Sequence record: PZ793367.1
Reading direction: 5' to 3' (one strand)
Length of the DNA: 62,283 nucleotides
From: a phage
This document shows, piece by piece, positions 1 to 62,283 of the stretch. The notes beneath the pieces were generated by a model, which saw only the letters and a list, made by a program, of their open reading frames with translations, did not search any database and had not been told where the DNA came from. The position numbers were made by a program, and so were the translations under genes. Position 1 is the first letter of the stretch. The number at the start of each line of letters is the position of its first letter.

Positions 1-747
1 ATGACACCAGAAACCCGCGCGGGGTTTATCCTGGAGTACATCGAAGGCGACCTGACCGATCAGTTGCTGGCGGCAAAGTACGGCCTCGATGACTACCAGT
101 TTAAAACCGCTGTACATATCGGAACCGGGAACATCATCAAGCCGGAACCTCTAACCCGTGGATTAAAGCGCGGTATGCGTAACAGTATGGCGGTGACTCA
201 TCTCGCTACCAAAACACTTGACGCTGAAGAGATGGCATTGAGTCCCCTTCAGTCGGCTGAGATTATCGAACCGAAGGCGCGCGACCTGGCGCTATTCCTC
301 AATAACGCGGAGCTATCTTTCGCTAATAACGTGCTCAGGGGAATGAACGCCACCGCAGCAGCCGCCGCCAGCTTTGAGATCTTCAATAAACAACTGGCTG
401 ATAAGAAGGCCGCCGAATTATTGCGGTCATCTCACGTTGCCGACTACCTGGCGAGCATGAAGGGCCGCAGCTTATTCGCACCAGTAAGGAACAAAGCGTA
501 TCTCGAAGCCGTGCTATGGCAGGTCATCGACCGTGGCCTACAACTGAAACAGGAAGTCGACACGCTTACAGGGTTACCAGTAGAAGGCCAATGTAAGTAC
601 GATCCGAAATCTGTCATTGCTGCAAGTGCGTTACTGTCACGCCTCAAAGGCTGGGATAACGTGGAGCAGGGACAAGGTGAAGCCGAAACACAACGCGATC
701 GCTTACGTCGACTGCAAGCAAACTTTAAACAGAATGGGGGTGAGTGA
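1..747 (+). CDS. putative terminase small subunit (DNA-packaging protein)
   Basis: 248-aa ORF directly upstream of and overlapping (TGATG) the large terminase gene; positional call only, no diagnostic motif. Confidence 0.4.
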   Translation: MTPETRAGFILEYIEGDLTDQLLAAKYGLDDYQFKTAVHIGTGNIIKPEPLTRGLKRGMRNSMAVTHLATKTLDAEEMALSPLQSAEIIEPKARDLALFLNNAELSFANNVLRGMNATAAAAASFEIFNKQLADKKAAELLRSSHVADYLASMKGRSLFAPVRNKAYLEAVLWQVIDRGLQLKQEVDTLTGLPVEGQCKYDPKSVIAASALLSRLKGWDNVEQGQGEAETQRDRLRRLQANFKQNGGE

Positions 748-2378
748 TGTCTAAGCGTGATGTGTGGGAGTTTACCAACACAGATGAAGACGTCTGGATG
801 TTGGTCGACTACTTAGAGAAGAAGGCAAATAGCGTTAACTTCACCTTTGAGGATGACTCGGAGATGGACGCGTTTTTCCTCAAGTGTCGCAACGAGTTCC
901 AATTCTTCGCTGAGCGGTGCCTTGTTATTCGTGGCAAGGACAACACGATCGCCCCCATCCGGCTTAACAAAGCTCAGCAATACATGAATGCAATCGCAGC
1001 CTGGCAGATGCACCACACCGGAAAGGTGCGGATTGTGGTCGTTAAAGGTCGCCAGCAGGGGATGAGTACCACGGTCCAGGCCAGAGCATACTGGAAGACG
1101 ATCCATACTGAGGCGTACCATTCGCTCATCATGGCGCATCAGGCTAAGTCATCCTCGGCGCTTTTCGACATGACCAAGCGTTACCATCAGCATTGCCCTC
1201 CAGACTTGCAGCCTGTTAAGGGTCACGATAACGGCATGATGCTTAGCTTTCCTGAGTTAGATAGCAAGTACGCCGTGGCAACCGCTGGTTCTACATCTGC
1301 CGGACGTGGCCTTACTGCTTCCTTCTTCCACGGGTCAGAAGTGGGCTTCTTTGATGATGGTGCTGAGATTGCATCTGGTATCATGCAGGCTATCCCTAAC
1401 GCTGACGGTACCGAGGTCTATTTAGAGTCAACCGCTAACGGTGCATCAGGCTATTTCTATACCCAGTGGATGCTTGCAGCGCCTGCGGTCAATGACAGTC
1501 TGACGGATGCCGACAGTTCCGGTTTTATCCGTGTATTCGTGCCGTGGTTCTGGCAAGACGAGTACCGCAGCGAGGCTCCTGATTCCTTCGTGTACAGCGA
1601 CGAGGAAAGCAAGTATGCCCGACTCTATGGACTGGACCGCGACCAGATGTTCTGGCGTCGTAAGCAAATCAAGTTACTCGATGGCGACTCCCGACGCTTC
1701 GACCGTGACTATCCGGCAACCGCTGAATTAGCTTTCCAGGCTACAGGCGACAACCTGCTAATCACGGGTGACATGGTGGCCTCTGCGTTGTACTGGGCGA
1801 AATCCGGTAAGCTGGATCCTGTCGGTGCCACCGTTATGGGTGTAGACGTTGCCGCTATGGGTGATGACTCGACGGCATTCGTGGTGCGTCGTGGTCGTGT
1901 GGTCCTGCATTGTGAGAAGCTGAGCAAGGCCAGCAACGGCGAGATTGCTAACCGTCTTCATGTACTGCGGGAACTGTACGGCGTCAACCATACGTTCATC
2001 GACGGTACTGGTGGTTACGGTACTGGCGTTCATGATCTCCTTGCTGCCCGTGGTGCTGCACATAATGTTACGCTGGTCCATTTCTCAGAGAAGGCTACCG
2101 AGGACCACAAATACGCTAATAAACGTGCTGAAATGTGGGTCCGTATTCGTGACTGGATGCGTAACGCTGCCTCACTTCCCCAGGGTCATGACTGGGGCCG
2201 CGACCTCTGCGCGCCAACCTACCGCTTTGATGGTGACCGCCTGCGTCTTGAGAAGAAGGACGAAATCAAGAAACGCATTGGTCGCTCACCGGATATTGGG
2301 GACGCGCTGGCACTTACTTTCGCCTTCCCGGTCATCGAGGGCGGCTACAACGACAGCTATGAACCGGACGTTGCTTAA
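747..2378 (+). CDS. terL: terminase large subunit
   Basis: Walker-A-like VKGRQQGMST and ESTANG segment, ATPase then nuclease-like C-terminal half; ATG at 747 preferred over GTG at 744. Confidence 0.8.
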   Translation: MSKRDVWEFTNTDEDVWMLVDYLEKKANSVNFTFEDDSEMDAFFLKCRNEFQFFAERCLVIRGKDNTIAPIRLNKAQQYMNAIAAWQMHHTGKVRIVVVKGRQQGMSTTVQARAYWKTIHTEAYHSLIMAHQAKSSSALFDMTKRYHQHCPPDLQPVKGHDNGMMLSFPELDSKYAVATAGSTSAGRGLTASFFHGSEVGFFDDGAEIASGIMQAIPNADGTEVYLESTANGASGYFYTQWMLAAPAVNDSLTDADSSGFIRVFVPWFWQDEYRSEAPDSFVYSDEESKYARLYGLDRDQMFWRRKQIKLLDGDSRRFDRDYPATAELAFQATGDNLLITGDMVASALYWAKSGKLDPVGATVMGVDVAAMGDDSTAFVVRRGRVVLHCEKLSKASNGEIANRLHVLRELYGVNHTFIDGTGGYGTGVHDLLAARGAAHNVTLVHFSEKATEDHKYANKRAEMWVRIRDWMRNAASLPQGHDWGRDLCAPTYRFDGDRLRLEKKDEIKKRIGRSPDIGDALALTFAFPVIEGGYNDSYEPDVA

Positions 2379-2440
2379 GATACAATCATCACACGGGGTG
2401 ACATGGAGTTACCCCACTTCGCCCAGGGAGGGCCATAGCA

Positions 2441-3277
2441 ATGACCGCTACCATCAAACTCATCACCGAGCAGACCGCTAACCAACTCGTCGACGCTGTA
2501 AACCGTTCTCAGGCTGACGGCTGGTTCCCGGTCTGCGGCGTCGTGGTCTTCAACGCTCGCTATACTCAGTTAATGGTGCTGGATACTGACGACACGACAC
2601 CGCCAGCCTGCAATTACTTTATCGTAGATGCTGCCGATGACGTGTCGTTCACCCAGCGCGTCAATCAATTACTCGACCTCAATCCCGGCGCTGTTTGCCT
2701 GTCGCCCGTTCAGTATTTCCAGGCTCGCTACATTCAAGCCTACGGCGATGATAGTCACGGTCAAACTACTGGCGGCGCTGTGTTCCGTGCATCGTTCACG
2801 ACGACCAATCTCGTAGCCACGCAGTATGTTACAGCAGACAATACGCCGCAGGTGGTCACCTTCAATGCTCAGGCCATACCTAACGCGGCGCTGGGTACAC
2901 TCGACAACGCCACAGGTATATTCACAGCGGCGCGGCGCATTGTCGGTACTCTGGCTATAAGTTGTCAGGTGCGTCGGACTACTGGCGGCGCTGCGGCGGT
3001 AACGTGGGGATTTCAGGTGGAGACTTCACCGGACGGCATAACATGGACACCGACCGCCGGGAGTGCACGTTACATTAACCTTCGTGGTGCCGGGAATAAC
3101 AACGTTTTGCAGACAACCAACCTCACGGCAGCGGTGGATATTCCAGCAGGTACCCTTGTACGAATTACACAGATGACAGACACGTCATCGGCTAATGTAG
3201 GACTGGTAGCACTTCCAGCCATGTTAGGTGGCGCTACAGCCGCTGGTCTGGTGTTCTCGTTGATTACCACGCTGTGA
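2441..3277 (+). CDS. hypothetical virion protein (possible receptor-binding or adaptor protein)
   Basis: 278-aa ORF with GGAGG-like RBS, Thr/Ala/Gly-rich C-terminal half; precedes a tail-fibre gene. Confidence 0.4.
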   Translation: MTATIKLITEQTANQLVDAVNRSQADGWFPVCGVVVFNARYTQLMVLDTDDTTPPACNYFIVDAADDVSFTQRVNQLLDLNPGAVCLSPVQYFQARYIQAYGDDSHGQTTGGAVFRASFTTTNLVATQYVTADNTPQVVTFNAQAIPNAALGTLDNATGIFTAARRIVGTLAISCQVRRTTGGAAAVTWGFQVETSPDGITWTPTAGSARYINLRGAGNNNVLQTTNLTAAVDIPAGTLVRITQMTDTSSANVGLVALPAMLGGATAAGLVFSLITTL

Positions 3278-3283
3278 TACCAT

Positions 3284-3299
3284 AGGGGCTTCGGCCCCT
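3284..3299 (+). terminator. GC stem-loop GGGGC-UUCG-GCCCC (terminator or RNA stability element)
   Basis: Perfect 5-6 bp GC stem with UUCG tetraloop 7 nt after stop codon at 3277; weak U-tract. Confidence 0.45.
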
Positions 3300-3318
3300 T
3301 ATTCACGGAGTACATGAC

Positions 3319-4767
3319 ATGGAACTAACAGTCGCTGGCGGCTACTTCATTCCCGGCAAGACGCCGCAAATTATCAATAAGGTTAATGAGTTAATCGCTC
3401 TCGGCTACGTTCCCTACGGTACCCCGACGTATAACGAGGCCAGCGGTTGGGTAAGTCAGCTAATGGTGCTGGGCTACGGCGGCAGCGCTACTGACTACAC
3501 TCTCACGACGGGTTATCTCGATAAGACTCCCTACTTCCCTAAGAAGCCGCCAGTTAACGGTAATTGGGTGTTGCTCGGCTCACTACTGGCGCGCTCCAAT
3601 AATTTCTACGTGCACGCATGGCTTGACGGCGTAGCCGCTGGCCCACTCATCAATATCGACACGGGTACCACTGGCACGCTACCAGTCAGCCGGGGCGGTA
3701 CAGGGGCAACCACGGAACTGGACGCACGCAACAATCTGGAGTTAGGCGCAGAGGATGACGTGACGTTTAACAGCGTTACCAGTCGCAAGCGCAATACCGG
3801 AACGTCAGCGTTCATTGCTCAGGGCATTGATGGCTACACTCCAGCATCCAGCTTTACAACGCAGATGTACGACACCGCAGGTACCACGTTGCTCGGTCAG
3901 GGCGAGTTCCGCGCCAACAATAACGGTACGCTGCAAATCATCAACCGCGATCCTGTAGGTTCAACGTCATACTTCTGGACCTTCGGACGCGACGGGACTA
4001 CTGAGTTTCCGGGACAAACAATTATTCCCGCAACTCCGGGTAAACCTTGCATCCTCAGGTCGGGCGCTCCGGTTCTCCAGTTTGAGGAAACCGATACTGG
4101 CAAGGTTTACACGATGGTTGCCGATGGTAGCGGTCTGCGTATCAATGCTAACAACACAAGCGGTCCGATCGTATGGGGTTATAGCGGAACAACATCTCGT
4201 CTACAATTACCTGGTATCGAGGGTAACATTCAGATGTATAGCGGCACCACAACCAGCCTCGGTGTAATCACTACTGGCGGCGGTACCACAGCGGTGGGTA
4301 CTCGCAACCAGTTTGAGGTGACCACTTCGGCGGGGTTCTATCTGGTGCGACGTAACACTCAGAACACCACCGGACAATATATTATCAACTTCCCTACGAG
4401 TGCAGGAACCCTGGCCCTCGCAGGTACGTCAGGTATCAATTTCAAACATGACATTATTGACGCCGATTTACTGGAAGCTGTGAACCGCATCGACGCGCTA
4501 CGCATGGTCAACTTTGTCTACAACGACGACGAGCAAAACCGCCAGCGCTTCGGGATTATCGCGGAAGAGGCGGAAACTATAGCTCCGCAGTACATTAAAC
4601 ATCGTGAAGAAATGTATGAATGCGACATTGACGAGAACGGATCATCCATCAACCAGAAGTTCCGCGACCGTCCGTTTGTTGACGTTAACCCCATCGTCAT
4701 GGATTTACTGGGCTACGTTAAGCACTTGTCGGCACGCGTGGCTGAACTGGAAGAGAAATTAAAGTGA
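3319..4767 (+). CDS. tail fibre/tailspike protein with C-terminal intramolecular chaperone (peptidase S74-like) domain
   Basis: Fibre motif LPVSRGGTGATTELDARNNLELG near N-terminus; C-terminal DALRMVNFVYNDDEQNRQRFGIIAEEAETIAPQYI resembles the auto-cleaving chaperone domain. Confidence 0.7.
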   Translation: MELTVAGGYFIPGKTPQIINKVNELIALGYVPYGTPTYNEASGWVSQLMVLGYGGSATDYTLTTGYLDKTPYFPKKPPVNGNWVLLGSLLARSNNFYVHAWLDGVAAGPLINIDTGTTGTLPVSRGGTGATTELDARNNLELGAEDDVTFNSVTSRKRNTGTSAFIAQGIDGYTPASSFTTQMYDTAGTTLLGQGEFRANNNGTLQIINRDPVGSTSYFWTFGRDGTTEFPGQTIIPATPGKPCILRSGAPVLQFEETDTGKVYTMVADGSGLRINANNTSGPIVWGYSGTTSRLQLPGIEGNIQMYSGTTTSLGVITTGGGTTAVGTRNQFEVTTSAGFYLVRRNTQNTTGQYIINFPTSAGTLALAGTSGINFKHDIIDADLLEAVNRIDALRMVNFVYNDDEQNRQRFGIIAEEAETIAPQYIKHREEMYECDIDENGSSINQKFRDRPFVDVNPIVMDLLGYVKHLSARVAELEEKLK

Positions 4768-4799
4768 TGTTATCATGCACTGATTAACGGAGGTGTACT

Positions 4800-4988
4800 A
4801 TGGCAGGACGTCAAGTTTCATACACTACCCGCAGCTTCACTGAAATCGTGAATCGCCTGGACCCGAAGCGACTATCTACCCCGGAAGCGGTATACGTGTT
4901 CGATAACGGAAAGGTGAAGAGCGAGCAGCCGACGCTACCGGGTCACGACTATCGTTGGCTTAAGGACATTGATAATGACAACAGTTAA
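4800..4988 (+). CDS. hypothetical protein
   Basis: 62-aa ORF with GGAGG RBS upstream of ATG. Confidence 0.4.
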   Translation: MAGRQVSYTTRSFTEIVNRLDPKRLSTPEAVYVFDNGKVKSEQPTLPGHDYRWLKDIDNDNS

Positions 4989-5343
4989 CCATGCAGTAAT
5001 TTACACGCGCGGTACAGGTAGCGACGCCATCGAGATTGCAAACTACGAACTGGCCTCCATCATCGGCGAGTGTCTGCACAACGCATACCCCGGCTACCTG
5101 TGGCGTGTAAACGCTGAGATTGAAGGCGGTATCGTTAACATCCTGTGTGGCGACGTGTCCTACGAGTCCGGCGCTACGTTGATGATTGCCGATCTGGAAG
5201 AACCTGTCGCGGCCAAAGCGCTGGTGCTCCGCGCTGGCGGTGAAATCCTGGAACGCGCCAGGCTGCATCGTGGACGTATGCGCGAGCATGAACTGGTGGA
5301 AGCTAAGCGCGACATTCGTGGTAACATCATTGGTTTAAACTGA
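4975..5343 (+). CDS. hypothetical protein
   Basis: ORF in late operon; ATG at 4975 with AAGGA RBS preferred over TTG at 4969. Confidence 0.5.
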   Translation: MTTVNHAVIYTRGTGSDAIEIANYELASIIGECLHNAYPGYLWRVNAEIEGGIVNILCGDVSYESGATLMIADLEEPVAAKALVLRAGGEILERARLHRGRMREHELVEAKRDIRGNIIGLN

Positions 5344-5353
5344 GGATTAAGAG

Positions 5354-7735
5354 ATGCCGAACGCACAAAAGGGGATTAGTGAGTCCCTCGTTGGTCGCGC
5401 GCCGGACACCCAGTCGCCTTACGGCGGCGGTGGTGCTCGCGGGATTACGCAGGTAAACGACGATCCGTACCGCGCTAACCAGATTATTCCGGGCGCTGAA
5501 CTGGACATCAACCAGGCATCCTTCGGTGAGATGGACTCATTCTCCCAGTTCGAGAAGGAAGGCGACACGCTGCAAGCCGAGGAACAGACCTACGACCAAC
5601 CGGACGACTCCGGCGTTGCTGGTATGTCTGAAACTGAGTGGGTAGACCTCGGTCGCCGTTGCTATGACACGGGCCGCACCTTCTACCGTCAGGGCTACCA
5701 GACGCAGCACATCAACGACACCTATCTGTTTAAAGGTCGCCACGAACCGGGCAGCAAGTATTACAGCGAAGCGTTCCGCAACCGCTCGAAAGTTTTCCGC
5801 CCGTTAACCCGCATGGCCTCCCGTAGCTGGGAAGCGGACATTGCAACCGCTCTGTTCCTGAACGATGACTACATGCACATCTCGCCACGCAACGTAACCG
5901 ATCAGGATGCGGATAAAGCGGCGGCAGTGCTGAAGGAAATCGTAAACCTTCGTCTGGATAAAATCTGGTACCCGATTTGTATCGGTGCGGCGCAGGACTC
6001 ATTCATCAATGGGCCAGCAATCGCTAAGGTTTTCTGGTGGCGTGAAACTACCGTTACCAAAACCGACATTCCGGTGCTGGATGAAATGGGTAACCTGGTC
6101 GGTCTGGAAACTACCGAGAACGAAATCGTCGTTCACGATGAGCCGTACATCGACCTGATCCTGCCGGAAAACTTTATCTTTGACCCGACCGCAAAAGCGA
6201 ACGATGTCATCGGTACTGGCAAGTATTTCATCCACAGAAAAATGATGTCTGTTGATGACGTCATGGTACGGATGGAACGCGGCGAGTGGAACATGCTGTC
6301 ACCGGGCGAAATCCTGACGTGTCGCTGGGCGATGGAAGACGACGCCACGCAGCAGGCAAAACGCGGTGAAGGTAAGCCGGACCCAATCAACAACGACAAC
6401 GCTGACACCCGTTACGAATCCGTGATGGTTAACGAAGTGTTCGTCCGCCGTGACGGTATCTGGTACACCTACCACATGATGGGTACCCAGTTCTTACTGG
6501 AAATGCCTGTGGAACTGAAGAACCGCTATCACCACGGTCGCCTGCCGTTCGTTTACGGTACCTGCATGATTGAGTCTCACAATAACGTGCCGGACTCAAA
6601 AGCCCACCTGGGTAGCGAGTTGCAGAAGGCAGTGAACGAAATCAGTAACCAGCGCGTGGACAACGTCAAGCTCGTACTGAACAAGCGTTATCTGGCGCGT
6701 CGCGGTGCATCTATCGACCTGGCCGCTCTGACACGCTCCACTCCGGGCGGCGTAATTTTCACCAGCGACCCGGCTGGCGACCTGATCCCGCAGGAAGTGA
6801 ACGACGTCACCAGTAGCAGCTATGAGGAAACTCAGCGCCTGACTATGGAGATGAACGAAGCGCAGGGTACCTTCAGCGGCCAGGCTGTAGCCAACAACCG
6901 CGAGATGAACGAAACCGTCGGTGGCATGAAGTTGCTGAGCAACGCCGCTACCAAAGTGAACGACTTCGACATCCGTACCTTCGTGTTCACCTTCGTGCGC
7001 CCGGTGCTGGAACTGTTCATGCTCACCGTTCAGTATTATGAGAACGACGAGACGATCATGCACATCGCCGTCGACAACTCGGCCTACTTCCCGCGCCTCA
7101 ACGTGGAAGACCTGACCGACGATCTCATGACTAAACAGCTTGAGATGAAAGTCGATACAGGTATTGGTGCAACTGATCCGGTACAGCGCGTAAACACCTT
7201 GATGTACGGTGTGACGACGGTAATGCAGTTACCCGGCATGGCTGACAACATGGATAGTAAAGCCGTCGGCAGCGCTATCTTCTCAACGCTCGGTCAGGGC
7301 GACGGTAGTAAATTCTTCCCGAATCTGGCGAAGAACTTCCAAGAGCCGCCTCCGTCTGAACCACCAGTTGATCCGCTGGTACAGGCTGCACAGGAAGAAG
7401 CGAAAGGTCGAGTGCAGGAAGCGCAGATTAAAGCTGAACTGGAACTCCAGAAGCAAGCCAACCAACTGGCCGCCGACCGCGAACTGAAGTTGATTCAGAT
7501 GGCGCTTGACGCAGAACTGGAAGGTAAGCGCGGTCAGCTTGATATGTTGCTGTCTATGCTGGATAATGAAACCCGGCTACGGATTGCCGAAGCACAGGAC
7601 AAGACCAAGCGTCAGACCACCGCACTCCAGCACGGAAGCTCATTGCAGCAGACGGCGATGCAGCAGGCCCAGCAAATCGGCCAGCAGGTAACGCCTACTC
7701 AGCAGGAAGTTATCAATGAGTCAAACGTCAAGTAA
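5354..7735 (+). CDS. portal protein
   Basis: 793-aa ORF at the position expected for a portal, between terminase and scaffold/capsid genes; C-terminal Gln/Ala-rich coiled segment. Confidence 0.7.
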   Translation: MPNAQKGISESLVGRAPDTQSPYGGGGARGITQVNDDPYRANQIIPGAELDINQASFGEMDSFSQFEKEGDTLQAEEQTYDQPDDSGVAGMSETEWVDLGRRCYDTGRTFYRQGYQTQHINDTYLFKGRHEPGSKYYSEAFRNRSKVFRPLTRMASRSWEADIATALFLNDDYMHISPRNVTDQDADKAAAVLKEIVNLRLDKIWYPICIGAAQDSFINGPAIAKVFWWRETTVTKTDIPVLDEMGNLVGLETTENEIVVHDEPYIDLILPENFIFDPTAKANDVIGTGKYFIHRKMMSVDDVMVRMERGEWNMLSPGEILTCRWAMEDDATQQAKRGEGKPDPINNDNADTRYESVMVNEVFVRRDGIWYTYHMMGTQFLLEMPVELKNRYHHGRLPFVYGTCMIESHNNVPDSKAHLGSELQKAVNEISNQRVDNVKLVLNKRYLARRGASIDLAALTRSTPGGVIFTSDPAGDLIPQEVNDVTSSSYEETQRLTMEMNEAQGTFSGQAVANNREMNETVGGMKLLSNAATKVNDFDIRTFVFTFVRPVLELFMLTVQYYENDETIMHIAVDNSAYFPRLNVEDLTDDLMTKQLEMKVDTGIGATDPVQRVNTLMYGVTTVMQLPGMADNMDSKAVGSAIFSTLGQGDGSKFFPNLAKNFQEPPPSEPPVDPLVQAAQEEAKGRVQEAQIKAELELQKQANQLAADRELKLIQMALDAELEGKRGQLDMLLSMLDNETRLRIAEAQDKTKRQTTALQHGSSLQQTAMQQAQQIGQQVTPTQQEVINESNVK

Positions 7736-8114
7736 ATCACCTACGAGCGCGCATGTAGTATATGCGCGCAACATTAATCACATTGATATGCGGCAAGATG
7801 ATTTGATGTCGGATACCTTGCCCGTCAATTATCTTTACAGTAAGATAAACATCGGTGAGGATGCCGCTCACTTTTTTACCGAAACGTTGCTGGGCGCGGA
7901 TTTCGATGTGCGCCTTCGCGAGCAGTTCACCGCAGGCTTTGAGAAGTTGCTCACGGCTAACCCGGCGAACACTAGCGAAATTGTAGAGGCACAGATTGCC
8001 TGCCTGACCGTCATCAAAATTTACGAAACGATTGGCGCTCAGATTGAAGAAAAGGAAAGCAGCAAACAGCAGTTAAACCAACAGCAGTTAGATGAAGACG
8101 GAGAAACAGCATGA
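7716..8114 (+). CDS. hypothetical acidic protein
   Basis: 132-aa ORF overlapping portal end, AGGAAG RBS. Confidence 0.4.
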   Translation: MSQTSSKSPTSAHVVYARNINHIDMRQDDLMSDTLPVNYLYSKINIGEDAAHFFTETLLGADFDVRLREQFTAGFEKLLTANPANTSEIVEAQIACLTVIKIYETIGAQIEEKESSKQQLNQQQLDEDGETA

Positions 8115-9391
8115 CTATCCAACAGGACGCCATGACCCGTAAAGCAACCGAAGTATCAAAGCAACAGGTCATTGAAGAGAACAACGCAGCAGCCGTGGCC
8201 GCTGGATTCACCCAGCAGGAAATCGAAGGTGCCAGCGATCATCTGGATGCCGTCGAGAAGACCACCGAGGCCAAGAAAAGTATCACTGACCAGGTGCGCG
8301 AACAGCAAGCCGCTCAAGCTAAAGATCACGAAGACTTCCTCGCCAGCATCGCCGAACGTCGCCGCCAGCATTTAGCTGAAGGTGCAGGTGAAGGTTTCGA
8401 TCTCTACGGTCTTGACAATGACGAAGAAAGTCAGGACAATCAGGTACAGGAAGAAGAAACTGAGGTAGAGCAGGACGCTCAGGTGCAGCAGGAAGCAGCG
8501 CCGCAAGTGGATAACAATGCCCCTCGCTTCTTCACCGACGCCAACGGTAACCAGAAAGTTGAACTTCTGGTAAATGGCAAAGTTCAAGTAGTCGATGCTT
8601 CACGCGTTATCGCGGCAGCCCAAAAGCTGGAAGCAGGTGACGAGCGGTTGCGCCAGGCCGCAGAAGAACGCCAGCGTTTAGAACGCGAACGTGCTGAACT
8701 TGAACAACTAAGACTGGCCTCGCAACAGACTCAACAGCCATCCAGTACGGACGCTGACCCTGATCTGAAAGCGAAATTGCGACAAGGTTTTGAACGCCTT
8801 TATAACGAAGGCGACGATAGCGCACTGGACGAGCTAGTAGATACCCTGGCAAAAGGACGCCAACAGGCCATCCCACAGGTTGATACCACTCAGGTTGTTC
8901 AGCAAGTCATCGTAGAGCAAAACCGGAAAGCATGGGACCATGCCCTGCAAATCGACGCACAGGCTTACGAGTCTGATCCGGCGTATGCAGATGTGGTCGG
9001 TAACCCGGTACTCAGTACCAAAGCAGCACAGTACGCACAGCAACTGGTACGTGAAAGTAATGCACGCGACAACAACATTTCCCCACGGGAGATCATGAAT
9101 CGCGCAGCAAACATGGCACGTAACGAAGCGCGTGAACTGGCAGCGGCTTTAGGTTATACTAGTCAACAGGTTACCACAACGCAGCAGGTTAACTCTCGCG
9201 CAGCAGCAGTTGAAGCTCGTAAGAGTCAGGTAGGTCAAACCGTGCTGGGTAGCGGTGCGCAACGTGAAAGCGAAGCGCCGAAAAAAGCAGCAGTACCGGA
9301 TGGTGGCCGCAGCCCGTCTTCGATGGACGCTAAGTTGGCAGCCTTCTCAGGTCTGACGCAGGGCAGAACCGCCCCAGCAATTAAACGTTAA
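8111..9391 (+). CDS. putative scaffolding protein
   Basis: 426-aa acidic, Gln/Glu/Ala-rich coiled-coil-like ORF immediately upstream of major capsid gene. Confidence 0.5.
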   Translation: MTIQQDAMTRKATEVSKQQVIEENNAAAVAAGFTQQEIEGASDHLDAVEKTTEAKKSITDQVREQQAAQAKDHEDFLASIAERRRQHLAEGAGEGFDLYGLDNDEESQDNQVQEEETEVEQDAQVQQEAAPQVDNNAPRFFTDANGNQKVELLVNGKVQVVDASRVIAAAQKLEAGDERLRQAAEERQRLERERAELEQLRLASQQTQQPSSTDADPDLKAKLRQGFERLYNEGDDSALDELVDTLAKGRQQAIPQVDTTQVVQQVIVEQNRKAWDHALQIDAQAYESDPAYADVVGNPVLSTKAAQYAQQLVRESNARDNNISPREIMNRAANMARNEARELAAALGYTSQQVTTTQQVNSRAAAVEARKSQVGQTVLGSGAQRESEAPKKAAVPDGGRSPSSMDAKLAAFSGLTQGRTAPAIKR

Positions 9392-9413
9392 TCGTTGAAA
9401 GGAGAGTAACACT

Positions 9414-10385
9414 ATGGCAGGTCAATTGTGGGGCGTTGAGCGTCTCGGCGGGTTCATGTACTCAGACCAACTGAGTCAGTATCTGCGCAAAGAAGTACAG
9501 CCGATGATGCGTTTCCGCCAGTTCTGCTCGGCGAAAGAAGCATTTACCTACGGTCGTGGTGACATCTTCCACTGGGATATTTTCACCAACGTTCGTACCC
9601 AGGGCGGTCGTCTGAAAGAAGGTCAGGCTCTGCCAGAAACCAACTTCGAAATCCGCCAGGGTTCCTTGCAGATCGACGAGTTCGGTAACTCTGTACCGTA
9701 CACCAAAAAACTGGACAACTTGTCCAAAGTTCCGGTTGAGAACATTATCCAGTCCGCTCTGAAAGACGACTGTGCTAAAACCCTCGACTACGAAGCGTAC
9801 AACCAGTTCAACCAGACTCGTCTGGTAGCTTCCCCGGTTAGCGGCACCTCCGCTACTCAGGTGAACATCGAAGCCGTGGCCGCCGCTGGTGACCATACTG
9901 CGACTGTGAACGACGCTGCACTGTCTCTGGACCACGTTAAAGCTATCATCGACGAGATGAAAGAGCGTAACATTCCGGGCTACGACGGTGATGACTACTT
10001 CGCTCTGGCGCGTCCGACGACTTTCCGTCCGATTCGTAACGAGATTGAAGAACTGTCTAAGTACGTTGAAAGCGGCTGGCGTAACATTCGCCTGGGCGAA
10101 ATCGGCAAATACGAAGGTTGCCGCTTTGTTGAGCAGACCAACATTCCGTCCAAAGGTTGGACCAATGGTAAGTCTGACGAAGCGTTCTTCTTCGGTGGCG
10201 ATACCGTAACTGAAGCAGTTACCGATCCTGAACAGATTCGTGGTAAACTGCCTACCGACTACGGTCGTTCCAAAGGTGTTGCGTGGTACTACATGGGTGG
10301 TTTCGGTATCGTTCACAACCAGTCTCAGGCTGACGATCCGCAGGCACTTCAGAACCGCATCATCCGTTGGGACTCAGCGTCCTAA
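9414..10385 (+). CDS. major capsid protein
   Basis: 323-aa ORF with strong AAAGGAGAG RBS, followed by a stable hairpin; position and size fit an HK97-fold capsid protein. Confidence 0.7.
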   Translation: MAGQLWGVERLGGFMYSDQLSQYLRKEVQPMMRFRQFCSAKEAFTYGRGDIFHWDIFTNVRTQGGRLKEGQALPETNFEIRQGSLQIDEFGNSVPYTKKLDNLSKVPVENIIQSALKDDCAKTLDYEAYNQFNQTRLVASPVSGTSATQVNIEAVAAAGDHTATVNDAALSLDHVKAIIDEMKERNIPGYDGDDYFALARPTTFRPIRNEIEELSKYVESGWRNIRLGEIGKYEGCRFVEQTNIPSKGWTNGKSDEAFFFGGDTVTEAVTDPEQIRGKLPTDYGRSKGVAWYYMGGFGIVHNQSQADDPQALQNRIIRWDSAS

Positions 10386-10393
10386 GTTTAATC

Positions 10394-10409
10394 GGGGGCT
10401 TCGGCCCCC
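10394..10409 (+). terminator. GC stem-loop GGGGGC-UUCG-GCCCCC after capsid gene
   Basis: 6-bp all-GC stem with UUCG tetraloop 8 nt after capsid stop; same core as hairpins at 3284 and 53430. Confidence 0.5.
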
Positions 10410-10428
10410 AAATTGAAGGAGAAGTAAC

Positions 10429-10629
10429 ATGGCTCAGAACAAAGCGTACGGTATGCCGATCAACGATAGCGCGACTGGCGTACATGCAAAAGACACTGGC
10501 GACGCAAAATGCGGCCTGTCCAGTCTGGAAAAGTTCAAACCGGAAGAATACCCGGTGACTGAACAGGCTCGCTTCTCTGCGGGTCAACGTAACGAAGACG
10601 TCGGTGGCGGCTTCAAACTCGTACAGTAA
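10429..10629 (+). CDS. hypothetical small virion-associated protein
   Basis: 66-aa ORF with GGAG RBS. Confidence 0.4.
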   Translation: MAQNKAYGMPINDSATGVHAKDTGDAKCGLSSLEKFKPEEYPVTEQARFSAGQRNEDVGGGFKLVQ

Positions 10630-10643
10630 TGGAGGCTCGCTAA

Positions 10644-11045
10644 ATGTACTCTTACGATAAACCGCTGTTAGCCAGCTACAACTACAGTGCGCAGAACTTC
10701 GCATCCAGTCCTGCGATCACTCTGCCTGTATCGGCCATCGCTGAACTGTCTCACGACGCCAGCCGTGTGGTTGAAGGTGCTGTAGTTCTCGGTCTGTCCG
10801 GTGTCTACACTTCCGGTACAGGTACCATCGCTATCGGTGACGGTACTACCACTGACCGTTACGGTGTGTTCACTGTTGACAGCACGTCTGCACCGGGCGG
10901 CCCACTGAAGGGTAAACTGGTGTTGACTGAAGAAGGTTATCACATGGGCGTTTCCAACGACGCCAACACCCCGCAGGTGTTTGTGCTGACCTACTCTGGT
11001 GACGCGGTACTGGCAAGTCTGCAAATCACCGTTGGCCGCTACTAA
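10644..11045 (+). CDS. hypothetical structural protein
   Basis: 133-aa Gly/Thr/Ser-rich ORF with GGAGG RBS, followed by strong terminator. Confidence 0.5.
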   Translation: MYSYDKPLLASYNYSAQNFASSPAITLPVSAIAELSHDASRVVEGAVVLGLSGVYTSGTGTIAIGDGTTTDRYGVFTVDSTSAPGGPLKGKLVLTEEGYHMGVSNDANTPQVFVLTYSGDAVLASLQITVGRY

Positions 11046-11063
11046 TTAGCTGCCCTCCCAAAT

Positions 11064-11092
11064 TGGGGTCGCCTTGTGCGGCCCCTTTTTAT
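11064..11092 (+). terminator. rho-independent terminator
   Basis: 8-bp stem GGGGTCGC/GCGGCCCC with 5-nt loop followed by TTTTTATTAT. Confidence 0.7.
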
Positions 11093-11129
11093 TATGTATC
11101 ATTGGAAGACCTATCTGGAGGAAGTGATT

Positions 11130-11435
11130 ATGAAACCATCATACAATCAGGACGATTCAATTTCGTGGGGCCAGCGTACAGAATTTGACGTTGACGCCAT
11201 GAACAGCCAAATGGATTACGGTCGCATGGGTGATTATTTACCGCCTTCCGACGGTACTCGCGGCGCTGAAGATGACCATCCGAATATTGAGAACTTCAAC
11301 ATTCGTGACGGCTATTTGCAGCACAAAGGTCTGGAATCGTTCCGTCCGCACGATGACTGCGGCACTTCGGTTAAACCGATGTACGATCAGCAGGCTGTGT
11401 ACAAAGGCTATGGAGAAAAGAAACGTGGCTATTAA
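11130..11435 (+). CDS. hypothetical protein
   Basis: ATG with GGAGGAAG RBS; 101 aa. Confidence 0.5.
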   Translation: MKPSYNQDDSISWGQRTEFDVDAMNSQMDYGRMGDYLPPSDGTRGAEDDHPNIENFNIRDGYLQHKGLESFRPHDDCGTSVKPMYDQQAVYKGYGEKKRGY

Positions 11436-11715
11436 ACTCGACAAAACCAAACCGTACGGCGTTATTCGTGGTCAACAGACTGGCGCAGTGAAGCTGGCCT
11501 TCTATCAGAACGGTCACTACTTCGACCCGAAAGGTGAACACGTCGATCTGAATCCCGCTCCGGTTAAAGAGCCTGAAGCGCCAGTGATTCCTGTGAAGGA
11601 ACCGGAGCCGGAAGTACCAGTGGTAATTGAAGAACCAGTGGTGGCTGTGAAGCCGAAAGCGAAAGCTGAAAAACCTAAAGCGCAACTGCCTCCGGGCCTG
11701 CCAACTAAGGAGTAA
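11410..11715 (+). CDS. hypothetical protein with Pro/Glu-rich C-terminus
   Basis: ATG at 11410 overlapping previous ORF; PEPEVPVVIEEPVVAVKPKAKAEKPK tail. Confidence 0.5.
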   Translation: MEKRNVAIKLDKTKPYGVIRGQQTGAVKLAFYQNGHYFDPKGEHVDLNPAPVKEPEAPVIPVKEPEPEVPVVIEEPVVAVKPKAKAEKPKAQLPPGLPTKE

Positions 11716-11718
11716 GAT

Positions 11719-12381
11719 ATGTCGAATACCCTGTTAGGAATGTCTCAACGAGTTGCCCGTGACGCAGGGTATTCCGGCAATATCCAGTCGGTAGCTGTGG
11801 TGTCCGGCGACGCTGCGCGCATTGTGCAGTATGTGAAGGACGCCACCACTTATATTGAAAACCTGTGGGGTGACTGGCGCTTCCTGTGGGGCGGTATGCT
11901 TGAAGGTATCGTCGATGTCGGAGAAACGTCAATCCCCGCACCACTCGGTCACTATCGCTGGGACCAGGCACGTCTTATGTTTGACAATCACCTGGTGTAC
12001 CCGGAACTGTTTCATAACTTCAGCCCGTACAGCACCATGCTGGAAAACGGGTACCCGACTCAGTTTGTCATTATGCCGGACTCATCCATCCAGATGTACC
12101 CGCGTCCTGACAAGCAATTCAACTTTCAATTTTCCTGGTACCGTGAGTCCGTAGAGTTGGTCAACGACTCCGACACTCCGCTGGTACCCGCGCGCTTCTG
12201 CAATACAATCGTGGCCTACGCGCTGTGGCTGTATGCAATGTACGATGACGCGGCGGAACTGGCGGCTAAGTCTCAGGCTGAATACGAAAAATACCTGCGC
12301 CTGCTTGAAGCTGACCAGCGTCCAGACGGTTACCCGACCAACCAGTCGTCCGGCAACTTCTTCTCTATCTCAGCGAGTTAA
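11719..12381 (+). CDS. virion structural protein (tail tube/adaptor-like, tentative)
   Basis: 220-aa ORF with AAGGAG RBS; size and position resemble podovirus tail tubular protein A. Confidence 0.35.
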   Translation: MSNTLLGMSQRVARDAGYSGNIQSVAVVSGDAARIVQYVKDATTYIENLWGDWRFLWGGMLEGIVDVGETSIPAPLGHYRWDQARLMFDNHLVYPELFHNFSPYSTMLENGYPTQFVIMPDSSIQMYPRPDKQFNFQFSWYRESVELVNDSDTPLVPARFCNTIVAYALWLYAMYDDAAELAAKSQAEYEKYLRLLEADQRPDGYPTNQSSGNFFSISAS

Positions 12382-12383
12382 TC

Positions 12384-13787
12384 ATGGCTAATTACGATCG
12401 CTTTGCACTGCAAGGTGGCCTCGACACGGCCACTCCTTATCTCAGCCGTCAACCTGGCACGTTGACAGCCACCACAAACTTCTCACCGGAGACTGACGGC
12501 GGCTATGCGCTGGAAGCAGGATACGAGCGCTTCGACGGTCAGCCAGCGCCGAGCGAGACTGTGGTGTACAGCCTCAACATGACGGATGACGTTACGGGCC
12601 TGCTTCCGGGCGACACAATCACTGGTTCAGTGTCCGGTGCTGTGGCGACGGTCGGTGCGATTTTCGGTAAGGAAATCTGGTGCGATGTCACCAACGGCAT
12701 CAACTTCATGCAGGGTGAGACTGTCAGCGGCAACACCATCGAGTATATCTCGACGGAAGCTATCGACCAGCGCAGCTATAACCCGAACGCCACGCGCACC
12801 ACCATTCTCAAGATGTTACCGCTGGCAGCTAATACGCTGGAAGTTGGCGACGCGTTGCTGGGCTTGTCTTCCGCTGCCACGGTTGCCGTCAACATTATCA
12901 AAGTCACCAACGCTGACATGTGGGTGTACGTATCCACGCTGGCTGGCGCGGTGCAGGTTGGCGAGACGATGGTGAAAGGTGACGGTACCGAGTACAAGGT
13001 TGACGGCGAGTATGAAGTGGAACCGATGCTGGCCTCCCCGGATACTCCCGCAGGTGTCTTCTTCTACCTGAGCGAATTGCGTCGCGCTAAGATTGGCGTG
13101 GTGCCTGGTATCAACAGTGTGCGTGGTGTATGGGATCTGGAAGGTGTCGTTTACTCGTTCCGTGACGCTGACGCCAACAGCACTAAAATGTACCGCAGTA
13201 CCACAACAGGCTGGCAGGAAGTCGACCTGGGCTTTACGATGGGATGGGATACGCGCCCGTCTACCACCACTGACGACGAACTCGGTCCGGGCGATGCAAT
13301 CCGTGGTGTGACGTCCGGCGCTACAGCGACTGTAGGCTGGGTAGGTTACATCGCTCAGGATCACTCGTCCGGCTACCTGACGTTCACCAATGTTACCGGA
13401 ACGTTCCAGGCTGGCGAAGTGATTCACAACGATACATATAACGTTGACATCGGTGAAGTGACAGCGGCGGCCACGCCTAACGTTCTCCCGGCTAACGGTC
13501 TGTACCGCTTCACCAACCACAACTTCTTCGGTGGTCTGAATACGTTCGCAATGTACGGCGTGAACGGTGTGAGCAACGGCTTCGTTTACAACGAGACGCA
13601 TGGCTTCTCCTTTATCCCGACGCAAGCCGACACGGATACCCCGTTCGACGTGGTGGAATACAAGGACCATCTGTTCTTCGCGTTCCCGAAAGGTAGCCTG
13701 CAACACAGCGTGCTGGGTAGCCCGATGGACTGGAGCGGTGGCCTCGGCGCACTGGCGGTCGGCGTAGGTTCCGAAATCTTTCGCTGA
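12384..13787 (+). CDS. virion structural protein with three internal GDxxxGxxSGAxATVG repeats (tail tube/nozzle-like, tentative)
   Basis: 467-aa ORF; repeats GDTITGSVSGAVATVG, GDALLGLSSAATVAV, GDAIRGVTSGATATVG. Confidence 0.35.
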   Translation: MANYDRFALQGGLDTATPYLSRQPGTLTATTNFSPETDGGYALEAGYERFDGQPAPSETVVYSLNMTDDVTGLLPGDTITGSVSGAVATVGAIFGKEIWCDVTNGINFMQGETVSGNTIEYISTEAIDQRSYNPNATRTTILKMLPLAANTLEVGDALLGLSSAATVAVNIIKVTNADMWVYVSTLAGAVQVGETMVKGDGTEYKVDGEYEVEPMLASPDTPAGVFFYLSELRRAKIGVVPGINSVRGVWDLEGVVYSFRDADANSTKMYRSTTTGWQEVDLGFTMGWDTRPSTTTDDELGPGDAIRGVTSGATATVGWVGYIAQDHSSGYLTFTNVTGTFQAGEVIHNDTYNVDIGEVTAAATPNVLPANGLYRFTNHNFFGGLNTFAMYGVNGVSNGFVYNETHGFSFIPTQADTDTPFDVVEYKDHLFFAFPKGSLQHSVLGSPMDWSGGLGALAVGVGSEIFR

Positions 13788-13912
13788 TTCCGGCACCAAA
13801 ATCGCTTATTATTTGTACAGAGAAAGACATCCAAAGTCTTGAGGGGAGCAGCATTGATGACTGGCAAAAAGAGGTTATTACTCAGCATACTGGTATCTCT
13901 AAATTTACTGGG

Positions 13913-14653
13913 GTGTACCAGTCTCAATCACTCGTACTCGCCCAGGCAGGCATCATTAGTATCGACCGGACTGACCAATTTGGTAACTTTAGCGACGGTA
14001 CTATCAGCGACGTCATCAGAGACACCATCGTACCTAACTATTCTCGCTGCACTTGCGCAATGGCAAGGAAGAGTCGAGGGCAGTACCGACTCCACTTTGA
14101 GGGAGACGTCAACATCGCCCTTTCCACTAATCAGGGGAATGTGATCGGCTTCTCGATGTTTGACTACGGCGGTCTGACGGTGCGTGCTGCGGTCAACCCG
14201 TACGGTCGTATCTTCTTCATCTCGGATACCGGATACGTCTATCAGGATTCCGTGGGGGCCAGTAACGATGGTGGTGAACGGTCATCAGTATTCCGTACAT
14301 CCTTCGCCAACCAGGGTGACCCGGATACCCGTAAGCGGTACCGCCGTATGGACATGAGTATCCGCGCGCAATCTTACCTTAACGCGCGTGTCGTTTTCTC
14401 GTACAATAAAGGCGCATCCACTCCGCAGGCATCGGTCGAATCTGGCCTGTTAGTGTCCGGCGGCGGTCGCTGGGATTTGTCGCTGTGGGGGCAGGTCTAC
14501 TGGGATGCCACGGAAAACCCGACAATCTCATCTGATATTGACGGCTTAGGTTTCGACATCAGCACGATGCTGTACATCCGGTCACGAATCCATCCGCAGT
14601 TTACCGCAGAGGATTTATCATTCGAATGGTCACCACGTAGAAAGGTACGATAA
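13913..14653 (+). CDS. virion structural protein, start codon uncertain
   Basis: 246-aa ORF beginning at GTG with no RBS; frame is open from 13721; see finding on candidate -1 frameshift. Confidence 0.5.
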   Translation: MYQSQSLVLAQAGIISIDRTDQFGNFSDGTISDVIRDTIVPNYSRCTCAMARKSRGQYRLHFEGDVNIALSTNQGNVIGFSMFDYGGLTVRAAVNPYGRIFFISDTGYVYQDSVGASNDGGERSSVFRTSFANQGDPDTRKRYRRMDMSIRAQSYLNARVVFSYNKGASTPQASVESGLLVSGGGRWDLSLWGQVYWDATENPTISSDIDGLGFDISTMLYIRSRIHPQFTAEDLSFEWSPRRKVR

Positions 14654-16278
14654 TGGCTAACACTTATTTCAACTACATGGACCCGGTGGAACCGGGCGAC
14701 CGTCTGGAGTCAACAAAATACAACGGCGACTTCTCCGCGATTGCCCGTGCTTTCGACATCCTGCCGTCTCCAGATGCGCTGGCCTCCAACACCGGAAACT
14801 ATGCCCGGTCACAAGGTACATCTACGGCGTACACTGTAACCCTGCCGCGCTTCGATGGTAGCTTCGGTTACATCACTGGTATGCAGGTGTTGCTCAACAT
14901 TCACGTTAACAACACCGGGGCGGCCACGCTCAACATTAACGGACTCGGCCCTAAGCCACTCGTCAACCTGACTACCGCGCTCGGCCCACTGGTGGCTAAC
15001 GATCTGCGTGCAGGCACCATCTATTCCATCCGTTATGACGGTACCCGTTTCCAGGTAGTCAACACTGTTTCCGGTGCGGTAAACGCATCGCAGACCGCAG
15101 CTACCCAGGCAACTACCGCCGCCACAAACGCTGGTACATCCGCCACAAACGCAGCCAATAGTGCCAGCGCCGCAGCGACAAGCGCGAGTAATGCAGCCAG
15201 CAGCGCCAGCGCCGCAGCTTCCGGTGTTACTGCCGCCGCAAACTCTGCCAGCGCCGCATCGACGTCTGCAACCAATGCAGCAAACTCTGCGTCTGCGGCA
15301 AACACATCTGCGGGTAACGCTGCCAGCAGCGCCACGGCAGCATCCGGCAGCGCCACGGCAGCGGCAAACTCCGCTACGGCAGCGGCAGGTAGCGCCAGCA
15401 CGGCTAACACCCGCGCCACGGCAGCGGCAGCAAGTGCTACAGCAGCGGCAAACTCTGCGACTCAGGCAGCGGCCAGTGCTCAGACTGCGCTCGACGCTAT
15501 CGGTGACGCATCGTTCAAAGCGGCGGTGATGGGTGTCCTGTTAACCAGCACGCTGGACGTGGGGACCGTCAAGTTCTATGCGCTGAATATTGATCCGAAC
15601 ACCAAATATCCCGGTACCACCTGGGTACGCCTCCCGGTATCGCAAAGCATCCGTACATCCCTGGCCGACGCAAGTGACGTCATGACCACTGTAGGTGCCG
15701 ACTCGGTAACGCTGGCTGTAGCCAACATCCCGTCGCACAACCACACCGCTACCGTCACCATCAATAACACGGACTTGGGTACTAAGGCGTCAACCAGCTT
15801 TGACTACGGTACTAAAACGTCGAGCGCTCACAACTATGGCACGATCACGATGTCCAGTACGGACCTCGGTACCAAAACTACCAACAGCTATGATTACGGC
15901 GCTGTCACCTCGTCGTCCGCTGGTGCACATACTCACACAGTACCGGTGTACACCGCCCTCGGTACAGCCAACACAATAAAGTCAGCATCCACAGGTAGTT
16001 CAAGTTCAGGTAACGCCGCAACGTCGTCCGCTGGTGCGCATACTCACACGTTCGACCTTCCGTCGCATAACCACACGGTTGCAATCGGTAGTCACAGTCA
16101 CACGATGAACCTGGGTACTCACTCCCACACCGTAGCGGTAGGTAGCCATAGTCACAGCGTGGTCGTAGGGAGTCACACCCACACAACCACAATGACGCTG
16201 GGTAATACCGGTACTGGTCAGGCTTTCAGCATCGTGGCAAAATCTACTATCCTTGTCGGCTGGAGACGTACCGCATGA
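14653..16278 (+). CDS. tail fibre protein 1
   Basis: Ala/Ser-rich collagen-like repeats (NSASAAATSASNAASSASAAAS...), C-terminal His-x-His repeats (SHNHTVAIGSHSHTMNLGTHSHTVAVGSHSHS). Confidence 0.8.
   Translation: MANTYFNYMDPVEPGDRLESTKYNGDFSAIARAFDILPSPDALASNTGNYARSQGTSTAYTVTLPRFDGSFGYITGMQVLLNIHVNNTGAATLNINGLGPKPLVNLTTALGPLVANDLRAGTIYSIRYDGTRFQVVNTVSGAVNASQTAATQATTAATNAGTSATNAANSASAAATSASNAASSASAAASGVTAAANSASAASTSATNAANSASAANTSAGNAASSATAASGSATAAANSATAAAGSASTANTRATAAAASATAAANSATQAAASAQTALDAIGDASFKAAVMGVLLTSTLDVGTVKFYALNIDPNTKYPGTTWVRLPVSQSIRTSLADASDVMTTVGADSVTLAVANIPSHNHTATVTINNTDLGTKASTSFDYGTKTSSAHNYGTITMSSTDLGTKTTNSYDYGAVTSSSAGAHTHTVPVYTALGTANTIKSASTGSSSSGNAATSSAGAHTHTFDLPSHNHTVAIGSHSHTMNLGTHSHTVAVGSHSHSVVVGSHTHTTTMTLGNTGTGQAFSIVAKSTILVGWRRTA
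15100..15470 (+). repeat. in-frame Ala/Ser-rich coding tandem repeats within tail fibre 1
   Basis: Periodic GCx-rich units encoding AANSASAA-type repeats. Confidence 0.6.
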
Positions 16279-17891
16279 GTAACCAATATTACAACTTTAT
16301 CAATCCGGCTGAAGCGGGTACGATTGTCGACCCGTTCGACTACAACCGTGAGATGGAAAAGATCACCGAGGCTTTCTCGGTGGTCCCGCCTGCTTCCCAG
16401 TTAACTTCCGGTACCCTGAACTACTCAACGGATACGGGTACCGGGAACGATCACATCGCCACGCTGGATGACTTTGATACCGACTATGTTGCTGGGAGTA
16501 ACGTTGCACTCCGAATCAATGACGCTTCTACTGGACCGTCTACCCTGAGTGTAAACGGGCTGGCCGCTAAAGACGTCACGCTGTCAGTGTTCGGCGCGGT
16601 GGCGGCAGGTGACCTGTTTGCTGAAGGCGTCTACACGTTCGTATTCAACGGTGAGCGTTTCCAGATTCTGGAGATGGGCGCACGCTATTACACGACAGCC
16701 TTCGAACAGCTTTCGATCGCTCAGGCTAAAGCAGCACTCGCGGCGGCCAGTGAAGCTACGGCACTGAGTGAGCGTAACGCAGCAGCAGCGTCGGCGGCAA
16801 ACGCCCTCGCGTCAGCAAACGCTATTACCGCGTCCAAAAATGCAGCGGCGGGTAGCGCCACGTCAGCGGCGGGTAGCGCCACGTCAGCAGCAAACTCAGC
16901 AACGTCAGCGGCGGGTAGCGCTACGTCAGCAGCAAACTCAGCAACGGCAGCGGCAGGTAGCGCTACGGCAGCGGCGAACTCTGCGACGGCAGCGGCGAAC
17001 TCTGCTACGGCTTCCGACGCCAGCGCAACGGCGGCGGCAAACTCCGCAACGGCGGCGGCAGGTAGCGCGGCGGACGCAGCAACTTACGCGCAGGAAGCTA
17101 TCGACATCGTTAACGCGCCGAACTTTCTCGACCGCGTGCAGGCGGCTGTTCTCGAACTGGAATTGTTCGTCGGTTCCACCGAGTTCTTTGACGCTAACAT
17201 TGATCCGAACGTTAAATATCCGGGTACCACATGGGTGCGTCTACCAGCGTCCACGACTATCCGTATGTCCAACGCAACGGGCACCGACGTGCTGGCCGCA
17301 ACAGGTAGCGACAATGTAGCTTTGACTGTCAGCACCCTACCATCACATAGTCACGCTGTCACAGCGGGTACAGTCAGTTCTACAGACCTCGGTACCGACA
17401 CGCTGGCATCTGTCGACCTCGGTACCGACACGCTGGCTAATTTTACCGACACGGCCAAAACGTCATCCAGTACGGACCTCGGTACCAAAACTACCAGCAG
17501 TTATGATCCTGGTGCAATAGCAACCAACTCCACGGGTGCACACACTCACACAGTCACTCCGTATGCTGCGGAAGGAAGCAACGCGCTTATTAAATCTTCA
17601 GATTTAGGTGCCGTGAAAGCGGGCGACTACACAACATCCTCATCAGGTGCACACACGCACAGCGTCAACCTGGGTGCACACACGCACACTGTAGCGATAG
17701 GTAGTCACAACCACACGTACGCGCTGGGGTCACATACTCATACCGTGGCGCTGGGGTCACATACTCACAACGTTGCTCTCGGTAGTCACAACCACAGCAC
17801 GTCAACATCCGTGACGTCGGTTGGTTCCGGTACGGCGTTCTCCGTGGTAGAATCGTCTCTAATCTTAGTCGCATGGTACAGGAGCGCATAA
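16275..17891 (+). CDS. tail fibre protein 2 (paralogue of fibre 1)
   Basis: Shares N-terminus (YFNYMDP vs YYNFINP), Ala/Ser repeats, HxH repeats and C-terminal LILVxWYR motif with the upstream fibre. Confidence 0.8.
   Translation: MSNQYYNFINPAEAGTIVDPFDYNREMEKITEAFSVVPPASQLTSGTLNYSTDTGTGNDHIATLDDFDTDYVAGSNVALRINDASTGPSTLSVNGLAAKDVTLSVFGAVAAGDLFAEGVYTFVFNGERFQILEMGARYYTTAFEQLSIAQAKAALAAASEATALSERNAAAASAANALASANAITASKNAAAGSATSAAGSATSAANSATSAAGSATSAANSATAAAGSATAAANSATAAANSATASDASATAAANSATAAAGSAADAATYAQEAIDIVNAPNFLDRVQAAVLELELFVGSTEFFDANIDPNVKYPGTTWVRLPASTTIRMSNATGTDVLAATGSDNVALTVSTLPSHSHAVTAGTVSSTDLGTDTLASVDLGTDTLANFTDTAKTSSSTDLGTKTTSSYDPGAIATNSTGAHTHTVTPYAAEGSNALIKSSDLGAVKAGDYTTSSSGAHTHSVNLGAHTHTVAIGSHNHTYALGSHTHTVALGSHTHNVALGSHNHSTSTSVTSVGSGTAFSVVESSLILVAWYRSA
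16770..17060 (+). repeat. in-frame 21/42-bp coding tandem repeats within tail fibre 2
   Basis: gcggcgggtagcgccacgtcagc units repeated, encoding AAGSATSAANSATSAAGSATAAANSAT. Confidence 0.65.
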
Positions 17892-19009
17892 TGTCAGGAT
17901 TAACTAACCCGGCACAGTCGGATAGCACCACTACTAACCAGCCGGATCAGGTGCTCGCTACGAGCACCCCTTCGTCCACGTCCGGTGCGCTGGGTGCGAG
18001 TAATATTCAGAACGACGCGTCGCAGCAGTCGAGCGTGGCCTCGTCAATGGCACAGGCGGCACAACCGCAACAGCAGCAACAGCAGGCTGTACCCGTTGCG
18101 TCACAGCCAGCACCGCAGCAGGTGACCAATGGTGCCGTGGCAAACAACAATAACGCCAACGCCGCCAATAACTACCAGACTGTGGACCAGGCGTACAGCC
18201 AGTTGACCGCACAGAATAGCCCGATGATGCAGCAGGCAGCAGCTACGGCCCAGCGTCAGGCAGCACGTCGCGGTATGGGTAACTCGTCTATGGCTGTCGG
18301 TATGGGTCAGGCGGCCACGGATGCTGCCGCTCAAAACATGGCGTCGCAGATGGCTACCCAGTCGCAGAGTCAGGCCCAGTACAACCGCAGTCAGACGGAA
18401 GCCGAGCGCGCCCAGCAGATTAAGGAAAGTCAGACTGACCGCCAGTTGACGGAAGCCGAACGTGCCGCCCTGGTGCAAGAATCACAAGGTCAACAGCAAA
18501 TCACCAACCAGGCGTCACAGTTCGCACAGTCGCTGGAAGAACAGATTCGTTCCGGTAAGGTGAGTGAAGCGCAGGCCCAGCAGCAGATCAACAACCAGGC
18601 GTCACAGTTCAGCCAAAGCCTGGCCGAGCAAATCCGCTCCGGTAAAGTGAGCGAAGCACAGGCAGCCGAGCAGATTAAGAATCAGGCAGCGCAGTTTAAA
18701 GACTCCCTGAAGCAACAGCAGTTTGAGTTCAATGCCAACCTCGGTCTGGAGAACGCCAAGCTGAAGCAGGACGCCGCGCAGTTCGCAACGTCTATTCAGG
18801 CTAACGCCCGTGGCAGCTATACGGACTCGGTGAACAACCTGTTAAACAACAGTTCGGTGAACATCAACAATATTTCTTCCAACCCGGATTTGACCACGGA
18901 CCAGAAGAACAAGCTGATCTCGCAGGAACTGAGCAACCGTAACAATGACCTGAAGTATTTGCAGTCACTTTATGGTAACGTTACATCCTGGTCCGACAAA
19001 CTGAAATAA
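17891..19009 (+). CDS. Gln-rich virion/internal protein with about 90-bp tandem repeats
   Basis: ATG at 17891 with AGGAG RBS (TAATG overlap); repeats QQITNQASQFAQSLEEQIRSGKVSEAQA x2.5 at 18491-18718. Confidence 0.5.
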   Translation: MSGLTNPAQSDSTTTNQPDQVLATSTPSSTSGALGASNIQNDASQQSSVASSMAQAAQPQQQQQQAVPVASQPAPQQVTNGAVANNNNANAANNYQTVDQAYSQLTAQNSPMMQQAAATAQRQAARRGMGNSSMAVGMGQAATDAAAQNMASQMATQSQSQAQYNRSQTEAERAQQIKESQTDRQLTEAERAALVQESQGQQQITNQASQFAQSLEEQIRSGKVSEAQAQQQINNQASQFSQSLAEQIRSGKVSEAQAAEQIKNQAAQFKDSLKQQQFEFNANLGLENAKLKQDAAQFATSIQANARGSYTDSVNNLLNNSSVNINNISSNPDLTTDQKNKLISQELSNRNNDLKYLQSLYGNVTSWSDKLK

Positions 19010-19018
19010 GGGGCGGCT

Positions 19019-19321
19019 ATGAGTTTCTTCGGTAGTTTTCTCGATACGGCGTCCAGCGCTTTCAACTGGCTGAGCAACAACAAGGCGGCACTGGATTTAA
19101 TCTCCGGTGCTGCAAAAGGTTACGGTGCTTACATGCAGTACAAGCAGGGTAACCAGCAAATGAAATTGATGCAGAAGCAGCAGGAGAACGAGCAGCGTCG
19201 CTGGAATGATACGCACGGTGTCATCGACAGTTACGACAACTCTATCCCTCCGGGGCAGCAGGCTAACTCTGCGTTGCTGTCCGGCAACATGGCCGACGCA
19301 ATGAAACAAGGAGTCAAATAA
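19019..19321 (+). CDS. hypothetical protein
   Basis: 100-aa ORF with AAGGGG RBS. Confidence 0.4.
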   Translation: MSFFGSFLDTASSAFNWLSNNKAALDLISGAAKGYGAYMQYKQGNQQMKLMQKQQENEQRRWNDTHGVIDSYDNSIPPGQQANSALLSGNMADAMKQGVK

Positions 19322-20280
19322 TGGCACAGGCACAAGGCGGTACCGCAGGTAGCTCATCAACCCGTGGTAACGGCAGCTTATCGGCTGGCGCATCTTCGCG
19401 TGGCGGCGGCTTAGGCGGTGGCCTCGGTGGTAGCAACGGCGGCAGCAATAACGCGGGTAACAGCAAAGGTAACGCTGCGTCGAGCAATGCGGCCAGTGGG
19501 GCTTCAGCAGGCGCAGCAGCGGCAGGCGCAACGGCGGCAGCGGCAGGTGACTCTAAGCAGACTGGCGGCAGCCTCATGGGCGGTCTGAAGTCGGCGGTGG
19601 ATAGCGCACGTTCTTCACGCACCGCAGCAGCCGCACCGTCAACCAGCGCACCACAAGGTACTTTGTCGGCGTCCGACGTTGCAGGCATTGACAGCGAAAG
19701 CCATTCAGCCGCTGCGAACCTGGCAGCACGCGATCAAGGTTTCCGTGACACAGCTAACGCTAAGACCACCGCAGCAACAATGGGCGGCCTCGGTATGGCT
19801 GGTAGTCTCGTAGGCAATCTTGCCAGTAAACTGACAGCAGCGGCAGCACCGACTGAAGGTAGCGACCTGAGCGCTAACCACAACGTTGGTAAGGCGTGGG
19901 CTAACAGCGTCGGTCCCAGCAAAACTGTGAGCATGGCTGCAAGCCTGGCTGGCGGTATTCTCGGCGGTCCTATCGGTTCCGCACTGGCTGGCTTCGCGCT
20001 GGGTATCGCTAACGATCAGGCGGCCAAAGCAGCTAACCCGCAAGCGATGGCCGCTACACCACAGCAGATTGCCAACCGCGCTACGTTCGGTCAGCAGGCT
20101 GGTACCAGCAGTTCCGACCAGTACGATGCTACAGGTGCCAGTTCCGATACCGGCAATAGCGGCAGCAACATGATGGCATCCATGAGCGCAGCAGCACAAC
20201 CTGGCGCTGGCTTCCAGGCGGCTGGCGATTTCAGCGAGCAGCGTAAAGTGGACAACCTCAACTTAGGGAGCATCATCTAA
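19321..20280 (+). CDS. Gly/Ala/Ser-rich low-complexity virion protein
   Basis: 319 aa, AAGGAG RBS; GGLGGGLGGSNGGSNNAGNSKGNAASSNAASGASAGAAAAGATAAAAG. Confidence 0.5.
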   Translation: MAQAQGGTAGSSSTRGNGSLSAGASSRGGGLGGGLGGSNGGSNNAGNSKGNAASSNAASGASAGAAAAGATAAAAGDSKQTGGSLMGGLKSAVDSARSSRTAAAAPSTSAPQGTLSASDVAGIDSESHSAAANLAARDQGFRDTANAKTTAATMGGLGMAGSLVGNLASKLTAAAAPTEGSDLSANHNVGKAWANSVGPSKTVSMAASLAGGILGGPIGSALAGFALGIANDQAAKAANPQAMAATPQQIANRATFGQQAGTSSSDQYDATGASSDTGNSGSNMMASMSAAAQPGAGFQAAGDFSEQRKVDNLNLGSII

Positions 20281-20837
20281 TGGGCGTTAGCCAGGAATAT
20301 ATCGACCAGCAGCGATACTACGCTGACGCGGTGCAGGCATATAAAGCCAACGGTATGAACCACAACGCCGCCTGGAAAAAGGCGGAAGCTGATTGGGCCG
20401 CAGGTGAGCGTAACGTCGCCCGGAACGCCGACACCACTGGTTACAAACCTCAGAACGCTGACACCAAAGCGTCACAGGGTGTTGTCCCGGCGTCGCAGCG
20501 TAACAAGGATGGTACCCCTATCAACACGGCAAGTTCCGGCAGTAACAATAGCGGCAACTCTACTGAAGCCGTGCGCTACCGTGGTTCAACATCACAGACC
20601 CGCGTGGGTACCGATACCCGCGTGCGTGGTGGTACCGAAGCATCCAAAGCTGGTCAGGGCATGGGTAACACCGATCAGGGTATGGCTGCGGCAATGAAGA
20701 GTGCCACAGGCAAACAATTCGCTGACTCCAGTGACGTTCAACCCGTGGCCTCCAAGCAGAACGCATGGCAGGGAAACCGGACTCCGGTTAATCTGGCTTC
20801 CGTACAGCAACGTGTGTTAAAGTCTATCGGTCAATAA
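20280..20837 (+). CDS. hypothetical virion protein
   Basis: 185 aa, AGGGAG RBS, Thr/Gly/Ser-rich. Confidence 0.5.
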   Translation: MGVSQEYIDQQRYYADAVQAYKANGMNHNAAWKKAEADWAAGERNVARNADTTGYKPQNADTKASQGVVPASQRNKDGTPINTASSGSNNSGNSTEAVRYRGSTSQTRVGTDTRVRGGTEASKAGQGMGNTDQGMAAAMKSATGKQFADSSDVQPVASKQNAWQGNRTPVNLASVQQRVLKSIGQ

Positions 20838-20852
20838 ATTAAGGGGCGAATT

Positions 20853-21539
20853 ATGTCAATGATGGATGCAATGAGTATGGGCGGCCAGCCTCCGCAGCAG
20901 GAAACGCAGGCACCACAGACTCAACCAATGGACCAGAAGACGTTGCGTATGGGCGGCGATGACCCTGCGGAAATGGAGAAGCTCTATAACAAAGTTATGG
21001 CGCTGATCTCTTCCGAGATTTGGGAAGGTCAGGGTGCCGACCAGGTGTCTGCACAGTTGATGGAAGATGACTCTGAGCCAGCCGAGGTTGTCGGCAAGTT
21101 CACTGGCTTCTATCTTATGATGGCTACTGCCGCTGCCAGAACTAACGGTGGTTCATTCCCGCCTGTGGTTATCGTGGGTGCTGCCGCAGAGACGTCGAGT
21201 CAGCTTACTGATCTGGCGCTTATGCTGAAACTGATCTCCCCGGAAGAAGCGGACGATACCGCAGACGCTGGCGCACTGATTGGTCTGGAAGTTCTCATCG
21301 CCCAGGGCGGTAACCAGATGGCACCTGAAGAGAAACAGGAATACGCCGACATCGTTAAGGCTGTCATCAACGCATCGCCGAACGCTCAGGAAATCGCTGA
21401 GGAAGGTGCCGAGGATGCCATCGAAGAAGTTGAAGAAATGGGCGCACCGGACGACAGCGCTGAAGAGATGGAAGCACAGACCGATGTTGATATGGCAGAG
21501 AAACCGCAGGGCATGGCCGCTGCAATGGGAGGCGCGTAA
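20853..21539 (+). CDS. acidic virion protein
   Basis: 228 aa, AAGGGG RBS, strongly acidic C-terminus. Confidence 0.5.
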   Translation: MSMMDAMSMGGQPPQQETQAPQTQPMDQKTLRMGGDDPAEMEKLYNKVMALISSEIWEGQGADQVSAQLMEDDSEPAEVVGKFTGFYLMMATAAARTNGGSFPPVVIVGAAAETSSQLTDLALMLKLISPEEADDTADAGALIGLEVLIAQGGNQMAPEEKQEYADIVKAVINASPNAQEIAEEGAEDAIEEVEEMGAPDDSAEEMEAQTDVDMAEKPQGMAAAMGGA

Positions 21540-22393
21540 TGAGTATCGGTGAAGCACTGGCGGCAATGTTTGCAGGTGCAGCAGGTGAAGCGGCAGGTAA
21601 CCGCGCGACTGAAATCCGTGACGAAGAAAAAGCTCGTCTGGCAGAAGCACGCGAACTGAAAATGATGGCGCTCCAGCAGAAGTACCAGACGTCCGAGCGT
21701 GAGGCCAGTCAGGCTTACGGTACGTCCGAGCGTAAGGATACTCAGGCTTACAACTCTGCCGAGAAGCAGAAAGACCGTGACTTCCAGTCTTCCGAGCGTC
21801 AGGCATCACAGGCATTCCAGGCTGGCGAGAATGCTAAGTCACGCGCGGCTCAGGCTGGTAGCGATGGTGTTGGTCCAAACGGTAAGCGTCTGCAAGGTAC
21901 ACCGCAGATGGAGAAAGACGAAGACGGCAACATGACGGGTCGTATGATCTTTACCTATCGTGACGGTACCGTGCAGGTTAAAGCCATTGACGATCTGCCG
22001 GGTGGCGACGCTGACACCAAATCCAGCAAAGCACAGCGTGAGTCCGACGCGGCTGCGTATGCTAAGAAGCGTGTCAGCGAGCAAGCTGGCCTCCTGTCAT
22101 CCGATAAGGAAGACTTCAAAGATTATGGTGGTAGTCGCACCAAAGCTGAAGAAGCCTACAAGCAGGAGTATCTCAACAAGAACAAAGGTGGCGGCAGCAA
22201 TGAAGAGTTACCGGGCAGCGGTCCTAAGTTCCAGGAGGGCGCAGATCTGGCGACTAAGGAAGCTGAGAAAGGATACACCGCTAACCAGCAAGCCATGATC
22301 GCTCGCGTTAAGGAGAAGTACCCTGACGCATCCGATGACCAAATCGCGGCGGCCATTCGTGCTAATCCGCAATATGCACCAATGTTCAAATAA
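21539..22393 (+). CDS. hypothetical virion protein with SER-ASQA repeats
   Basis: 284 aa, GGGAGG RBS; four TSEREASQAY-like repeats. Confidence 0.5.
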   Translation: MSIGEALAAMFAGAAGEAAGNRATEIRDEEKARLAEARELKMMALQQKYQTSEREASQAYGTSERKDTQAYNSAEKQKDRDFQSSERQASQAFQAGENAKSRAAQAGSDGVGPNGKRLQGTPQMEKDEDGNMTGRMIFTYRDGTVQVKAIDDLPGGDADTKSSKAQRESDAAAYAKKRVSEQAGLLSSDKEDFKDYGGSRTKAEEAYKQEYLNKNKGGGSNEELPGSGPKFQEGADLATKEAEKGYTANQQAMIARVKEKYPDASDDQIAAAIRANPQYAPMFK

Positions 22394-22434
22394 ATGTGCT
22401 ATGCTTCCCCTATCAACAAGGGGGAGCATTTCTA

Positions 22435-25400
22435 ATGGCTAGTAACATCGACCTTTCTGGACTGGACTTATCCCAGCCAAATCAACAACCTGCAACGAAG
22501 AAGTCTGAAAAGACTGCACCTGCTATTGACCTGTCGACGGTTAACTTTGACCTGAGCGACGTAGACTTTTCCGGTATTGGAAATGAGAAGGCTGTCACAG
22601 AACCAGCAAAAGAAGATAGCTGGGGCGACGTAATTTACAAATCTCTCGCCGCGATGCCTGAGCGTATGCAACGTTCATGGCAGGGTATCAAACAAGGCGT
22701 GGCCGTTAAAGGTCAAGACCTGACTGACGGGGTGCTGGCTGAACGCCTGCGTAACGATCCGTCATATGCTGCCGAACTGGGGATTGACCCGGCTACCTTT
22801 ACCGCTGCCGAAGGCGACACGTATGCGACCAAACTGCAAAAGAATAAAGCTCTCTACGCCGCTATTGATAAAGCGAAGGCCGCAGAACTGAATAAGGATG
22901 CCGACTTTGTTGCCGCGCGTGATGAAGGTCTTCGCCTGTCAAACGAGATTGCCAAAACTGCACCGAAGACTGGTGACGAGTGGTCAGCTAAAAACCTGGT
23001 ATCCACAATCCTCACTGGCGCGCAGGACATGTCTCCGGCAATCCTGACGTCCATCCTGTTGAAGCGTCCGGTCGCTGGCCTCGCTGAGATGACTGGTCAG
23101 GCGTACGGTTCCTACTATCAGGACTCAATCGACAAAGGTCTGTCTCCGGCAGAAGCCGATAACCGCGCTACCATGTTCGCCGCACTGGAACCAATCACTG
23201 AAGCGGTACCGCTGGGCCTCATCATGAAGAAGGGTGCGACTAGCCTGACTGACCTCGGTAAGTCTGCAATGGCTGAAGGTATCCAGGAGTCCGCTACCCA
23301 GGCTATCCAGAACGGTTACGACATTGGTGTGCTTGACGAAGATATGACGGTAGGCCAGTTCCTGAATGACGTGGCGTTCTCCGGTGTAACTGGTGCTGGC
23401 GTAGGTGGCGTGCTGCATGGCGCGGTGCAAGCTCCCGGCATGGTCAAAGACTGGAAGGATAACCGCTCTGTTAACAACGCTATCGGTGACGCTGCGGCTG
23501 AGTCCGGTCAGGCGGTAGAAGGCGTGGACCCGAACGAGTACGACGCTGTGCGTGCTGAGATGGGCGGCGGTGACGTGCTGGACCAGATGGTTGAACAGGC
23601 ATCTCCTGCAATCACTGAAGCTCGCAAGTCTGCCTACATGGAAGCGCGCGCCCAGGGTATGTCTCCGGCTGAAGCGATGGCCGCATCCCGTGAAGTCGGT
23701 GAAGTCGACGCTATGGATCAGATGGTCAGCGAACTGTTCGACTCCCCGGACTCCATCTACTATGCGAACAAGGCAAGCGCCACTAACGCACCGCAGTCTG
23801 TAGCACAGATGGTACAGCAGCAGGTAGCGCAGGGTGACATTGGTCCGCTTCCGGGCGAGACTAAAGGTCTGCCGTCTCCGGGGCAAACTTCCACCATCGC
23901 TATGCCCGGTCCAGTTGCGCAGGTTAAAGAGGCCACTGGCTACAATCCACGCGGTGCGGCTGAAGAGTCTCCGGTACTGGCAGCAGTCCAGCAGAAACTG
24001 GAAGCGCCAGCACTGCCGCCGCAGGTTACTGAAGCTGTGGTACCGCCAGCACTGCCGCCTAAAGCTGAAGTGACTCCGCCTGCGTTACCGCAGATTGACG
24101 TAGCCGCTGCACTGGAACCTACCGTTCCTGCCGCTGAGCCAGCCGCTGCCGAGGTTAAACCGAAGCCAGCACTGTTTGCCCGTACCAAAAAGAAAGCCGC
24201 GCCAGAAGTCGATACAGAAGCACTGGCCGCCGAAGAAGCACGTCAGGCAGAACTGAAGGCGAAAGGTGACGAGGCTGTAGCCAAATACGTTGAGCGTGAA
24301 TCCGTGCGTCCGGCGTTACCGGGTAAGAAGCCGCCAGCTATTCAGGTCACCAACAAGATCCTGAAGGAAGCCAACGAGCGTGGCGTTGACGTCGGCAATA
24401 AAGTGAACTGGAACGGCAAGGAGTATTCCGTCGATAAATTCCAGGGCCGTGCTGTACGTCTGGTTGATGAGAACGGCAACGGTCACATTGTTGATGCCCG
24501 TGAAATCAACGTGCCATCTGTGGTACCGGAAGGTATGAAGCGTGTATCCCAGGAAACCAAAGACGCCCGTGAGCGTTACGACCTGGCCCCTGTAGAGTTC
24601 GAAGATGAGCGCAACCTGGGTGAGATGGTTACCGATGCACAGCAGGCGACCGACGATGTACTGGCGCAGTCTGCCGAAGTTCAGCGTGACCTGGGTGAGA
24701 TGATCGCTGAGAAGGAGAAGGACAACGCCGCAATTGAAGGTGAGTCCACTCGCGTTACCGACGTTGAAGGTCGTGTTGGTTTTGAACCAGTGGAAGGTAC
24801 CGACCTGGACGGGAAGTATGCGAAAGACTCCCACGGTGAAGTCCGCAAGATTACTGGCGTGCAAGGTCGTCGCTTCGTGCTGGACAATGGCGACATCATG
24901 ATTCGTCGCATTGGTGACACCAACGTGATGGATGCTCCACCTAAAGGCGCACGTAAAGCGATGTCGATGGAGGAACGTATTGTAGCTAACACGCTGCAAG
25001 GTATGCTGCATTCACTGAACGATACCAAGCGTCCGCTAAACAAACTGCGCGAAAACATGTCTCACGCTAGTAATCAGGTTGATGAACAGTACCGTCATCT
25101 GTACGCGCCACTGAAGGGTAAGACTCGCGCGGCCATGCGTAAGGAACTGGAAGACCGCATGTCCAGTATCGCTGAGCAGTCACCTAAAGGTCTGAGCAAA
25201 GAAAGTCAGGCGACGGCTGACCGTCTGCGTGAGAAGTCTGCCGCACGCGTCGAGTCTTTCGAGAAGTCACTGGAAGATTTCACGCGTGGTATGAAACCGC
25301 TGGTACGTCGCAACTACATTCGCGCCCTGGAGAAGATCCAACCGGATGGTATTACCCTGAAGGAAACCATCGACCGTGCGTATGCCCGTGGCGATAAAAT

Positions 25401-28400
25401 TGACTCCCGTGACATGTCGGCACCAGCCAAACATTACGTGGCCTACAAAGAAGCTCGCGTACCGAAGAAGACTGACAAGCCGGACGTTACACCGGGCGTC
25501 GACTATCACACGCTGGTAGGTAAAACTTTCGAGGAAGACGGCGAGACGTTCACCGTCAAGTCTATTCACGATACGTACCTGGCTACCGAAGACTCACAAG
25601 GTCGTCGTGAGATTTTCGGCAAGGACTACGCTAAGCGTAAGATTGACAAGCAGTCCGGCGCGGCCAGCGTTAAACCTGCGACCGAGAAGAAAGGGATGTC
25701 GCCGGAAGATGTAGCCGTGGTTGCTACAGACTTCCTGAAGAAGTTCAAAGGTGCACAGGCGATCAACATGTCCGTCATGCAGCGTCAGGAAGACATGGGT
25801 ATCGACCTGCCGGAAGGTAGCGTACTGCTCGGCTTCTACGATGCTGGCAACGTGAGCGCCAAGCTGATCTCTGAAAACCTGACCAGCAAGGAAGAAGTGG
25901 AAGCGCTGTTGCGTCACGAAATCATCGTGCACTACGGCCTGCGCGCTCGCCTGTCTAAACCGGAATACGACGCTGAGATGGATAAAATCCTGGCCGCTGA
26001 TAAGTCCCCGGCGCTGGCGAAGTATTTCAAAACTGTACGCGAGCAATACAGCGACCTGTATGACATGAACTCACCTGACGCACAACGCATGATGGCTGAA
26101 GAAGTCCTGGCGCTGGCTGCGGAAAACCCGGCTATCCTGGAGAAGTCCAACGTCATCACCCGCGTGATTGAAGCTCTGCGTCAGTTGATGATTAAAGCCA
26201 AACTGATTGACGGTCGCGCCAGCATGGAGTCAGTACGCCAGCTTATTCAGGCCAACGCTCAGTACCTGCGTGACAACACTGTCAACCGTGACGACGTGCG
26301 TAAGTCTCTGCCGCCGATGCAGTACAGCGCGCCGCGTAACTTTGCCGCCAGCCTGAAAAAGAAAAATGACATCGAGTCTGCGGAAGTGGACGAAGACATC
26401 AAGCAGGGTATGCGTGACACCATGTACCGCGATGACCGCTCTCTGTTCCAGCGCATCAAAGACATCATGAAAGACAACGGTCTGACGATGGAAGGCTTAT
26501 ATCAGAAAGGCGTGGATGACCTGTACACCATCGCCAAATATGAGAAGGCTGGTAACAACGGTGAACTGCGTCAGGGTAAAGAGTCAGCGTACAAGATGGC
26601 AATGCTGGCGAAGAACGTGAACAGCACCGTGGCCGTCGCAATGAACCACGGCGCTCCGGTATACAAAGACGGTGGCATCAGCCTGAACAAGAACACCAAA
26701 GGCTTCACCGAAATCTTCAAGCCCGTGCTGGAGATGAAAGGTAACATGCTGCCAGTGTGGGAATACTGGGCGGGTGCTGTGCGTGCGCAGCGCTTGATGA
26801 AGGAAGGCCGCGAAAACCTGTATACCGAGAAGCAGATCAAAGACATTATCGACTATGTTAACCGTCGCCCGGAAATGCGTAAGGTGTTCAACCAGGCGCA
26901 CAAAGACTGGCGTGAGTTCAACAAAGCTATCCTCGACTTCGGTGAGCAAACTGGCATCGTGGATCCTGAACAGCGTAAACTGTTCGAGTCCGACGATTAC
27001 GTTCCGTTCTACCGTGTGGATGAGGAAGTGGACCGCGTGACAGCACCGTCTGGTAAACGTGGCCTCGCTGATCAGTCTTCCGGTATCCGCCGTCTGAAAG
27101 GTGGCGCTGGTAAGATGGACATCCTGGAGAACATGGCGCGTAACGTTAACCACATGATCACCTCCGGCTACAAGAACGCGGCCATGCAGAAGGTGCGTGA
27201 CATCACCATCAACGCAGCGCTGGAAGAAGTACCGCATAACTTCAAGCCAGTCGGCATCAGCAACGAGCAGATGAAACGTGCGCTGACCAACCTGGGTCTG
27301 AAGGTTGAAGGTATGACCGCTGAGCAGATGGCGCAATACTCCAACCTGTTCACCGCAGTAGCACCGCAGGGCGCTAACATTATCTCCGTGCGTGAAGGTG
27401 GTAAACCGAAGTATTACGAAGTGACGGATCCTCAGTTGCTGGAAGCTATCGCAGGTGTTGGCCCGGAAGCCGTTGATACCCTCATCAACATTCTCGGCTG
27501 GCCTAAGCGTGTGTTCACCGCAGCCGTGACGTCAACGCCTAACTTCGTTATGACCAACTTCGTACGTGACGTGATGGGTAACTATGTGCAGATGGCGAAA
27601 GCAACTGGCCGCAACGATACACCGACGATTGTCAAAGATGTACTGACATTCCGTCCGTTCTTCAAAGCGTTCCAGGGTGCGATGCGTTCCGTCCGTAACG
27701 ATGCGATGGCTGTCGATTATCATGTGGCTGGCGGCATGATGGGTGGCTACGACAACTCACGTCCAGAGTCGGTTGCCAAAAACATGCGCAAACTGGAGAA
27801 AGGCGGCACCATCATTAACTCACCGAAGAAGCTGTGGGAAATGTACAGCAAGTTGCTGACCGCATCTGAACAGGCCACGCGCATGGGTGTTTACGAAGAT
27901 GTCCTGAAGCACACTGGGGATCCGGTGGAAGCTGCATACCAGTCTAACGATGTGCTGAACTTCAGCCGCCGTGGCAGCAGCCGTTTGACTAAAGCTGTAA
28001 TGGCGATTACCCCGTTCCTGAATGCCCGTGTGCAGGGTCTGGACCGTATGGTGCGCGGTGGTAAAGAGAACCCGAAAGCCTTCATGCTGAAAGGTGCTCT
28101 GCTTGTTGGTGCAACGATGACCCTTATGGCAATCAACGCAGACGACGAACGTTACTGGGCGCTGCCGGAACACGAACGTGATTCCTTCTGGATCATCTTC
28201 GCTGGCGACACTCGCTACCGTATCCCGAAACCGTTCGAACTGGGCGCACTGTTTGGTACTATCCCTGAGCGTGCATTCGAAGCGCTGTACCGTGACGACC
28301 GTATGTTCGGTGCACGCATGGGCTTCATGCTGGGTAACACCTTCGCAATGGACTGGCCTCAATTCTTCAAGCCGATCTATGAAGACCAGACCAACATGAA

Positions 28401-29028
28401 CAGCTTTACTCAGCGTCCGGTTGTACCGCAGTCACTGCAACGTCTGGAAGCTAACCAGCAGTACAGCACCACGACACCGGAGTGGATTAAGGATGTGAGC
28501 AAGGCGTTACCTGAAGCTGCCCCGGAATGGATGCGTAGTCCGCTGCGTCTCCAGCATATGATTGAAGGTTACACCGGAACAGTCGGTCAGTACATCATCG
28601 GCGTAACGGACGTGGCCTATCGCAAAGGAACCGGTACCGAAAAAGTTGCCCCGGCTAAAAAGGATTTCGATTACCCGGTGGTGAAAACTTTCGTACGTGG
28701 CGGTGTGTCCGGCGACAAATACACCGACCGTCTGTACCAGATGAGCGAGAAGGCTGGTCAAACGTACGGTACCCTGAAGGCGTACAAAGACCAGAAGAAC
28801 ATGCAGGCGTATCGGGAATTTAAAACCGAGAAGGCCAGCGTGTTGTCTGCCCGTAAGTCAATTGAGAAGGGCGTTGCCCGGATGCAGAAGTACAACCGCC
28901 AGACGAAAGAGATTTACGCGAACGACAGTATGTCACCTGAAGCGAAGCGTGCAGAACTGGATGCCTTGCAGGTTAAGAAGAACGAACTGGCGAAAGAATT
29001 GAGTGACAAATATTGGATGTTGTTTTAA
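22435..29028 (+). CDS. giant virion-associated protein (putative internal/ejection protein)
   Basis: 2,197 aa from ATG at 22435 (AAGGGGGAG RBS); last gene of late operon; hydrophobic helices near C-terminus; no RNA polymerase motifs recognised. Confidence 0.6.
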   Translation: MASNIDLSGLDLSQPNQQPATKKSEKTAPAIDLSTVNFDLSDVDFSGIGNEKAVTEPAKEDSWGDVIYKSLAAMPERMQRSWQGIKQGVAVKGQDLTDGVLAERLRNDPSYAAELGIDPATFTAAEGDTYATKLQKNKALYAAIDKAKAAELNKDADFVAARDEGLRLSNEIAKTAPKTGDEWSAKNLVSTILTGAQDMSPAILTSILLKRPVAGLAEMTGQAYGSYYQDSIDKGLSPAEADNRATMFAALEPITEAVPLGLIMKKGATSLTDLGKSAMAEGIQESATQAIQNGYDIGVLDEDMTVGQFLNDVAFSGVTGAGVGGVLHGAVQAPGMVKDWKDNRSVNNAIGDAAAESGQAVEGVDPNEYDAVRAEMGGGDVLDQMVEQASPAITEARKSAYMEARAQGMSPAEAMAASREVGEVDAMDQMVSELFDSPDSIYYANKASATNAPQSVAQMVQQQVAQGDIGPLPGETKGLPSPGQTSTIAMPGPVAQVKEATGYNPRGAAEESPVLAAVQQKLEAPALPPQVTEAVVPPALPPKAEVTPPALPQIDVAAALEPTVPAAEPAAAEVKPKPALFARTKKKAAPEVDTEALAAEEARQAELKAKGDEAVAKYVERESVRPALPGKKPPAIQVTNKILKEANERGVDVGNKVNWNGKEYSVDKFQGRAVRLVDENGNGHIVDAREINVPSVVPEGMKRVSQETKDARERYDLAPVEFEDERNLGEMVTDAQQATDDVLAQSAEVQRDLGEMIAEKEKDNAAIEGESTRVTDVEGRVGFEPVEGTDLDGKYAKDSHGEVRKITGVQGRRFVLDNGDIMIRRIGDTNVMDAPPKGARKAMSMEERIVANTLQGMLHSLNDTKRPLNKLRENMSHASNQVDEQYRHLYAPLKGKTRAAMRKELEDRMSSIAEQSPKGLSKESQATADRLREKSAARVESFEKSLEDFTRGMKPLVRRNYIRALEKIQPDGITLKETIDRAYARGDKIDSRDMSAPAKHYVAYKEARVPKKTDKPDVTPGVDYHTLVGKTFEEDGETFTVKSIHDTYLATEDSQGRREIFGKDYAKRKIDKQSGAASVKPATEKKGMSPEDVAVVATDFLKKFKGAQAINMSVMQRQEDMGIDLPEGSVLLGFYDAGNVSAKLISENLTSKEEVEALLRHEIIVHYGLRARLSKPEYDAEMDKILAADKSPALAKYFKTVREQYSDLYDMNSPDAQRMMAEEVLALAAENPAILEKSNVITRVIEALRQLMIKAKLIDGRASMESVRQLIQANAQYLRDNTVNRDDVRKSLPPMQYSAPRNFAASLKKKNDIESAEVDEDIKQGMRDTMYRDDRSLFQRIKDIMKDNGLTMEGLYQKGVDDLYTIAKYEKAGNNGELRQGKESAYKMAMLAKNVNSTVAVAMNHGAPVYKDGGISLNKNTKGFTEIFKPVLEMKGNMLPVWEYWAGAVRAQRLMKEGRENLYTEKQIKDIIDYVNRRPEMRKVFNQAHKDWREFNKAILDFGEQTGIVDPEQRKLFESDDYVPFYRVDEEVDRVTAPSGKRGLADQSSGIRRLKGGAGKMDILENMARNVNHMITSGYKNAAMQKVRDITINAALEEVPHNFKPVGISNEQMKRALTNLGLKVEGMTAEQMAQYSNLFTAVAPQGANIISVREGGKPKYYEVTDPQLLEAIAGVGPEAVDTLINILGWPKRVFTAAVTSTPNFVMTNFVRDVMGNYVQMAKATGRNDTPTIVKDVLTFRPFFKAFQGAMRSVRNDAMAVDYHVAGGMMGGYDNSRPESVAKNMRKLEKGGTIINSPKKLWEMYSKLLTASEQATRMGVYEDVLKHTGDPVEAAYQSNDVLNFSRRGSSRLTKAVMAITPFLNARVQGLDRMVRGGKENPKAFMLKGALLVGATMTLMAINADDERYWALPEHERDSFWIIFAGDTRYRIPKPFELGALFGTIPERAFEALYRDDRMFGARMGFMLGNTFAMDWPQFFKPIYEDQTNMNSFTQRPVVPQSLQRLEANQQYSTTTPEWIKDVSKALPEAAPEWMRSPLRLQHMIEGYTGTVGQYIIGVTDVAYRKGTGTEKVAPAKKDFDYPVVKTFVRGGVSGDKYTDRLYQMSEKAGQTYGTLKAYKDQKNMQAYREFKTEKASVLSARKSIEKGVARMQKYNRQTKEIYANDSMSPEAKRAELDALQVKKNELAKELSDKYWMLF

Positions 29029-29068
29029 TATTTAGATCTCGATGACATTCCCTGTAAATTGATAGCGC

Positions 29069-29099
29069 GCCCTTTCCACTTTGGTTAGGGCTTTTTTTT
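29069..29099 (+). terminator. rho-independent terminator closing the late operon
   Basis: GCCCT...AGGGC stem with internal CCA/TGG pairing followed by T8 tract. Confidence 0.55.
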
Positions 29100-29144
29100 A
29101 TGCTATGCTTTTGGTGGGAGTTCTAAGGGCATGGAGCATTTCAT

Positions 29145-29519
29145 ATGGACATGGGATATTACAACATGAACAAGCAAATCAGAGTGGAAATGCTTGTCGG
29201 CATGGTGACATTAACGTGGTCAATCGTGGCGGCAGTATTCAAACAGCCAGTCATTATTGATGAGTTAACTGGTATCATGCCTGGCGCATGGTGGGTATTC
29301 TCAGGCATTGTAATTGGTGGCGCTCAGATCTATATCTCCCGCAACCCTGAGCGATGGATGGGAACATTCAGCCACTGGTGTGTAGCATTCTTCAGTTGTA
29401 TCTTCTGGTGTTATCTCGGCATGGCCGCACAAGCCGCCGCAGTCGGAGTAGTTCCCATCCTGATTTTCTGGTCTACCGCTGGCGTCACTTTATGGGAGTT
29501 GGCACATGTTCGAACTTAG
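29145..29519 (+). CDS. integral membrane protein (about 4 predicted TM helices)
   Basis: 124 aa with four hydrophobic segments; GGAG RBS. Confidence 0.5.
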   Translation: MDMGYYNMNKQIRVEMLVGMVTLTWSIVAAVFKQPVIIDELTGIMPGAWWVFSGIVIGGAQIYISRNPERWMGTFSHWCVAFFSCIFWCYLGMAAQAAAVGVVPILIFWSTAGVTLWELAHVRT

Positions 29520-29739
29520 TTCAATCCCGGTGGACGCTCCGTTACCTTTCATTGCGATCGCAGTGTTATTCAACCTGGTACGCCATGCGTTGAATCTTCA
29601 CCACGAACGTAAGAAAGAGGCGGCGGAAGAGGCCACGAACGAAAGGATTGTTGTGTTGTCGTCGAAGCTGGCGAAGGCGGAACAGACTATCGAGCACTTG
29701 AGGGAAGAGGTGGAACGCTTGAAAAACAAAGGGGCTTAA
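29506..29739 (+). CDS. membrane-anchored coiled-coil protein (possible spanin-like or lysis accessory protein)
   Basis: N-terminal TM segment LPFIAIAVLFNLV then charged helical region; GGGAG RBS. Confidence 0.45.
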   Translation: MFELSSIPVDAPLPFIAIAVLFNLVRHALNLHHERKKEAAEEATNERIVVLSSKLAKAEQTIEHLREEVERLKNKGA

Positions 29740-29750
29740 CGCCCCTTTTT
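29728..29750. terminator. bidirectional rho-independent terminator at convergent gene junction
   Basis: AAAGGGGC-TTAAC-GCCCCTTTTT; stop codons of both converging genes lie in or next to the loop. Confidence 0.7.
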
Positions 29751-29936
29751 AATACTCGCTGCAATCTTCAGTTCGACAGGTACGCGATTGAGATCGCGGT
29801 GAATGCCTACATCCGGTGGTGCGGAAATACGTAGACCGACGTTACCATTCTCAGAGTTCTCTACCGTCACGACAATATCGTTACCGATGTAGACGCTCTG
29901 ACCTTCACGTCTGGTAATACGGAGTCCCTTAGCCAT
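29736..29936 (-). CDS. csrA: CsrA/RsmA-like RNA-binding regulator
   Basis: [48 protein letters not shown] aligns with E. coli CsrA [44 protein letters not shown]; GGAG RBS. Confidence 0.75.
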   Translation of the reverse strand: [66 protein letters not shown]

Positions 29937-30162
29937 TCTTCTCCGCCTTAGCTTTCTTAGCTTTGATGACGCGACTGATCGCCACCAGTAAAGTAATGAC
30001 ACCAGACACGACCGGGAGATATTCTTCCGGTACCACAGCCTGGAATAAATGCGGGGCAGTCTGCCACACTACTAATGCTGCATCAGGTACCGTGGTCAAC
30101 ACGGTAGTAACGGCGATACCGATAGTGATACCAGCGTCATGCAGCGCTTTGGATTTGTCCAT
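29929..30162 (-). CDS. putative holin
   Basis: 77 aa, two hydrophobic helices and Lys-rich C-terminus KAKKAKAEKNG; AAGGAG RBS; directly downstream of endolysin. Confidence 0.5.
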   Translation of the reverse strand: MDKSKALHDAGITIGIAVTTVLTTVPDAALVVWQTAPHLFQAVVPEEYLPVVSGVITLLVAISRVIKAKKAKAEKNG

Positions 30163-30218
30163 CTGTGAAGCTCCTTATATTGGCGTCCTTGCCAGGATTG
30201 ACGACCTCGACTGGCCGC

Positions 30219-30749
30219 TTAGATGTTCACGCGGTTGGCGACCCATCCATAAATGAATGAGCGATTTTTGGCGTTACTTTCGGTAAGCTCAATATACCGC
30301 ACACACTGTAGGCTGTTAAGCATTTTCAATAATACTTTCGTACCAGCGCTACCACGCAACCGCAGGAAATCGTCCAGGGCATTAATCGTACGTTTACCGA
30401 CCTTACCATCCACTACTAGGCCAGCGCCTGACGCGGCGTTGAGCGCACGCTGGAGGAATTTACCAGCCACCGCCGGACCCATGTTCACGCCAGTGTCTAC
30501 CACTTCAGCACCGATTGCTGAGTCGAGTTCCGCCACCACGTAGAATCCGGTGTTCACTACATAATCGTTGTAGTAAATCTCATACGCTGTAGATTGCGGC
30601 AAATCTTTCATGTGACCTTTGTACCCGGCGTTGCGAGCAACCTTCTCGGTAATTCCGTATTTGGTGGCACCGCCCGGATCATTCGGATGGTCCACGTATC
30701 CACCTTCGACCCGGATAATCTCTTCAATGATTTCGCGTACTGTACTCAT
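30219..30749 (-). CDS. endolysin (GH108-like N-acetylmuramidase with peptidoglycan-binding domain)
   Basis: EGGYVDHPNDPGGATKYGIT motif; AAAGGAG RBS. Confidence 0.8.
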   Translation of the reverse strand: MSTVREIIEEIIRVEGGYVDHPNDPGGATKYGITEKVARNAGYKGHMKDLPQSTAYEIYYNDYVVNTGFYVVAELDSAIGAEVVDTGVNMGPAVAGKFLQRALNAASGAGLVVDGKVGKRTINALDDFLRLRGSAGTKVLLKMLNSLQCVRYIELTESNAKNRSFIYGWVANRVNI

Positions 30750-31600
30750 AGCTTCGCTCCTTTCTCAGTTACGTATGGCTCGCAAACTTCAGCGAGGATG
30801 TCAAGATAACGACTGGCCTTGTCGTACTGCAACAGGATGTCGCCGCAGTCATCAAGCTCCTTGTCCTTGTCGTAAGGTACCACCATGTCGGTGTACCGGG
30901 TACACGCGAAGTAACCTTCGTCACCAGCGTACGAGAAGTTGGCCGCCTGCACATTCGGGAAGTCCTTCAGCGTGGAAAACACCTTGTCGTTACCTGACAG
31001 GTTGTCCATTTTGCGGAAGGTTGCCGTAGCTTTGAAAGCACCGTACAGGTCCAGGCTGTCGCCCAGTTCCAGAGGATGCTCATCTTCCCTGTCGATGTTC
31101 AGCGTAGCTCGTACCATTTGACAAAACGCCGTAGGCTGGAGATAACTTTCGATCGGCAGGCTGTTAAACGCCTGGCGTAAGAGTTGCGTAACCTTTTCAA
31201 CCACACGGGGAGAAGCGCCCACAAAAAGAGCATCTCGATCTGGATCATACGCCACCCAGCCGTAGTCGTTAGAAGGAAGTACATTCTCCCACATTTCTGC
31301 TTTAACTTGCTCATAGATAGCGTTGGCCTCATCACGGTTGAAGGTTTTATCTTTGGTGCGGCGAGCGAACTCAGCACGCAACCACTTGTCCGGTACCTTG
31401 CGTTTCTGGTACTGGAATTGCAGGAAGGTGATACCGTTGTGTACCCAGGTCATCTCATCCTGCATAGGGTTAGCCGCGATGAGGCCAATGCTTTCTTCGT
31501 TCCCGGCAGTGCACGGTTTGAAGTACGCATCCTCATTCGGCTTCGACAGGTCGAGTTCCTTCTCGACCGTGAACGCGGTGACTTTAAATTTTGCCGTCAT
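30746..31600 (-). CDS. hypothetical protein (weak RdgC-like resemblance)
   Basis: 284 aa; N-terminal FKVTAFT...YFKPC pattern loosely recalls RdgC; not verifiable by eye. Confidence 0.5.
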   Translation of the reverse strand: MTAKFKVTAFTVEKELDLSKPNEDAYFKPCTAGNEESIGLIAANPMQDEMTWVHNGITFLQFQYQKRKVPDKWLRAEFARRTKDKTFNRDEANAIYEQVKAEMWENVLPSNDYGWVAYDPDRDALFVGASPRVVEKVTQLLRQAFNSLPIESYLQPTAFCQMVRATLNIDREDEHPLELGDSLDLYGAFKATATFRKMDNLSGNDKVFSTLKDFPNVQAANFSYAGDEGYFACTRYTDMVVPYDKDKELDDCGDILLQYDKASRYLDILAEVCEPYVTEKGAKL

Positions 31601-32108
31601 GTTCTTCCCACCAGATTAATTTTTCCAGGCAGTCTTTCGCCTTGTTCAAATCCTTAATGCGGTCAGCCTTGTCGCCTTTCTTGCGCAGGTATTTGACCAC
31701 GCTGAACTCCAGACTGTTCAGGTTGTTCGCCATTGCATATTCGAAAGGCTGGATACCTTCCTTATAGTGCTGACCGCCCACCTGGTTGTCCCACGGATTG
31801 ACAGGCGTGTCTTTCAGCGGTACATGTTCGACCGCAGGATCAGCTTTGAATACAGCCGGACTAGCTTTCGCATAAGTACCCTTCGGGCAGAACACCACCG
31901 AATGTGGTCCACCACACTGCGAACATTCTTTAGCCGTGGTGATCGTGTGGTAATGTCGGTTAGAAAGGTTTGGTGACGTAACGTGCGGCGCGTTGGGTGT
32001 ATACGTGTGTTCATACACACCACTGACCGCAGGCTTCCACGGACATTCGTCAGCTTTGTGAAATGTACCGCAACCAGCACACCAACTTGTTAAAGTTTGA
32101 TTAGCCAT
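31584..32108 (-). CDS. zinc-finger protein with DUF3310-like C-terminal domain
   Basis: CAGCGTFHKADECPW and ECSQCGGPHSVVFCP cysteine pairs; C-terminal GGQHYKEG...KYLRKKGDKADRIKDLNKA. Confidence 0.4.
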   Translation of the reverse strand: MANQTLTSWCAGCGTFHKADECPWKPAVSGVYEHTYTPNAPHVTSPNLSNRHYHTITTAKECSQCGGPHSVVFCPKGTYAKASPAVFKADPAVEHVPLKDTPVNPWDNQVGGQHYKEGIQPFEYAMANNLNSLEFSVVKYLRKKGDKADRIKDLNKAKDCLEKLIWWEEHDGKI

Positions 32109-32530
32109 CAGAATTTCTTCCCATGTGCTTCAGCGCGAGCGCCAGGTTGATGGTCGGCACGCTTACGGTTGTAAGCAACCTTCTCAATGATGGCCCCGAT
32201 CACATCCAGGTTTTCGCTTTCGGCGATGTCGAGGATGCGGATGATTGCGTCGGCCAGTTCCACTTCCAGCATGGAGCGGTGAGGCAGGTGGTCATCCATC
32301 AGGTTCTTACGGGCACCTTCCATCGCTTCAGAGATCTCACTGTGCACCAGGCACAACAGAGTACCCATCTCACGCGGCTTATCCCACCAACCCATTTGAC
32401 GATTCTGACGGTGGATGCGACGTTGCAGGATAGCGAACGGGATACTGCGGTACAGTTCGGTGCTGGTTGATTCGCTACTTTCAACACCCATGATTGCCGG
32501 AATAGATTTACCGTTACTCATCTTTTTCAT
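32108..32530 (-). CDS. mazG: MazG-like nucleotide pyrophosphohydrolase
   Basis: all-alpha sequence with EMGTLLCLVHSEISEAMEG and EVELADAIIRILDIAE helices; ATG at 32530 with AAGGGGA RBS. Confidence 0.65.
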   Translation of the reverse strand: MKKMSNGKSIPAIMGVESSESTSTELYRSIPFAILQRRIHRQNRQMGWWDKPREMGTLLCLVHSEISEAMEGARKNLMDDHLPHRSMLEVELADAIIRILDIAESENLDVIGAIIEKVAYNRKRADHQPGARAEAHGKKF

Positions 32531-32648
32531 TCCCCTTTTTACGACCAATTTTCCCACTACACACAGGGCACTTTTCACCCCACCGTTTAGCACTGTAATG
32601 ACCGTGCTCGTCACACTTCCGTAAATCGTTAAGCCATAAGATAGCCAT
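32514..32648 (-). CDS. small zinc-ribbon protein (tentative)
   Basis: 44-aa ORF with CDEHGH...CPVCSG; overlaps mazG start. Confidence 0.3.
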   Translation of the reverse strand: MAILWLNDLRKCDEHGHYSAKRWGEKCPVCSGKIGRKKGNEKDE

Positions 32649-32707
32649 TTGTATTTTCCTAACTGGTTTACTTGACGGGGCTAATGTACCCCGCCAGTAA
32701 TTCACCG

Positions 32708-34873
32708 TCAAGTCTTTTTGTCGACAATTAATAATTTGCACGCTTCGAACACGTACCACAGATAGTTAACCTTGCTCCAGTCGAACTTGCTGAAGTCGCT
32801 ACAGTCGGCCACGGTCTGACCGGAACACATGTTGGCCTCGGTTACCAGACCCCACTGACTTTTGTTCTTCGTGTGGATGCGCTCGTCGTGCGGTACCCCG
32901 GCAGCGTCCAGCTTGAGGAACGGTGTCGCCGGATCAGCCAGCAGTTCAGCAATAACACTGTCGTAATACTGGTCAGTGATTTTGTTCTTACGCTTCCACG
33001 TTCCTGGCGTACCCTTCGGTGCCGTGCGCTTAACCAGACTGCCGCCGGACTGCGTGACGTAATACCGGATAGTGTTGGATAACTTCTCTTCGTGGCCGTC
33101 CGGGTAAACCAGATGCAACGACGAGTCACGGTTGACCTTGCCACGGATCATGAAGTCGAACTCGTCACGGTGGTTGATGATGAACGACGTCATGTCAGCA
33201 CCGTGGACCATGCGCGCTTCAACCGCCTTCTGCACCACCAGGGCCGAGTGATCTTTATGCCACTCACGTTTGTATTCATATGCGCCTTTACGCTTGTAGC
33301 GGCTGTCTGGCTTCTCAGGATTGTAGTAACCTTCGCTGTACTCAGCGATGTACGAGTTCACGTCACGGATAAAGAAGCGGTCATAGCGGTTCTCTTCCAG
33401 TTCCAGTTTGGTAACCTGCTCCCACCACACGCGCAGATTGTTGGCGTGCTCCAGGTACTGGTCCGGGCAATGGAAGGTGATACCGTCAGTGTTACACTGA
33501 ATCATCTGTAACCCCGGCACCTTCAGTAATTGCTCAACCAGCATACACAGAGAAAGCTGCCCGTTGATTGTGATCTTCATGGTGTACATCGGGTCATAGA
33601 ACACGCTGTATTCGTTGTTGCTGTTACCGTACGTACCGTTGAGGGCCAGCTTATACGCGCCACCCATCATTGTCTTTTTACCTACGCGGTTACGTTCGTT
33701 GAACAAGAACTCCGATACGTCACAGTAAACTTCCGACAGGTGCGCCGGGAAGATGCGGTTCTTGATTGACAGGTTCGGATAGTAACTTGCCACGTCCAGG
33801 TCGACGATGGTAAAGCCGTTACCGGTACGCACAATCTGGCGGTGTAGTGATGCGTGCAATCCCCCGGTACCGAAGTCATAGTTGAAACCGTCGATGCGAC
33901 AGTGCAAACTGACCGCTACAAACTTTGCCCCGGTCAGGTCGACATCAGCCGGGAGGTGCGCCAGGCGGCGCGGCTTCTTAACACCCTTCAGCCAGACCTT
34001 CACACGCTTCGGGTCCATCCACTTAACCATCTCAGGTGTACACCGGATGTCGGAGAACACACCCTTAGTTTCCTTGATTGTCTGCGCCATCAGATAGTTT
34101 TGCACCATCTGGAATGCCGGATGTTCCAGACGGATGTAAGGCAGGATGCACTCGGCCAGTACGATTTGTGAGCGCGGAGTCTGGCGCGGTACACGCTTGC
34201 CACCGAGTTTGCCGTAGCACTGTACCCCGGCTTTCTCCAGGGCGTGAATCAATACCTCACTGCCGATCTTCGTATCGTTCAGGTTCATGAAGTCCGACCC
34301 GTATTTCTCGGATAGTTCTTCACGGAACGCAATCATGTCATAGGACTTGATATAGAAGTCAGTGGTGGCATCAACGTCATGATCGTTGTACACCCACAGA
34401 ATATCTTTTTGTTCGTTGGTGAGATGGGTGCCAACCGGGAACGGCAGGTCTTCCACCTGCTTCATGCGCATGGCAATCTCAAGCGACTTCAGGCTGGTTG
34501 CCTTCGCCTTGTTGTCATAGTGGTGAATCTTCAGCAGGTCAATCTGCTTGACGAGGCGAGCGTCGGCCCACATCGGATAGGTGTTATCACCTTTGATGCG
34601 GGACATGGCCTTATTGTAGATACCCGCGACTGAACACCAGGGATTCTCATAGATCCACTGGACCACTTCCCAGTCGAACCACAGGTTGTTGAATCCCACC
34701 ATACGCTGATCGTTATTCCGCAGGTAGTTCAGGAAGTAGAACATCTTCTCCCGGTCATCGCGGCGGTCAGAGATTTCGTAGCGATAACGGTTACCTGTCG
34801 CAACGTGACGAGCACTGAAGGTAAACGTATTCGGGTACGTCTCTATGTCGTAGGTGTAATCGCGAGCATCCAT
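32708..34873 (-). CDS. DNA polymerase with 3'-5' exonuclease domain (family-B-like motifs)
   Basis: YDIETYPN (Exo I), DVASYYPNLS (motif A-like), KLALNGTYG (motif B-like), NTDGITF (motif C-like); AAGGA RBS. Confidence 0.75.
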   Translation of the reverse strand: MDARDYTYDIETYPNTFTFSARHVATGNRYRYEISDRRDDREKMFYFLNYLRNNDQRMVGFNNLWFDWEVVQWIYENPWCSVAGIYNKAMSRIKGDNTYPMWADARLVKQIDLLKIHHYDNKAKATSLKSLEIAMRMKQVEDLPFPVGTHLTNEQKDILWVYNDHDVDATTDFYIKSYDMIAFREELSEKYGSDFMNLNDTKIGSEVLIHALEKAGVQCYGKLGGKRVPRQTPRSQIVLAECILPYIRLEHPAFQMVQNYLMAQTIKETKGVFSDIRCTPEMVKWMDPKRVKVWLKGVKKPRRLAHLPADVDLTGAKFVAVSLHCRIDGFNYDFGTGGLHASLHRQIVRTGNGFTIVDLDVASYYPNLSIKNRIFPAHLSEVYCDVSEFLFNERNRVGKKTMMGGAYKLALNGTYGNSNNEYSVFYDPMYTMKITINGQLSLCMLVEQLLKVPGLQMIQCNTDGITFHCPDQYLEHANNLRVWWEQVTKLELEENRYDRFFIRDVNSYIAEYSEGYYNPEKPDSRYKRKGAYEYKREWHKDHSALVVQKAVEARMVHGADMTSFIINHRDEFDFMIRGKVNRDSSLHLVYPDGHEEKLSNTIRYYVTQSGGSLVKRTAPKGTPGTWKRKNKITDQYYDSVIAELLADPATPFLKLDAAGVPHDERIHTKNKSQWGLVTEANMCSGQTVADCSDFSKFDWSKVNYLWYVFEACKLLIVDKKT

Positions 34874-34882
34874 TTTAAGTCC

Positions 34883-35563
34883 TTACAGTTTCGGCAATGG
34901 TGGTAAACCTGGTGCACCCGGCAGCTTCGGTGGTAATGACGGCGCGCCCGGTAGCGGTGGCAACGATGGTGTCGCCAGTGACGGTGCGGCAGTCTTCAGG
35001 ATCTTCACGTTCGGACTGTCAACGTCATGCCCCAGCAGCTTCTTAGCTTTGTAGAAGAGTTCTTCCAGCATCATCAGACCTTTGTCCGGGCTATCGGTCA
35101 TCGTCGGGATACTGCGTTCTTGCTCAGCCACAAAACGGTTGGCCGCGTTGAGTGTCGAGCCATCAAAGTTGTGACCCTTCAGCATCAGTTGCTTCTTATC
35201 GTTCGTCACCGCGTACAGATAAGCGTAGTGGCTGACGTGTGACTCGTAGTGATTCTGCCAGATAGTAGCGTTGCACTGGTGCTGAGTCTGGCGACCGACG
35301 ATGCGGGAGGCCATCATATTGGCACCAATCAATTCGGCCCCGGAGTTTACCAGCGTCTGCACGTTGGAGTAAATGAACTTTTTGAAAACGTCATCACCGT
35401 AGTGGTCTGTAACTTTCTCCCAGTCCTGCAACACGTAATCGTAGCGGTGTTTCTCTTCACCGAAGATTGAGATGGACGCGGCGATAATGGGGGAACCTAA
35501 TGCAGAGTTGGCGGGGATGAGGTGTATTGCAGCGATTCGTTGTGCCATGATTTCGGATTCCAT
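34883..35563 (-). CDS. hypothetical protein with Pro-rich C-terminus
   Basis: 226 aa; C-terminal PSLPPLPGAPSLPPKLPGAPGLPPLPKL. Confidence 0.5.
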   Translation of the reverse strand: MESEIMAQRIAAIHLIPANSALGSPIIAASISIFGEEKHRYDYVLQDWEKVTDHYGDDVFKKFIYSNVQTLVNSGAELIGANMMASRIVGRQTQHQCNATIWQNHYESHVSHYAYLYAVTNDKKQLMLKGHNFDGSTLNAANRFVAEQERSIPTMTDSPDKGLMMLEELFYKAKKLLGHDVDSPNVKILKTAAPSLATPSLPPLPGAPSLPPKLPGAPGLPPLPKL

Positions 35564-35590
35564 AAAACGCCATCCGTGGCGTGGGGATTG

Positions 35591-35902
35591 TTACAGGCTG
35601 TTAAGCAGGTACGTCAGCTTGTCGCCCATTTCGTTCAACTTGACCGACAGATCGCGCGCTTGACGGTTCAGACTGACGAGACTTGTACCATCAGCTACAG
35701 GTTCTCCGACTGTCCCAGCCGTTGTCGGATTGTTGCCGAAGATACGACCGTACACAGCATCAAGCAGAGATTCGATACGGTCCTGACTCATAGAGATGTT
35801 ATTCAGATGATCCTGAAGTTCATCGGTCAAGGTCTGCTTGACTTTAGCTTGATCGTTGTATTGTGATTCTAAAGCAGCTTTCAATTCTTTCTCGTTGTAC
35901 AT
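35591..35902 (-). CDS. coiled-coil protein
   Basis: ATG at 35902 with GAGGAA RBS; upstream part of the 183-aa ORF overlaps neighbouring gene and is rejected. Confidence 0.5.
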   Translation of the reverse strand: MYNEKELKAALESQYNDQAKVKQTLTDELQDHLNNISMSQDRIESLLDAVYGRIFGNNPTTAGTVGEPVADGTSLVSLNRQARDLSVKLNEMGDKLTYLLNSL

Positions 35903-35923
35903 GGTGTTTTCCTCTTCAGTGTT

Positions 35924-35939
35924 GGCCCCTTGCGGGGCC
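35924..35939 (-). other. intergenic GC hairpin with GCAA tetraloop on the transcribed strand
   Basis: GGCCCC-TTGC-GGGGCC between two minus-strand genes. Confidence 0.4.
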
Positions 35940-35948
35940 GTGGGTTGG

Positions 35949-37025
35949 TTATGCGTTGTAAGGGTGTCCGCCAGGTGCAGCAGGTGCAGCCGGAGGTGCC
36001 ATTGGTGCAGCAGGTGCAGCCGGAGGTGCCATCGGTGCAGCAGGTGCAGCGGCTGCCGCAGGTTGCATCTTACCGTTAGCGACCAGTGCTTCTTCGGTCC
36101 AGCCGCTGGCGATGTACTGATCGTAAGTGTAATCAGTCGCAATCATGCGGCTCTGCGGCGTCGGTGCTACAGGCGCAGCAGGAGGTACAGCAGGAGCGGC
36201 GGCAGGTGCAGGAGCAGCAGGAGGCAGACCAGCACCCGGAACAGCCGGAGCAGCGGGAGTTGCCGGAGGCATACCAGCGCCGGGTAAACCAGGCATACCA
36301 GCCGGAGGCATACCAGCGCCAGGTAAACCAGGCATACCAGGTTGCGCACCCATCGCCGGAGTAGCGCCGCCAACAGGCATTGTGCTCATACCAGTCAGTG
36401 CTGCGGCAGGTGCCTGATTCAGAATGCTGGTGTAGTCAGGACCGCTCACGATCGGCGTACCGTAACCCACACGCTGAATCATGTGGAAGTTAATGTAGAT
36501 GCCGGACTGCGGTGGCGCTGAGTCGTTGCACTTGATAGAGCACAGCACGCGAACATAGTGGCCGCATGGGAAAGTGTGAGCGCCTTTAAGCTGTTGCACT
36601 TTCTTACCGTCAGGACCAATAGTGTCGTTGTACGGAGACGGTACAGCAGACTGATCAACGTCGAACACCTGTGGCTGGAAGCCGTTCTTGAATTTGATAA
36701 CCCAGCAACCTTTCCAGCCAGGCTTAGCTACGTTCTGCGGAGCGTCGCCATCTTCCATCTTCCAGTGGAAACCTACCCACTGAGTCGCCTGATATGACGC
36801 AGCGTATTTGTGAGTAGCCGCTACCTGTTGCATCAGTGCGTACAGTTCATCAAAGCGAGTGGCCGCTGGCTGGTCTTTCGGGAAGGCCACTGCGCAGAAA
36901 TATTCCTCACGACCGTTCTTCAGTTCAACACCCTGGAAGCCAGTGGTGTTAGCGCGGAACGGGTCGCCTGATACCAGGATGCCAGTACCAGTCAGGAATT
37001 GATCAGCAGAGTTTTGAATAGCCAT
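35949..37025 (-). CDS. putative single-stranded DNA-binding protein (DUF2815-like, tentative) with Pro/Ala/Met-rich tail
   Basis: Adjacent to Cas4-like nuclease as in known phage replication modules; N-terminal FRANTTGFQGVELKNGREEYFCAVAFPKD; GGAGAAG RBS. Confidence 0.4.
   Translation of the reverse strand: MAIQNSADQFLTGTGILVSGDPFRANTTGFQGVELKNGREEYFCAVAFPKDQPAATRFDELYALMQQVAATHKYAASYQATQWVGFHWKMEDGDAPQNVAKPGWKGCWVIKFKNGFQPQVFDVDQSAVPSPYNDTIGPDGKKVQQLKGAHTFPCGHYVRVLCSIKCNDSAPPQSGIYINFHMIQRVGYGTPIVSGPDYTSILNQAPAAALTGMSTMPVGGATPAMGAQPGMPGLPGAGMPPAGMPGLPGAGMPPATPAAPAVPGAGLPPAAPAPAAAPAVPPAAPVAPTPQSRMIATDYTYDQYIASGWTEEALVANGKMQPAAAAAPAAPMAPPAAPAAPMAPPAAPAAPGGHPYNA
35974..36060. repeat. 30-bp tandem repeat (about 2.9 copies) encoding MAPPAAPAAP units
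   Basis: ggtgcagcaggtgcagccggaggtgccat(t/c) repeated head to tail. Confidence 0.65.
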
Positions 37026-37028
37026 TAA

Positions 37029-38204
37029 TTACTTCTCCAGTTTTGTAATAGGTTGATTCAACGCAATCATCATTGGGCTTTGTTCCGGGGTACCAGCTTC
37101 TTCGATACCACGTAGCGCCAACGTTTCAGTTTTCGGTTCGCTCAGCATCTTAGCCACGGCGTCACCGTACGTCTTCCTTATTTCTGACAGCGCCCCAATC
37201 TTACGCGGTGCTATCTTGTCCATGTCTGGTTCCATCCCGGTCACCAGCTTAATTGCTTTGGCCGCTTCCTCGACCGTCAAACTTTTCTTAGGCGCTTCCC
37301 TGGATTTTACTTTGACCATTTTCAGGTCTTTCATCACCGTGCCTTGACGCGCTAACTGTAATCCCCACTGGTATGCCCCGTCAATAAAATTCTTCACCAA
37401 TTTTGATTGTTTGATGATTTTCTGAACTTCTTCCGAGGATAACAGGTTCGGATTAAACTTCACTGGCTCAGCCATGCTCATGACATACTCAGCATTGGCG
37501 CGGCACCGACCGATAGCTTCACACCAGATACAGTGTGGACCAGCGGTTGCTACCTGGATTTCGTTGCTGTGATTAGCGGCTTGATATTCTGCCGCCACAC
37601 CTGCAAATAACTCCAGTTCAGCACGCGTATACGTGGCTGTACGTATTGCTCCAGTTGCACCGAGGCAACGCGGCTGGATGATTTCAAAGCGCACTTCCTC
37701 CACGTTCGGGTAACGAAGAACAATGTCGAGTGCATAGCACATTAACTGACGGTTATCGTTGGCCGATACAAACGTGCGACCGAACTTCAGGTCTGCCACG
37801 ATAGCCCAGTTGCTGGCAATAGCAATCGCATGTAAATCTCGCGTGCCGAAGAAGCCCGGATGGATGTGCGTCAGGTCGACGCGATACTCGCTCTTAATAT
37901 CAACAGCGACACCCAAAGCGTTACACATATCCACTAACTGCTTGACGCGGCCAGTGTACACGTTGCAAAACTCTGCCATCTCTTCCGTGCACTCTATCCC
38001 TGTGCGGTCATAGACTTGTCCAACGAATTGACGAACATCGTAATGACCGCACTTGATTGCTTCTTCTGAAAAGTGGTGAGCCGTAGTCCCTTCCTGGGCC
38101 GCGTACCCGGATTCTTCTTCCGGGCAGTTGCGGCGCATCTGGAGATAGGCTTTACAGTTCGACCACAATTCGGCACTCGATGGTCCGGTTATAAAGTGTT
38201 CCAT
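37029..38204 (-). CDS. Cas4/RecB-like PD-(D/E)xK nuclease (DUF2800-like)
   Basis: DLKFGR...QLMCYA nuclease core and C-terminal Cys cluster CIWCEAIGRC; AAGGGGA RBS. Confidence 0.65.
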   Translation of the reverse strand: MEHFITGPSSAELWSNCKAYLQMRRNCPEEESGYAAQEGTTAHHFSEEAIKCGHYDVRQFVGQVYDRTGIECTEEMAEFCNVYTGRVKQLVDMCNALGVAVDIKSEYRVDLTHIHPGFFGTRDLHAIAIASNWAIVADLKFGRTFVSANDNRQLMCYALDIVLRYPNVEEVRFEIIQPRCLGATGAIRTATYTRAELELFAGVAAEYQAANHSNEIQVATAGPHCIWCEAIGRCRANAEYVMSMAEPVKFNPNLLSSEEVQKIIKQSKLVKNFIDGAYQWGLQLARQGTVMKDLKMVKVKSREAPKKSLTVEEAAKAIKLVTGMEPDMDKIAPRKIGALSEIRKTYGDAVAKMLSEPKTETLALRGIEEAGTPEQSPMMIALNQPITKLEK

Positions 38205-38216
38205 CGAGTGGTCCCC

Positions 38217-38984
38217 TTAGATAACTGACTGGCTGCGCAGGAAGTCATCGTTGGTGGCGTACTGCCAGAAGGTAAATTTGTAGCCGGACTGGATGTCTTT
38301 CGCAGTCTTACCACCAGTTACCCCGAACAGGCCGTACAGTTTTTCCAGTGCATCAGCACCATGCTTGTGGGCCAGCGCCGCAGCCGTCTGTTCCATCGCT
38401 TCGTCGGTAGCGCCGGACTCGTCAGCGATTGCCGGGAAGTCGATCGCTACAGGTGCCTGCGGTGCCAGCGGCGGCAGACCTACGCCAGCCAGCGGCGGTA
38501 AACCAGGCTGCGGTGCAACAGGTGCTTGCGGTGCTTCAACAGCAGGTACCACTGGAGCATCCATTCCGGCTTCAATTTCGGCAGCGTAATCTTCACGCTC
38601 TTTCTGACCACGCAGTTCAGCTTCAACCTGCGGTACCAGCACTTCACGATCAACACCACGCAGATATTTCCAGGTGCCGTCAGCATTGAAGGTCTTAGCC
38701 GCAGAGTGGATACGGGAGTCCCACGGTAGACCGTTCTTATCCAGCGTGGTAGCATCCGTTTCCTGGCCGATTGACTGTGCTACTTCTTCAGCCACTTCGT
38801 CAACCGCATCAGCGAAAGACTGTTGGTTACCAGCGGTACCGACCGGAGTCAGACCTTTCGCTACAGCGCCACCGAATACTGACAGCAGGTCTTCTTCCAG
38901 CTTGTTGTAAACTGTGCTCGGCAGAGTGTTAGCACGAATCAGTTCAACGATCAGGCTGTATTTTTGTTCGATAGTAAAAGTCAT
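38217..38984 (-). CDS. hypothetical protein with Pro/Ala-rich linker
   Basis: 255-aa ORF, TGGAG RBS, first gene of leftward replication operon. Confidence 0.5.
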   Translation of the reverse strand: MTFTIEQKYSLIVELIRANTLPSTVYNKLEEDLLSVFGGAVAKGLTPVGTAGNQQSFADAVDEVAEEVAQSIGQETDATTLDKNGLPWDSRIHSAAKTFNADGTWKYLRGVDREVLVPQVEAELRGQKEREDYAAEIEAGMDAPVVPAVEAPQAPVAPQPGLPPLAGVGLPPLAPQAPVAIDFPAIADESGATDEAMEQTAAALAHKHGADALEKLYGLFGVTGGKTAKDIQSGYKFTFWQYATNDDFLRSQSVI

Positions 38985-39037
38985 GTTGTATTGCTCCAGG
39001 TTGATTAAAGTTTTGTTGTGTCGTGTTGACGGAATGA

Positions 39038-39067
39038 ATCATACACTCAACCAAAAACCGATTGCAA
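39038..39067 (-). promoter_or_regulatory. candidate sigma70 promoter (leftward): TTGCAA-18-TATGAT
   Basis: -35 at 39062-39067 (palindromic ATTGCAAT), -10 at 39038-39043, about 50 nt upstream of gene start 38984. Confidence 0.35.
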
Positions 39068-39090
39068 TACTTTTTTAAAAATTTTATTAT
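39062..39090 (+). promoter_or_regulatory. candidate sigma70 promoter (rightward): TTGCAA-17-TATTAT
   Basis: Shares the palindromic -35 with the leftward promoter; -10 at 39085-39090, upstream of helicase gene. Confidence 0.35.
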
Positions 39091-39125
39091 CCTCTTCATC
39101 AACACACATATAAGAGAACATCGAG

Positions 39126-40994
39126 ATGGCAAAACGTACCGCACGCCCCTATCAGGCGAAGGTTATCAATGAGTATTTCACCTGCTTGCACGCAGGCTAT
39201 AAGGCACCTGTCATCATAATGAGTACGGGCGCAGGTAAAACTTTTTGCTTCACCAGCATAGTTGAACAGATGGTTGCCGCTGGTCACATGTGTATTGTCT
39301 TCTGTCACCGTTCAGAACTGGTGCGTCAAATATCTGAAAGTCTGGCAACGCAGGAGTTACATCACGACTTTATATGCAGCGATAAAACTCGCGCGATCTG
39401 CGGTAACGTACAGCAGGCAAAGTTCGGGCGCACATTCTATCGTCCCGGCGCACCTATAATCGTGGCCTCTGTACAGACCGTCAACGCCAGACTTAAAGAA
39501 AGTCCGAAGTCTACCCCTCAGCGTAAAGCTATGCGCGAGGCCACGCTTCAGTTATTAAAGCGCTGCACCTTTGGTGTATTTGATGAGTCGCACCACCTGA
39601 CGCGCGACAATACCTTCGGTCGCCCTCTGCAATACATGAATCCTCAAGCACGCTATTTGCTGGTAACGGCAACACCGGAACGTGCCGACGGTAAAGGTAT
39701 GGGCGCGGTATCAATGCAGGGTAGTGGCATCGTCGACGTTGTGATCAAAGGGCCGGAAATGCGCTGGCTGATTGACCAGGGTAACTTGTGCGACTATAAA
39801 ATTTATGAGCCACCTACGGAACAGGCTGACTTTACTAAGGTGCGCGTGACGGCCAGCGGGGACTACAACCAGCACGACCAGGCGCGTGAAATGGATAAAG
39901 CTAAAATCACTGGCGATGTAGTGCGCCACTACCAGGAACTCATCAATGGAAAACTCACAATTGTATTTTGCTGTGACATCTCCCACGCTCAGTCTGTGGC
40001 CGACGCTTACCAGCGAGCAGGGATACCAGCCGCCGTACTCCACGGAGGTGATGATGAATCTACACGTTTCAAGACCCTCCAGGCTTTCGAGCGCCGTGAA
40101 ATACTCGTGCTCGTTACCGTTGATCTTGTCTCAGAAGGGTTCGACTTACCTGCAATTGAGGCAGCACAATTTCTGCGACGCACAATGTCTTTATCCTGGT
40201 TCATGCAAGCGTTCGGTCGTGTCCTGCGCCCGTCGCCCGGTAAAGATTATGCGATTATACTCGATCATGTGGGAAACTGGCGGGAGCATGGCCTTCCCGA
40301 TAAGCCCCGCGTCTGGTCAATGGCAGACCGAAAAGGCGGCAAGTCTTCGAGCAGCGATGATGACACAGTTCCGGTTACCCGTTGCCGTGTCCCTGTCGAC
40401 AAGTCCGGCAGGTTCACACCTGAGCAATGCGCCGTCATGTCAGCCGACGAGCAACTCAACAACGGAATCAGACCATGTGGATACATCTACGAAATCACCG
40501 AGCCACGCTGCCCCGATTGTGGGTGCCGACAGCCACTGGCCCCGCGAGGTGAACCCGTCATGGTTAAAGGTCAATTAGTAGAAGTGTCTGCGGAAGAACT
40601 GGCGAAGATGCGAGCGGGTGACGATTCCATCAGCGACCAGGCTGCTGTATGGCGTCAGGAGATTCAGGAAGATTTACTCAAACTGAAGATGTCACCAGAA
40701 GAATACGTTAGCCGGATGCACGTACCCGCTGTCGCTCATACTACACAGATTAATAATCATCGCCGCTGGCGTGCAATGCAGGCCACACTCAGACCATTGA
40801 TGGATGAATGGATGGAGTACCACCAGAAAGGTGACGTGCACAAGGAAGCCGCACAACAGCTTTTCTTAAACCGCTTCGGCATCAACGTCTACTATGCGCA
40901 GGTGCTGAAACCTAAAGAGTGTTTTGAACTGATTGAGAAAATCAAAGCACACCTCGAAGAGATTCATGCCAAAGGAGGCTTGACCTATGCGTAA
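39126..40994 (+). CDS. SF2 DNA helicase (DEAH/SNF2-like) with C-terminal zinc finger
   Basis: Walker A MSTGAGKT, DESHH box, CPDCGC finger. Confidence 0.8.
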   Translation: MAKRTARPYQAKVINEYFTCLHAGYKAPVIIMSTGAGKTFCFTSIVEQMVAAGHMCIVFCHRSELVRQISESLATQELHHDFICSDKTRAICGNVQQAKFGRTFYRPGAPIIVASVQTVNARLKESPKSTPQRKAMREATLQLLKRCTFGVFDESHHLTRDNTFGRPLQYMNPQARYLLVTATPERADGKGMGAVSMQGSGIVDVVIKGPEMRWLIDQGNLCDYKIYEPPTEQADFTKVRVTASGDYNQHDQAREMDKAKITGDVVRHYQELINGKLTIVFCCDISHAQSVADAYQRAGIPAAVLHGGDDESTRFKTLQAFERREILVLVTVDLVSEGFDLPAIEAAQFLRRTMSLSWFMQAFGRVLRPSPGKDYAIILDHVGNWREHGLPDKPRVWSMADRKGGKSSSSDDDTVPVTRCRVPVDKSGRFTPEQCAVMSADEQLNNGIRPCGYIYEITEPRCPDCGCRQPLAPRGEPVMVKGQLVEVSAEELAKMRAGDDSISDQAAVWRQEIQEDLLKLKMSPEEYVSRMHVPAVAHTTQINNHRRWRAMQATLRPLMDEWMEYHQKGDVHKEAAQQLFLNRFGINVYYAQVLKPKECFELIEKIKAHLEEIHAKGGLTYA

Positions 40995-41070
40995 ACTTTG
41001 GGAGTGGATATTTGTTACCACCGTCATCGTGTGTTTCGTGATTGATTTACTTTACGGCTTATAAATTTCT

Positions 41071-41098
41071 TTTCAAAGTATTTTAAATACTGTATGCT
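41071..41098 (+). promoter_or_regulatory. candidate sigma70 promoter TTTCAA-16-TATGCT with palindromic spacer
   Basis: Spacer AGTATTTTAAATACT is a near-palindrome; lies 25 nt upstream of GGAGG RBS. Confidence 0.3.
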
Positions 41099-41122
41099 CG
41101 GTTTCTCACTGGAGGAATTATC

Positions 41123-41533
41123 ATGTCACAAGCAGAGAAAAAGCTATTCGACCACAGCGCGATGAAGATGCAGCGCGAGTACAAAGGATTGTTGTATCGC
41201 AACAACTCCGGCGCATTGCCAGACCGCAACGGTACGCTCGTTCGCTTTGGACTCGGTAATGACTCCAAGCAACTCAACGAAGTATGGAAGTCACCCGACT
41301 CCATCGGCGGCACACCAATCACCATTACGCCTGATATGGTAGGTCGCACGTTTCTTGTGTTAACCGGATTCGAATTTAAGAAACCTGGCTGGCACATGAC
41401 ACCGGGAGACAAACGGGCGAAGGCCCAACACGCTTGCATCCTCGACTGGCGACAGGCAGGTGGTATAGCAGGCTTCGTAACCGACGTAACCCACATCGAC
41501 TACTACATTCAGGAATTTAAAAATGGCAAGTAA
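41123..41533 (+). CDS. VRR-NUC domain nuclease
   Basis: GTPITITPDMVGRTFLVLTGFEFKKPG and QHACILDWRQAGGIAGFV match the VRR-NUC PD-(D/E)xK pattern. Confidence 0.65.
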   Translation: MSQAEKKLFDHSAMKMQREYKGLLYRNNSGALPDRNGTLVRFGLGNDSKQLNEVWKSPDSIGGTPITITPDMVGRTFLVLTGFEFKKPGWHMTPGDKRAKAQHACILDWRQAGGIAGFVTDVTHIDYYIQEFKNGK

Positions 41534-41717
41534 TAAAGAGTTACACCCGAACAATCAGAAGCTGGCTGAACTTATTGAAGAATTTGGCTTTGAAAAAGTG
41601 ATGGCCGCTACCGGATACAAGATCAGCACGTTGGCGGTATACATGAAAGGCCATTGCGGTGTTATCCCTGACGCGCGCCTGAACATTGCTATCACGGTAC
41701 TGAACTCTAATAAATAA
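41523..41717 (+). CDS. small helix-turn-helix protein (tentative)
   Basis: 64 aa; AATGYKISTLAVYM HTH-like segment. Confidence 0.4.
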   Translation: MASNKELHPNNQKLAELIEEFGFEKVMAATGYKISTLAVYMKGHCGVIPDARLNIAITVLNSNK

Positions 41718-41726
41718 GGTTATCTC

Positions 41727-44147
41727 ATGACCTATAAGCCTGAACAGGCGCAGTTGTTTTATGCCGCGCTAACTGGAATGCAAAACCCGCCGCTCGTATG
41801 GCAGTGGTTCTGTGACTATGACAAAGACCGACGCGACCTGGCTGGCTGGGAATACGCGTACATGAATCCTGCAAAGCTGGCTGACATTCAGGCTCGCGGT
41901 TGCGGCGTGTTCACGTCTGTCAACGGTTCGACTACAGGCGGTCGTGGTAAGAATGACATCGACATCTTCCGTGCAGTGTTCATGGATAGTGATGGTGCTC
42001 CGTTCCCGGACCAGTGGCCTGTTCCGCCACACGCTATCGTCAAGCGCGACGACACGCATTATCACGCCTACTGGTTTATCGACGGTGACTGCTCCGCTAT
42101 GGAGTGGATGATCGCACAGAAGCAGATCGCTCTGCACTTCGGTAGCGACGAGTCAATGGTAAACCCTGACCGCGTTATGCGTGTACCGGGATTCCTCCAC
42201 CAGAAGTCACTGGACAACCGCGTTCTCTACGAACTGGCGGAACTCCACGCTGACATGCCACGCTACAAACTGCGCGACATTATCTCCCGCTTCACGTTGA
42301 CCGACGAGAAGATGATGAAGATGGGCGAGTGGGTACGCCAGCGTAGCGCTCAGTACGTGGGCGGGATGGATGACTTCGACGACAATGAGCACAACTGTAA
42401 ACAGTTCATCACCTACCTGAAGAACCGCGCCGAGCAATCCATCAGCGGCCAGGGTGGTAACCATGTGCTGTTTAAAACTGCCGCCGCCGGACGTGACTAT
42501 CAACTGTCGCCGCAGAAAACCTACGAGTTAATGATTGACTACTGGGACGCCAACAATGAACCGCCGTGGGGCGATGAGATGTGGCCGACCGTCCAGAACG
42601 TCTACAAGTACAGCCAGAATGGTGTAGGCGCACGCTCGTTTGCTGCACGTATCACTGAGCCTGCCGCTATGCTGCCGGGTATGTCACTGACTCCGGTTGA
42701 GCAGGCTATCTATATGCCGGAAGCGCCAGTCGTTGACGAGAAACAACAGATGGCTGAATCGGTAGCACGTCTGGCCGCCGCTATTGAGTCCGGCGACGAC
42801 AGCATGATGCAACCTGACGACATGGTTTACAGTTCCAACCATACGCGTAACGCCATGCTGTTCATGTGGCTGCATTGCCGCAAGGGTGAGTACCTTGTGG
42901 ATGACGGTATCATGTACCAGTTCAACGGTAAAATTTACGAAGCACAAGCGCCGGACTTTCTGAAGGTTAAGCTGGCTACCGAGATGCAACTCAGCTTCCC
43001 GTCTGAGTCAACCATCAACGGTACCGCCAACCTCATCAAGCTGTTGCTGGCACGCTCTGCTCCGTCCAAATGGCCTGAGTGGAAAGGTGATCCCGATAAG
43101 GATACATCCGGTTTGATTTGTTTCAACAACGGTATCCTGGATATTAACGAGAATCTCTGGTATGAGCACACGCACTTACTGCGTATTCGTACCATTCTCC
43201 CGTTTGATTATGACTACAAGGCCACTTGCCCTACGTGGGAAAACTTCCTGCGTGAAGTGTGGGGTAACAGTAAATACGAACCGCTGATTGAACAGTTACA
43301 GATGTGGTTTGGCTATATGCTTATGGATGATACCAGTCAACAGAAGATGCTCATCATGTCCGGTACCGGGGGCGCTGGTAAGTCGACCATCATGCGTACG
43401 CTTAACAAAATGGTAGGTGATTACAACTGCGCGTTCCCTAACCTGAACGGCTTAACTAAAGATTCGCAACTGGCCGCTTTATTCGATAAGCCTGTGGCAA
43501 TCCTGAACGACGTATCCGATCCGTCACCATCCAACGCTACAGCCGTGGTTGAACGTATTAAAGGTATCGTTGGTCAGGATAAATTAACAATTGACCGCAA
43601 ATACCTGACGTCGATTGAGGTCAGTTTCCGGTGCCGTCTGAACGTTACCTGCAACGCCTTCCCGCGTTTGTCGGAATCATCGAACGCTATGCTGCGTCGT
43701 GGTCTGTTCTTCACAACCAAGCGTTCGTTTGTCGGCAAGGAAGACATGACACTGGAACCTCGCATCGACAAAGAGATGACTGGTATCATCAACTGGGCGA
43801 TCGCAGGTATCAAAAAGTTACAGAAGATTGGCAAGCTGGAAAACCACCCTTGCATGAATGACGATATTGAAATCTTCCGCATGTTGACATCGCCGCTTGA
43901 AACGTTCGTACAGGATGCGCTGGTATACCGCGAGGATGCTTACATTACCATCCCTGATCTGTGCAAACGTTACAAAGCGTGGTGCACACTGAACGAAGGA
44001 TCGCGCATGTTCAGCAACCAGTCACTGATAAGTAAGATCGGTGTATTCCCCGGCTTGAGTCTGGCGAAACGTGGCCGCGACTATGTACTGGAAGGTGCTT
44101 ACCTCCGACCGGACGATGAACCAGACAACGGAGTGATTTACGAATGA
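41727..44147 (+). CDS. bifunctional primase-polymerase / SF3 helicase
   Basis: N-terminal prim-pol-like AVFMDSD and THYHAYWF; Walker A GTGGAGKST in C-terminal half. Confidence 0.8.
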   Translation: MTYKPEQAQLFYAALTGMQNPPLVWQWFCDYDKDRRDLAGWEYAYMNPAKLADIQARGCGVFTSVNGSTTGGRGKNDIDIFRAVFMDSDGAPFPDQWPVPPHAIVKRDDTHYHAYWFIDGDCSAMEWMIAQKQIALHFGSDESMVNPDRVMRVPGFLHQKSLDNRVLYELAELHADMPRYKLRDIISRFTLTDEKMMKMGEWVRQRSAQYVGGMDDFDDNEHNCKQFITYLKNRAEQSISGQGGNHVLFKTAAAGRDYQLSPQKTYELMIDYWDANNEPPWGDEMWPTVQNVYKYSQNGVGARSFAARITEPAAMLPGMSLTPVEQAIYMPEAPVVDEKQQMAESVARLAAAIESGDDSMMQPDDMVYSSNHTRNAMLFMWLHCRKGEYLVDDGIMYQFNGKIYEAQAPDFLKVKLATEMQLSFPSESTINGTANLIKLLLARSAPSKWPEWKGDPDKDTSGLICFNNGILDINENLWYEHTHLLRIRTILPFDYDYKATCPTWENFLREVWGNSKYEPLIEQLQMWFGYMLMDDTSQQKMLIMSGTGGAGKSTIMRTLNKMVGDYNCAFPNLNGLTKDSQLAALFDKPVAILNDVSDPSPSNATAVVERIKGIVGQDKLTIDRKYLTSIEVSFRCRLNVTCNAFPRLSESSNAMLRRGLFFTTKRSFVGKEDMTLEPRIDKEMTGIINWAIAGIKKLQKIGKLENHPCMNDDIEIFRMLTSPLETFVQDALVYREDAYITIPDLCKRYKAWCTLNEGSRMFSNQSLISKIGVFPGLSLAKRGRDYVLEGAYLRPDDEPDNGVIYE

Positions 44148-44638
44148 AACCTTTCTACGCAAGCAAGACACCAAAGGAGTTACGCGATTGCTGGGGTACG
44201 CCCCAGTGGTTGATTGACCGCCTGTCGCTGGAGTTTGATTTCGCAATCGACGCGGCGGCAGATGAGCACAACAGAAAGTTCCCCCTGTATTTCAAGCAGG
44301 GATTAGGCTTTAACTGGGCGGACTTCTGCCCGGAAGGTAAATGGGTATGGAACAACCCTCCGTTCTCCTTAGTGGACCCGTGGGTGGATCAGTGGATACA
44401 GTGCAGCGAATCGGACCGTGGCGTGGTGTCAATCGTCAACGCACAGACTGCCGCTCGCTGGTTTCACAAGGCGCTGGAGGCTTGCTCGGAGGCCAGGTTT
44501 AGCATCGGGCGTGTGGCCTTCATTCATCCCGTTACCGGAAAGCGTGTAGCCGGAAACAACCTGGGGCAAGTGCTGTTCGTGTTTGAACCGGGCAAGCTGG
44601 GCGAAAAAAGAATTGGCACTTTCAAAGGAACCAAGTAG
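44144..44638 (+). CDS. dam: Dam-like DNA N6-adenine methyltransferase (orphan)
   Basis: CWGTPQWLIDRL N-terminus and NPPFS catalytic motif; no restriction partner nearby. Confidence 0.75.
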   Translation: MKPFYASKTPKELRDCWGTPQWLIDRLSLEFDFAIDAAADEHNRKFPLYFKQGLGFNWADFCPEGKWVWNNPPFSLVDPWVDQWIQCSESDRGVVSIVNAQTAARWFHKALEACSEARFSIGRVAFIHPVTGKRVAGNNLGQVLFVFEPGKLGEKRIGTFKGTK

Positions 44639-44665
44639 AATGGATTACTTGACAAAGGAGGATGT

Positions 44666-44854
44666 ATGAAAATCACACCACTGAAGGAATGGATTGAAGG
44701 TCACCGCTCGTTAACGGCTGCGGCTGAAGTGCTCGACGTTCCAAAACAAAACCTGTCGTTTGCTTTGAACAAAGTGAAGGGCGCTACGTTTGTGCTGGAG
44801 GAAGACGACGGGACACTGCGGTTGTTACGTGAGGTTGCAAAAAGGGGCGCATAA
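44666..44854 (+). CDS. small helix-turn-helix protein (tentative)
   Basis: 62 aa; RSLTAAAEVLDVPKQNLSFAL HTH-like segment. Confidence 0.4.
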   Translation: MKITPLKEWIEGHRSLTAAAEVLDVPKQNLSFALNKVKGATFVLEEDDGTLRLLREVAKRGA

Positions 44855-44869
44855 GCGCCCTTAGTTTTT
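44843..44869. terminator. bidirectional rho-independent terminator
   Basis: AAAGGGGCGC-ATAA-GCGCCC followed by TTAGTTTTT; stop codon TAA lies in the loop. Confidence 0.65.
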
Positions 44870-45056
44870 ACAGTATCAGCAGGAATTGAATACAACCTAC
44901 ACCTATCCCTACACACAATCCCGTAAACGCTCCCCCGATTGCTCCAAGCATACGCTCACGCCAGGTGACGCTATCGAATGCATCAGCCAGGATATACAGT
45001 GCTACACTGAATGCCAGGCAGGCGAATGAAGCTAAGATGATGGTTATAGATAACAT
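44868..45056 (-). CDS. small membrane protein
   Basis: 62 aa, two hydrophobic segments. Confidence 0.4.
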   Translation of the reverse strand: MLSITIILASFACLAFSVALYILADAFDSVTWRERMLGAIGGAFTGLCVGIGVGCIQFLLIL

Positions 45057-45065
45057 AATTACCTC

Positions 45066-45317
45066 TCAGTGAAATGTCAGTTTGAGTTGTTCAAAGATTA
45101 CCGGATCATCAAGCTGAATCTCCAGTTCTTCATCATGCACCTGATACTCTTCGACATCACTCGCCGCCAGCACCAGTTGCACACCGTCAACCACACCCAG
45201 TACAGCAAACACTCCCTGACTGCGGTCACTGTTTACGATACTGAGCATGTCGCTCAGCACGTCTCCCAGCCCGTTTGGGTTAACGCAAAGGTCGATATGT
45301 TTAGGTTCATTTGACAT
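45066..45317 (-). CDS. hypothetical protein
   Basis: ATG at 45317 with AGGAGG RBS; longer ORF start rejected. Confidence 0.4.
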   Translation of the reverse strand: MSNEPKHIDLCVNPNGLGDVLSDMLSIVNSDRSQGVFAVLGVVDGVQLVLAASDVEEYQVHDEELEIQLDDPVIFEQLKLTFH

Positions 45318-45621
45318 GGCGGCTGGCCTCCTGTGCGTCAATGATTGCTTCGTTTGTGGCGACAATGAGATCCACCACATGCTTAGCGAGTACGGTCAGG
45401 TTCCCGTGTCGCGCTTGATTCACCACGTTGATCGCGGTGTTGGTATCCGTCATCATTTCCACGCCGTCAATCAGGTCGACGATGAATTTGTGGCGGTCGT
45501 ACTCCCGGTTAAAGCTGGCTATGTCCGGGTGGTTATCAAGATGAAAGCAGCAGTGATAACCCTTTGGTAAATTGGCAACACGATCACCTACTCGCGGCCC
45601 GTCGATTAAAAGGATGGTCAT
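45307..45621 (-). CDS. hypothetical protein
   Basis: 104-aa ORF in leftward operon. Confidence 0.5.
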   Translation of the reverse strand: MTILLIDGPRVGDRVANLPKGYHCCFHLDNHPDIASFNREYDRHKFIVDLIDGVEMMTDTNTAINVVNQARHGNLTVLAKHVVDLIVATNEAIIDAQEASRHVK

Positions 45622-45830
45622 ATAAAGCTCGCCTTAATTAGCGCGGCCTCCCGGTGGCCTCTGTGAATGGTAACGACTCCAGCCGTTTCAAGTTTCTTCA
45701 CCGCCTTGCGCACATGCTCTTTGTCGTAGCCGGTATAGGAGGCCAGTTCATCGAACGTTACAGGTGCGTCAGCCGATGCTATACAGCATAGCAGGTAACG
45801 ACCGAACACGTTAACCTTGTGTTGCGCCAT
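45618..45830 (-). CDS. winged-helix DNA-binding protein (tentative)
   Basis: FDELASYTGYDKEHVRKAVKKLETAGVV; internal ATG chosen to avoid 80-bp overlap. Confidence 0.45.
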   Translation of the reverse strand: MAQHKVNVFGRYLLCCIASADAPVTFDELASYTGYDKEHVRKAVKKLETAGVVTIHRGHREAALIKASFI

Positions 45831-45858
45831 CCGGTAGTCTTCGCCCGGTGTGAATACC

Positions 45859-46482
45859 TTAATTGCCACGGTAGTAAGCCTCCACAGTATCCGAGATTTC
45901 ACAGATTGCTTTGTGCAGCGTCCAGCCTTCGTGGTCATACGCCAGTTTAACCGCAGCGATCACGTCGTTGGCTTTGTTAAGTTTAGATTCCAGGTCAACA
46001 ACTCTGTCACCGAGACGGTTGGATTCTTTAATCATTTGTACAGCCTGACTGAACACAGCGGCAGTCGTTAAGCCTTTGTCACAGTCCAATACTACCCGCA
46101 GTTCTTCAACCCACTTGCGGAAATACTTCAGCGATTCATCATCCTGTCGGGCGTCGTTTTCCAGGTCGCGAATTTTTGATGTCATTCTACTCAAACGCTC
46201 ACCTTCTTCAGCCAGGGCTTTCCGCAGAGTGGTTTCAGTCTGTTTGGCTTTCTCCAGTGCGCGCTCATAGTCATACACCTGTTGATTTAATGACTTCAGG
46301 TTTTGCTTTAAGATCTCCACTTGCTTAAGAGCATCATTATACGCGTCGTTGCTCGGATAAATTACAGGTGCCGGGGCGTCAGCGTTACGCAGCTTGTTAG
46401 CCAGCGACTTGACGTTATTCATCGTCATACCTTCGGCGATCAGGACCAGTGCTTCATTAAAAGTAAGGGTGATAGTTTTCAT
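45859..46482 (-). CDS. coiled-coil protein
   Basis: 207 aa with long heptad-like Lys/Glu-rich region. Confidence 0.5.
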   Translation of the reverse strand: MKTITLTFNEALVLIAEGMTMNNVKSLANKLRNADAPAPVIYPSNDAYNDALKQVEILKQNLKSLNQQVYDYERALEKAKQTETTLRKALAEEGERLSRMTSKIRDLENDARQDDESLKYFRKWVEELRVVLDCDKGLTTAAVFSQAVQMIKESNRLGDRVVDLESKLNKANDVIAAVKLAYDHEGWTLHKAICEISDTVEAYYRGN

Positions 46483-46745
46483 TTAATACGCTCCACTTCG
46501 TAGGCAAATGCTGAGTAGGTGTTGGCCGCCAGCAGTCCGGCGGTCGGTGAGGCAGGTAATTTGAGTTTCTTCAATGCCAGGCGCACGACCATTACGCGCA
46601 ACCAGATCACGGCTTGCTCCTTATCAGGTGTGGTTTGAGTGATACGACGGTGATTGTCATCGACAACGTAGTAGCCAGCGGCTTCACGTTTGATGTGGTA
46701 GGTTGCTTCTGCTTCACGCAGGATATTGATTTGGAATCTGAACAT
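46479..46745 (-). CDS. hypothetical protein
   Basis: 88-aa ORF immediately downstream of promoter P3. Confidence 0.5.
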   Translation of the reverse strand: MFRFQINILREAEATYHIKREAAGYYVVDDNHRRITQTTPDKEQAVIWLRVMVVRLALKKLKLPASPTAGLLAANTYSAFAYEVERIK

Positions 46746-46780
46746 GACTATTTACCCCATTGCTCGTTAGCGATAGGGTA

Positions 46781-46809
46781 AATATAGGTTAGTTAAATCT
46801 GACTGTCAA
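46781..46809 (-). promoter_or_regulatory. sigma70-like promoter TTGACA-17-TATATT
   Basis: Perfect -35 at 46804-46809, -10 at 46781-46786, intergenic between phoH and the next gene. Confidence 0.5.
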
Positions 46810-46814
46810 TAGAT

Positions 46815-47510
46815 TTATTCGTAGGCTTCTAACGCGAGTCTACAAATATGTGATCTAACGCAATCATTTTTGTGGAAGAGAATACCCTGAACGTCATCAG
46901 AGTCCTGGAACCGTGCTAACGCATCGCTGAGTCCGTCCGGCACGCCCTTCGGTAAGTCGCACTGAGTGATGTCACCGTTAACGACCACGATGCAGTTGTC
47001 ACCGATACGCGTCAGGAAGAGTTTCATCTGCTTAGGTGTGACGTTCTGCGCTTCGTCGAGGATGATAAACGCATTGTCAAAGCTGCGGCCCCGCATGTAG
47101 GCGAACGGTGCAATCTCAATCTTGCCGTGCTCCATGCAGTATTTGAAATGCGTCTCGCCCAGGCGTTTAATCAGCGTGTCCTTAACCGGACGGAAGTACG
47201 GATCAAACTTCTCTGCCAGACCTCCCGGCAGGAAGCCCATGTCTTCGTCAGCATTGAGTACGGGACGTGTGACAACGATGCGTTCGACAATCTTATCGGT
47301 GAGATACTCCGCAGCTTTGCAGGCTGCAATAAACGTTTTACCGCACCCAGCCTCGCCGCTCGCAAATATAAGTGACTTAGTTCGGATGGCCTCAAGATAG
47401 GATTCCTGATTTACGGTGCGCGGTTCAATCGGCGATTTGTCTGCGCGGGTGACGGGGGAAGGGTTGGTGTTGAACTCTACAACTTCAGCGGTGTTGCGTT
47501 TCTTACTCAT
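46815..47510 (-). CDS. phoH: PhoH-like ATPase
   Basis: Walker A GEAGCGKTF and FIILDEAQN; ATG at 47510 with GAGGTG RBS. Confidence 0.8.
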   Translation of the reverse strand: MSKKRNTAEVVEFNTNPSPVTRADKSPIEPRTVNQESYLEAIRTKSLIFASGEAGCGKTFIAACKAAEYLTDKIVERIVVTRPVLNADEDMGFLPGGLAEKFDPYFRPVKDTLIKRLGETHFKYCMEHGKIEIAPFAYMRGRSFDNAFIILDEAQNVTPKQMKLFLTRIGDNCIVVVNGDITQCDLPKGVPDGLSDALARFQDSDDVQGILFHKNDCVRSHICRLALEAYE

Positions 47511-47529
47511 AGAGCACCTCGTTTGAGAG

Positions 47530-47547
47530 GGGCGCGGAATTGCGCCC
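47530..47547 (-). other. GC hairpin in phoH 5' leader
   Basis: GGGCGC-GGAATT-GCGCCC about 20 nt upstream of phoH start. Confidence 0.4.
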
Positions 47548-47555
47548 ATCATTTG

Positions 47556-47747
47556 CTACAGCCAGCCAGCGATTGCGCCCGGTAAGAAGGTGAAAATTCC
47601 TACGATGCGCATCACTACTTCGGCGGTGGTATCATCTGGATGGCCTCCACCAATATACGACAGGCAGTGCGCCAGATTCAAGAACCAGCCTGTGATGCCA
47701 GCCAGAATAACACCCCAAATTGCACCTATTGCAATGATACTTTTCAT
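47556..47747 (-). CDS. small membrane protein
   Basis: 63 aa, two hydrophobic segments. Confidence 0.4.
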   Translation of the reverse strand: MKSIIAIGAIWGVILAGITGWFLNLAHCLSYIGGGHPDDTTAEVVMRIVGIFTFLPGAIAGWL

Positions 47748-48229
47748 GCTTTTCTACTCCCCCGTGGCCGCGTGACGTGACGCGTGATGTTGTGCTGTTT
47801 GCACAGTTTATAAATGCGTGATGAAAACACCCCAATCACAGCAGCGTAATCGCTGGCGGTCATGGTTAGCATCGCTTTACGCAGATGATTGATGTCTACC
47901 TTCACGCCCTTCTCAGGACTTTTCCAGCCGTACTTCTTGCGCACCGTATCAAGCTGGCGCGGGAGGATTCCCAGCAGTTTGGCAGCTTCGACACGCGACT
48001 TACGCTCGACGATCATTTTGTTCATCGGCGTGTTTGCTACCGGTACCCGGTACCGCTCGATAGGTTGCCAGTTCTGCCAGACTACCCGATGTTTGTAACG
48101 ATGGTTGACACGCTGGACCGCCCGATATTTTCCTTTGTGCGTCACGACGCAGTAAGGTTTGTTGAGCACCGCAGACATACGTTCAGCCTGCTTGATGGCC
48201 TCGTCCAGAGTGTCACAGGTGATTGCCAT
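47744..48229 (-). CDS. putative DNA-binding protein
   Basis: 161 aa, basic, HTH-like EAAKLLGILPRQLDTVRK. Confidence 0.4.
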   Translation of the reverse strand: MAITCDTLDEAIKQAERMSAVLNKPYCVVTHKGKYRAVQRVNHRYKHRVVWQNWQPIERYRVPVANTPMNKMIVERKSRVEAAKLLGILPRQLDTVRKKYGWKSPEKGVKVDINHLRKAMLTMTASDYAAVIGVFSSRIYKLCKQHNITRHVTRPRGSRKA

Positions 48230-48420
48230 TAGCGACGCGCCTTACCACGACTACGGCCGGGGAGTGCACGAACTTCTAAAGGAATGATGCGAACACCTTT
48301 GCGGGTATAGCGCTTCGTGTACGTTACGATCTCGGTGCGCTGCGGTGGTGCCAGGTCACGCAGAGCAGCGGCGAAAGGTGTAGAGAAAGCGTTACCGAAC
48401 AGCATTTTAAATAAGCTCAT
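48229..48420 (-). CDS. hypothetical basic protein
   Basis: 63 aa, AGGAAAA RBS, downstream of promoter P4. Confidence 0.4.
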   Translation of the reverse strand: MSLFKMLFGNAFSTPFAAALRDLAPPQRTEIVTYTKRYTRKGVRIIPLEVRALPGRSRGKARR

Positions 48421-48455
48421 ATTGATTTTCCTATTGTCGCGTTTGTAGAATAATG

Positions 48456-48484
48456 AATTTAGTATAGTCGTCCCTGACTGTCAA
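48456..48484 (-). promoter_or_regulatory. sigma70-like promoter TTGACA-17-TAAATT
   Basis: -35 at 48479-48484; spacer GTCAGGGACG conserved with promoter at 61016-61044. Confidence 0.4.
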
Positions 48485-48488
48485 GTAA

Positions 48489-49118
48489 TTAATCCGCGCT
48501 AATGAATGAATCCACATCCGGCGGCCACACGTCTTGCGGCTGCGGCGGTAACGCGGGTTTGTTATTGAGTTTGGCGTAAGCCTTACACACCCACTCAACC
48601 TGGTACCGGGCATCATGCAGCGCGTTATGATACTGGATATGTGCCGGACGCGTGCGGGGCATCTGCATACCTGCAAGCATCATGATTGTGCGCATGTCGT
48701 AGATATTCCAGTATTTCCACGGGTATTGATGTCCATACGTGCTGATCACAGGGTTGGTTTGACGTAGCCACCATTCAAGCTGGGCGATGTCCATCACCGA
48801 TCCGTTACCCCAAATGCCGGAGTTGCCCAGGTTGTATTTATAGAACCACTCACGCAGGCTGCGCGCCACGTTTCGCGGGTCGCTGGTACCGTTGTACGCT
48901 TCAGCCCTGGCCGCCTCGTCCTGATCTTCCCACCACTTCAGGGTAGAAAGGCTGGGCGTGCCGTACTTCTGCGCCAGATTGCGGTCCATGCGCTCGTAAA
49001 ACTCTGCCACAATCTCACCGCTGGTGATGTCGAACGCTACCAGGCCGATGGTAAGGATTGGACCGTTTGGCTCGACGCTGAGGTTCTCAACGTCTGCCAT
49101 CACATGAATATTACTCAC
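48489..49118 (-). CDS. DnaQ-like (DEDDh) 3'-5' exonuclease
   Basis: MADVEN, WGNGSVMD and HNALHDARY exonuclease motifs; GTG start with GAAGGAG RBS. Confidence 0.7.
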   Translation of the reverse strand: MSNIHVMADVENLSVEPNGPILTIGLVAFDITSGEIVAEFYERMDRNLAQKYGTPSLSTLKWWEDQDEAARAEAYNGTSDPRNVARSLREWFYKYNLGNSGIWGNGSVMDIAQLEWWLRQTNPVISTYGHQYPWKYWNIYDMRTIMMLAGMQMPRTRPAHIQYHNALHDARYQVEWVCKAYAKLNNKPALPPQPQDVWPPDVDSFISAD

Positions 49119-49351
49119 GGCTTAAGCTCCTTCAGTGAGTCGCGCCAGTCGACAACTTGCGTGTCGAGTTTCGGGCAGTCGGTAACGTAACAGGTTTCGA
49201 CAGCACCGTAACCGTTTCGAGGCCACCATACTTCAGCTAAAATGAATGGCTTACCTACGAACGCGTAAACCGTTCCGTCACCGTCAGCCGCCAGATGAGT
49301 GGCTCTATTAGGTACGTCCACCGCATACCCAAAGTATTCAACTGTTTTCAC
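49115..49351 (-). CDS. hypothetical protein
   Basis: 78-aa ORF, translationally coupled to neighbours. Confidence 0.5.
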   Translation of the reverse strand: MKTVEYFGYAVDVPNRATHLAADGDGTVYAFVGKPFILAEVWWPRNGYGAVETCYVTDCPKLDTQVVDWRDSLKELKP

Positions 49352-49842
49352 TTATTACTCTCCCCATCCAGTACGGCAGCGCACAGGCTATCAACCTGCA
49401 CCACGATCACCCGGTCTGAAAGCGCTTCGAATGCTGCGCAAACTTTAGGGTCATCCTCAAAGCACGTAAATTTCTCAGTGCCGTAGGTCTTCAGCAGGCG
49501 GAGCAGGGCATCAGCTTTGAACTCTTCCGCGCTGCGGTGGTCGTCCATCGGTCGCATCTGCAACTTAATGAGCGTGCGGCTTAACTCCAGATCATTATGC
49601 AGGCGGTCCATCGTCGGCAGGTAGGCAGACTTACCGCGCCCGGTAAGGAAGCGCACATCTTCGCCACTGGCTAACAGTTGTTTGATGATAGCCAGCATGT
49701 TAGGGATCGGCTTATCACCACGGCACGCACCATTAAACTGCGCCCAGGCTTCGGTGCTGTTGCGTTGGTCGCCAGTCGGCATCAGGTGCGCGCGGTGGCG
49801 ATTGTCGTACAGGGTACCGTCTAAATCACAGATGTAGATCAT
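49348..49842 (-). CDS. HAD-superfamily phosphatase
   Basis: DLDGTL motif I at N-terminus; GGAGATG RBS. Confidence 0.65.
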   Translation of the reverse strand: MIYICDLDGTLYDNRHRAHLMPTGDQRNSTEAWAQFNGACRGDKPIPNMLAIIKQLLASGEDVRFLTGRGKSAYLPTMDRLHNDLELSRTLIKLQMRPMDDHRSAEEFKADALLRLLKTYGTEKFTCFEDDPKVCAAFEALSDRVIVVQVDSLCAAVLDGESNK

Positions 49843-49897
49843 TTCAATATCATCTCCAGCACTTTATAGAATCCGTAACACAGTACGATAAAAACTA

Positions 49898-50239
49898 TTA
49901 ACGCGAATAGCGAGTCCATAACTTTAAAGTCTCCGTAAAAATATACTCGGCCAGGTAGGTTAGTGCTTCATGGTTGTCATGGTCAACCCTGATCCCTACG
50001 TGATTTAAAACATCCCATGCTGAGTGTATAGCTTCGTGCATCACCAGCGACGGTGAAGGCTCCCTGATATACACCACACATGGCCCTATGTGCTCAACGG
50101 TAGCGAAGGCGTTTGTTAATGCGTAATCATCGCCCTTGCGGTCCGGGAAGTCCTTCAGGTATTTTTCCAGGCTGAAGTAGACCCGGAGTTTTCCTGGGTA
50201 GATTTTGAATTTGATGATGCCGTCTGCCATAGTACCCAC
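49898..50239 (-). CDS. small HExxH-motif protein (possible mini-metallopeptidase)
   Basis: VMHEAIHSAWD zinc-binding-like motif in a 113-aa ORF. Confidence 0.4.
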   Translation of the reverse strand: MGTMADGIIKFKIYPGKLRVYFSLEKYLKDFPDRKGDDYALTNAFATVEHIGPCVVYIREPSPSLVMHEAIHSAWDVLNHVGIRVDHDNHEALTYLAEYIFTETLKLWTRYSR

Positions 50240-50424
50240 TCGTTTCGCTCATCGCCCGGTACCAGCCAGCCTTCTTTAACCAGTTGGTCGCACGTTTCAT
50301 CAAGACTGGCGGGAACAACCTTCGCCCCCGTCAGCGCCCAGCGGTGGCCGCCTACTTGCTGCGGGTAATGGTACAGCTTCGCACCCGCTTTAAGTTCGAC
50401 CGTCAGCACATAGCCGCGCATCAT
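50155..50424 (-). CDS. hypothetical protein
   Basis: 89-aa ORF overlapping the downstream gene by about 80 bp; C-terminal part low-complexity. Confidence 0.35.
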   Translation of the reverse strand: MMRGYVLTVELKAGAKLYHYPQQVGGHRWALTGAKVVPASLDETCDQLVKEGWLVPGDERNEWVLWQTASSNSKSTQENSGSTSAWKNT

Positions 50425-50711
50425 GACTTGCTTAACTCCATACCGTCAAGCGCGAAATCCAGGATAGCCGCCGGGTCTTTCTTGCGGATAGTCTCGGCAA
50501 AAATCTTGATGGTCTTCGTGCAATTGTAAGGCGTGACCAGCTTGTCATTATTACGGTCAACCACAATACACGCCGGGATAGTGTCCTTTTCTGTCAGGAT
50601 TGACGTGTTAAAAAAGTCGTAACGGTACGGCAACGGGGTGTTAGCGTGTGCTACGTTCATGCCTACAGCCATTGCCGCGTATGCAGCCACAATCATAATA
50701 ATGTATTTCAT
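50421..50711 (-). CDS. exported periplasmic protein
   Basis: N-terminal signal peptide MKYIIMIVAAYAAMAVGMNVAHA followed by two-Cys mature domain. Confidence 0.5.
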   Translation of the reverse strand: MKYIIMIVAAYAAMAVGMNVAHANTPLPYRYDFFNTSILTEKDTIPACIVVDRNNDKLVTPYNCTKTIKIFAETIRKKDPAAILDFALDGMELSKS

Positions 50712-50974
50712 TTTAAAGTCCTCAGTGATAGGAAAAGTTTTTCGCGGCGCGACTCAAACGCCCGGCGACAGTCGTCGATTGCGGCTTGTGCTGTAAGGTA
50801 CGCATTACTTTCGTACTCACGTTCATCGTTAGCGCGAGCAACGCATACCCATGTACCGTTACGATAACGCTTCAGTAAATGCGAATCGCGTTTGTATTGA
50901 CATGCACCCATATTGTCAAAGCTGATCAGTTCCCAGCCTTCCGGTGCGATACTCAGTGCTTCGTTTACGTTCAC
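50708..50974 (-). CDS. small protein of the xPxGW family
   Basis: SIAPEGWELIS motif; GTG at 50974 with AGAGGG RBS preferred because promoter P2 lies inside the longer ORF. Confidence 0.4.
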   Translation of the reverse strand: MNVNEALSIAPEGWELISFDNMGACQYKRDSHLLKRYRNGTWVCVARANDEREYESNAYLTAQAAIDDCRRAFESRREKLFLSLRTLK

Positions 50975-51005
50975 TCGATTAACCCTCTGTGTTGTTGGTA
51001 AACTA

Positions 51006-51034
51006 AATATAATTGATGGCTTCCATGCCGTCAA
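51006..51034 (-). promoter_or_regulatory. sigma70-like promoter TTGACG-17-TATATT
   Basis: Nearly identical over about 35 nt to the promoter at 61016-61044. Confidence 0.5.
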
Positions 51035-51043
51035 GTAAATCAT

Positions 51044-51256
51044 TTACCAACTAGCAAAACATTTATCAGTCGGTTGGCGGATCATCCATTCACCATAAAT
51101 AAACTTAATCGTTAGAAACGTGTCGTTGCGGTTACCTTTAATCGCCTTAACTTTTAGCGCCCGTCTAAGGTTCCGCCAGCGCGGCTCCCATACCAGATCG
51201 CCAGGGTTAAGTTTGCCGTAGGTAGTCAGGCGGAAGTGTGGTTTATTTGTTGCCAT
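51044..51256 (-). CDS. hypothetical protein
   Basis: Internal ATG at 51256 chosen to limit overlap with upstream gene. Confidence 0.35.
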   Translation of the reverse strand: MATNKPHFRLTTYGKLNPGDLVWEPRWRNLRRALKVKAIKGNRNDTFLTIKFIYGEWMIRQPTDKCFASW

Positions 51257-51896
51257 CGGATGGTACCCCACACAGCGCGTTAAGCGTGGACACATCAAGC
51301 GCAATCTCGGTTGACTGCGGTTTCTCAGCCGCCGGGATTAACTCAGCCGCTTCCGGCCAGGCTTTTAACAGCGCGGCAACATTACGGAACGGCTTAAGCT
51401 GGGCTTTCAGTGTGGCGTGAAGGTTCTCGTAGTCCTTGCGCAGCGCCTTAGCGTCAGCATCGATCGCCATAAGCTCATCGCGTGCGGATTCATACGGGTA
51501 GACCAGACCTTCACCAACAGGCCAGGCGGGTACGATGCAATGCTCGACGTCAGCGCCGCTGTCAGCGAACAATGACCGCGCCTCATCATAACGGTTGCCG
51601 TAGTGCAGACCGTCAATGCGTAAGTTGTGACTGTGACCGCACACGTTGACGTAAAAGTAATCGCTCGTTACCTGAGCGTGAACAGTGCCGAACGCTTTTA
51701 AGTCGTCATTGATATGGTCAGCATCACGCTTGAGCGCCAAGATTTCCTCAATACTCAAGCCGGATTGCTTCAGGAAGTAGTCACGGATACGCACAGCCAC
51801 CGCAGAGCGACGGGCGCAGATGGCCTTGTCGCGTTCGACGATACCGGATTTGTGCTCGGCGTTGCGTAAGATAGCGTCTATAATTGATTGTTTCAT
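51243..51896 (-). CDS. hypothetical protein adjacent to methyltransferase-like gene
   Basis: 217-aa ORF, start overlaps methyltransferase-like stop (TAATG). Confidence 0.5.
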   Translation of the reverse strand: MKQSIIDAILRNAEHKSGIVERDKAICARRSAVAVRIRDYFLKQSGLSIEEILALKRDADHINDDLKAFGTVHAQVTSDYFYVNVCGHSHNLRIDGLHYGNRYDEARSLFADSGADVEHCIVPAWPVGEGLVYPYESARDELMAIDADAKALRKDYENLHATLKAQLKPFRNVAALLKAWPEAAELIPAAEKPQSTEIALDVSTLNALCGVPSDGNK

Positions 51897-52594
51897 TATT
51901 TGTTAGCCTCATATACTGCACGGGCAAAGCCGCGCGGGGTTAATGATCGGATGGTTTTAGTCTTCGCAGACTTGCCGCCTAACTTGTGGTACTGTTTGCT
52001 GTACCCTGGCGGGATGGGTATTGGCAATTTAACAGGATACCGGAAGCCGTTACCCGTCCAAAGGTTTGTAGTCTTCGGATACATGTCGCGCGCTTCGATG
52101 TACTCAGGGAAGAACGGATTAATGTCATCTTCCGGCAGGTACCCGGCAAACTCCCACGGCTGGAAAGTATAATCAGGCTTTTGCCATAGCGTTGATAATA
52201 CTCCGCGCGGGTTCTCCACCATGTACGGAACGTTAAACCAGCACCCTAAACCCTCGGCAATGCGTGCGGTCTTCGTGGCCTCAATCTGAAAATCAGGATT
52301 CTTCTCACGCTTTCGCGGGAAGGCTGGCGCACCGGATACCGCTAAATCCGTGCACGGTGGGAAAGCAAAAATTAAATCCGGTGTTCCCCACTCACCCGCG
52401 ATCGCCTTCAGAGTCCACAGGCTATCAATCCAGGCGTTTACGTAGTGAATGTTTGGATGCTCCACTCGGCACCCGAATTTAGTGTAAGGCCCGTGGTCGC
52501 CCTCGTCCGCGTTGAAGCAGTAGACGGTATGACCCGCCTCCGCCCACGGCTGACCCATCAGGCCGGACCCGTCGAACAGGGACCAGATGATCAT
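51896..52594 (-). CDS. truncated DNA (cytosine-5)-methyltransferase-like protein
   Basis: SLFDGSGL (motif I FxGxG), FAFPPCTDLAVSG (motif IV with PCT instead of PCQ), MVENPRGV (motif VI ENV); only 232 aa, no obvious target-recognition domain. Confidence 0.55.
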   Translation of the reverse strand: MIIWSLFDGSGLMGQPWAEAGHTVYCFNADEGDHGPYTKFGCRVEHPNIHYVNAWIDSLWTLKAIAGEWGTPDLIFAFPPCTDLAVSGAPAFPRKREKNPDFQIEATKTARIAEGLGCWFNVPYMVENPRGVLSTLWQKPDYTFQPWEFAGYLPEDDINPFFPEYIEARDMYPKTTNLWTGNGFRYPVKLPIPIPPGYSKQYHKLGGKSAKTKTIRSLTPRGFARAVYEANK

Positions 52595-52827
52595 TGCATT
52601 TTCTCCAGACCTTTACGCGCACAGTCAACCATGCGTTCGATCACATCTTCCGGCACCATTGCCTGAGTGAGCATCACCTTGCTAACAACGCGCGATATAC
52701 CCACCTGCGCCCCGGATACATGGTCGTAACCACGCCAGACAAATTTAATACAGTGTGCATCAGTTGAGATTTCACAGCGAAAACCGTCGATGTGCACCAG
52801 TTCCAGCAGCTTCATAAAGTCAATCAT
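52591..52827 (-). CDS. hypothetical protein
   Basis: 78-aa ORF. Confidence 0.4.
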   Translation of the reverse strand: MIDFMKLLELVHIDGFRCEISTDAHCIKFVWRGYDHVSGAQVGISRVVSKVMLTQAMVPEDVIERMVDCARKGLEKMQ

Positions 52828-53003
52828 CGTGTTTTCTCCAGCCGCTCCAGTCGGTCAAATAGCGCGTCTATAGCATCATTGCGTACCAGCGGATCGACTT
52901 CTTGTTTGCGTCCGCACGTCAGGCAATAGACCTCATCTTTCAGAACCTGGCGTGCTGTAGGTTGCTCCACTGCCGCGCCGCACTTGCAATAAGCCCATGC
53001 CAT
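52824..53003 (-). CDS. small zinc-ribbon protein
   Basis: CKCGAAVEQ...CLTCGRKQ; internal ATG at 53003. Confidence 0.4.
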   Translation of the reverse strand: MAWAYCKCGAAVEQPTARQVLKDEVYCLTCGRKQEVDPLVRNDAIDALFDRLERLEKTR

Positions 53004-53004
53004 A

Positions 53005-53232
53005 TTATTTACCCCACCATTTCTTTTTCTTTTCCAGCCAGGCGCAAGCCTCGTTGATAGTGTTGTAATTCTGCGACATCTCGCCGTTGTAGCGTGCGAA
53101 ATATCCCTCATAAAATTTAACAATTTCGTTCCCGTTGCGATCCGCCCACACCGCCGAGTCGTTGCGACTGTCAAAGCTGGTCAGCTTAAAGCCGCCAGGT
53201 GTTAACGCTAAAGCCTGCTCGATGGTCATCAT
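53005..53232 (-). CDS. small protein of the xPxGW family
   Basis: ALTPGGFKL ... NEACAWLEKK pattern shared with family members. Confidence 0.45.
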   Translation of the reverse strand: MMTIEQALALTPGGFKLTSFDSRNDSAVWADRNGNEIVKFYEGYFARYNGEMSQNYNTINEACAWLEKKKKWWGK

Positions 53233-53423
53233 GATATTAATTCCCCTACCGTTACATTGAGCGCCGCAGCTAACTCGGTTAGCGTTTTCAGGCGCGGATT
53301 GTTCGCTTTAAGTACCATGAACAGAGCGCCACGTTTCCAGCCTGCGCGCCGTTCCACCTCACTAAGACTTATGGCCTCCCGCTCGGCCAGGTATTGCACA
53401 CGGGCTTTTAAATTAATCGCCAT
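53229..53423 (-). CDS. Cro/C1-type (XRE-family) helix-turn-helix regulator
   Basis: LSEVERRAGWKRGALFMV...LTELAAALNVTVGELI; ATG at 53423 sits 4 nt after a UUCG hairpin. Confidence 0.6.
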   Translation of the reverse strand: MAINLKARVQYLAEREAISLSEVERRAGWKRGALFMVLKANNPRLKTLTELAAALNVTVGELIS

Positions 53424-53429
53424 AGTTTG

Positions 53430-53443
53430 GGGGCCGAAGCCCC
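53430..53443 (-). other. GGGGC-UUCG-GCCCC hairpin in 5' leader of HTH regulator gene
   Basis: Identical core to hairpins at 3285 and 10395. Confidence 0.45.
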
Positions 53444-53451
53444 ACCCTTTA

Positions 53452-53637
53452 TTACTTTTCACCACCCTTAGCCACAGCATCACGCGACGTCTGCGCGTTC
53501 TCGGCGCGTTGCTGCGCGTTAGGTGAATCGGACTCAGCGCGCCCGGTTTGACCGGATACGTTTGGATTGTACCCGACGTTAGCAGAGCAACCAGCCAGCA
53601 GAGTAGCCAGGATGATAGCGATGATAGATTTAGACAT
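53452..53637 (-). CDS. small lipoprotein
   Basis: MSKSIIAIILATLLAGCS lipobox; AGGAG RBS at ATG 53637. Confidence 0.5.
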   Translation of the reverse strand: MSKSIIAIILATLLAGCSANVGYNPNVSGQTGRAESDSPNAQQRAENAQTSRDAVAKGGEK

Positions 53638-53699
53638 GTTTGAAGCTCCTATTGTTTGTGATGGAAAGGAGGCCGCCACCACGTCGACCATAAAATTTG

Positions 53700-53816
53700 T
53701 TAACGCCAGAGTTCTACCGGAAGACCGAACACGAACCGGAGAACCGCCCACACTGCAACCATTGACATCACCCACAATGCCAGGGAAAAGGCAAGACCTG
53801 TGATTATGCTTTGCAT
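53700..53816 (-). CDS. tiny transmembrane peptide (38 aa), unlisted in ORF track
   Basis: MQSIITGLAFSLALWVMSMVAVWAVLRFVFGLPVELWR; AAGG RBS; TAATG overlap with upstream peptide. Confidence 0.4.
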   Translation of the reverse strand: MQSIITGLAFSLALWVMSMVAVWAVLRFVFGLPVELWR

Positions 53817-53950
53817 TACAACCGCCTTAATTGTGTGATAATGTCGTTAAAGGTGGCGTAGTCGCACGTCATAACCCACAGCGCTGACAGTATGAAAATG
53901 GCGATTGACAGTTTAAGTGCCGCGCTTGCGAATACATTAAAACCAGCCAT
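53816..53950 (-). CDS. tiny transmembrane peptide (44 aa), unlisted in ORF track
   Basis: MAGFNVFASAALKLSIAIFILSALWVMTCDYATFNDIITQLRRL; shares ALWVM core with the downstream peptide. Confidence 0.4.
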   Translation of the reverse strand: MAGFNVFASAALKLSIAIFILSALWVMTCDYATFNDIITQLRRL

Positions 53951-54296
53951 AGATCCCCCCGCAGTGTTTCATTGCGTCGTACAGGTTAGAAAATGCCATA
54001 CCTTGTGTAAGGCCGTTCATGGTGTACCATTTACCGTTACGCTCGTCCAGCTTGATAGCCCGGTTTAACGCATTGTGATAAAGGGCGTTCCCACCGTACA
54101 CGCGGACCATGTAAACTTCCCCGTTGCGTGCGGTCACTGACACGGTGATCAGATGACCTTCCTCGGTACCCACCAGGGTAGCACCGTCACAAAAGTAAAT
54201 GTTATCGCCCTGGTGCTCGCTGCGCTCCAGCGGAAAGTCTGTAATATGCGCGACGGCAGCAATGATTCTCGGTAAGTTACTCACAGGAACCCCCAC
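53937..54296 (-). CDS. hypothetical protein (GTG start, uncertain)
   Basis: 119-aa ORF beginning at GTG without clear RBS. Confidence 0.35.
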   Translation of the reverse strand: MGVPVSNLPRIIAAVAHITDFPLERSEHQGDNIYFCDGATLVGTEEGHLITVSVTARNGEVYMVRVYGGNALYHNALNRAIKLDERNGKWYTMNGLTQGMAFSNLYDAMKHCGGIYGWF

Positions 54297-54446
54297 ATTT
54301 CACAAATATATTTCACGGTTGCCGATATTGCGATCAGCGTCATGCAAGCACTTAACACAGCTACTAAATGATCTTTCACAGGAAACCCCACAACGTTAAC
54401 GAAAGATAGCCCAGCGTTACATAGAAACCGATTGTTAATGTAGTGC

Positions 54447-54725
54447 TCACTGGCTGGCCTCCTTCACCATCCGGGCAGCTTCGCGCATTATCTTAGCGCG
54501 GTTGGCTACCGTGGACTTGATACCGTGCTGAGCTAACAGGCGGCGCGTCGTGGTAAACTGGTGCGGCGGGAAGATAGCCGCAAAAAAGTTGTCGTCGTAA
54601 CGCTCCAGTCGGTCGAGGTCCACCAGGTCAGCTACTGCGTGACGCATAGCCTTTGATACAAAGATTGACCAGTCGGTACCCTCCGGTGCCTTGCGTGCTA
54701 AGGTATTCATGACACCATCTCCCAT
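54447..54725 (-). CDS. hypothetical protein
   Basis: 92-aa ORF. Confidence 0.4.
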   Translation of the reverse strand: MGDGVMNTLARKAPEGTDWSIFVSKAMRHAVADLVDLDRLERYDDNFFAAIFPPHQFTTTRRLLAQHGIKSTVANRAKIMREAARMVKEASQ

Positions 54726-54967
54726 GCGTGATGAACAATCTTACCCATTGCCTCATCAAAGCTATTGCATTGCACACTATCGAGATTGCGGAACCGTACC
54801 AGGTTATCGCGGTAAGCAACAGCCATCAGGTGAGCGCCATAATACAATTCGATCTCAATAGAGTGACCTTTGTTAGCCTTTATCACCCAGCCGAGCGGCA
54901 ACACGTTAGCGCGCCCGGTGTTTTCTGCATAGGCCAGCGCTTCGGCTGGCGTTGGGTATTTGTTCAT
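54707..54967 (-). CDS. small protein of the xPxGW family
   Basis: NVLPLGWVIKANKGHSIEIELYYG ... FDEAMGKI. Confidence 0.5.
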   Translation of the reverse strand: MNKYPTPAEALAYAENTGRANVLPLGWVIKANKGHSIEIELYYGAHLMAVAYRDNLVRFRNLDSVQCNSFDEAMGKIVHHAWEMVS

Positions 54968-54969
54968 GA

Positions 54970-55287
54970 TTAAAATCTCACGTTGGTGATAACGATTACC
55001 GGTTTATGACCCATGTTGTAGGTATCACCGAACAACAGCGGACCCATAGTGAAGTCACCGCGTGAAAGGTTACGTGCTGACACCGTGTATACCAGACCGT
55101 TATGCAGTACGGTATCACCCGGCTTGATTGCGCTAATGTGCTTGCCGACTAACTGCGCGTCTTTGTAAACGCGGATGTTATATTCAGGCGCTACCGTCTT
55201 TTTCAGGGAAGCGATCACCGCCTCGCTATCCAGCATGTTGATATTTTCTGCCGCCATCAGTGCCGCAATATTTTCTAATGCTTGCAT
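54970..55287 (-). CDS. hypothetical protein
   Basis: 105-aa ORF. Confidence 0.5.
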   Translation of the reverse strand: MQALENIAALMAAENINMLDSEAVIASLKKTVAPEYNIRVYKDAQLVGKHISAIKPGDTVLHNGLVYTVSARNLSRGDFTMGPLLFGDTYNMGHKPVIVITNVRF

Positions 55288-55359
55288 TTGCTTATCTCCT
55301 GTTACGGGGTGTTAGTGGTTTTATTGGGGCACCTCGCAAGATGCCCTGTAAATCCGCTA

Positions 55360-55599
55360 TTACTTGATGATGAAGGCGAATCCGGTACCGTCTGGAGTTT
55401 CGCCGCTGGCGATGATGTTCCACTCAATCCCGGTACGCTCTTTCAGGTCAGCAACCAGCGCGTTGGCCGCTTCGGTGTGCGCTTCTTTAATCTCAGCAAC
55501 CGGGTAAGCGATGGTCACTTTACCGTACCAGCATTTGGCAACGATGCGAGCGCCACGGGAGTTAGTAGGAGCCAGGAATTTAGTAATGATAGTTTGCAT
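55360..55599 (-). CDS. hypothetical protein
   Basis: 79-aa ORF. Confidence 0.5.
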   Translation of the reverse strand: MQTIITKFLAPTNSRGARIVAKCWYGKVTIAYPVAEIKEAHTEAANALVADLKERTGIEWNIIASGETPDGTGFAFIIK

Positions 55600-55652
55600 G
55601 ATATTTCTCTCTCTTTTTGAGGTGGGAAGCGGTATTGCCTCCCAGTGATTTA

Positions 55653-55681
55653 AAGATACTACTAACCAGATTTAGCGTCAA
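55653..55681 (-). promoter_or_regulatory. candidate sigma70-like promoter TTGACG-17-TATCTT
   Basis: Extended -35 ACTTGACGC matches the conserved early-promoter family; weaker -10. Confidence 0.35.
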
Positions 55682-56006
55682 GTAAATTTATCATTAATTT
55701 TATCATTTCCTCGTCGGGTCGGTAGGAATTGTCGCGGCACATCTCGTTAATTCGGTCCGAAACACTCCTAAGTTTTTGTTTTAACTCGCAATACTTCAAA
55801 TGCTCGTCATGGTTGCGAGCTATGGGGAAACATGGGTATTCATGCACGCAGCCGTCAGACTTACGCACTCTTACGCTGCGACCTCTTACAAAAACCTCTA
55901 TATATTTCCGACCAATGTTAACAACGTTACCCGGTCCACTGGTTGCAGGTCGATCGGTTTTGATAAATACAACATCACCCTTCTTTAACTCGTTCCACCA
56001 TTTCAT
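55662..56006 (-). CDS. hypothetical protein
   Basis: 114-aa ORF. Confidence 0.5.
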   Translation of the reverse strand: MKWWNELKKGDVVFIKTDRPATSGPGNVVNIGRKYIEVFVRGRSVRVRKSDGCVHEYPCFPIARNHDEHLKYCELKQKLRSVSDRINEMCRDNSYRPDEEMIKLMINLLDAKSG

Positions 56007-56332
56007 AATTGCACCACCAGCTTGATATAGTCGATGGCGTCATCCAGCGTCCTGACGTGTACCGGGGGACGGTCCCGCAGATGCACGACGATGTAATTGG
56101 TGAACTGAACGCAGCGCGCGAACTCGTCGCCGTCCGGGTAACGCACAACCCACACCGCTGATCCTTCTTTCGATACTACATAACCCTCGATGACCGGAAG
56201 GCGCGCAGGGCACTCGACAGGCGGAGCCAAATCTATGATCGCATCCTTAAGCCAGGCGGTGACCTCTGCGGGTGATTTGCCGTTTTCCAGGGCGTGCAGG
56301 GCGTTGATAATATTAGCGCGTGCATTATTCAT
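56003..56332 (-). CDS. hypothetical protein
   Basis: 109-aa ORF. Confidence 0.5.
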   Translation of the reverse strand: MNNARANIINALHALENGKSPAEVTAWLKDAIIDLAPPVECPARLPVIEGYVVSKEGSAVWVVRYPDGDEFARCVQFTNYIVVHLRDRPPVHVRTLDDAIDYIKLVVQL

Positions 56333-56742
56333 TTGTTCAGACCTCCATTAACAATAAAATTAAATGCGTCTTTAAAGTTATTAAAGCGGTGGCGCGGTAC
56401 TGTACCAGCATCGCACACCACATAACGCACACCGACTTTAACAATCTGGCCTACTCGCTTGTCGTCATGTACACGGGCAACGCGCCAGGTATGCACGCCT
56501 ATCTGCTCCGCCTTATAGCGGATTTTGAATTTAAGGTACGCCGCCAGCACCTTGTCGGCCCACTTCTGACGCTCGGATGTCGGCACAAACGACGAGCAGC
56601 GATCCGCCAACTTAAAGGTATTGACGGTTAACCCCCAGTCGTTATGACAAGAAAGGTACACCGAGAAAGGCGTGAATTGCAGGCGCACGTTGCGATACTT
56701 AAAACTCTGTTTTACTGCATGGTTAACGGTTACTTTACGCAT
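56329..56742 (-). CDS. hypothetical protein sharing a motif with the upstream gene
   Basis: NVRLQFTPFSVYL...TFKLADR...QKWADKVL. Confidence 0.5.
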   Translation of the reverse strand: MRKVTVNHAVKQSFKYRNVRLQFTPFSVYLSCHNDWGLTVNTFKLADRCSSFVPTSERQKWADKVLAAYLKFKIRYKAEQIGVHTWRVARVHDDKRVGQIVKVGVRYVVCDAGTVPRHRFNNFKDAFNFIVNGGLNK

Positions 56743-57139
56743 AATTAGTACCTTTGATTGAGCAGGTTAGAAAGAGATCCATAACATCATTCGTCCACTG
56801 TTCCCGGTCGCCTTCCTGATCGGCCAGTTTGAACATCTCCACATTGGGCGCTACCAGGTAGACCCCGGTTGTCGTGAATGACAGGCGCACGCTGGAGTAA
56901 TTGAGGCATTCATTGACAGCGTGACGCGTGTCATCGGTGCACGTTCTCGTACTCCACATAAATTTGAACTTGCTATCAGGACGGTGGACACGCACAGCCA
57001 TCTCACCGTCTGCCGTCTGCACAATACCGTAATGCCTCCCGGTTGACTGGTAGCGCACCCTGGCCGCTTTGATAGCCGCCGGGATAGACGTATATCGCCG
57101 ATAACCCGGCGCGCCTTTAAGCTGGTTGGGATGCGGCAT
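56735..57139 (-). CDS. hypothetical protein sharing a motif with the downstream gene
   Basis: SVRLSFTTTGVYL...MFKLADQ...EQWTNDVM. Confidence 0.5.
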   Translation of the reverse strand: MPHPNQLKGAPGYRRYTSIPAAIKAARVRYQSTGRHYGIVQTADGEMAVRVHRPDSKFKFMWSTRTCTDDTRHAVNECLNYSSVRLSFTTTGVYLVAPNVEMFKLADQEGDREQWTNDVMDLFLTCSIKGTNYA

Positions 57140-57452
57140 CGGCTGAACCCCAGGCGCGATCTATCAGTCCTTGCAGCGCTCCCAGTTGTGTAGCGTGGTA
57201 CCCGGCATCGCCCGGATCGCGGTCAACGTAGGCCCAGGCGTGGCCCTCAGTAGTCCGGCGCACCTTGCCGAACGCTACGTTGTTGGCGTCAACGAGGGTA
57301 TAGGTTATGGTGTGTTTACCCTCGCGCACCATGCGCCAGCCTTTAGGAATGCGTAACTGTTGCCCGTAATACTCAAAGATTGAATAGTTGACGTCGTCAA
57401 TCTGTGCTATCAGGTCTACCAGGGCGGCGCGGATCTCTGCAATAGTTTTCAT
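57117..57452 (-). CDS. small protein of the xPxGW family
   Basis: LRIPKGWRMVREGKHTITYTLVD ... ALQGLIDRAW. Confidence 0.5.
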   Translation of the reverse strand: MKTIAEIRAALVDLIAQIDDVNYSIFEYYGQQLRIPKGWRMVREGKHTITYTLVDANNVAFGKVRRTTEGHAWAYVDRDPGDAGYHATQLGALQGLIDRAWGSADAASQPA

Positions 57453-58069
57453 AATTCATTGGCCTTATTGTTGAGCCACTTGATGGCGTCTTGTTGAGTT
57501 TTAAAAGTGGTTTTGTATTTGCAATCCCACCAGATTGCATGGTCACCGTTTAACTTCCGGTATGCTGATCCACGTCTGAAGCCGCGCTGGTCGCTCAGGG
57601 TGATGGTGTCGCTTTCATGGTTGATGGCTATAACCCAGCCTTTAGGCAGATTTACCGGTACGCCCAGGAAATGCGGCTGATTCTCGGCTGGCACGTTGAC
57701 GGAGGCATTACTCAGGCAGCATAACGCGCCCGGTAAATGACTGAAGTCGCCAATAGTCACACCGTCAAAGCTGACGACATAACGGTTGGTTGTTTTTGTC
57801 TTGCATACGTGACCACGTTGACGCGTCCGGTCATGCAGGGTAAACACTACACAGCCTTGAGTGTGCTGTACCAGATCCCAATACTCAGGGAATGCGATAG
57901 ACACGCCGCAGACATCAATGATTCGCGTATTTGGTGCAGCGTCAACATGCGGCGTTAAGTGCGCGATGATTGCGTCAAGCGCCTCGATTAACTCATAAGC
58001 CGGGGCCGTCTTCGGGATAATGCAGGCATAATCATCCCGCAGGTTCTGATAGTAGCTTAAAGTTTTCAT
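57449..58069 (-). CDS. protein with C-terminal xPxGW-family domain
   Basis: VNLPKGWVIAINHESDTITLSD ... QQDAIKWLNNK. Confidence 0.5.
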   Translation of the reverse strand: MKTLSYYQNLRDDYACIIPKTAPAYELIEALDAIIAHLTPHVDAAPNTRIIDVCGVSIAFPEYWDLVQHTQGCVVFTLHDRTRQRGHVCKTKTTNRYVVSFDGVTIGDFSHLPGALCCLSNASVNVPAENQPHFLGVPVNLPKGWVIAINHESDTITLSDQRGFRRGSAYRKLNGDHAIWWDCKYKTTFKTQQDAIKWLNNKANEL

Positions 58070-58320
58070 TTGGTTAATCCCTCGATTGCCTCACGGGCGT
58101 GACGCTTTGCGTCGCCGTAAGCGTTGGGCGAATACTGCGACGTTTCATGACCAGCAAACCACGCGTTAACTAATAGCTCTTTGATTAGCTCACTGTTGAG
58201 CAGGTCAAACGCGCCGTTAGTGTAAGGGTGCGTGTAAGGATTGGCCTTATTACGCTGCGTAGGGTCGCTATCTTTATCAGTCATGTGGGCGTTGTTGATC
58301 CACTTCTCGAACTCTGTCAT
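58066..58320 (-). CDS. hypothetical protein
   Basis: 84-aa ORF. Confidence 0.5.
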   Translation of the reverse strand: MTEFEKWINNAHMTDKDSDPTQRNKANPYTHPYTNGAFDLLNSELIKELLVNAWFAGHETSQYSPNAYGDAKRHAREAIEGLTK

Positions 58321-58493
58321 TTAAATTTACCCTCCAGTATTTTAGCGATGACCGCATCAATCCACATATCACGCTGCGACGGCTCATAGGTGTGGCTGAG
58401 CACCTGGCCGATAGTAGCACCTGGGGCAAACGTGGTAATCAATATCACTGTATGCCCGATAAACTTTAATTTAATGTTACTGATTGTTTGCAT
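58317..58493 (-). CDS. small ORF (58 aa) flanking the paralogue array, unlisted in ORF track
   Basis: ATG overlaps the end of the upstream paralogue, ATGA overlap with downstream gene; weakly similar to the 56-aa ORF at 59318-59488. Confidence 0.35.
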   Translation of the reverse strand: MQTISNIKLKFIGHTVILITTFAPGATIGQVLSHTYEPSQRDMWIDAVIAKILEGKFK

Positions 58494-58767
58494 GGTCTTT
58501 CACCCACTTGATGCGCTCAGGGTTAAGGTGCATGGTCGCGCCGTCAAACTCTATTTCGAATCGGTATTCACCGCCGAACGGGTAGATCGGATCGAGTCCA
58601 GCCTCTTCCAGTTGCTTCTTAATATGCCAGCGCGGCAGGCAATACGGCGCTTGCGTGACTGACATACATAATCCAACGTGACGATAGAACGGCTGGCCTT
58701 CCGGCGCGCCTTTATCCAGCCAGGCGGCATAGTCGTTATAGAATTGCTGTAATAATTTATTTTGCAT
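58477..58767 (-). CDS. paralogue 3 of tandem YPFGG-motif family
   Basis: MQNKLLQQFYNDYAAWLD...YPFGG...HLNPERIKWVKDHA. Confidence 0.6.
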   Translation of the reverse strand: MQNKLLQQFYNDYAAWLDKGAPEGQPFYRHVGLCMSVTQAPYCLPRWHIKKQLEEAGLDPIYPFGGEYRFEIEFDGATMHLNPERIKWVKDHANNQ

Positions 58768-59044
58768 GGTCTTTCACCCATTGAACGCGTAAAGGGTTGA
58801 GGTGCATAGCCCGATTCTCTAAATCTATATCGAACTGAGGCACGCCGCCGAACGGGTATAATGAATCGAGTCCGGCCTCCGCAAACTGTTTTTTAATTTC
58901 GTTAAGAGGTACGCGGTACGGTCGTTTCATTGCTTGCGAGCATAAACCCTCGCCGCGCGTAAATTGCTTATCGTCTTCCGGCGCGCCAGCGTCAAGCCAG
59001 GCCGCGTAGTCGTTATAGAATTGCTGTAAGTTTTTATTGTGCAT
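58757..59044 (-). CDS. paralogue 2 of tandem YPFGG-motif family
   Basis: MHNKNLQQFYNDYAAWLD...YPFGG...HLNPLRVQWVKDHA. Confidence 0.6.
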   Translation of the reverse strand: MHNKNLQQFYNDYAAWLDAGAPEDDKQFTRGEGLCSQAMKRPYRVPLNEIKKQFAEAGLDSLYPFGGVPQFDIDLENRAMHLNPLRVQWVKDHAK

Positions 59045-59321
59045 GGTCTTTTACCCACTTGATGCGTAAAGGGTTGATGTGATGGTCGCTATTGAATGAC
59101 TTAGTAAGATAATCCGCCTCACCGTCATTGAAAGGATACTGAAAATCAAGACCAGCCGCCTCGAACTGGCGACCCATCTCGATATAAGCGTCACGGTCGC
59201 CGCCGAACTTCCCCAGGTTATGACATAACCCAGCGTCTCGATAAAACGGTTGTTTGTGTGGCGCGCCAGCGTCAAGCCACGCGGCGTATGCGTTATAGAA
59301 TGCCTGTAATAATTTATTCAT
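59034..59321 (-). CDS. paralogue 1 of tandem YPFGG-motif family
   Basis: MNKLLQAFYNAYAAWLD...YPFNDG...HINPLRIKWVKDHA. Confidence 0.6.
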   Translation of the reverse strand: MNKLLQAFYNAYAAWLDAGAPHKQPFYRDAGLCHNLGKFGGDRDAYIEMGRQFEAAGLDFQYPFNDGEADYLTKSFNSDHHINPLRIKWVKDHAQ

Positions 59322-59488
59322 TTCAATAAATCCTCGATTGCTAAGTGGATGCCTACCAGCCGCGCCCGGTCACGCTGGGCTTTAATGCGGCTCACTACAG
59401 TGGCGAGGGACTCCCCGCCGTACAGGGTGATTTTAAACAGGGTGGTCACCCGGCTGTTATATTTTGCGCAAAGCACGTAAGGCTTCAT
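59318..59488 (-). CDS. small ORF (56 aa) flanking the paralogue array, unlisted in ORF track
   Basis: MKPYVLCAKYNSRVTTLFKITLYGGESLATVVSRIKAQRDRARLVGIHLAIEDLLK; overlaps both neighbours. Confidence 0.35.
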   Translation of the reverse strand: MKPYVLCAKYNSRVTTLFKITLYGGESLATVVSRIKAQRDRARLVGIHLAIEDLLK

Positions 59489-59753
59489 TGTAGTATTCCG
59501 TCATTTCAATTTTCATGTGGTGGCTTACGCAATCCTCGTTGGCCCATACTAGCCAGTCGCTCGGTAATGCGCAGGCAATGAACTCCTGCCAGTAGTCATA
59601 ATCGCGCTGGCTGAGCGTACCCATTGCCGCTATTTTGTTGCGTACATCGAAACCAGCGTTAAAGATTTGCTGACAGATAGCGGCCAGGGTGGGGCGCAGT
59701 GCCAGTTTGCGGAAGTAGCGCGCGTCTTCAGCGTCGATAATTTGATTGGTCAT
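59457..59753 (-). CDS. hypothetical protein
   Basis: 98-aa ORF. Confidence 0.5.
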   Translation of the reverse strand: MTNQIIDAEDARYFRKLALRPTLAAICQQIFNAGFDVRNKIAAMGTLSQRDYDYWQEFIACALPSDWLVWANEDCVSHHMKIEMTEYYNEALRALRKI

Positions 59754-59800
59754 GATTGCATCTCCTGTTAAGGGTGGGGCACGATGGCCCCGGTGGTTGA

Positions 59801-60745
59801 TTATAAGCCGTTAATGCGGTTGGCGTAGCTCACAGCGTTGTATTCGTCGTCGAACTCGTACAGGTGCTTACCGTCGAGCATTACGAAGTGACGACCTTTG
59901 TCAGTGCTGTACACGGCGCGCCCGTTGGTGATAGTGGTGTAAGCGTTGATGTCTGCCTCTGTTACCTCCAGCGCGCCCATGTTGATGAGGTTGCGGATAC
60001 CGATCTGAATGTCGACCCACTCGCGCGACTCGTTAACCCAGCGATAAACGAAACCTGACTTGCTCACCTTGTATACGGAGTCAGCCACGAAGTAACGCGG
60101 GGTTTCTTTATTGATGAAGTCGGTCAGTTGCTGTTGCTTACGCTCGAACTCTTTGCGGTTAAACTCGACCGTCAGATCCAGGTCTTCACCAGCATATAAA
60201 TGTTGCGGCGCTTTCGCCAGGTCACACAGGTCATTGTGATTGGTGATGCGTGCGTCGTGACCGTCTACGATACGCTGCGCCATACCTGCCAGCAGGTTAG
60301 CGGTGCGCTCGCGGTCCATTTTAAACGCTTCATCATGAGCGGCGGCAATGGAGTTACCGGAAAACTCGCGGTTGTCCTTGCCGTCCCAGCCCATACGGGA
60401 ATCACGGGAGTTAAGCTCAATGATGGCCGCCTCCAGGCGCTCAATCAGCTTAGCGCGACGGGTAGGAGTGGAGAAAGACAACCCGGTGTTAGCTTCGAAG
60501 TTAATGCGGTTCCACTCGGCACAAATAGCGCCAATAGCAGTTGTGTTGTCGCGAATCATACGTTCAGCAGTCTGGATCAGGAAAGTGATATTTACAACAA
60601 CAACTGAGGCCTTACCGTAATTAACGCGAACCATCATATCTTCCAGGGTAGACATGCAAGCCTCGCCGCTTTCATAGGTGCCGTGGTCGTTGCTGGTGAA
60701 AGTGATGGTTGATTTACCGTCTTTGATGATTACTGGAAATTTCAT
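59801..60745 (-). CDS. hypothetical protein (314 aa)
   Basis: ATG at 60745 (MKFPVIIKDG) preferred; upstream extension overlaps intergenic hairpin. Confidence 0.5.
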   Translation of the reverse strand: MKFPVIIKDGKSTITFTSNDHGTYESGEACMSTLEDMMVRVNYGKASVVVVNITFLIQTAERMIRDNTTAIGAICAEWNRINFEANTGLSFSTPTRRAKLIERLEAAIIELNSRDSRMGWDGKDNREFSGNSIAAAHDEAFKMDRERTANLLAGMAQRIVDGHDARITNHNDLCDLAKAPQHLYAGEDLDLTVEFNRKEFERKQQQLTDFINKETPRYFVADSVYKVSKSGFVYRWVNESREWVDIQIGIRNLINMGALEVTEADINAYTTITNGRAVYSTDKGRHFVMLDGKHLYEFDDEYNAVSYANRINGL

Positions 60746-60794
60746 TTTGTTTCTCGCTCTTATTGAGGGTGGGGCCGATGGCCCCGTCAAGTTA

Positions 60795-60977
60795 TTAATA
60801 GAAAGATACGTAAGTCGCAATGCCTTTGGCGTCATCGTTAGGCAGCGCCTTGATTGCCAGGTCGTAACCTGCATCGACTTTGGCCTTTGCGCTTTCCTCG
60901 CTGTAACCCCACATTGTCAGAATGGTCACTACGTTTTCTTTATTTACTACTTTGAGCGCTTTGGTGATACGTGCCAT
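60795..60977 (-). CDS. hypothetical small protein
   Basis: 60-aa ORF just downstream of promoter P1. Confidence 0.4.
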   Translation of the reverse strand: MARITKALKVVNKENVVTILTMWGYSEESAKAKVDAGYDLAIKALPNDDAKGIATYVSFY

Positions 60978-61015
60978 TTTGTTTCTCTCTTTCGTTAATT
61001 GGTTGGTGCAATCTA

Positions 61016-61044
61016 AATATAATTAGTGGCGTCCCTGCCGTCAA
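61016..61044 (-). promoter_or_regulatory. sigma70-like promoter TTGACG-17-TATATT
   Basis: -35 at 61039-61044, -10 at 61016-61021; member of the conserved early-promoter family. Confidence 0.5.
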
Positions 61045-61049
61045 GTGTT

Positions 61050-61790
61050 TTATTTATGATTTTGTGACGCGCTTAACACTTTTTTGCGTGTTTCCTTACG
61101 GTGGCGGCAGTAGTCGAGATAAGCCGCCTTAAGTGGCGCGGCGATATGTGGCAGGATGTCGTGATGGCCTCCGGCACGTTGCACACCCATGATCATTTCA
61201 TTTAGTAACCACTGAGCGAAGTCGGGCCGCTCCATTACATCACGACCAGTAAGGAGGCGATCACCGCCTGGCATTAAATGCTTTGCGTCAGTGTAACGAA
61301 CCGACCATTGACCGCCGTCCGGTCGAGCGGCCAGGGCTGGGATTTGCTGATAGTAATGCTCACAGCCTTTAGCTGGCGCATGGTTGACCCACATGATTAA
61401 GGATGTGTCAGAATGATAAGCCTTCGCACGGTTACGCCGGAACGCATCACGCTTTACCGCTGCACAATGTGTACACCCGGCGTTAAGCGTATATTTGATT
61501 GTATTACTGCACACCTTACACGGTCGCCCGGTGTATGTGCTCTCTCCTTTATGTACAGCGATCTCCCTGGCTAACTTAGCTTTCTGGTATTCCCTGCTAA
61601 CATTCTTGTCCCTTGCACACTGCACACACCCACGGCTGGAAACGTAGCGTTCACGCTCCCCACAATGGCGGCAAGGATTCTTCGCGAGGAATACGGCAGC
61701 CTTGCGCGTCGGAAGCTGTGCCCCGTCCACGGTGTCATCTACCAGGTCGGCCCCGTAGTGGTTCATGATGTCGTCAATGTTGATGGTCAT
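61050..61790 (-). CDS. Cys-rich zinc-binding protein, first gene of leftward early operon
   Basis: Four CxxC pairs (CRHC, CVQC, CKVC, CTHC) in the N-terminal half; AGGAAA RBS. Confidence 0.5.
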   Translation of the reverse strand: MTINIDDIMNHYGADLVDDTVDGAQLPTRKAAVFLAKNPCRHCGERERYVSSRGCVQCARDKNVSREYQKAKLAREIAVHKGESTYTGRPCKVCSNTIKYTLNAGCTHCAAVKRDAFRRNRAKAYHSDTSLIMWVNHAPAKGCEHYYQQIPALAARPDGGQWSVRYTDAKHLMPGGDRLLTGRDVMERPDFAQWLLNEMIMGVQRAGGHHDILPHIAAPLKAAYLDYCRHRKETRKKVLSASQNHK

Positions 61791-61802
61791 TCTTAGTTTC
61801 CT

Positions 61803-61852
61803 GTGGTTGTTGATAGAATCTTAATTATACCTTTATCACGATGATTAAGTAA
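61803..61852 (-). promoter_or_regulatory. candidate early promoter with perfect TATAAT
   Basis: -10 TATAAT at 61824-61829 (minus strand), -35 TTACTT at 61847-61852, about 27 nt before the first early gene. Confidence 0.4.
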
Positions 61853-62008
61853 AACATTACTAACTACCGAAAACCTACATAATCACTGATTAAGGCAGGT
61901 TTACATTTTCTTAAGAGATAACTTAATCTCACCTAGCGTGAAAATAAAAACTAGACTTAACCAATGGTTTTGTAGGTTTCCCGTAGTTAGTAATGTATTA
62001 CTTAATCA
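61842..62008. repeat. 38-bp imperfect inverted repeat pair (arms 61842-61879 and 61971-62008)
   Basis: Arms match at 35 of 38 positions, separated by 91 bp; left arm overlaps the -35 of the candidate early promoter. Confidence 0.7.
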
Positions 62009-62221
62009 CTGACATTTACTACAAGAAAGCGCCAACCCGTGGCCTCTTCTCTTAAAGAGCGCCAGAAATTTTCTTCAAACGTTTACCTTAATCAAACGCT
62101 CAAAGAGTTACCTTACTCCTTCAGTTGCTCAAAGTTTAACCAATTCCCGTAGCGCTACACGAAATCTGAGAAAGCGGCAAGGTAAGACACCTGGCCTTTT
62201 TACGCAGATGCGCGGTATTTG

Positions 62222-62237
62222 TGTGACGCAGGTCACA
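62222..62237. promoter_or_regulatory. CRP-like palindrome TGTGA-N6-TCACA
   Basis: TGTGAcgcaggTCACA about 46 nt before the window end; would lie upstream of the first gene if the genome is circular or permuted. Confidence 0.35.
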
Positions 62238-62283
62238 GTGTTAAGCTATGCAGGTGATCACAAACACATAAAGGAATGACGTC

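Follow-up and report, generated by a model that had tools for sequence, protein, structure and literature searches.

T4 Hoc and T5 pb10 are bound as monomers at hexon centers and phi29 gp8.5 as trimers at quasi-3-fold sites; none of the three is known to use a pseudo-hexameric ring. TNF-like knobs and fibers with S74 chaperones are typical structural adhesins. In phage phi24B, DUF1737 domains form a hexamer on the hexon pore at the face center of a T=9 capsid, according to a cryo-EM preprint (bioRxiv 10.64898/2026.04.10.717836). The protein concerned, gp84, is proteolytically processed, and the DUF1737 domain alone stays on the capsid (bioRxiv 10.64898/2026.04.10.717836).

The window, i.e., the whole stretch of 62,283 nucleotides analyzed here (PZ793367.1), is 95.7% identical to the E. 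coli phage PTXU04 and belongs to Xuquatrovirus. Two ORFs on the plus strand, 2441-3277 (278 aa) and 3319-4767 (482 aa), lie between the genes for the terminase large subunit (TerL) and the portal protein. Their PTXU04 counterparts, gp03 and gp04, are both labeled 'tail fiber protein' in RefSeq, an annotation that predates the present analysis. Both ORFs are genuine genes with numerous homologs, in agreement with the first-pass annotation, which had recognized a fiber gene and a 278-aa protein at this place. It had also called the location unusual for fiber genes, and this is supported. The genes gp03 and gp04 lie within the head and packaging block, and the tail block has fibers of its own. 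The analysis demonstrates the gene structure, domain homologies, predicted folds, synteny and mosaic breakpoints of a conserved yet hypervariable locus of Xuquatrovirus-type podophages, with 1-3 slots directly after the terminase gene. The evidence supports fiber-type receptor-binding proteins as the products of gp03 and gp04. Taken alone, the architecture of a common anchor and exchangeable distal modules is very probable. The features are:

744-2378, plus strand: TerL, terminase large subunit, context and 5' border of the variable locus (PHROG 2, E 9e-25)
2395-2415, plus strand: 8-bp hairpin with a non-UUCG loop in the TerL-gp03 spacer (RNA fold -13.9 kcal/mol, z -2.2)
2441-3277, plus strand: slot A gene (= PTXU04 gp03), anchor and knob, 278 aa (ORF)
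2441-2749, plus strand: gp03 type I anchor, aa 1-103, tandem DUF1737-like, two beta-alpha-beta-beta units (AF2 and hhalign)
2777-3274, plus strand: gp03 predicted TNF/C1q-like jelly-roll knob, aa 113-278
3284-3299, plus strand: UUCG-tetraloop hairpin AGGGGC-UUCG-GCCCCU between slots A and B (-11.7 kcal/mol, z -1.9)
3319-4767, plus strand: slot B gene (= PTXU04 gp04), fiber, 482 aa (ORF)
3319-3630, plus strand: gp04 type II anchor, aa 1-104, tandem DUF1737-like (hhalign to type I; A5 profile E 1.6e-26)
3694-3747, plus strand: fiber motif GGTGATTELDARNNLELG (GGTGATT motif), gp04 aa 126-143 (aligns with DT57C LtfA, 8hqz_d aa 440-480)
3748-4428, plus strand: gp04 shaft and receptor-binding tip, the mature C-terminal part (aa 321-370 align with DT57C LtfA)
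4429-4764, plus strand: gp04 S74 intramolecular chaperone, from Ser371 (Pfam PF13884 and 8hqz_d match)
4768-4799, plus strand: conserved 3' junction TGnTATCATGC...CTGATTAACGGAGG, 3' border of the variable locus (motif kept in Bas95, L006, L007, L008)
4800-5343, plus strand: gp05 (62 aa) and gp06 (124 aa), small conserved ORFs, context (also 5' of the portal gene in Vibrio relatives)
5354-7735, plus strand: portal protein, SU10-type, context (Pfam SU10_portal, E 5.6e-34)

The slot A protein, gp03, shares 84% amino acid identity with its PTXU04 counterpart and has 30 homologs. It had been described as Thr/Gly-rich, but its composition (T 14.0%, A 13.7%, G 7.9%) is Thr/Ala-rich. In the AF2 model (pLDDT 78), the distal part is predicted to be a TNF/C1q-like jelly roll; searching PDB sequences with the profile of the gp03 family gave no match. 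Judging from the fold family, the knob is probably homotrimeric. Because gp03 has a knob of the receptor-binding type, the phage has four candidate receptor-binding proteins rather than the three counted earlier. A role of gp03 as a chaperone or assembly factor of gp04 was considered and rejected, because gp03 is itself equipped with an anchor and a receptor-type knob and because the two modules recombine independently.

The slot B protein, gp04, is 99.4% identical to PTXU04 gp04 at the amino acid level and matches PHROG 1980, tail fiber (E 2.4e-42). The fiber motif and C-terminal S74 domain noticed in the first reading are both present: Peptidase_S74 (PF13884) scores 34.1 bits over aa 373-425 and so passes the curated Pfam threshold of 22. 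In S74 chaperones such as those of endosialidase and T5 pb1, a Lys follows the Ser nucleophile by five residues. The stretch S371-G-I-N-F-K376 of gp04 places a Ser/Lys pair with this spacing at the expected cleavage site, and the chaperone is putatively self-cleaving. By sequence, the tip and chaperone resemble the lateral tail fibers of T5-like and other coliphages. In the phage collection, matches to the central part (~aa 145-225) are confined to two PTXU04 records, and the next-nearest, Salmonella phage SCF, starts at aa 226 with 37% identity.

What is new here is that gp03 and gp04, as judged from profile comparison, both start with a homologous tandem DUF1737-like domain of ~100 aa. The type I (gp03) and type II (gp04) anchors are related at hhalign 95.7% (E 1.1e-8); BLASTP between gp03 and gp04 finds nothing significant, and the relation is visible with profiles only. 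The type I anchor is an internal duplication (half 1 vs. half 2, hhalign 93.2%, E 2.8e-7), modeled for gp03 aa 1-103 as two beta-alpha-beta-beta units with pLDDT 89.6; the anchor hairpins carry conserved aromatic residues, e.g., gp03 Tyr41. Against Pfam DUF1737 (PF08410, cut-off 24 bits), the N-termini of gp03 (15.0 bits, sub-threshold at E 0.024) and gp04 (13.7 bits) both miss the threshold, and 3 of the 45 anchor-family members match at E ≤ 0.001 (best 4.2e-7). The anchor profile does retrieve single-domain proteins above the Pfam cut-off, and half 1 aligns with the N-terminus of phi24B gp84 (hhalign 84.7%, E 6.7e-6). PHROGs 2036 and 9498 are matched by both phi24B gp84 and gp5 of the relative Bas95, and BFVD models of DUF1737 fit onto one half of the modeled anchor at TM 0.7-0.8 (normalized to target). 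The window anchors thus show profile-level homology to DUF1737 and the same fold. No homology of the N-terminal domains of gp03 and gp04 to a known tail-attachment domain was found, and a word-indexed homolog search returned three matches for the gp04 N-terminus and six for the anchor profile, none of them useful. Nearly all proteins of at least 200 aa matched by the anchor profile contain at least two repeats; small ones contain one. In favor of trimeric distal parts, the modules joined to the anchor within the family are S74 (13/45), collagen, Tail_spike_N and beta-helix. Anchor-only proteins also occur, e.g., Bas95 gp5 (100 aa).

The junctions are conserved. Nucleotide homology to Bas95 ends at 2368, and to Bas95 and L008 it restarts at 4767-4768. 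On the 5' side, the ribosome-binding region CCCAGGGAGGG (2422-2432) lies 3' of the TerL-gp03 hairpin; both elements are conserved in PTXU04, Pondi and L008, and CCCAGGGAGGG also in L006 and L007. The cassette had been thought to be bounded by a UUCG hairpin. However, the sole UUCG hairpin lies between the two genes, upstream of the gp04 ribosome-binding site TTATTCAYGGAG, and no hairpin occurs 3' of 4767, so this element is not a boundary. It is identical in PTXU04 and Pondi and is kept in Bas95 despite the unrelated coding sequence that flanks it there. Rfam gave no match within 2300-4900, and a scan for promoters and terminators found no enrichment over shuffles and no site at the cassette borders.

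The locus occupies the same position in PTXU04, Pondi, Bas95 and seven metagenomic relatives, i.e., in every enteric relative examined, with 1-3 genes. In the nearest outgroup, the Vibrio phages D279 and 1.232.O, TerL is followed by two small ORFs and the portal gene (~34% identical), and the module is absent; scanning the complete D279 genome in all six frames revealed no anchor domain. These Vibrio relatives lack the locus and retain the gp17-type tail fiber. Within the enteric group, gp03 has 79.9% nucleotide identity to PTXU04, compared with 94-99% in the flanks and 99.0% in gp04. In Pondi, another sequence takes the place of the distal part of gp04 (3644-4735), the first breakpoint falling just past the type II anchor. 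In Bas95, nothing matches any of 2369-4767 at the nucleotide level, and an HNH homing endonuclease is present at the junction. The Bas95 product gp4 bears a 'head fiber' label derived from a weak C-terminal PHROG match (E 8e-4), which is not used as evidence here; tblastn with gp4 returned the self-match only. Alleles of the locus are exchanged with sharp breakpoints, and sequence comparison, including the match of the gp04 C-terminus to DT57C LtfA, supports the horizontal movement of parts of it. The variation is allelic replacement within an old locus, not fresh insertion.

The module had been proposed to be horizontally acquired. The exchange of parts (gp03, Pondi gp04, Bas95) and the absence from the Vibrio outgroup agree with this, but recent acquisition does not stand. 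A foreign two-gene cassette inserted in the window phage or a very recent ancestor would account for the Vibrio relatives without the locus, for a junction that accepts insertions, such as the Bas95 homing endonuclease, and for distal domains common to unrelated phages. However, the synteny of all enteric relatives examined largely refutes it: the locus is absent only from the Vibrio phages and from no close relative with an intact junction, and gp04 is nearly unchanged relative to PTXU04. The suggested check of composition also revealed no anomaly. GC is 0.554 for gp03 and 0.529 for gp04, GC3 is 0.573 and 0.592 (genome 0.584 ± 0.058), and the codon-choice scores of both genes are within 1 SD of the genome. 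The presence of the locus at one place in the relatives and its normal composition are what the first-pass annotation had named as refuting its reading, and a recent island is therefore very unlikely.

The best overall explanation, to which we give a probability of about one half, is that gp03 and gp04 are modular head fibers that dock on the capsid. Each slot would encode a trimeric adhesin with a ~100-aa N-terminal tandem-DUF1737 virion anchor and an exchangeable distal module. With two DUF1737 domains per chain, a trimer would present a ring of six, and this ring would be seated on the central hexon pore of the capsid in the manner of the DUF1737 hexamer of phi24B gp84. The head fibers may then provide a first, reversible binding to surface glycans. 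Infection would be triggered by contact of the separate tail fibers gp17 and gp18, whose needle tips are T4 gp37-like. Recombination at the conserved junctions and at the anchor/shaft boundary would reshuffle specificities. We infer the trimer stoichiometry, the docking site and the adsorption role of gp03 and gp04. An anchor of a capsid-binding type puts the tail-fiber assumption itself in question.

In the published reading, gp03 and gp04 would be side fibers whose trimers attach to the short podovirus tail through the tandem N-terminal domain. They would dock there on the adaptor/nozzle region or on the N-terminal domains of gp17 and gp18, the latter giving branched fibers as in G7C, CBA120 and DT57C, and gp03 and gp04 would be the primary O-antigen or capsule receptors. 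Several points favor it. Besides the RefSeq label, the BASEL authors modeled Bas95 Gp6, the slot B homolog, as a tail fiber, and Bas95 strictly requires O16 O-antigen, a dependence that a receptor binder on the tail would explain more easily. By sequence, the distal modules are homologs of genuine lateral tail fibers and tailspikes. Each genome has two anchor classes, just as it has two paralogous tail proteins, gp17 and gp18, from which the anchors could branch, and the Bas95 homologs gp20 and gp21 are short stubs, possibly adaptors. A small alpha/beta domain could also have been re-used for another partner. Neither the adaptor nor the nozzle-like protein had a match in PDB sequence searches.

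However, the sole experimentally placed relative of the anchor domain is on a capsid hexon, anchor-only proteins are hard to understand as tail fibers, and the genes lie in the head/packaging block, apart from the separate fibers in the tail block. The T1-like siphovirus Jk06 provides a further argument. Its protein JK_26 combines a tandem anchor (E 2.4e-12) with a collagen stretch and a further C-terminal domain, and is encoded directly upstream of the major head gene, at the place of lambda decoration gene D; Jk06 has no gp17/18-type tail domain. Docking of the anchor on the gp17/gp18 N-domains is therefore rejected as a general mechanism and possible within this clade. The mild knock-down phenotype of PTXU04 also speaks against tail fibers: in a screen on a rough host, gp03 and gp04 were called only 'Semi-fit' and gp17 'Fit'. 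With this call and the tail-fiber model of Bas95 Gp6, the label 'accessory' that the first-pass annotation gave the locus is unsupported and uncertain. The tail-anchored reading is the main rival and somewhat less probable than capsid docking.

Against TIGR04387, the model of the N4-gp56 capsid family (cut-off 60 bits), the capsid protein of the window scores 44 bits (E 1.7e-11), which is sub-threshold, and that of phi24B 79 bits; BLASTP between the two was not significant. The PTXU04 head measures 79 x 76 nm, and T7-like phages in the same table measure 56-60 nm. Whether the anchor type co-varies with the identity of the capsid protein or adaptor was also examined, with an uninformative outcome; the capsid protein is 83-99% conserved among the enteric relatives that could be compared.

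Alternatively, gp03 and gp04 might be secreted or lysis-released glycan binders, comparable to the released catalytic part of NanS-p esterases, with the anchor serving another role. Peptide mass fingerprinting of PTXU04 assigned gp7, gp10, gp11 and gp12 and did not include gp03 or gp04 among these four virion proteins, the processing of phi24B gp84 leaves only the DUF1737 domain on the capsid, and the knock-down calls were no stronger than 'Semi-fit'. The fingerprinting, however, covered few gel bands, S74 fibers and TNF-like knobs are typical structural adhesins, and the strong diversifying mosaicism of the locus is typical of virion receptor-binding proteins. Non-virion products are highly improbable.

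The docking reading can be extended to a head-fiber class that has so far escaped recognition, an idea we put slightly short of even odds. Tandem DUF1737 trimers would act as a pseudo-hexameric plug of the hexon pore, resolving the mismatch of a 3-fold fiber on a 6-fold site. Such fibers would be encoded in a hypervariable locus of the head gene block, after TerL in Xuquatrovirus-type phages and beside the capsid gene in T1-like Rogunaviruses, and much of the host-range variation of these phages would be capsid-borne. In a capsid larger than T=7, each of the two anchor classes could serve a hexon environment of its own. Should the anchor indeed bind hexons, the 'tail fiber' annotation would be wrong for the Xuquatrovirus genes and their Rogunavirus counterparts, and prediction and engineering of host range would have to weigh adhesins on the capsid. 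Structurally, the tandem-DUF1737 ring would be a novel way to seat a trimer at a six-fold position, and the anchor a compact, portable module of ~100 aa for capsid display. On a conservative reading, the locus is still a clean case in which receptor binders are swapped slot by slot at defined junctions, and this explains how relatives with ~95% identical capsid proteins can differ in receptor use.

Like gp03 and gp04, phi24B gp84 (an esterase of the NanS-p type) combines a small helix-plus-three-strand N-terminal domain, homologous at profile level to the first anchor repeat, with a glycan-directed distal part, and both capsid proteins match the N4-gp56 model, that of the window below threshold. 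In contrast, gp84 has one DUF1737 domain per chain and forms a hexamer, whereas here two per chain are expected on trimers. Its distal part is an esterase rather than a fiber or knob, and its gene lies after stx and before lysis rather than after TerL. Capsid binding has been demonstrated for gp84 (preprint), whereas here we infer it.

The Rogunavirus 'collagen-like protein' (JK_26P, BECP10) has the same tandem anchor (A5 profile E 2.4e-12, TM 0.74-0.80), with 24.1 bits for JK_26P against PF08410. Like gp03, JK_26P consists of an anchor, a putatively trimeric spacer and a probable C-terminal beta domain, with the anchor kept and the distal part swapped. Unlike gp03, it belongs to a siphovirus, its gene is directly upstream of the major head gene and the spacer is collagen. 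Its annotation, DNA polymerase or tail fiber, is wrong. A literature search found no work on Rogunavirus decoration proteins.

The distal part of gp04 has its closest parallels in lateral tail fibers. T5 pb1 and DT57C LtfA (PDB 8hqz) share the GGTGATT motif, the homologous C-terminal ~160 aa (E 1.6e-48 for the gp04 C-terminus against 8hqz_d) and the Ser/Lys pair, and Dhillonvirus lateral fibers carry the same module with 57-62% identity to gp04. However, LtfA-type fibers have an entirely different N-terminal attachment domain, gp04 is far shorter (482 aa vs. a lateral fiber of 1076 aa), and its central region is without counterpart in the phage collection outside PTXU04, SCF reaching back only to aa 226. 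The TNF/C1q-like knob resembles BclA, C1q, the tail fiber of cyanophages A4 and A-1(L) and the PRD1 P5 tips at only 10-17% sequence identity.

In organization, the locus is similar to the cassettes of T7 gp17, the K1F, K1-5 and SP6 tailspikes and G7C gp63.1/gp66, which combine a conserved anchor with exchangeable distal modules, breakpoints between anchor and shaft and more than one receptor binder per virion. In contrast to these, the anchor fold differs and the locus lies in the packaging/head block. In their proposed role, gp03 and gp04 would be comparable to phi29 gp8.5, T4 Hoc and T5 pb10, as non-essential capsid-borne adhesins that aid adsorption, while sharing neither sequence nor fold kinship with them.

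The window spans all or nearly all of a Xuquatrovirus genome. Over the first 8 kb it shares 95.7% identity with E. coli podophage PTXU04, 90.7% with Pondi (86% of the query aligned) and 80.8% over 70% with HelliStehle/Bas95. Two ORFs, numbered after PTXU04, occupy adjacent slots between the terminase and portal genes, where the first-pass annotation had placed them, and two small ORFs separate gp04 from the portal gene:

744-2378, large terminase (TerL)
2441-3277, gp03 ORF, 278 aa (slot A)
3319-4767, gp04 ORF, 482 aa (slot B)
5354-7735, SU10-type portal

The fibre motif GGTGATTELDARNNLELG (gp04 aa 126-143) and the C-terminal S74 domain attributed to the 482-aa protein were both found. The Peptidase_S74 domain exceeds the Pfam cut-off, the L-shaped tail fibre LtfA of DT57C (PDB 8hqz) matches the last 160 residues (E 1.6e-48), and a Ser371/Lys376 pair lies at the expected cleavage site. 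The 278-aa protein, described as Thr/Gly-rich, is instead Thr/Ala-rich, and the UUCG hairpin taken for a cassette border (3284-3299) sits between gp03 and gp04; another hairpin occurs at 2395-2415 and none 3' of 4767. A fibre cassette at this position is not new, as its genes already stand in databases as tail fibre proteins and a model of one homologue exists.

Both proteins begin with a tandem DUF1737-like domain of about 100 aa, here termed the anchor, of type I on gp03 and type II on gp04. In other phages the gp03-type knob is fused to an N-terminus resembling that of gp04 (homologue alignment), and the two classes match profile against profile (hhalign probability 95.7%, E 1.1e-8, 83 columns). 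Every two- or three-gene genome translated encodes one protein of each class, with distal modules shuffled between classes: in two metagenomic relatives (L006 and L007) slot A combines a type II anchor with the knob, and slot B a type I anchor with the S74 fibre. A further Bas95 protein, of 100 aa, consists of the anchor alone (L002 4827-5129); P0064 and P0074 are likewise stand-alone tandem anchors of ~100 aa lacking a distal module. The anchor is itself an internal duplication (half against half 93.2%, E 2.8e-7) and, modelled alone, reaches a pLDDT of 89.6.

Searched with the anchor profile, 1.84 billion representative proteins gave only 321 matches. The strong ones are N-terminal tandem domains in proteins of 135-842 aa, and on every contig examined their gene was found at this locus; the weak ones are single-domain proteins of 47-70 aa above the Pfam DUF1737 cut-off. 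Homology between anchor and DUF1737 is supported at the level of profiles; gp03 and gp04 themselves score 15.0 and 13.7 bits, below the curated PF08410 threshold of 24. Modules attached in 45 anchor proteins include S74 (13), Phage_tail_C_2 (3) and Tail_spike_N (2), as well as collagen, pectate-lyase-like and beta-helix modules. One library protein of 3838 aa (P0042) has 19 anchor-profile matches and no significant Pfam domain. In a lambda-like prophage (L020 7001-8323, GCA_022493775.1), a gene between the lysis genes and terminase joins a tandem anchor to DUF6645; NanS-p occupies this region in Stx phages.

The locus had been read as a horizontally acquired host-range module. GC, GC3 and synonymous codon choice of gp03 and gp04 all lie within 1 standard deviation of the genome, so that neither gene bears a compositional sign of a foreign cassette. 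PTXU04, Pondi, Bas95 and seven metagenomic relatives (L006, L007, L008, L012, L014, L016, L022) share the order TerS, TerL, 1-3 variable genes, ~60-aa ORF, ~122-aa ORF and portal, as far as each contig extends. In the nearest outgroup, marine Vibrio phages (portal ~34% identical), TerL is followed directly by two small ORFs and the portal gene, without variable genes, and scanning all of the D279 genome in six frames found no copy of the anchor. Because of this enteric synteny, the absence from Vibrio phages and the lack of an anchor in D279, the locus is either a clade-specific gain or was lost in the Vibrio branch, and it is old within the enteric clade. A recent foreign insertion is largely refuted by the same-position synteny; a recent island or non-structural products are improbable readings, sharing what the head-fibre and tail-fibre readings discussed below leave over. 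In Bas95 TerL and slot A are separated by an inserted gene for a 512-aa homing endonuclease (L002 2372-3910, minus strand), so this junction tolerates insertions. One metagenomic relative encodes a 146-aa hydrophobic, membrane-protein-like ORF between the slots (L008 9317-9757).

The part of the earlier reading that stands concerns the contents: gene content, rather than the locus itself, is exchanged horizontally. Nucleotide identity to PTXU04 is 79.9% in gp03, 94-99% in its flanks and 99.0% in gp04, with the switch falling at the intergenic hairpin. Homology to Pondi stops at 3644, directly after the gp04 anchor, and returns at 4735, and 2369-4767 has no nucleotide-level match to Bas95 across the whole stretch. 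Each slot is flanked by short conserved sequences, which are plausible recombination sites:

before slot A, CCCAGGGAGGG
between the slots, UUCG hairpin plus TTATTCAYGGAG
4768-4799, before gp05, TGnTAT(C/G)ATGC...CTGATTAACGGAGG, kept in all relatives

The last looks like an extended -10 element with a ribosome-binding site after it, and the 3' recombination border of the variable locus falls at the same place.

The DUF1737 domain of the phi24B esterase gp84 forms a hexamer on the capsid hexon pore (preprint, bioRxiv 10.64898/2026.04.10.717836). Its N-terminus matches the first anchor repeat (hhalign 84.7%, E 6.7e-6) and has PHROGs 2036 and 9498 in common with Bas95 gp5. Against the N4-gp56 capsid model TIGR04387, the capsid protein of the window scores 44 bits (below cut-off) and that of phi24B 79 bits. 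The head of PTXU04 is 79 x 76 nm in size, compared with 56-60 nm for T7-like phages listed alongside, suggesting that the capsid exceeds T=7. The tandem anchor carries distal modules with trimeric folds; a trimer with two anchor domains per chain would supply six, the number present on the phi24B hexon. We give the reading of gp03 and gp04 as head fibres a probability of about 0.5. The major capsid protein (9414-10385) is unusually conserved, at 83-99% amino acid identity among enteric relatives where comparable; TerL ranges from 58 to 99%, and the adaptor is ~59% identical in Bas95 and L014 and 96% in PTXU04.

Downstream, 14653-16278 and 16275-17891 encode a pair of paralogous tail fibres, the equivalents of PTXU04 gp17 and gp18. 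Each combines an N-terminal domain also found in VPHD279_0014 of Vibrio phage D279, a coiled coil rich in Ala and a T4 gp37-like His-x-His needle tip (2xgf, E 4e-11). The preceding 756-aa homologue of gp16, nozzle-like or head-closure-like, is split (12384-14653; ORFs 12384-13787 and 13913-14653) by a single-base deletion near 13779 relative to PTXU04; the split may reflect a sequencing error, a true frameshift or a pseudogene. A 2210-aa ORF (22396-29028) is by position and length the counterpart of PTXU04 gp25, an essential 'polyvalent' protein with an LPD38 domain (CRISPRi-ART paper, PMC11879866).

An unrelated phage group supports the head-fibre reading independently: the complete tandem domain is also N-terminal on proteins of Rogunavirus, T1-like siphoviruses (BFVD fold search, TM 0.73-0.80), where the anchor is 93-98% conserved and the distal part swapped. 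In Jk06, JK_26 has collagen repeats and a C-terminal domain behind its anchor (E 2.4e-12), and its gene lies directly upstream of the major head gene. The decoration gene D of lambda occupies the corresponding position. Jk06 has the anchor and no gp17/gp18-type tail domain, whereas the Vibrio relatives have that domain and no anchor proteins, so a gp17/gp18-type tail protein is, by this distribution, unlikely to be the anchor's common partner; of the structures that both groups share, the HK97-fold hexon is the obvious candidate.

That gp03 and gp04 are instead tail side fibres is possible, if the less probable reading. Their distal modules have homologues among genuine tail fibres, and among PTXU04 virion proteins Korf et al. 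assigned only gp7, gp10, gp11 and gp12. Bas95 is fully dependent on O16 O-antigen, and its slot-B Gp6 was modelled as a tail fibre (BASEL authors, PMC11990801). Its gp17/gp18 homologues (219 and 215 aa), which have an internal deletion and lack the tip, could act as adaptors to which the two anchor classes attach; alternatively, with such stubs the phage could be unable to adsorb unless it had a capsid-borne adhesin. Knock-down of PTXU04 genes in rough BL21 by CRISPRi-ART scored gp03, gp04 and gp05 as 'Semi-fit', with non-significant p values, and gp16 and gp17 as 'Fit' (PMC11879866 supplement), which fits the head-fibre reading.

In the literature searched, no description was found of the tandem DUF1737-like anchor that the two proteins share, of its two classes, each represented once per genome, of a TNF-like knob on gp03, of mosaicism slot by slot at defined junctions, of a link between the anchor and a capsid-binding domain, or of the parallel anchor family adjoining the capsid gene of T1-like phages. 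The locus would become more interesting if a capsid location were confirmed. Among known systems, those nearest to it are modular receptor-binding proteins and capsid decoration by DUF1737 domains.

Follow-up and report, generated by a model that had tools for sequence, protein, structure and literature searches.

A short GC-rich hairpin with a UUCG loop is located directly past the major capsid gene of the phage examined here (the window, i.e., the whole analysed stretch of 62,283 nucleotides of sequence record PZ793367.1), and the same stem and loop recur past a fibre-like gene and ahead of a Cro-like gene. This raises the question of what kind of element the hairpin is, and what it might do between the genes of a phage transcript. 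The window represents an E. coli podophage of the Xuquatrovirus type, with Pondi, PTXU04, and Bas95 among its relatives.

Three copies of one hairpin and their placement

The original prediction had recognized the same GC stem and UUCG loop at three sites and in both directions, and the exact 14-mer GGGGCTTCGGCCCC is indeed present at precisely these positions, with three copies in the whole window (3285-3298 and 10395-10408 on the + strand, and 53430-53443 on the - strand; hereafter sites 1, 2, and 3). A search with GGGGCTTCGGCCCC at no more than two mismatches returned four matches vs. 0.37 expected, the fourth being a related hairpin with an AUC loop at 60771-60785 (-). Four matches were reached in 0 of 100 shuffles, ruling out a chance origin of the three copies, and a larger repeat or mobile element could be discarded as well, the sequence common to the three sites being limited to 14-18 nt. 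The stem has 5 bp at site 3 and 6 bp at the two other sites, where it gains one pair (A-U at site 1 and G-C at site 2); apart from this A-U, all pairs are G-C. Taken without their flanks, the hairpins of sites 1, 2, and 3 have predicted nearest-neighbour energies of -11.2, -12.9, and -9.6 kcal/mol, respectively. The remaining TTCG motifs with complementary flanks in the window have stems of 3 bp only.

When read on the mRNA strand (i.e., sense to the flanking genes), sites 1, 2, and 3 all present a UUCG loop closed by a C-G pair. At all three sites the hairpin starts 6-8 nt past the upstream stop codon, within a spacer of 28-43 nt that has co-directional genes on either side. The hairpin of site 1 is followed by UUAUUCACGGAG (containing the Shine-Dalgarno (SD) sequence GGAG) and then the ATG at 3319, while that of site 2 is followed by AAAUUGAAGGAG (with the SD AAGGAG) and then the start codon ATG of the gene downstream, whose ORF is listed as beginning at 10429. 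The gene identities on which the original prediction relied were correct, with 9414-10385 encoding the major capsid protein and 53229-53423 (-) an HTH_3/Cro-C1 protein; the distance of hairpin 3 to the start of the latter had been given as 4 nt and is in fact 6 nt, up to the ATG at 53423.

The absence of a strong U-tract, as pointed out before, was evident from the tails that follow the stems (UUAUUCAC at site 1, AAAUUGAA at site 2, and CAAACUAU at site 3), which contain 4/8, 2/8, and 2/8 U, respectively, vs. at least 5/8 in the U-rich tract of an intrinsic terminator. A terminator scan of the sense strand flagged none of the three hairpins, and lacking a U-run they are not canonical terminators. 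The scan did flag the + strand of site 3 (GGGGCCGAAGCCCC followed by ACCCTTTATT), and an antisense terminator was therefore considered; it was rejected, since the T's begin 4 nt past the stem, no + strand genes are nearby, and the CGAA loop is not special. An N4-type DNA hairpin promoter also seems unlikely, given that two sites fall within the late structural operon, where genes are tightly packed, and that no polymerase gene was identified in the annotations consulted. Rfam at gathering score gave 0 matches in the whole window, and a tRNA search found nothing.

The window was also scanned for strong perfect hairpins, and those on the sense strand, without T-run, and starting 7-13 nt past stops were taken as a wider set (Table 1). 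A strong sense hairpin starting no more than 15 nt past the stop was found for 10 of 86 genes, vs. 1.6 +/- 1.2 at random positions, and several hairpins of the set use UNCG or GNRA loops, on the sense strand only. The hairpin at 35924-35939 is identical in PTXU04, Pondi, and Bas95, and the relatives' version of that at 55327-55346 reads AGGCAUCU-(U/C)GCG-GGGUGCCU, in which the outer pair has changed from G-C to A-U (a compensatory change) and the inner pair from U-A to U.G. The gene that follows the hairpin at 60771-60785 probably starts at 60745. Canonical terminators with a T-run are located at 11065-11085 and at both convergent junctions (29728-29748 and 44843-44862), and since true T-run terminators are thus present elsewhere in the genome, the U-run-less hairpins constitute a separate class. 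Judged by these features, the three sites belong to a group of about ten conserved GC-rich hairpins without U-run that appear to punctuate long polycistronic transcripts. Binding by CsrA was rejected as an explanation, because the UUCG loops have no GGA and the sole hairpin with a GGA loop (2395-2415) is not kept in relatives.

Some further features of the window were recorded alongside. Sigma-70-like promoters were located in the leftward intergenic gaps, and no phage RNA polymerase is noted in the annotations consulted. RNA-handling proteins of the phage include an Rv2179c-like 3'-5' exoribonuclease, a CsrA homologue, a PhoH-like ATPase, and a PNKP-type phosphatase.

Table 1. Hairpins, neighbouring genes, and terminator in the window, and post-capsid hairpins of related lineages (stems and loops in RNA letters; identity refers to the capsid protein).
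Feature	Position	Strand	Context
Fibre-like gene, 278 aa	2441..3277	+	PHROG tail fibre matches; upstream of hairpin 1
Hairpin 1, AGGGGC-UUCG-GCCCCU	3284..3299	+	6 nt past TGA of gene 2441-3277
Tail fibre gene with Peptidase_S74 chaperone domain	3319..4767	+	Downstream of hairpin 1
Major capsid protein gene	9414..10385	+	Upstream of hairpin 2
Hairpin 2, GGGGGC-UUCG-GCCCCC	10394..10409	+	8 nt past capsid TAA (10385)
Two small genes (ORFs 10429-10629 and 10644-11045)	10429..11045	+	Homologues of PTXU04 gp11 and gp12
Canonical intrinsic terminator, GGGGUCGC-CUUGU-GCGGCCCC then UUUUUAUUAU	11065..11085	+	Ends capsid-gp11-gp12 block
Hairpin sequestering SD-like GGGGGAG	22401..22429	+	Hairpin scan
UGGCGGGGU-ACAUUA-GCCCCGUCA	32673..32696	-	After DNA polymerase gene; no U-run
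GGCCCC-GCAA-GGGGCC (GNRA loop)	35924..35939	-	9 nt past stop of ssDNA-binding-like gene; no U-run
GGGCGC-AAUUCC-GCGCCC	47530..47547	-	8 nt past stop, upstream of PhoH
64-aa HTH_3/Cro-C1-type regulator	53229..53423	-	PF01381 2.4e-5, PF13443 4.2e-5, phrog_8; downstream of hairpin 3
Hairpin 3, GGGGC-UUCG-GCCCC	53430..53443	-	8 nt past TAATAA (ending 53452)
Gene ending in TAATAA, no family match	53452..53775	-	Listed ORF; upstream of hairpin 3
GGGCAUCU-UGCG-AGGUGCCC (UNCG-type loop)	55327..55346	-	Hairpin scan; no U-run
GGGGC-CAUCGU-GCCCC	59776..59791	-	9 nt past stop; then AGGAG and ATG
GGGGCC-AUC-GGCCCC	60771..60785	-	After TAATAA of DUF7421 gene
Post-capsid hairpin GGGGGC-UUCG-GCCCCC			Window, PTXU04, Pondi, Bas95, L062
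Post-capsid hairpin GGGGCG-CUAGU-CGCCCC			L063, 90% identity
Post-capsid hairpin CGGGGGC-UUCG-GCCCCCG (7 bp)			L056, 86% identity
Post-capsid hairpin GCGGGG-UUCG-CCCCGC			L066, 72% identity
Post-capsid hairpin GGGCGC-UUCG-GUGCCC			L047, 71% identity
Post-capsid hairpin GCGGGG-GUAACA-CCCCGC			L065, 70% identity

Conservation in relatives and occurrence in unrelated phages

Across the 3-kb capsid region (9000-12000), nucleotide identity to the window amounts to 95.8% for Pondi, 94% for PTXU04, and 88% for HelliStehle/Bas95. PTXU04 and Pondi carry all three hairpins, and Bas95, which is more distant, carries hairpins 1 and 2. Hairpin 1 is identical in PTXU04 and Pondi, while hairpin 2 is 16/16 identical in Bas95 even though the 8-nt spacer before it is scrambled. 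The three hairpins are real and conserved.

Relatives of the capsid protein were drawn from viral and metagenome collections, and the region just past the capsid stop was inspected in each (a TerL-based search for relatives returned only very distant phages). Because a MAFFT alignment of the post-capsid hairpins misplaced a third of its rows, stems were compared by inspection. A GC-rich hairpin past the capsid stop was found in all 10 lineages with at least 70% capsid-protein identity. The stem of lineage L047 carries one swap from G-C to C-G as well as one G.U pair, the latter pairing only as RNA and on this strand. At 37-54% capsid identity, seven lineages have a post-capsid hairpin, some of them with U-runs, and a distant pair of lineages (L067 and L068) differs in both stem and loop (GGGGCGGG-GUAA-CCCGCCUU vs. 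GGGGCCGG-GAAA-CCGGCCUU). The structural conservation of the post-capsid hairpin reaches down to approximately 45-50% capsid identity; in 10 more distant capsid lineages no post-capsid hairpin was found, since there the next gene abuts the capsid gene. These comparisons indicate that it is the structure rather than the sequence that is conserved past the capsid gene, with both stems and loops (UUCG, GUAA, GAAA) varying.

At least 120 unrelated IMG/VR contigs also contain the exact 14-mer GGGGCTTCGGCCCC. Among the matches listed, 113 copies had enough flank to be placed relative to ORFs (of at least 60 aa), and 100 of these 113 were located no more than 30 nt past an ORF stop in the UUCG orientation; by the same criterion, only 16 of the 113 listed copies did so in the opposite (antisense) orientation, with random positions giving 9.6%. 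The distance from stop to hairpin in these other phages peaks, among the matches listed, at 5-9 nt, as in the window. The 8 nt past the stem, scored for 127 copies among the matches listed, contain at least 5 T's in 55 copies, 3-4 in 34, and at most 2 in 38. Since copies thus exist both with and without a terminator tail, the element is best described as a generic, strand-specific, post-gene phage RNA hairpin, and since the roughly 43% of listed copies with a U-run are probably plain terminators, the class would be functionally mixed. The hairpin is specific neither to this phage nor to its three sites.

Site 1 is also where an alternative at the DNA level has to be considered, i.e., that the hairpin is a protein-binding site or a conserved linker for the recombinational exchange of modules such as fibre cassettes. 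The product of the upstream gene (2441-3277) has its N-terminal ~100 aa in common with Bas95 gp4, and the proteins flanking the site are 23-33% identical to those of Bas95 over a shared N-terminal domain. At the DNA level, the sole significant match between the window and Bas95 within 800 nt is a 26-nt block of hairpin and SD (25/26, E 3e-8), which forms an island of identity between otherwise unalignable fibre cassettes and, like the threefold presence of an identical 14-mer in one genome, could point to such a linker. However, every copy is in sense orientation to the mRNA, the TTCG at its centre lacks palindromic symmetry, and stable RNA tetraloops are formed on the sense strand only. Moreover, the helix is kept via G.U and compensatory changes that alter the sequence and would be incompatible with a sequence-specific DNA site, and the sense bias in other phages (100 vs. 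16 among the matches listed) is difficult to explain for such a site. A DNA-level element is therefore very improbable, and a recombination-linker role at site 1 would be secondary.

The confinement of stable tetraloops to the sense strand, the G.U and compensatory changes in relatives, and the sense bias in other phages instead support the view that the hairpins act as RNA on the mRNA strand. The pattern of change further suggests that helix and stable loops are under selection, just beyond the translated region.

Candidate roles in the transcript

With the existence, RNA-strand specificity, position, conservation, and generality of the hairpins established, we infer for them the function of an exonuclease barrier and, at site 3, of a split ribosome-binding site. 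Our preferred reading, to which we assign about an even chance, is that they are members of the C(UUCG)G intercistronic class whose likeliest role would be that of a barrier to 3' exonucleases, stabilizing the upstream mRNA. At all three sites, a stable stem-loop is located past a cistron, in an untranslated position, and inside a longer transcript. The hairpin would form in the mRNA past the upstream stop and ahead of the next ribosome-binding site, while the polycistronic transcripts would end at distant terminators or be cut by endonucleases. PNPase and RNase II, digesting from 3' to 5', would then stall at the hairpin, as a result of which the upstream cistron (e.g., the capsid mRNA) would outlive the RNA downstream. 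At site 1, with its UUAUU tail, a fraction of the transcripts may also terminate, and at site 3 the hairpin probably also serves as a looped-out spacer bringing an SD-like AAGGG near the AUG of the Cro-like gene.

For site 2, it had been proposed that the placement of the hairpin raises capsid expression relative to the downstream genes. The conserved post-capsid structure in relatives fits a role tied to the capsid mRNA, and gp10 of PTXU04 is its most prominent virion band (PMC6563267). The extent of the effect had to be reconsidered, though: PTXU04 gp11 and gp12, the homologues of the two genes that follow, are visible virion bands as well (PMC6563267), and the closest true terminator is found 650 nt downstream of site 2, past both of them. 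This terminator (11065-11085) is annotated by ARNOLD in PTXU04 and kept in PTXU04, Bas95, and L062. Since gp11 and gp12 are visible virion proteins and real termination is encoded only after them, any drop in expression across the capsid hairpin would be moderate or partial.

Alternatively, the hairpins could be leaky intrinsic terminators or attenuators, which would halt some of the host RNA polymerases and reduce downstream transcription. The GC-rich stems are indeed located directly past genes, the stem of site 1 is followed by UUAUU in the window and by UUAUUCAU in Bas95, and the 7-bp capsid hairpin of L056 (86% identity) by ACUUUUAA. In addition, 55 of 127 copies in other phages have at least 5/8 T among the matches listed, and the terminators of phiKZ consist of a conserved stem-loop followed by TTAT (PMC10914365). 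Nevertheless, the tails of sites 2 and 3 are AAAUUGAA and CAAACUAU, the scan flagged 0/3 on the sense strand, and the genome places proper T-run terminators at the ends of operons. In the polymerases tested, intrinsic termination needs a U-tract (PMC3993855), making efficient termination by the host polymerase unlikely for hairpins devoid of a U-run. Together with the abundance of gp11 and gp12 in virions, this renders the leaky-terminator reading rather unlikely.

Since the hairpins separate the stop of one gene from the start of the following one, they could also be translational elements that insulate or couple neighbouring cistrons, without an important effect on RNA stability; at site 3 such an element would be a looped-out spacer or would repress the Cro-like start. 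A ribosome terminating 6-8 nt ahead of the hairpin would presumably touch its base; a predicted outer helix at site 1 joins the following SD to the region of the stop codon, and the hairpin at 22401-22429 sequesters an SD-like GGGGGAG. On the other hand, such outer helices are weak and not conserved (with none at site 2 of Bas95), and ordinary free SDs at normal spacing are present at sites 1 and 2. In other phages, moreover, the position of the hairpin follows the upstream stop (at 5-9 nt) and not the downstream start, and many copies are not closely followed by a gene. As a general account, a purely translational role thus seems quite unlikely.

Site 3 deserves separate consideration in this respect. 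Its layout, AAGGG-U-[14-nt hairpin]-CAAACU-AUG, is kept in PTXU04 and Pondi and contains a weak SD match ahead of the hairpin, while none is located between the hairpin and the Cro-like AUG. The AAGGG is separated from the AUG by 21 nt when unfolded and by approximately 7 nt with hairpin 3 looped out, an arrangement that has counterparts in T4 (genes 38 and 25) and in an unrelated contig (L138), where AAGGAG-[same hairpin]-UAAAACU-AUG precedes another HTH gene. The G-run at this site allows alternative folds in some sequence contexts. Since 1 nt is deleted in Pondi within the spacer from hairpin to Cro-like ATG, hairpin 3 must be non-coding, and the longer ORF with GTG start annotated as PTXU04_00070 must be wrong. 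The Cro-like gene of Bas95 has no hairpin 3 and starts instead with an ordinary GGGAG about 7 nt ahead of a GTG, indicating that the hairpin is dispensable for this gene.

The original prediction had preferred an RNA stability or processing element over a simple terminator; the sense-strand RNA features and the missing U-run bear out that the hairpins act as RNA and are not canonical terminators, while processing by RNase III is at odds with stems of only 5-6 bp. RNase III needs roughly two helical turns of dsRNA, and the outer helices that could extend the core stems are, as mentioned, weak and not conserved. Processing sites for RNase III or RNase E, or stimulators of readthrough or frameshifting, could be envisaged from the intercistronic position (as in T7 RNase III sites), from the AAAUU after site 2, which resembles an RNase E motif, and from the 6-8 nt gap past the stop, which is like that of recoding stimulators, with a -1 frame that is open from 10367 to 10558. 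However, no slippery heptamer is found ahead of the stops, and in-frame readthrough at site 2 would add only 1 codon. In Bas95, moreover, the -1 frame is closed immediately (CAA AUU UAA), and the frames at site 1 are related to each other differently than in the window. Processing or recoding is thus the explanation we find hardest to credit, and highly improbable.

A more speculative extension of the exonuclease-barrier reading is that the U-run-less hairpins constitute a genome-wide punctuation working with the phage's own RNA-handling proteins, e.g., by protecting the cistrons of the phage against a 3' exonuclease of its own that removes host mRNA, and that blocks of hairpin and SD might also be swap joints for fibre cassettes. 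We regard this as a long shot.

If the stabilizer role is true, it would explain protein ratios within the long operons of a podophage that depends on the host polymerase, and the element, with its 14-16 nt, would lend itself to adjusting expression as a compact part. Regardless of role, the hairpins mark true gene boundaries (the start of PTXU04_00070 is annotated too early, and the Cro-like gene is unannotated in Pondi), and they allow real terminators to be distinguished from U-run-less hairpins in a group of phages of which little is understood and which has entered functional genomics (with PTXU04 in CRISPRi-ART). The papers by Korf, on BASEL, and on CRISPRi-ART that deal with PTXU04/Bas95 do not mention these hairpins, and the PTXU04 record lists only ARNOLD terminators, at other positions. 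Since the hairpins belong to a class known in phages since 1988, the finding is an ordinary one; it leaves the current understanding of phage gene expression unchanged, and its value is mostly in annotation.

Comparison with known systems

The hairpins share with intrinsic terminators a GC-rich hairpin directly past a gene, and in other phages a T-run frequently follows the same 14-mer. Unlike terminators, sites 2 and 3 lack a U-run and site 1 has no more than UUAUU, with the canonical terminators of this genome being separate (at 11065, 29728, and 44843). T7-type RNase III sites are likewise intercistronic RNA structures in phage polycistronic mRNA, but are duplexes of ~20 bp or more with internal loops as opposed to the 5-6 bp found here.

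The E. coli REP sequences (malE-malF) and the hairpins past the capsid genes of phiX174 stabilize mRNA. As in these systems, the hairpins described here are stable stem-loops inside polycistronic mRNA without efficient termination. The known stabilizers protect the upstream segment from 3' exonucleases and cause unequal expression within an operon, a feature that is putative here. REP elements are, however, longer host-specific repeats with binding proteins of their own, in contrast to a minimal tetraloop hairpin of 14-16 nt.

Site 3 resembles the split ribosome-binding site of T4 genes 38 and 25, in which a hairpin is located between SD and AUG (PMC3014915), in that its hairpin likewise separates an SD-like sequence from the AUG and would shorten the distance from ~21 nt to ~7 nt when looped out. 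In split sites of this type, the spacing from SD to start codon is 5-11 nt once the hairpin is looped out. Site 3 is unlike the T4 genes in that its AAGGG is a weak, putative SD, that the hairpin is also 8 nt past a stop, and that the Bas95 gene has no hairpin.

The closest counterparts are the extra-stable C(UUCG)G hairpins, first described in 1988 in intercistronic regions of T4 (Tuerk et al., cited in PMC8948821) and found in many phages. The class is defined as (X)2-8CUUCGG(Y)2-8, predominantly intergenic in phage mRNA, and with varied roles including mRNA stabilization (PMC8948821). As RNA, its members are further marked by unusual thermal stability and by a reverse-transcriptase stop. 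The present copies belong to an unrelated 60-kb podophage group (Xuquatrovirus), are unannotated, and share an identical 14 nt in three places, in which respects they differ from the T4 set. In common with it, they have a UUCG loop, a C-G closing pair, a short GC stem, an intergenic position on the sense strand, and several copies per genome, so that every sequence-level feature in the definition of the class (i.e., the loop, complementary flanks of 2-8 nt, and the intergenic location) is found at all three sites.

Hairpins at gene boundaries and within coding sequence

The 11-bp hairpin begins 7 nt past the stop codon of gene 21539-22393 and ends 5 nt upstream of the probable ATG (22435) of the gene for a 2,210-aa giant protein, and it is kept in both PTXU04 and Pondi. 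Since its 3′ arm holds the SD-like AGGGGGAG, this element has the appearance of an SD-sequestering or coupling structure.

Two further hairpins were situated within coding sequence. The 10-bp GC-rich hairpin lies directly past the stop codon of a 793-aa gene, yet within the overlapping next ORF. Because its Bas95 counterpart is shifted in position and differs in sequence (UGCGCGCGUG-AAA-UACGCGCGUA), conservation of the structure itself is suggested. The small hairpin at the end of the capsid gene is kept in Bas95 with two synonymous, compensatory changes (C-G to U-A), and L047, a relative with 71% capsid identity, carries at this place a different hairpin, of 6 bp.

Features outside the UUCG hairpins
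Feature	Position	Strand	Remark
Hairpin GGGGUGAC-AUGGA-GUUACCCC	2395-2415	+	between the terminase gene and the gene after it
10-bp GC-rich hairpin GCGCGCAUGU-AGU-AUAUGCGCGC	7747-7769	+	
Small hairpin GGGAC-UCAGC-GUCCU	10369-10383	+	spans the final five capsid codons
11-bp hairpin	22401-22429	+	predicted -17.5 kcal/mol
PhoH-like ATPase	in 46818-49842	-	
Protein with Rv2179c-like 3′-5′ exoribonuclease domain	in 46818-49842	-	E 1e-36
PNKP-type HAD phosphatase	in 46818-49842	-	
Strong sigma-70-like promoters	46781-46809, 48456-48484, 51006-51034, 61016-61044	-	leftward intergenic gaps

Leftward promoters and gene starts

The leftward gaps contain strong sigma-70-like promoters, in which TTGACA or TTGACG is separated by 17 nt from TATATT or TAAATT. 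They suggest that the host polymerase uses several promoters to transcribe the early and middle region. The same strand also carries a cluster of RNA- and nucleotide-handling genes.

For the Cro-like gene (53229-53483 region, minus strand), the supported start is the ATG at 53423. In PTXU04, the annotated GTG start of PTXU04_00070 (53504-53755) lies upstream of the UUCG hairpin that precedes this gene, and the ORF as annotated overlaps the preceding gene; in Pondi, the Cro-like gene (19183-19373) is not annotated. For the long ORF 59801-60874 (minus strand), the ATG at 60745 is the probable start rather than 60874; its upstream part is taken up by a hairpin and by the DUF7421 gene at 60795-60977.

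Fibre cassettes and two elements of Bas95

The fibre-like proteins encoded on either side of the first UUCG hairpin, by 2441-3277 and 3319-4767 (plus strand), each have an N-terminal domain of about 90 aa in common with the Bas95 counterparts of the other (gp4, gp5 and gp6; 4044-6435 of the Bas95 sequence, L005). This domain looks like a common virion-attachment module carried by fibre cassettes that would be exchangeable. Bas95 also carries a homing endonuclease gene adjoining its terminase gene (L005 2372-3910) and an intein within its helicase gene (L005 35982-36977), both absent from the window.

A CsrA homologue and a GGA-loop hairpin

The phage encodes a CsrA homologue (29739-30002, minus strand; PF02599, E 3.7e-12), and its PTXU04 counterpart, gp28, scored 'Semi-fit' in a CRISPRi-ART screen (PMC11879866). 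The hairpin following the terminase gene had no match in PTXU04, Pondi or Bas95 by pattern search. Its loop contains GGA and resembles a CsrA binding motif.

Follow-up and report, generated by a model that had tools for sequence, protein, structure and literature searches.

Phage fibre genes that occur as adjacent pairs raise the question of whether they encode one fibre or two, and of which part of each chain sets host specificity. The pair examined here lies in a stretch of phage DNA of 62,283 nucleotides (PZ793367.1), referred to as the window, and its two genes are named F1 and F2. Analysis showed that F1 and F2 are the ordinary host-recognition device of a short-tailed Escherichia coli phage, with each chain composed of three modules: an N-terminal beta bead, a helical rod, and a T4 gp37-like C-terminal module. 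The two proteins are probably two separate fibres, most likely homotrimers, of a Xuquatrovirus-type E. coli podovirus.

Organisation of the gene pair and its relatives

F1 (14653-16278, + strand, 541 aa; orthologue of PTXU04 gp17 and Pondi_00085) and F2 (16275-17891, + strand, 538 aa; orthologue of PTXU04 gp18 and Pondi_00084) are ORFs at exactly the positions that the first-pass annotation had assigned to two adjacent paralogous fibre genes. They meet on the same strand in an ATGA overlap, and the pair is translationally coupled. Their identity as tail fibres was confirmed by the match of F1 to PHROG tail-fibre families (E 4e-35). Protein comparison showed that the paralogy spans the whole length, and the shared terminal segments described earlier were 34% identical in the N-domain (with indels; BLASTP E 7e-26) and 51% identical over the C-terminal 267 aa (E 3e-81).

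The first 17.5 kb of the window showed 93% identity to PTXU04, and the first 88% of the F1 region showed 85.8% nucleotide identity to it. Gene order and lengths (541 and 538 aa) in PTXU04 (gp17/gp18) and Pondi (Pondi_00085/00084), both Xuquatrovirus, are as in the window; their N-domains are 97-100% identical to those of the window, while the distal modules of the window differ from theirs in both fibres. Zero indels were found between the F1 and F2 orthologues of the window, PTXU04 and Pondi. The PTXU04 records label gp17 and gp18 as hypothetical, and those of Pondi carry only the names “long-tail fiber protein” and “stf”. An F1-type gene adjoins an F2-type gene in Bas95, in L006 and in each of the ten genomes whose pair is complete. 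In the Vibrio relatives, the nozzle-position gene is followed by a single annotated fibre gene.

N-terminal domains and attachment to the tail

The F1 N-terminal attachment domain (aa 1-137, 14653-15063, +) was delimited by AF2, Foldseek and profile hmmsearch as a beta-rich “bead”, with a pLDDT of 75-87 over aa 50-138. It matched tail fibre gp47 of the Pseudomonas phage Pa193 (Pbunavirus; 9b45_2) in Foldseek (E 2e-5, 32% identity, 104 columns) and in the profile search (E 3.2e-8). Pa193 gp47 forms a trimeric fibre that is docked on the baseplate by its N-terminal bead, and its homologous bead is followed by a helical segment, as here; however, the hmm alignment covers gp47 239-336 (bead III) and not docking bead I, and the remainder of the 962-aa protein is unrelated to F1 and F2.

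The N-domain is the best-conserved region of F1 (72% identity among orthologues). Sequence comparison assigned that of F2 (aa 1-133, 16275-16673, +) to a distinct paralogous type, and F1-type and F2-type N-domains formed separate ortholog groups in 10/10 genomes, the two being kept together throughout this lineage. The pair persists even as stubs in Bas95 (219/215 aa) and L006 (229/~277 aa). Bas95_0020 starts with an F1-type N-domain (56% identity), the F2 N-domain is 44% identical to Bas95_0021, and in both Bas95 proteins the N-domain is followed by a short linker of Ala, the start of the collar and the C-terminal strand. That such needle-less pairs are retained suggests that both N-domains serve a structural role.

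The adaptor encoded two genes upstream of the fibre pair is SU10-type (PF24175, E 2e-11), and so is the portal (PF23899, E 6e-34). The tail of SU10, a kuravirus and likewise a podovirus, has adaptor gp11, long fibres gp12/13, short fibres gp16 and nozzle gp17 (PMC9509320), with two fibre sets encoded beside the adaptor and nozzle genes, as in the window. The bead (~135 aa) would dock each fibre onto the tail, and the two paralogous N-domains may each have a docking site of their own on a tail like that of SU10, with six fibres each. This model of two docking sites is no more than an analogy, because no sequence similarity was found when F1, F2 and the nozzle-position gene were compared with the SU10 fibres and nozzle (gp12, gp13, gp16 and gp17).

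The contribution of both genes to infection was reported for PTXU04. In a CRISPRi-ART screen on BL21, gp17 was classed as “Fit” and gp18 as “Semi-fit” (PMC11879866 supplement); translational coupling from gp16 through gp19 means that polar effects may contribute to both phenotypes. F1 would rank as the more important fibre on B-type hosts. Peptide mass fingerprinting of PTXU04 virions assigned four bands, with gp17 and gp18 not among them. The primary role in receptor binding may fall to a third fibre of the phage, which carries a Peptidase_S74 chaperone domain.

With both PTXU04 genes adding to fitness on a single host, with an SU10-type adaptor and portal, and with the pair retained even as stubs, it is possible, if rather doubtful, that the two fibres act sequentially on one host instead of providing alternative specificities. 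SU10 carries six long fibres on the adaptor and six short ones on the nozzle, which act in sequence (PMC9509320); an adaptor-docked set would correspondingly make the first reversible contact, and a nozzle-docked set would bind later and help to trigger tail opening. Besides the missing sequence similarity, it is the shape of the proteins that argues against this reading: F1 and F2 are equal in length and both have a gp37-type tip, whereas in SU10 the two fibre types, long and short, are unequal and not paralogous.

Structure of the C-terminal module

Two separate fibres with distinct tips are the preferred reading. In F1, the N-terminal part of the collar (aa 284-361, 15502-15735, +) holds NIDPNTKYPGTTWVRLP. 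Alignment with 2XGF placed next the ascending needle strand (aa 362-428, 15736-15936, +), with HxH motifs 1-2 and two TDLGTK..(F/Y)DYG units, and then the hypervariable tip (“head”) loop (aa 429-462, 15937-16038, +), which is predicted to contact the receptor. Motif count and alignment gave the descending strand (aa 463-512, 16039-16188, +), with six HxH motifs at 9-residue spacing, and the C-terminal strand (aa 513-541, 16189-16275, +), ending in FSIVAKSTILVGWRRTA, is predicted from pLDDT and conservation to return to the collar. Alignment and motif counts gave the same layout in F2: the collar N-terminal part and ascending needle with HxH motifs 1-2 (aa 280-425, 17112-17549, +), the tip loop (aa 426-459, 17550-17651, +; alignment), and the descending needle with six HxH motifs plus the C-terminal strand (aa 460-538, 17652-17888, +). 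An exact 23-nt direct repeat in F2 (17385-17407 and 17415-17437) encodes DLGTDTLA twice.

The GSHxH repeats had been likened to those of long tail fibre tips, and they proved homologous to the iron-coordinating needle of T4 gp37 (PDB 2XGF), with phmmer E values of 4e-11 and 1e-10 for single sequences and 5.8e-17 for the profile. The homology covers needle and tip, with repeated HxH motifs and a shared SSTDLGTKTTSSFDYG peptide; the ascending strand of F1 has SSTDLGTKTT(S/N)S(F/Y)DYG in common with T4 gp37, the descending strand aligns with T4 gp37 GNHSHT...GAHTHTVAIGSHGHT, and the tip loop aligns with the 2XGF stretch between the GEHSHY and GNHSHT motifs, which is probably the T4 head domain. 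The T4 protein differs in having seven HxH motifs against eight in F1 and F2, and four on the descending strand against six; the ascending strand here also has two copies of the TDLGTK..DYG unit. Moreover, gp37 ends a four-protein myovirus fibre, whereas here the module sits on a single-protein podovirus fibre of 541 aa, and a scan of 13 neighbouring ORFs found no gp38- or Tfa-type chaperone.

Among isolated phages, the whole C-module has its closest relatives in Felixounavirus tail fibres (30-36% identity). In the Felixounavirus Bas63, the long (gp27) and short (gp26) fibres are likewise two paralogous fibres of one phage, both built from an N-terminal attachment domain and a collar, needle and head of gp37 type with HxH motifs, and in the tips of T4 gp37 and Bas63 the chain doubles back and Fe is bound at the HxH motifs (PMC12609058). 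Bas63 differs in being a myovirus with unequal fibres (430 vs 630 A) on the baseplate, while the window encodes podovirus fibres of equal length with an Ala-rich coiled-coil shaft.

By this homology, the chain of F1 or F2 would exit the collar, ascend the beta needle, make a small variable tip and descend to the collar, which both chain ends would form. In monomer AF2 predictions the needle had low pLDDT (35-50 in one model, 46-80 in another), and the C-module model was high at both ends, with 87 for the last strand. W537 and R539 were invariant in the F1 and F2 alignment, and in the needle-less Bas95_0020 the C-terminal tail KGWRRTA directly follows the collar. Eight HxH motifs were found in each of F1 and F2, the last six exactly 9 residues apart, and both share one spacing pattern, a step of 37 followed by five of 9. 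All eight pairs were invariant in 14 F1-type sequences; in 23 F1 and F2 sequences, seven of the eight were invariant and H499/H501 was at least 90% conserved. A large proportion of long-form proteins (25/27) had eight motifs, while P0018 and P0020 had seven. The eight motifs per chain could provide up to eight octahedral metal sites along the needle axis (Fe2+ in T4), which would hold the trimer together and take no part in receptor recognition.

Variability was concentrated in the 34-residue loop between HxH motifs 2 and 3, within the C-terminal module, where identity between F1 orthologues was 25% compared with 72% in the N-domain. The first-pass annotation had described the central segments as variable and had put the specificity determinant there, outside this loop; the central rod is constant in length, and specificity is most likely set by the tip loop. 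In the window, the F1 and F2 tips were 44% identical (pS 0.75), with saturated synonymous divergence, a degree of difference that makes two receptor specificities plausible. The phage would then display two distinct tips, binding two surface structures.

Rod length and association of the chains

The rods of F1 (aa 138-283, 15064-15501, +; TRF, heptads, AF2) and F2 (aa 134-279, 16674-17111, +; TRF, heptad statistics) both have 146 residues. The F1 rod comprises ~20 Ala/Ser/Thr/Asn heptads and is predicted to be trimeric. Between A153 and A279 an invariant Ala recurs at every seventh residue, and a second Ala set lies at +4; Ala occupancy of the two registers was 0.90 and 0.86, with a 3.5-residue power peak, and AF2 gave one uninterrupted helix over residues 140-284. 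These features mark the rod as a heptad coiled coil with Ala at the a/d positions, and its alanine core would extend ~21 nm if fully helical. The description as collagen-like did not hold: Gly makes up 4% and Pro 0, and a search for a period-3 signal in the rod found none, with strong 3.5/7-residue Ala periodicity instead. The profile matched residues 160-263 of the T7 gp17 shaft (E 3.9e-6, a score to which biased composition adds), and single sequences reached just E 0.08-0.2. T7 gp17 also has an Ala/Ser/Asn-rich heptad segment after its N-terminal tail-binding part, but the window rod is longer, and the N- and C-terminal domains of gp17 are unrelated to those in the window.

The rod block had no gaps in 20/20 aligned sequences from both paralogues, and the F1 and F2 rods align with each other without gaps. 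Rod length and HxH number did not differ between paralogues or among the ten phages with a complete pair, and close relatives all conform. Among the 27 long-form relatives with both landmarks (P0021, which did not match the pattern, was left out), the N-domain and the collar motif lie 184 aa apart in 25 relatives and 186 aa apart in the other 2, whose two additional residues fall outside the rod. The constant length holds down to ~40% identity, metagenomic relatives included, and is probably kept by selection; the rod is not the receptor-binding part. In independent fibres, identical rod lengths are not obviously required.

If F1 and F2 co-assembled as one heterotrimeric fibre (2:1 or 1:2), with a composite tip from two sequences, their rods and needles would need exactly the same lengths and their HxH motifs the same register. 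The gapless 146-residue rods in 10/10 genomes and the equal HxH number and spacing fit this arrangement, as do total lengths only 1-5 residues apart within a genome, the pairing of long with long and of stub with stub within a lineage, an ATGA overlap favouring coupled synthesis, and unusually similar partner tips in L008 (74% identity) and PTXU04 (56%). It is nevertheless improbable, as partner N-domains are only ~33% identical with 6-12 gap positions, partner tips are merely 9-26% identical in most lineages, and the partners in L005, L010 and L013 differ by 2-3 residues in tip and ascending-needle lengths. T4 gp37 and T7 gp17 are homotrimers, and the homologous Pa193 gp47 and BASEL fibres are described as homotrimers or trimers. 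Two separate fibres are formed by the long and short tail fibre proteins of Bas63 (PMC12609058), and knock-down of gp17 and of gp18 resulted in different fitness classes (PMC11879866).

DNA repeats in the rod

The DNA-level tandem repeats noticed earlier were recovered by TRF at 15150-15473 and 16843-17060, with periods of 21, 42 and 63 nt; their proposed extent was too narrow, as the heptad region takes up the whole of both rods (15064-15501 and 16674-17111). The strongest repeat of all, in the F2 rod (16860-16997), had 3.3 copies of 42 nt, with 90% matches and a score of 213. A 21-nt shift gave a DNA self-identity of 0.50-0.51, whereas shifting by 24 nt, also in frame, gave 0.36-0.40 and by 20 nt 0.19; this peak indicates that the repeat exceeds mere Ala-codon bias. 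In every isolate examined, stretches of 16-47 nt match exactly at a shift of 21 or 42 nt, so slippage substrates exist, and the most perfect repeat sits elsewhere in each isolate, which indicates that repeat units are turning over. The adjacent Gln-rich gene varies from 295 to 437 aa among these same genomes, so variation in rod length would have shown in this data set. In spite of real repeats, exact runs and their shifting position, it is very improbable that the tract is a slippage-prone, collagen-like contingency tract whose copy number varies and changes fibre length, given the lack of a Gly-X-Y pattern, the AF2 helix, the variable Gln-rich neighbour and a copy-number comparison showing zero length change in the window, PTXU04, Pondi and metagenomic relatives, in both paralogues.

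Exchange of the distal module

The F1 tip showed 53% amino acid and 55% nucleotide identity to that of PTXU04 (dN/dS 0.41), and the F2 tip just 44% and 48% to that of gp18. Against PTXU04, dS was 1.3-2.8 in the needle and tip and 0.11-0.18 in the N-domain. Judged from these comparisons, the whole distal module of both fibres has been exchanged by recombination relative to PTXU04, and host range would shift by such swaps of the entire distal module rather than by repeat slippage. Among isolated phages, no match to the F1 and F2 tips was nearer than the PTXU04-type. The F2 tip is common only to the metagenomic protein P0015 (97% identity), in which a window-type distal module is joined to a PTXU04-type rod.

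Organisation and identity of the twin fibre genes

The twin-fibre feature is real and well defined. Two consecutive ORFs on the same strand, F1 (14653-16278, 541 aa) and F2 (16275-17891, 538 aa), are homologous over their whole length and hence paralogues, with 34% identity between their N-terminal domains (E 7e-26), 51% between their rods and 51% over the C-terminal 267 aa (E 3e-81). Both matched PHROG tail-fibre families (best E 4e-35 and 3e-26) and the T4 gp37 tip structure 2XGF, and this homology upholds their first reading as tail fibres. From the gene before F1 to the gene after F2, the three junctions read TAATG, ATGA and TAATG in order, which indicates that these four genes are translationally coupled. 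The first 17.5 kb of the window showed 93% identity to Escherichia phage PTXU04 (genus Xuquatrovirus), in which the orthologues are gp17 and gp18, both annotated as hypothetical proteins; in the related isolate Pondi they are Pondi_00085 and Pondi_00084, annotated as 'long-tail fiber protein' and 'stf'. The analysis interprets, domain by domain, the two proteins that are the main receptor-binding candidates in the Xuquatrovirus-type coliphages, a group whose biology a recent survey describes as 'largely enigmatic' (PMC11990801).

The rod as an alanine-core coiled coil

Tandem Repeats Finder returned arrays with periods of 21, 42 and 63 nt at 15150-15473 and 16843-17060, so the DNA-level tandem repeats reported for both fibre genes by the first-pass annotation are present. 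The strongest array, in F2, was a 42-nt unit in 3.3 copies with 90% matches, and the repeat families D1 and D2 were recovered as well. The 21-nt period corresponds to seven residues. Among 14 aligned F1-type proteins, alanine was invariant or at least 90% conserved at seven-residue intervals between A153 and A279, a second alanine set was offset by +4 residues from the first, and the same heptad pattern was seen once the F2-type proteins joined the alignment. Alanine occupancy of the two heptad registers was 86-90% in the F1 rod and 71-86% in the F2 rod, and the Fourier peak of rod alanines lay at 3.5 residues (power 2.9-5.3, against 0.03-0.10 at period 3). The rods in the window contained 4.1% glycine and no proline, AlphaFold2 predicted one continuous helix at residues 140-284 (pLDDT 60-79), and the family profile matched the coiled-coil shaft of T7 gp17 at residues 160-263 with an E-value of 3.9e-6, a value to be read with the biased composition in mind. 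Taken together, the heptad alanines, the composition, the predicted helix and the T7 gp17 match indicate that the rod is an alanine-core coiled coil of the T7 gp17 type, its heptads unbroken and their a and d positions taken by small or apolar residues. The repeats had been called collagen-like; a collagen-like triple helix is excluded by the low glycine content, the lack of proline, the alanine periodicity of 3.5 with no period-3 signal, and the predicted helix.

An antisense ORF lies over the rod at 15033-15419 (- strand), and other-frame ORFs lie over the rods at 15161-15529 and 16768-17319 (+ strand). These alternative-frame and antisense ORFs (122-183 aa) arise as side products of the GCN-rich heptads and lack credibility as genes.

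Constancy of rod length

A protein search yielded 21 close metagenomic relatives (13 F1-type and 8 F2-type), and ten genomes with complete F1/F2 pairs were assembled from the fetched contigs; three further metagenomic contigs end inside F2, and the contig of the metagenomic protein P0004 is not part of the set. An IMG/VR scan with the family alignment added 3 loci only, one of them PTXU04 itself. The window, PTXU04 and Pondi showed no indels relative to one another in F1 or F2. Between the N-terminal domain and the PGTTW collar motif, the spacing was 184 residues in 25 and 186 in 2 of the 27 long-form proteins with both landmarks, the two extra residues falling outside the rod; the metagenomic protein P0021, in which the landmark pattern failed, is not part of this count. 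The rod block aligned without gaps in all 20 paired sequences, despite identity down to 32-50%.

Every isolate examined contained exact repeats of 16-47 nt, shifted by 21 or 42 nt and lying at differing places, which indicates that repeat units have been turned over with length unchanged. The Gln-rich gene next door ranged from 295 to 437 aa across the same genomes, so length variation in the fibres, if it existed, would have shown. The repeats had been taken as slippage-prone and variable in length; variation in rod copy number was sought in the 3 isolates and the 21 metagenomic relatives and was absent, the copy number being invariant. The rods are a clean natural case of repetitive, slippage-capable DNA kept at constant length, which implies that fibre length is functionally constrained.

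The C-terminal needle, tip and collar

Tips of the T4 gp37 type are homotrimeric, with three HxH motifs contributing to each octahedral Fe2+ site. The structure of the T4 gp37 tip (2XGF) was the one solved structure matched significantly, with phmmer E-values of 4.1e-11 (F1) and 1.4e-10 (F2), and a profile of 23 homologues matched it with E 5.8e-17, profile positions 388-499 falling on chain residues 103-223. Eight HxH motifs were located in each fibre, in F1 at residues 362, 426 and then 463 to 508 in nine-residue steps, and in F2 at 358, 423 and then 460 to 505. All eight pairs were invariant among the 14 F1-type sequences; in the 23-sequence alignment of F1 and F2 types, seven pairs were invariant and H499/H501 was at least 90% conserved. 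By motif count, 25 of the 27 long-form proteins carried eight motifs, and two metagenomic proteins (P0018 and P0020) carried seven. In the profile alignment five HxH motifs of the fibre family aligned with those of T4, and the earlier likening of the GSHxH repeats to metal-coordinating fibre tips is borne out to the extent that homology to 2XGF predicts such a fold.

The tip loop (F1 429-462, F2 426-459) aligned with the part of T4 gp37 that lies between GEHSHY and GNHSHT; on alignment grounds we take this part to be the head domain. The chain is described as doubling back at the head in the T4 gp37 fibre and in that of the Felixounavirus Bas63 (PMC12609058; for 2XGF also PMC6563267). The peptide SSTDLGTKTT(N/S)SYD is present in F1 and F2 and, in nearly the same form, in T4 gp37. 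The 42 nt that encode it are 95% identical between F1 (15853-15894) and F2 (17466-17507), and the paralogous sequence around them shows only ~50-60% nucleotide identity; this near-identity may stem from conversion over a short tract or from strong constraint on the motif.

The AlphaFold2 models are monomers without ligand. The full-length model, a single chain of what is expected to be an intertwined trimer, had a mean pLDDT of 58.7, with the needle below 50, and the C-terminal module, also modelled as a monomer of that expected trimer from a 66-sequence alignment, had a mean of 68.2. A Foldseek search of this monomer against the PDB gave nothing at E <= 0.001, the weak matches including long beta-hairpin pore toxins. 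Confidence in the C-terminal module was high at both ends. In the related phage Bas95 the twin proteins (219 and 215 aa) lack the needle: an N-terminal domain and a short alanine linker are followed by the collar start (…FFDPTLDPNLSYPGTTW…) and then by the C-terminal strand (…GWRRTA). The Bas95 twins and the confident ends of the model are in keeping with a predicted collar to which both ends of the chain would contribute.

The N-terminal bead

AlphaFold2 predicted a confident beta domain at residues 50-138. This domain matched gp47 of the Pseudomonas phage Pa193 both in structure (9b45_2, Foldseek E 2e-5, 32% identity over 104 columns) and in sequence (hmmsearch E 3.2e-8, profile positions 42-140 on gp47 residues 239-336), and thus has the beta-sheet fold and the sequence similarity of a Pbunavirus gp47-type bead. 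The Pa193 gp47 fibre is a trimer of beta 'beads' whose N-terminal bead docks on the baseplate. A tblastn search with the N-terminal domain found Bas95 (56% identity), Vibrio relatives and many Pseudomonas phages, the last making up 298 of the 341 phage records matched.

Divergence, recombination and age of the pair

Conservation peaked in the N-terminal domain (72% between F1 orthologues) and was lowest in the tip (25% for F1 and 22% for F2 between orthologues). The first-pass annotation had placed the variation in the central segment; the rod is constant in length, and the least conserved part is the tip of the C-terminal module. Between the window and PTXU04, dS was 0.11-0.18 in the N-terminal domains, 0.33-0.46 in the rods and 1.3-2.8 (saturated) in the needle and tip of both fibres, with nucleotide identity in the tips down to 48-55%. 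The dS of the distal modules is about ten times that of the N-terminal domains, which indicates that they came by recombination and not by faster evolution in place. In the metagenomic protein P0015, a window-type F2 distal module (97-100% identity) is joined to a PTXU04-type rod (96%). Among isolated phages, no donor of the window's distal modules closer than PTXU04 and Pondi (67-71% at the nucleotide level) was found.

Within the window the F1 and F2 tips were 44% identical, with saturated synonymous differences, and are old, distinct alleles. The likeness of F1 and F2 was not put down to recent gene conversion, a reading that was rejected, as pS in the window was 0.53-0.75 and saturated in every region; a modest dip (~0.5) at the tip was seen only in PTXU04, Pondi and the relative genome L008. 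Co-variation of the two tips holds for these same three and fails for six others (L005 and L010-L014), and was rejected as a rule for every phage.

F1-type and F2-type N-terminal domains formed separate ortholog groups in every genome. The twin genes exist as stubs in Bas95 (16328-17631, 219 and 215 aa) and in the IMG/VR contig L006 (4001-5523, 229 and about 277 aa), where the two N-terminal domains are kept and the long rod and HxH needle are absent. The Vibrio relatives have a single annotated fibre gene after the nozzle-position gene. On this evidence the F1/F2 pair is old. Bas95 is O-antigen-dependent (PMC11990801), and its receptor-binding protein is presumably some other fibre.

Proposed fibre arrangement and host recognition

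In the kuravirus SU10 the adaptor carries six long fibres and the nozzle six short ones, and Bas63 bears two gp37-tipped fibres on its baseplate. By analogy with the two-fibre tail of SU10 and the paired fibres of Bas63, F1 and F2 would each form homotrimers, giving two fibre sets that dock at different sites and carry tips of their own. Dual specificity of F1 and F2 is plausible, and its probable determinant is the tip loop rather than the central segment. On BL21, the CRISPRi-ART screen of PTXU04 put gp17 in the Fit class and gp18 in the Semi-fit class, scores on which polar effects are possible (PMC11879866 supplement).

The two fibres match exactly in geometry: each has a gapless 146-residue rod and eight HxH motifs, the register of the motifs is shared, and within any lineage the two members are either both long or both stubby. 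Equal rod lengths are unexplained by two independent homotrimers, and for this reason a small probability is kept for physical coupling of F1 and F2, either as heterotrimers with composite tips or as side-by-side sets with the rod as a ruler. We know of no heterotrimeric gp37-type fibre described so far, and such coupling is considered very improbable beside two homotrimer sets. The 34-residue loop and the swappable distal module are candidate places to engineer or predict host range. No new principle is involved, as gp37-like iron needles, coiled-coil shafts and paired fibres are already known; what is new here are novel distal alleles within known kinds of fibre module.

Tail context and neighbouring genes

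The portal (5354-7735) and the adaptor (11719-12381) matched the SU10-based Pfam families PF23899 SU10_portal (E 5.6e-34) and PF24175 SU10_adaptor (E 2.3e-11), which links the Xuquatrovirus head-to-tail connector to that of Kuravirus; the genomes of the two genera share no nucleotide similarity. SU10 gp12, gp13, gp16 and gp17 were looked for among the PDB sequence matches of F1, F2 and the family profile, and no SU10 chain was present. A PDB sequence search with intact PTXU04 gp16, the nozzle-position protein, likewise gave no match, SU10 chains included.

Two more fibre-like genes, homologues of PTXU04 gp03 and gp04, lie near the terminase at 2441-3277 and 3319-4767, and the phage accordingly has at least three candidate receptor-binding proteins. 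The product of the gene at 3319-4767, a third fibre, ends in a Peptidase_S74 intramolecular chaperone domain (E 3e-8).

Upstream of F1, in the nozzle or 'head-closure' position, lies a homologue (12384-14653) of PTXU04 gp16 (756 aa), a Fit gene. A one-base deletion relative to PTXU04 (AAATCT-TTCGC against AAATCTCTTCAC) breaks it near 13779 into two ORFs, 467 and 246 aa long, and the gene is unbroken (756-765 aa) in all metagenomic relatives fetched; the split is a sequencing or assembly error or the mark of a defective genome. The Gln-rich gene downstream of F2 (17891-19009) is a homologue of PTXU04 gp19, which is strongly Fit. It contains an 87-nt tandem repeat at 18494-18663 (2 copies, 81% matches), and its conserved start, ATG at 17891, overlaps the F2 stop, the automatic ORF start being 17873.
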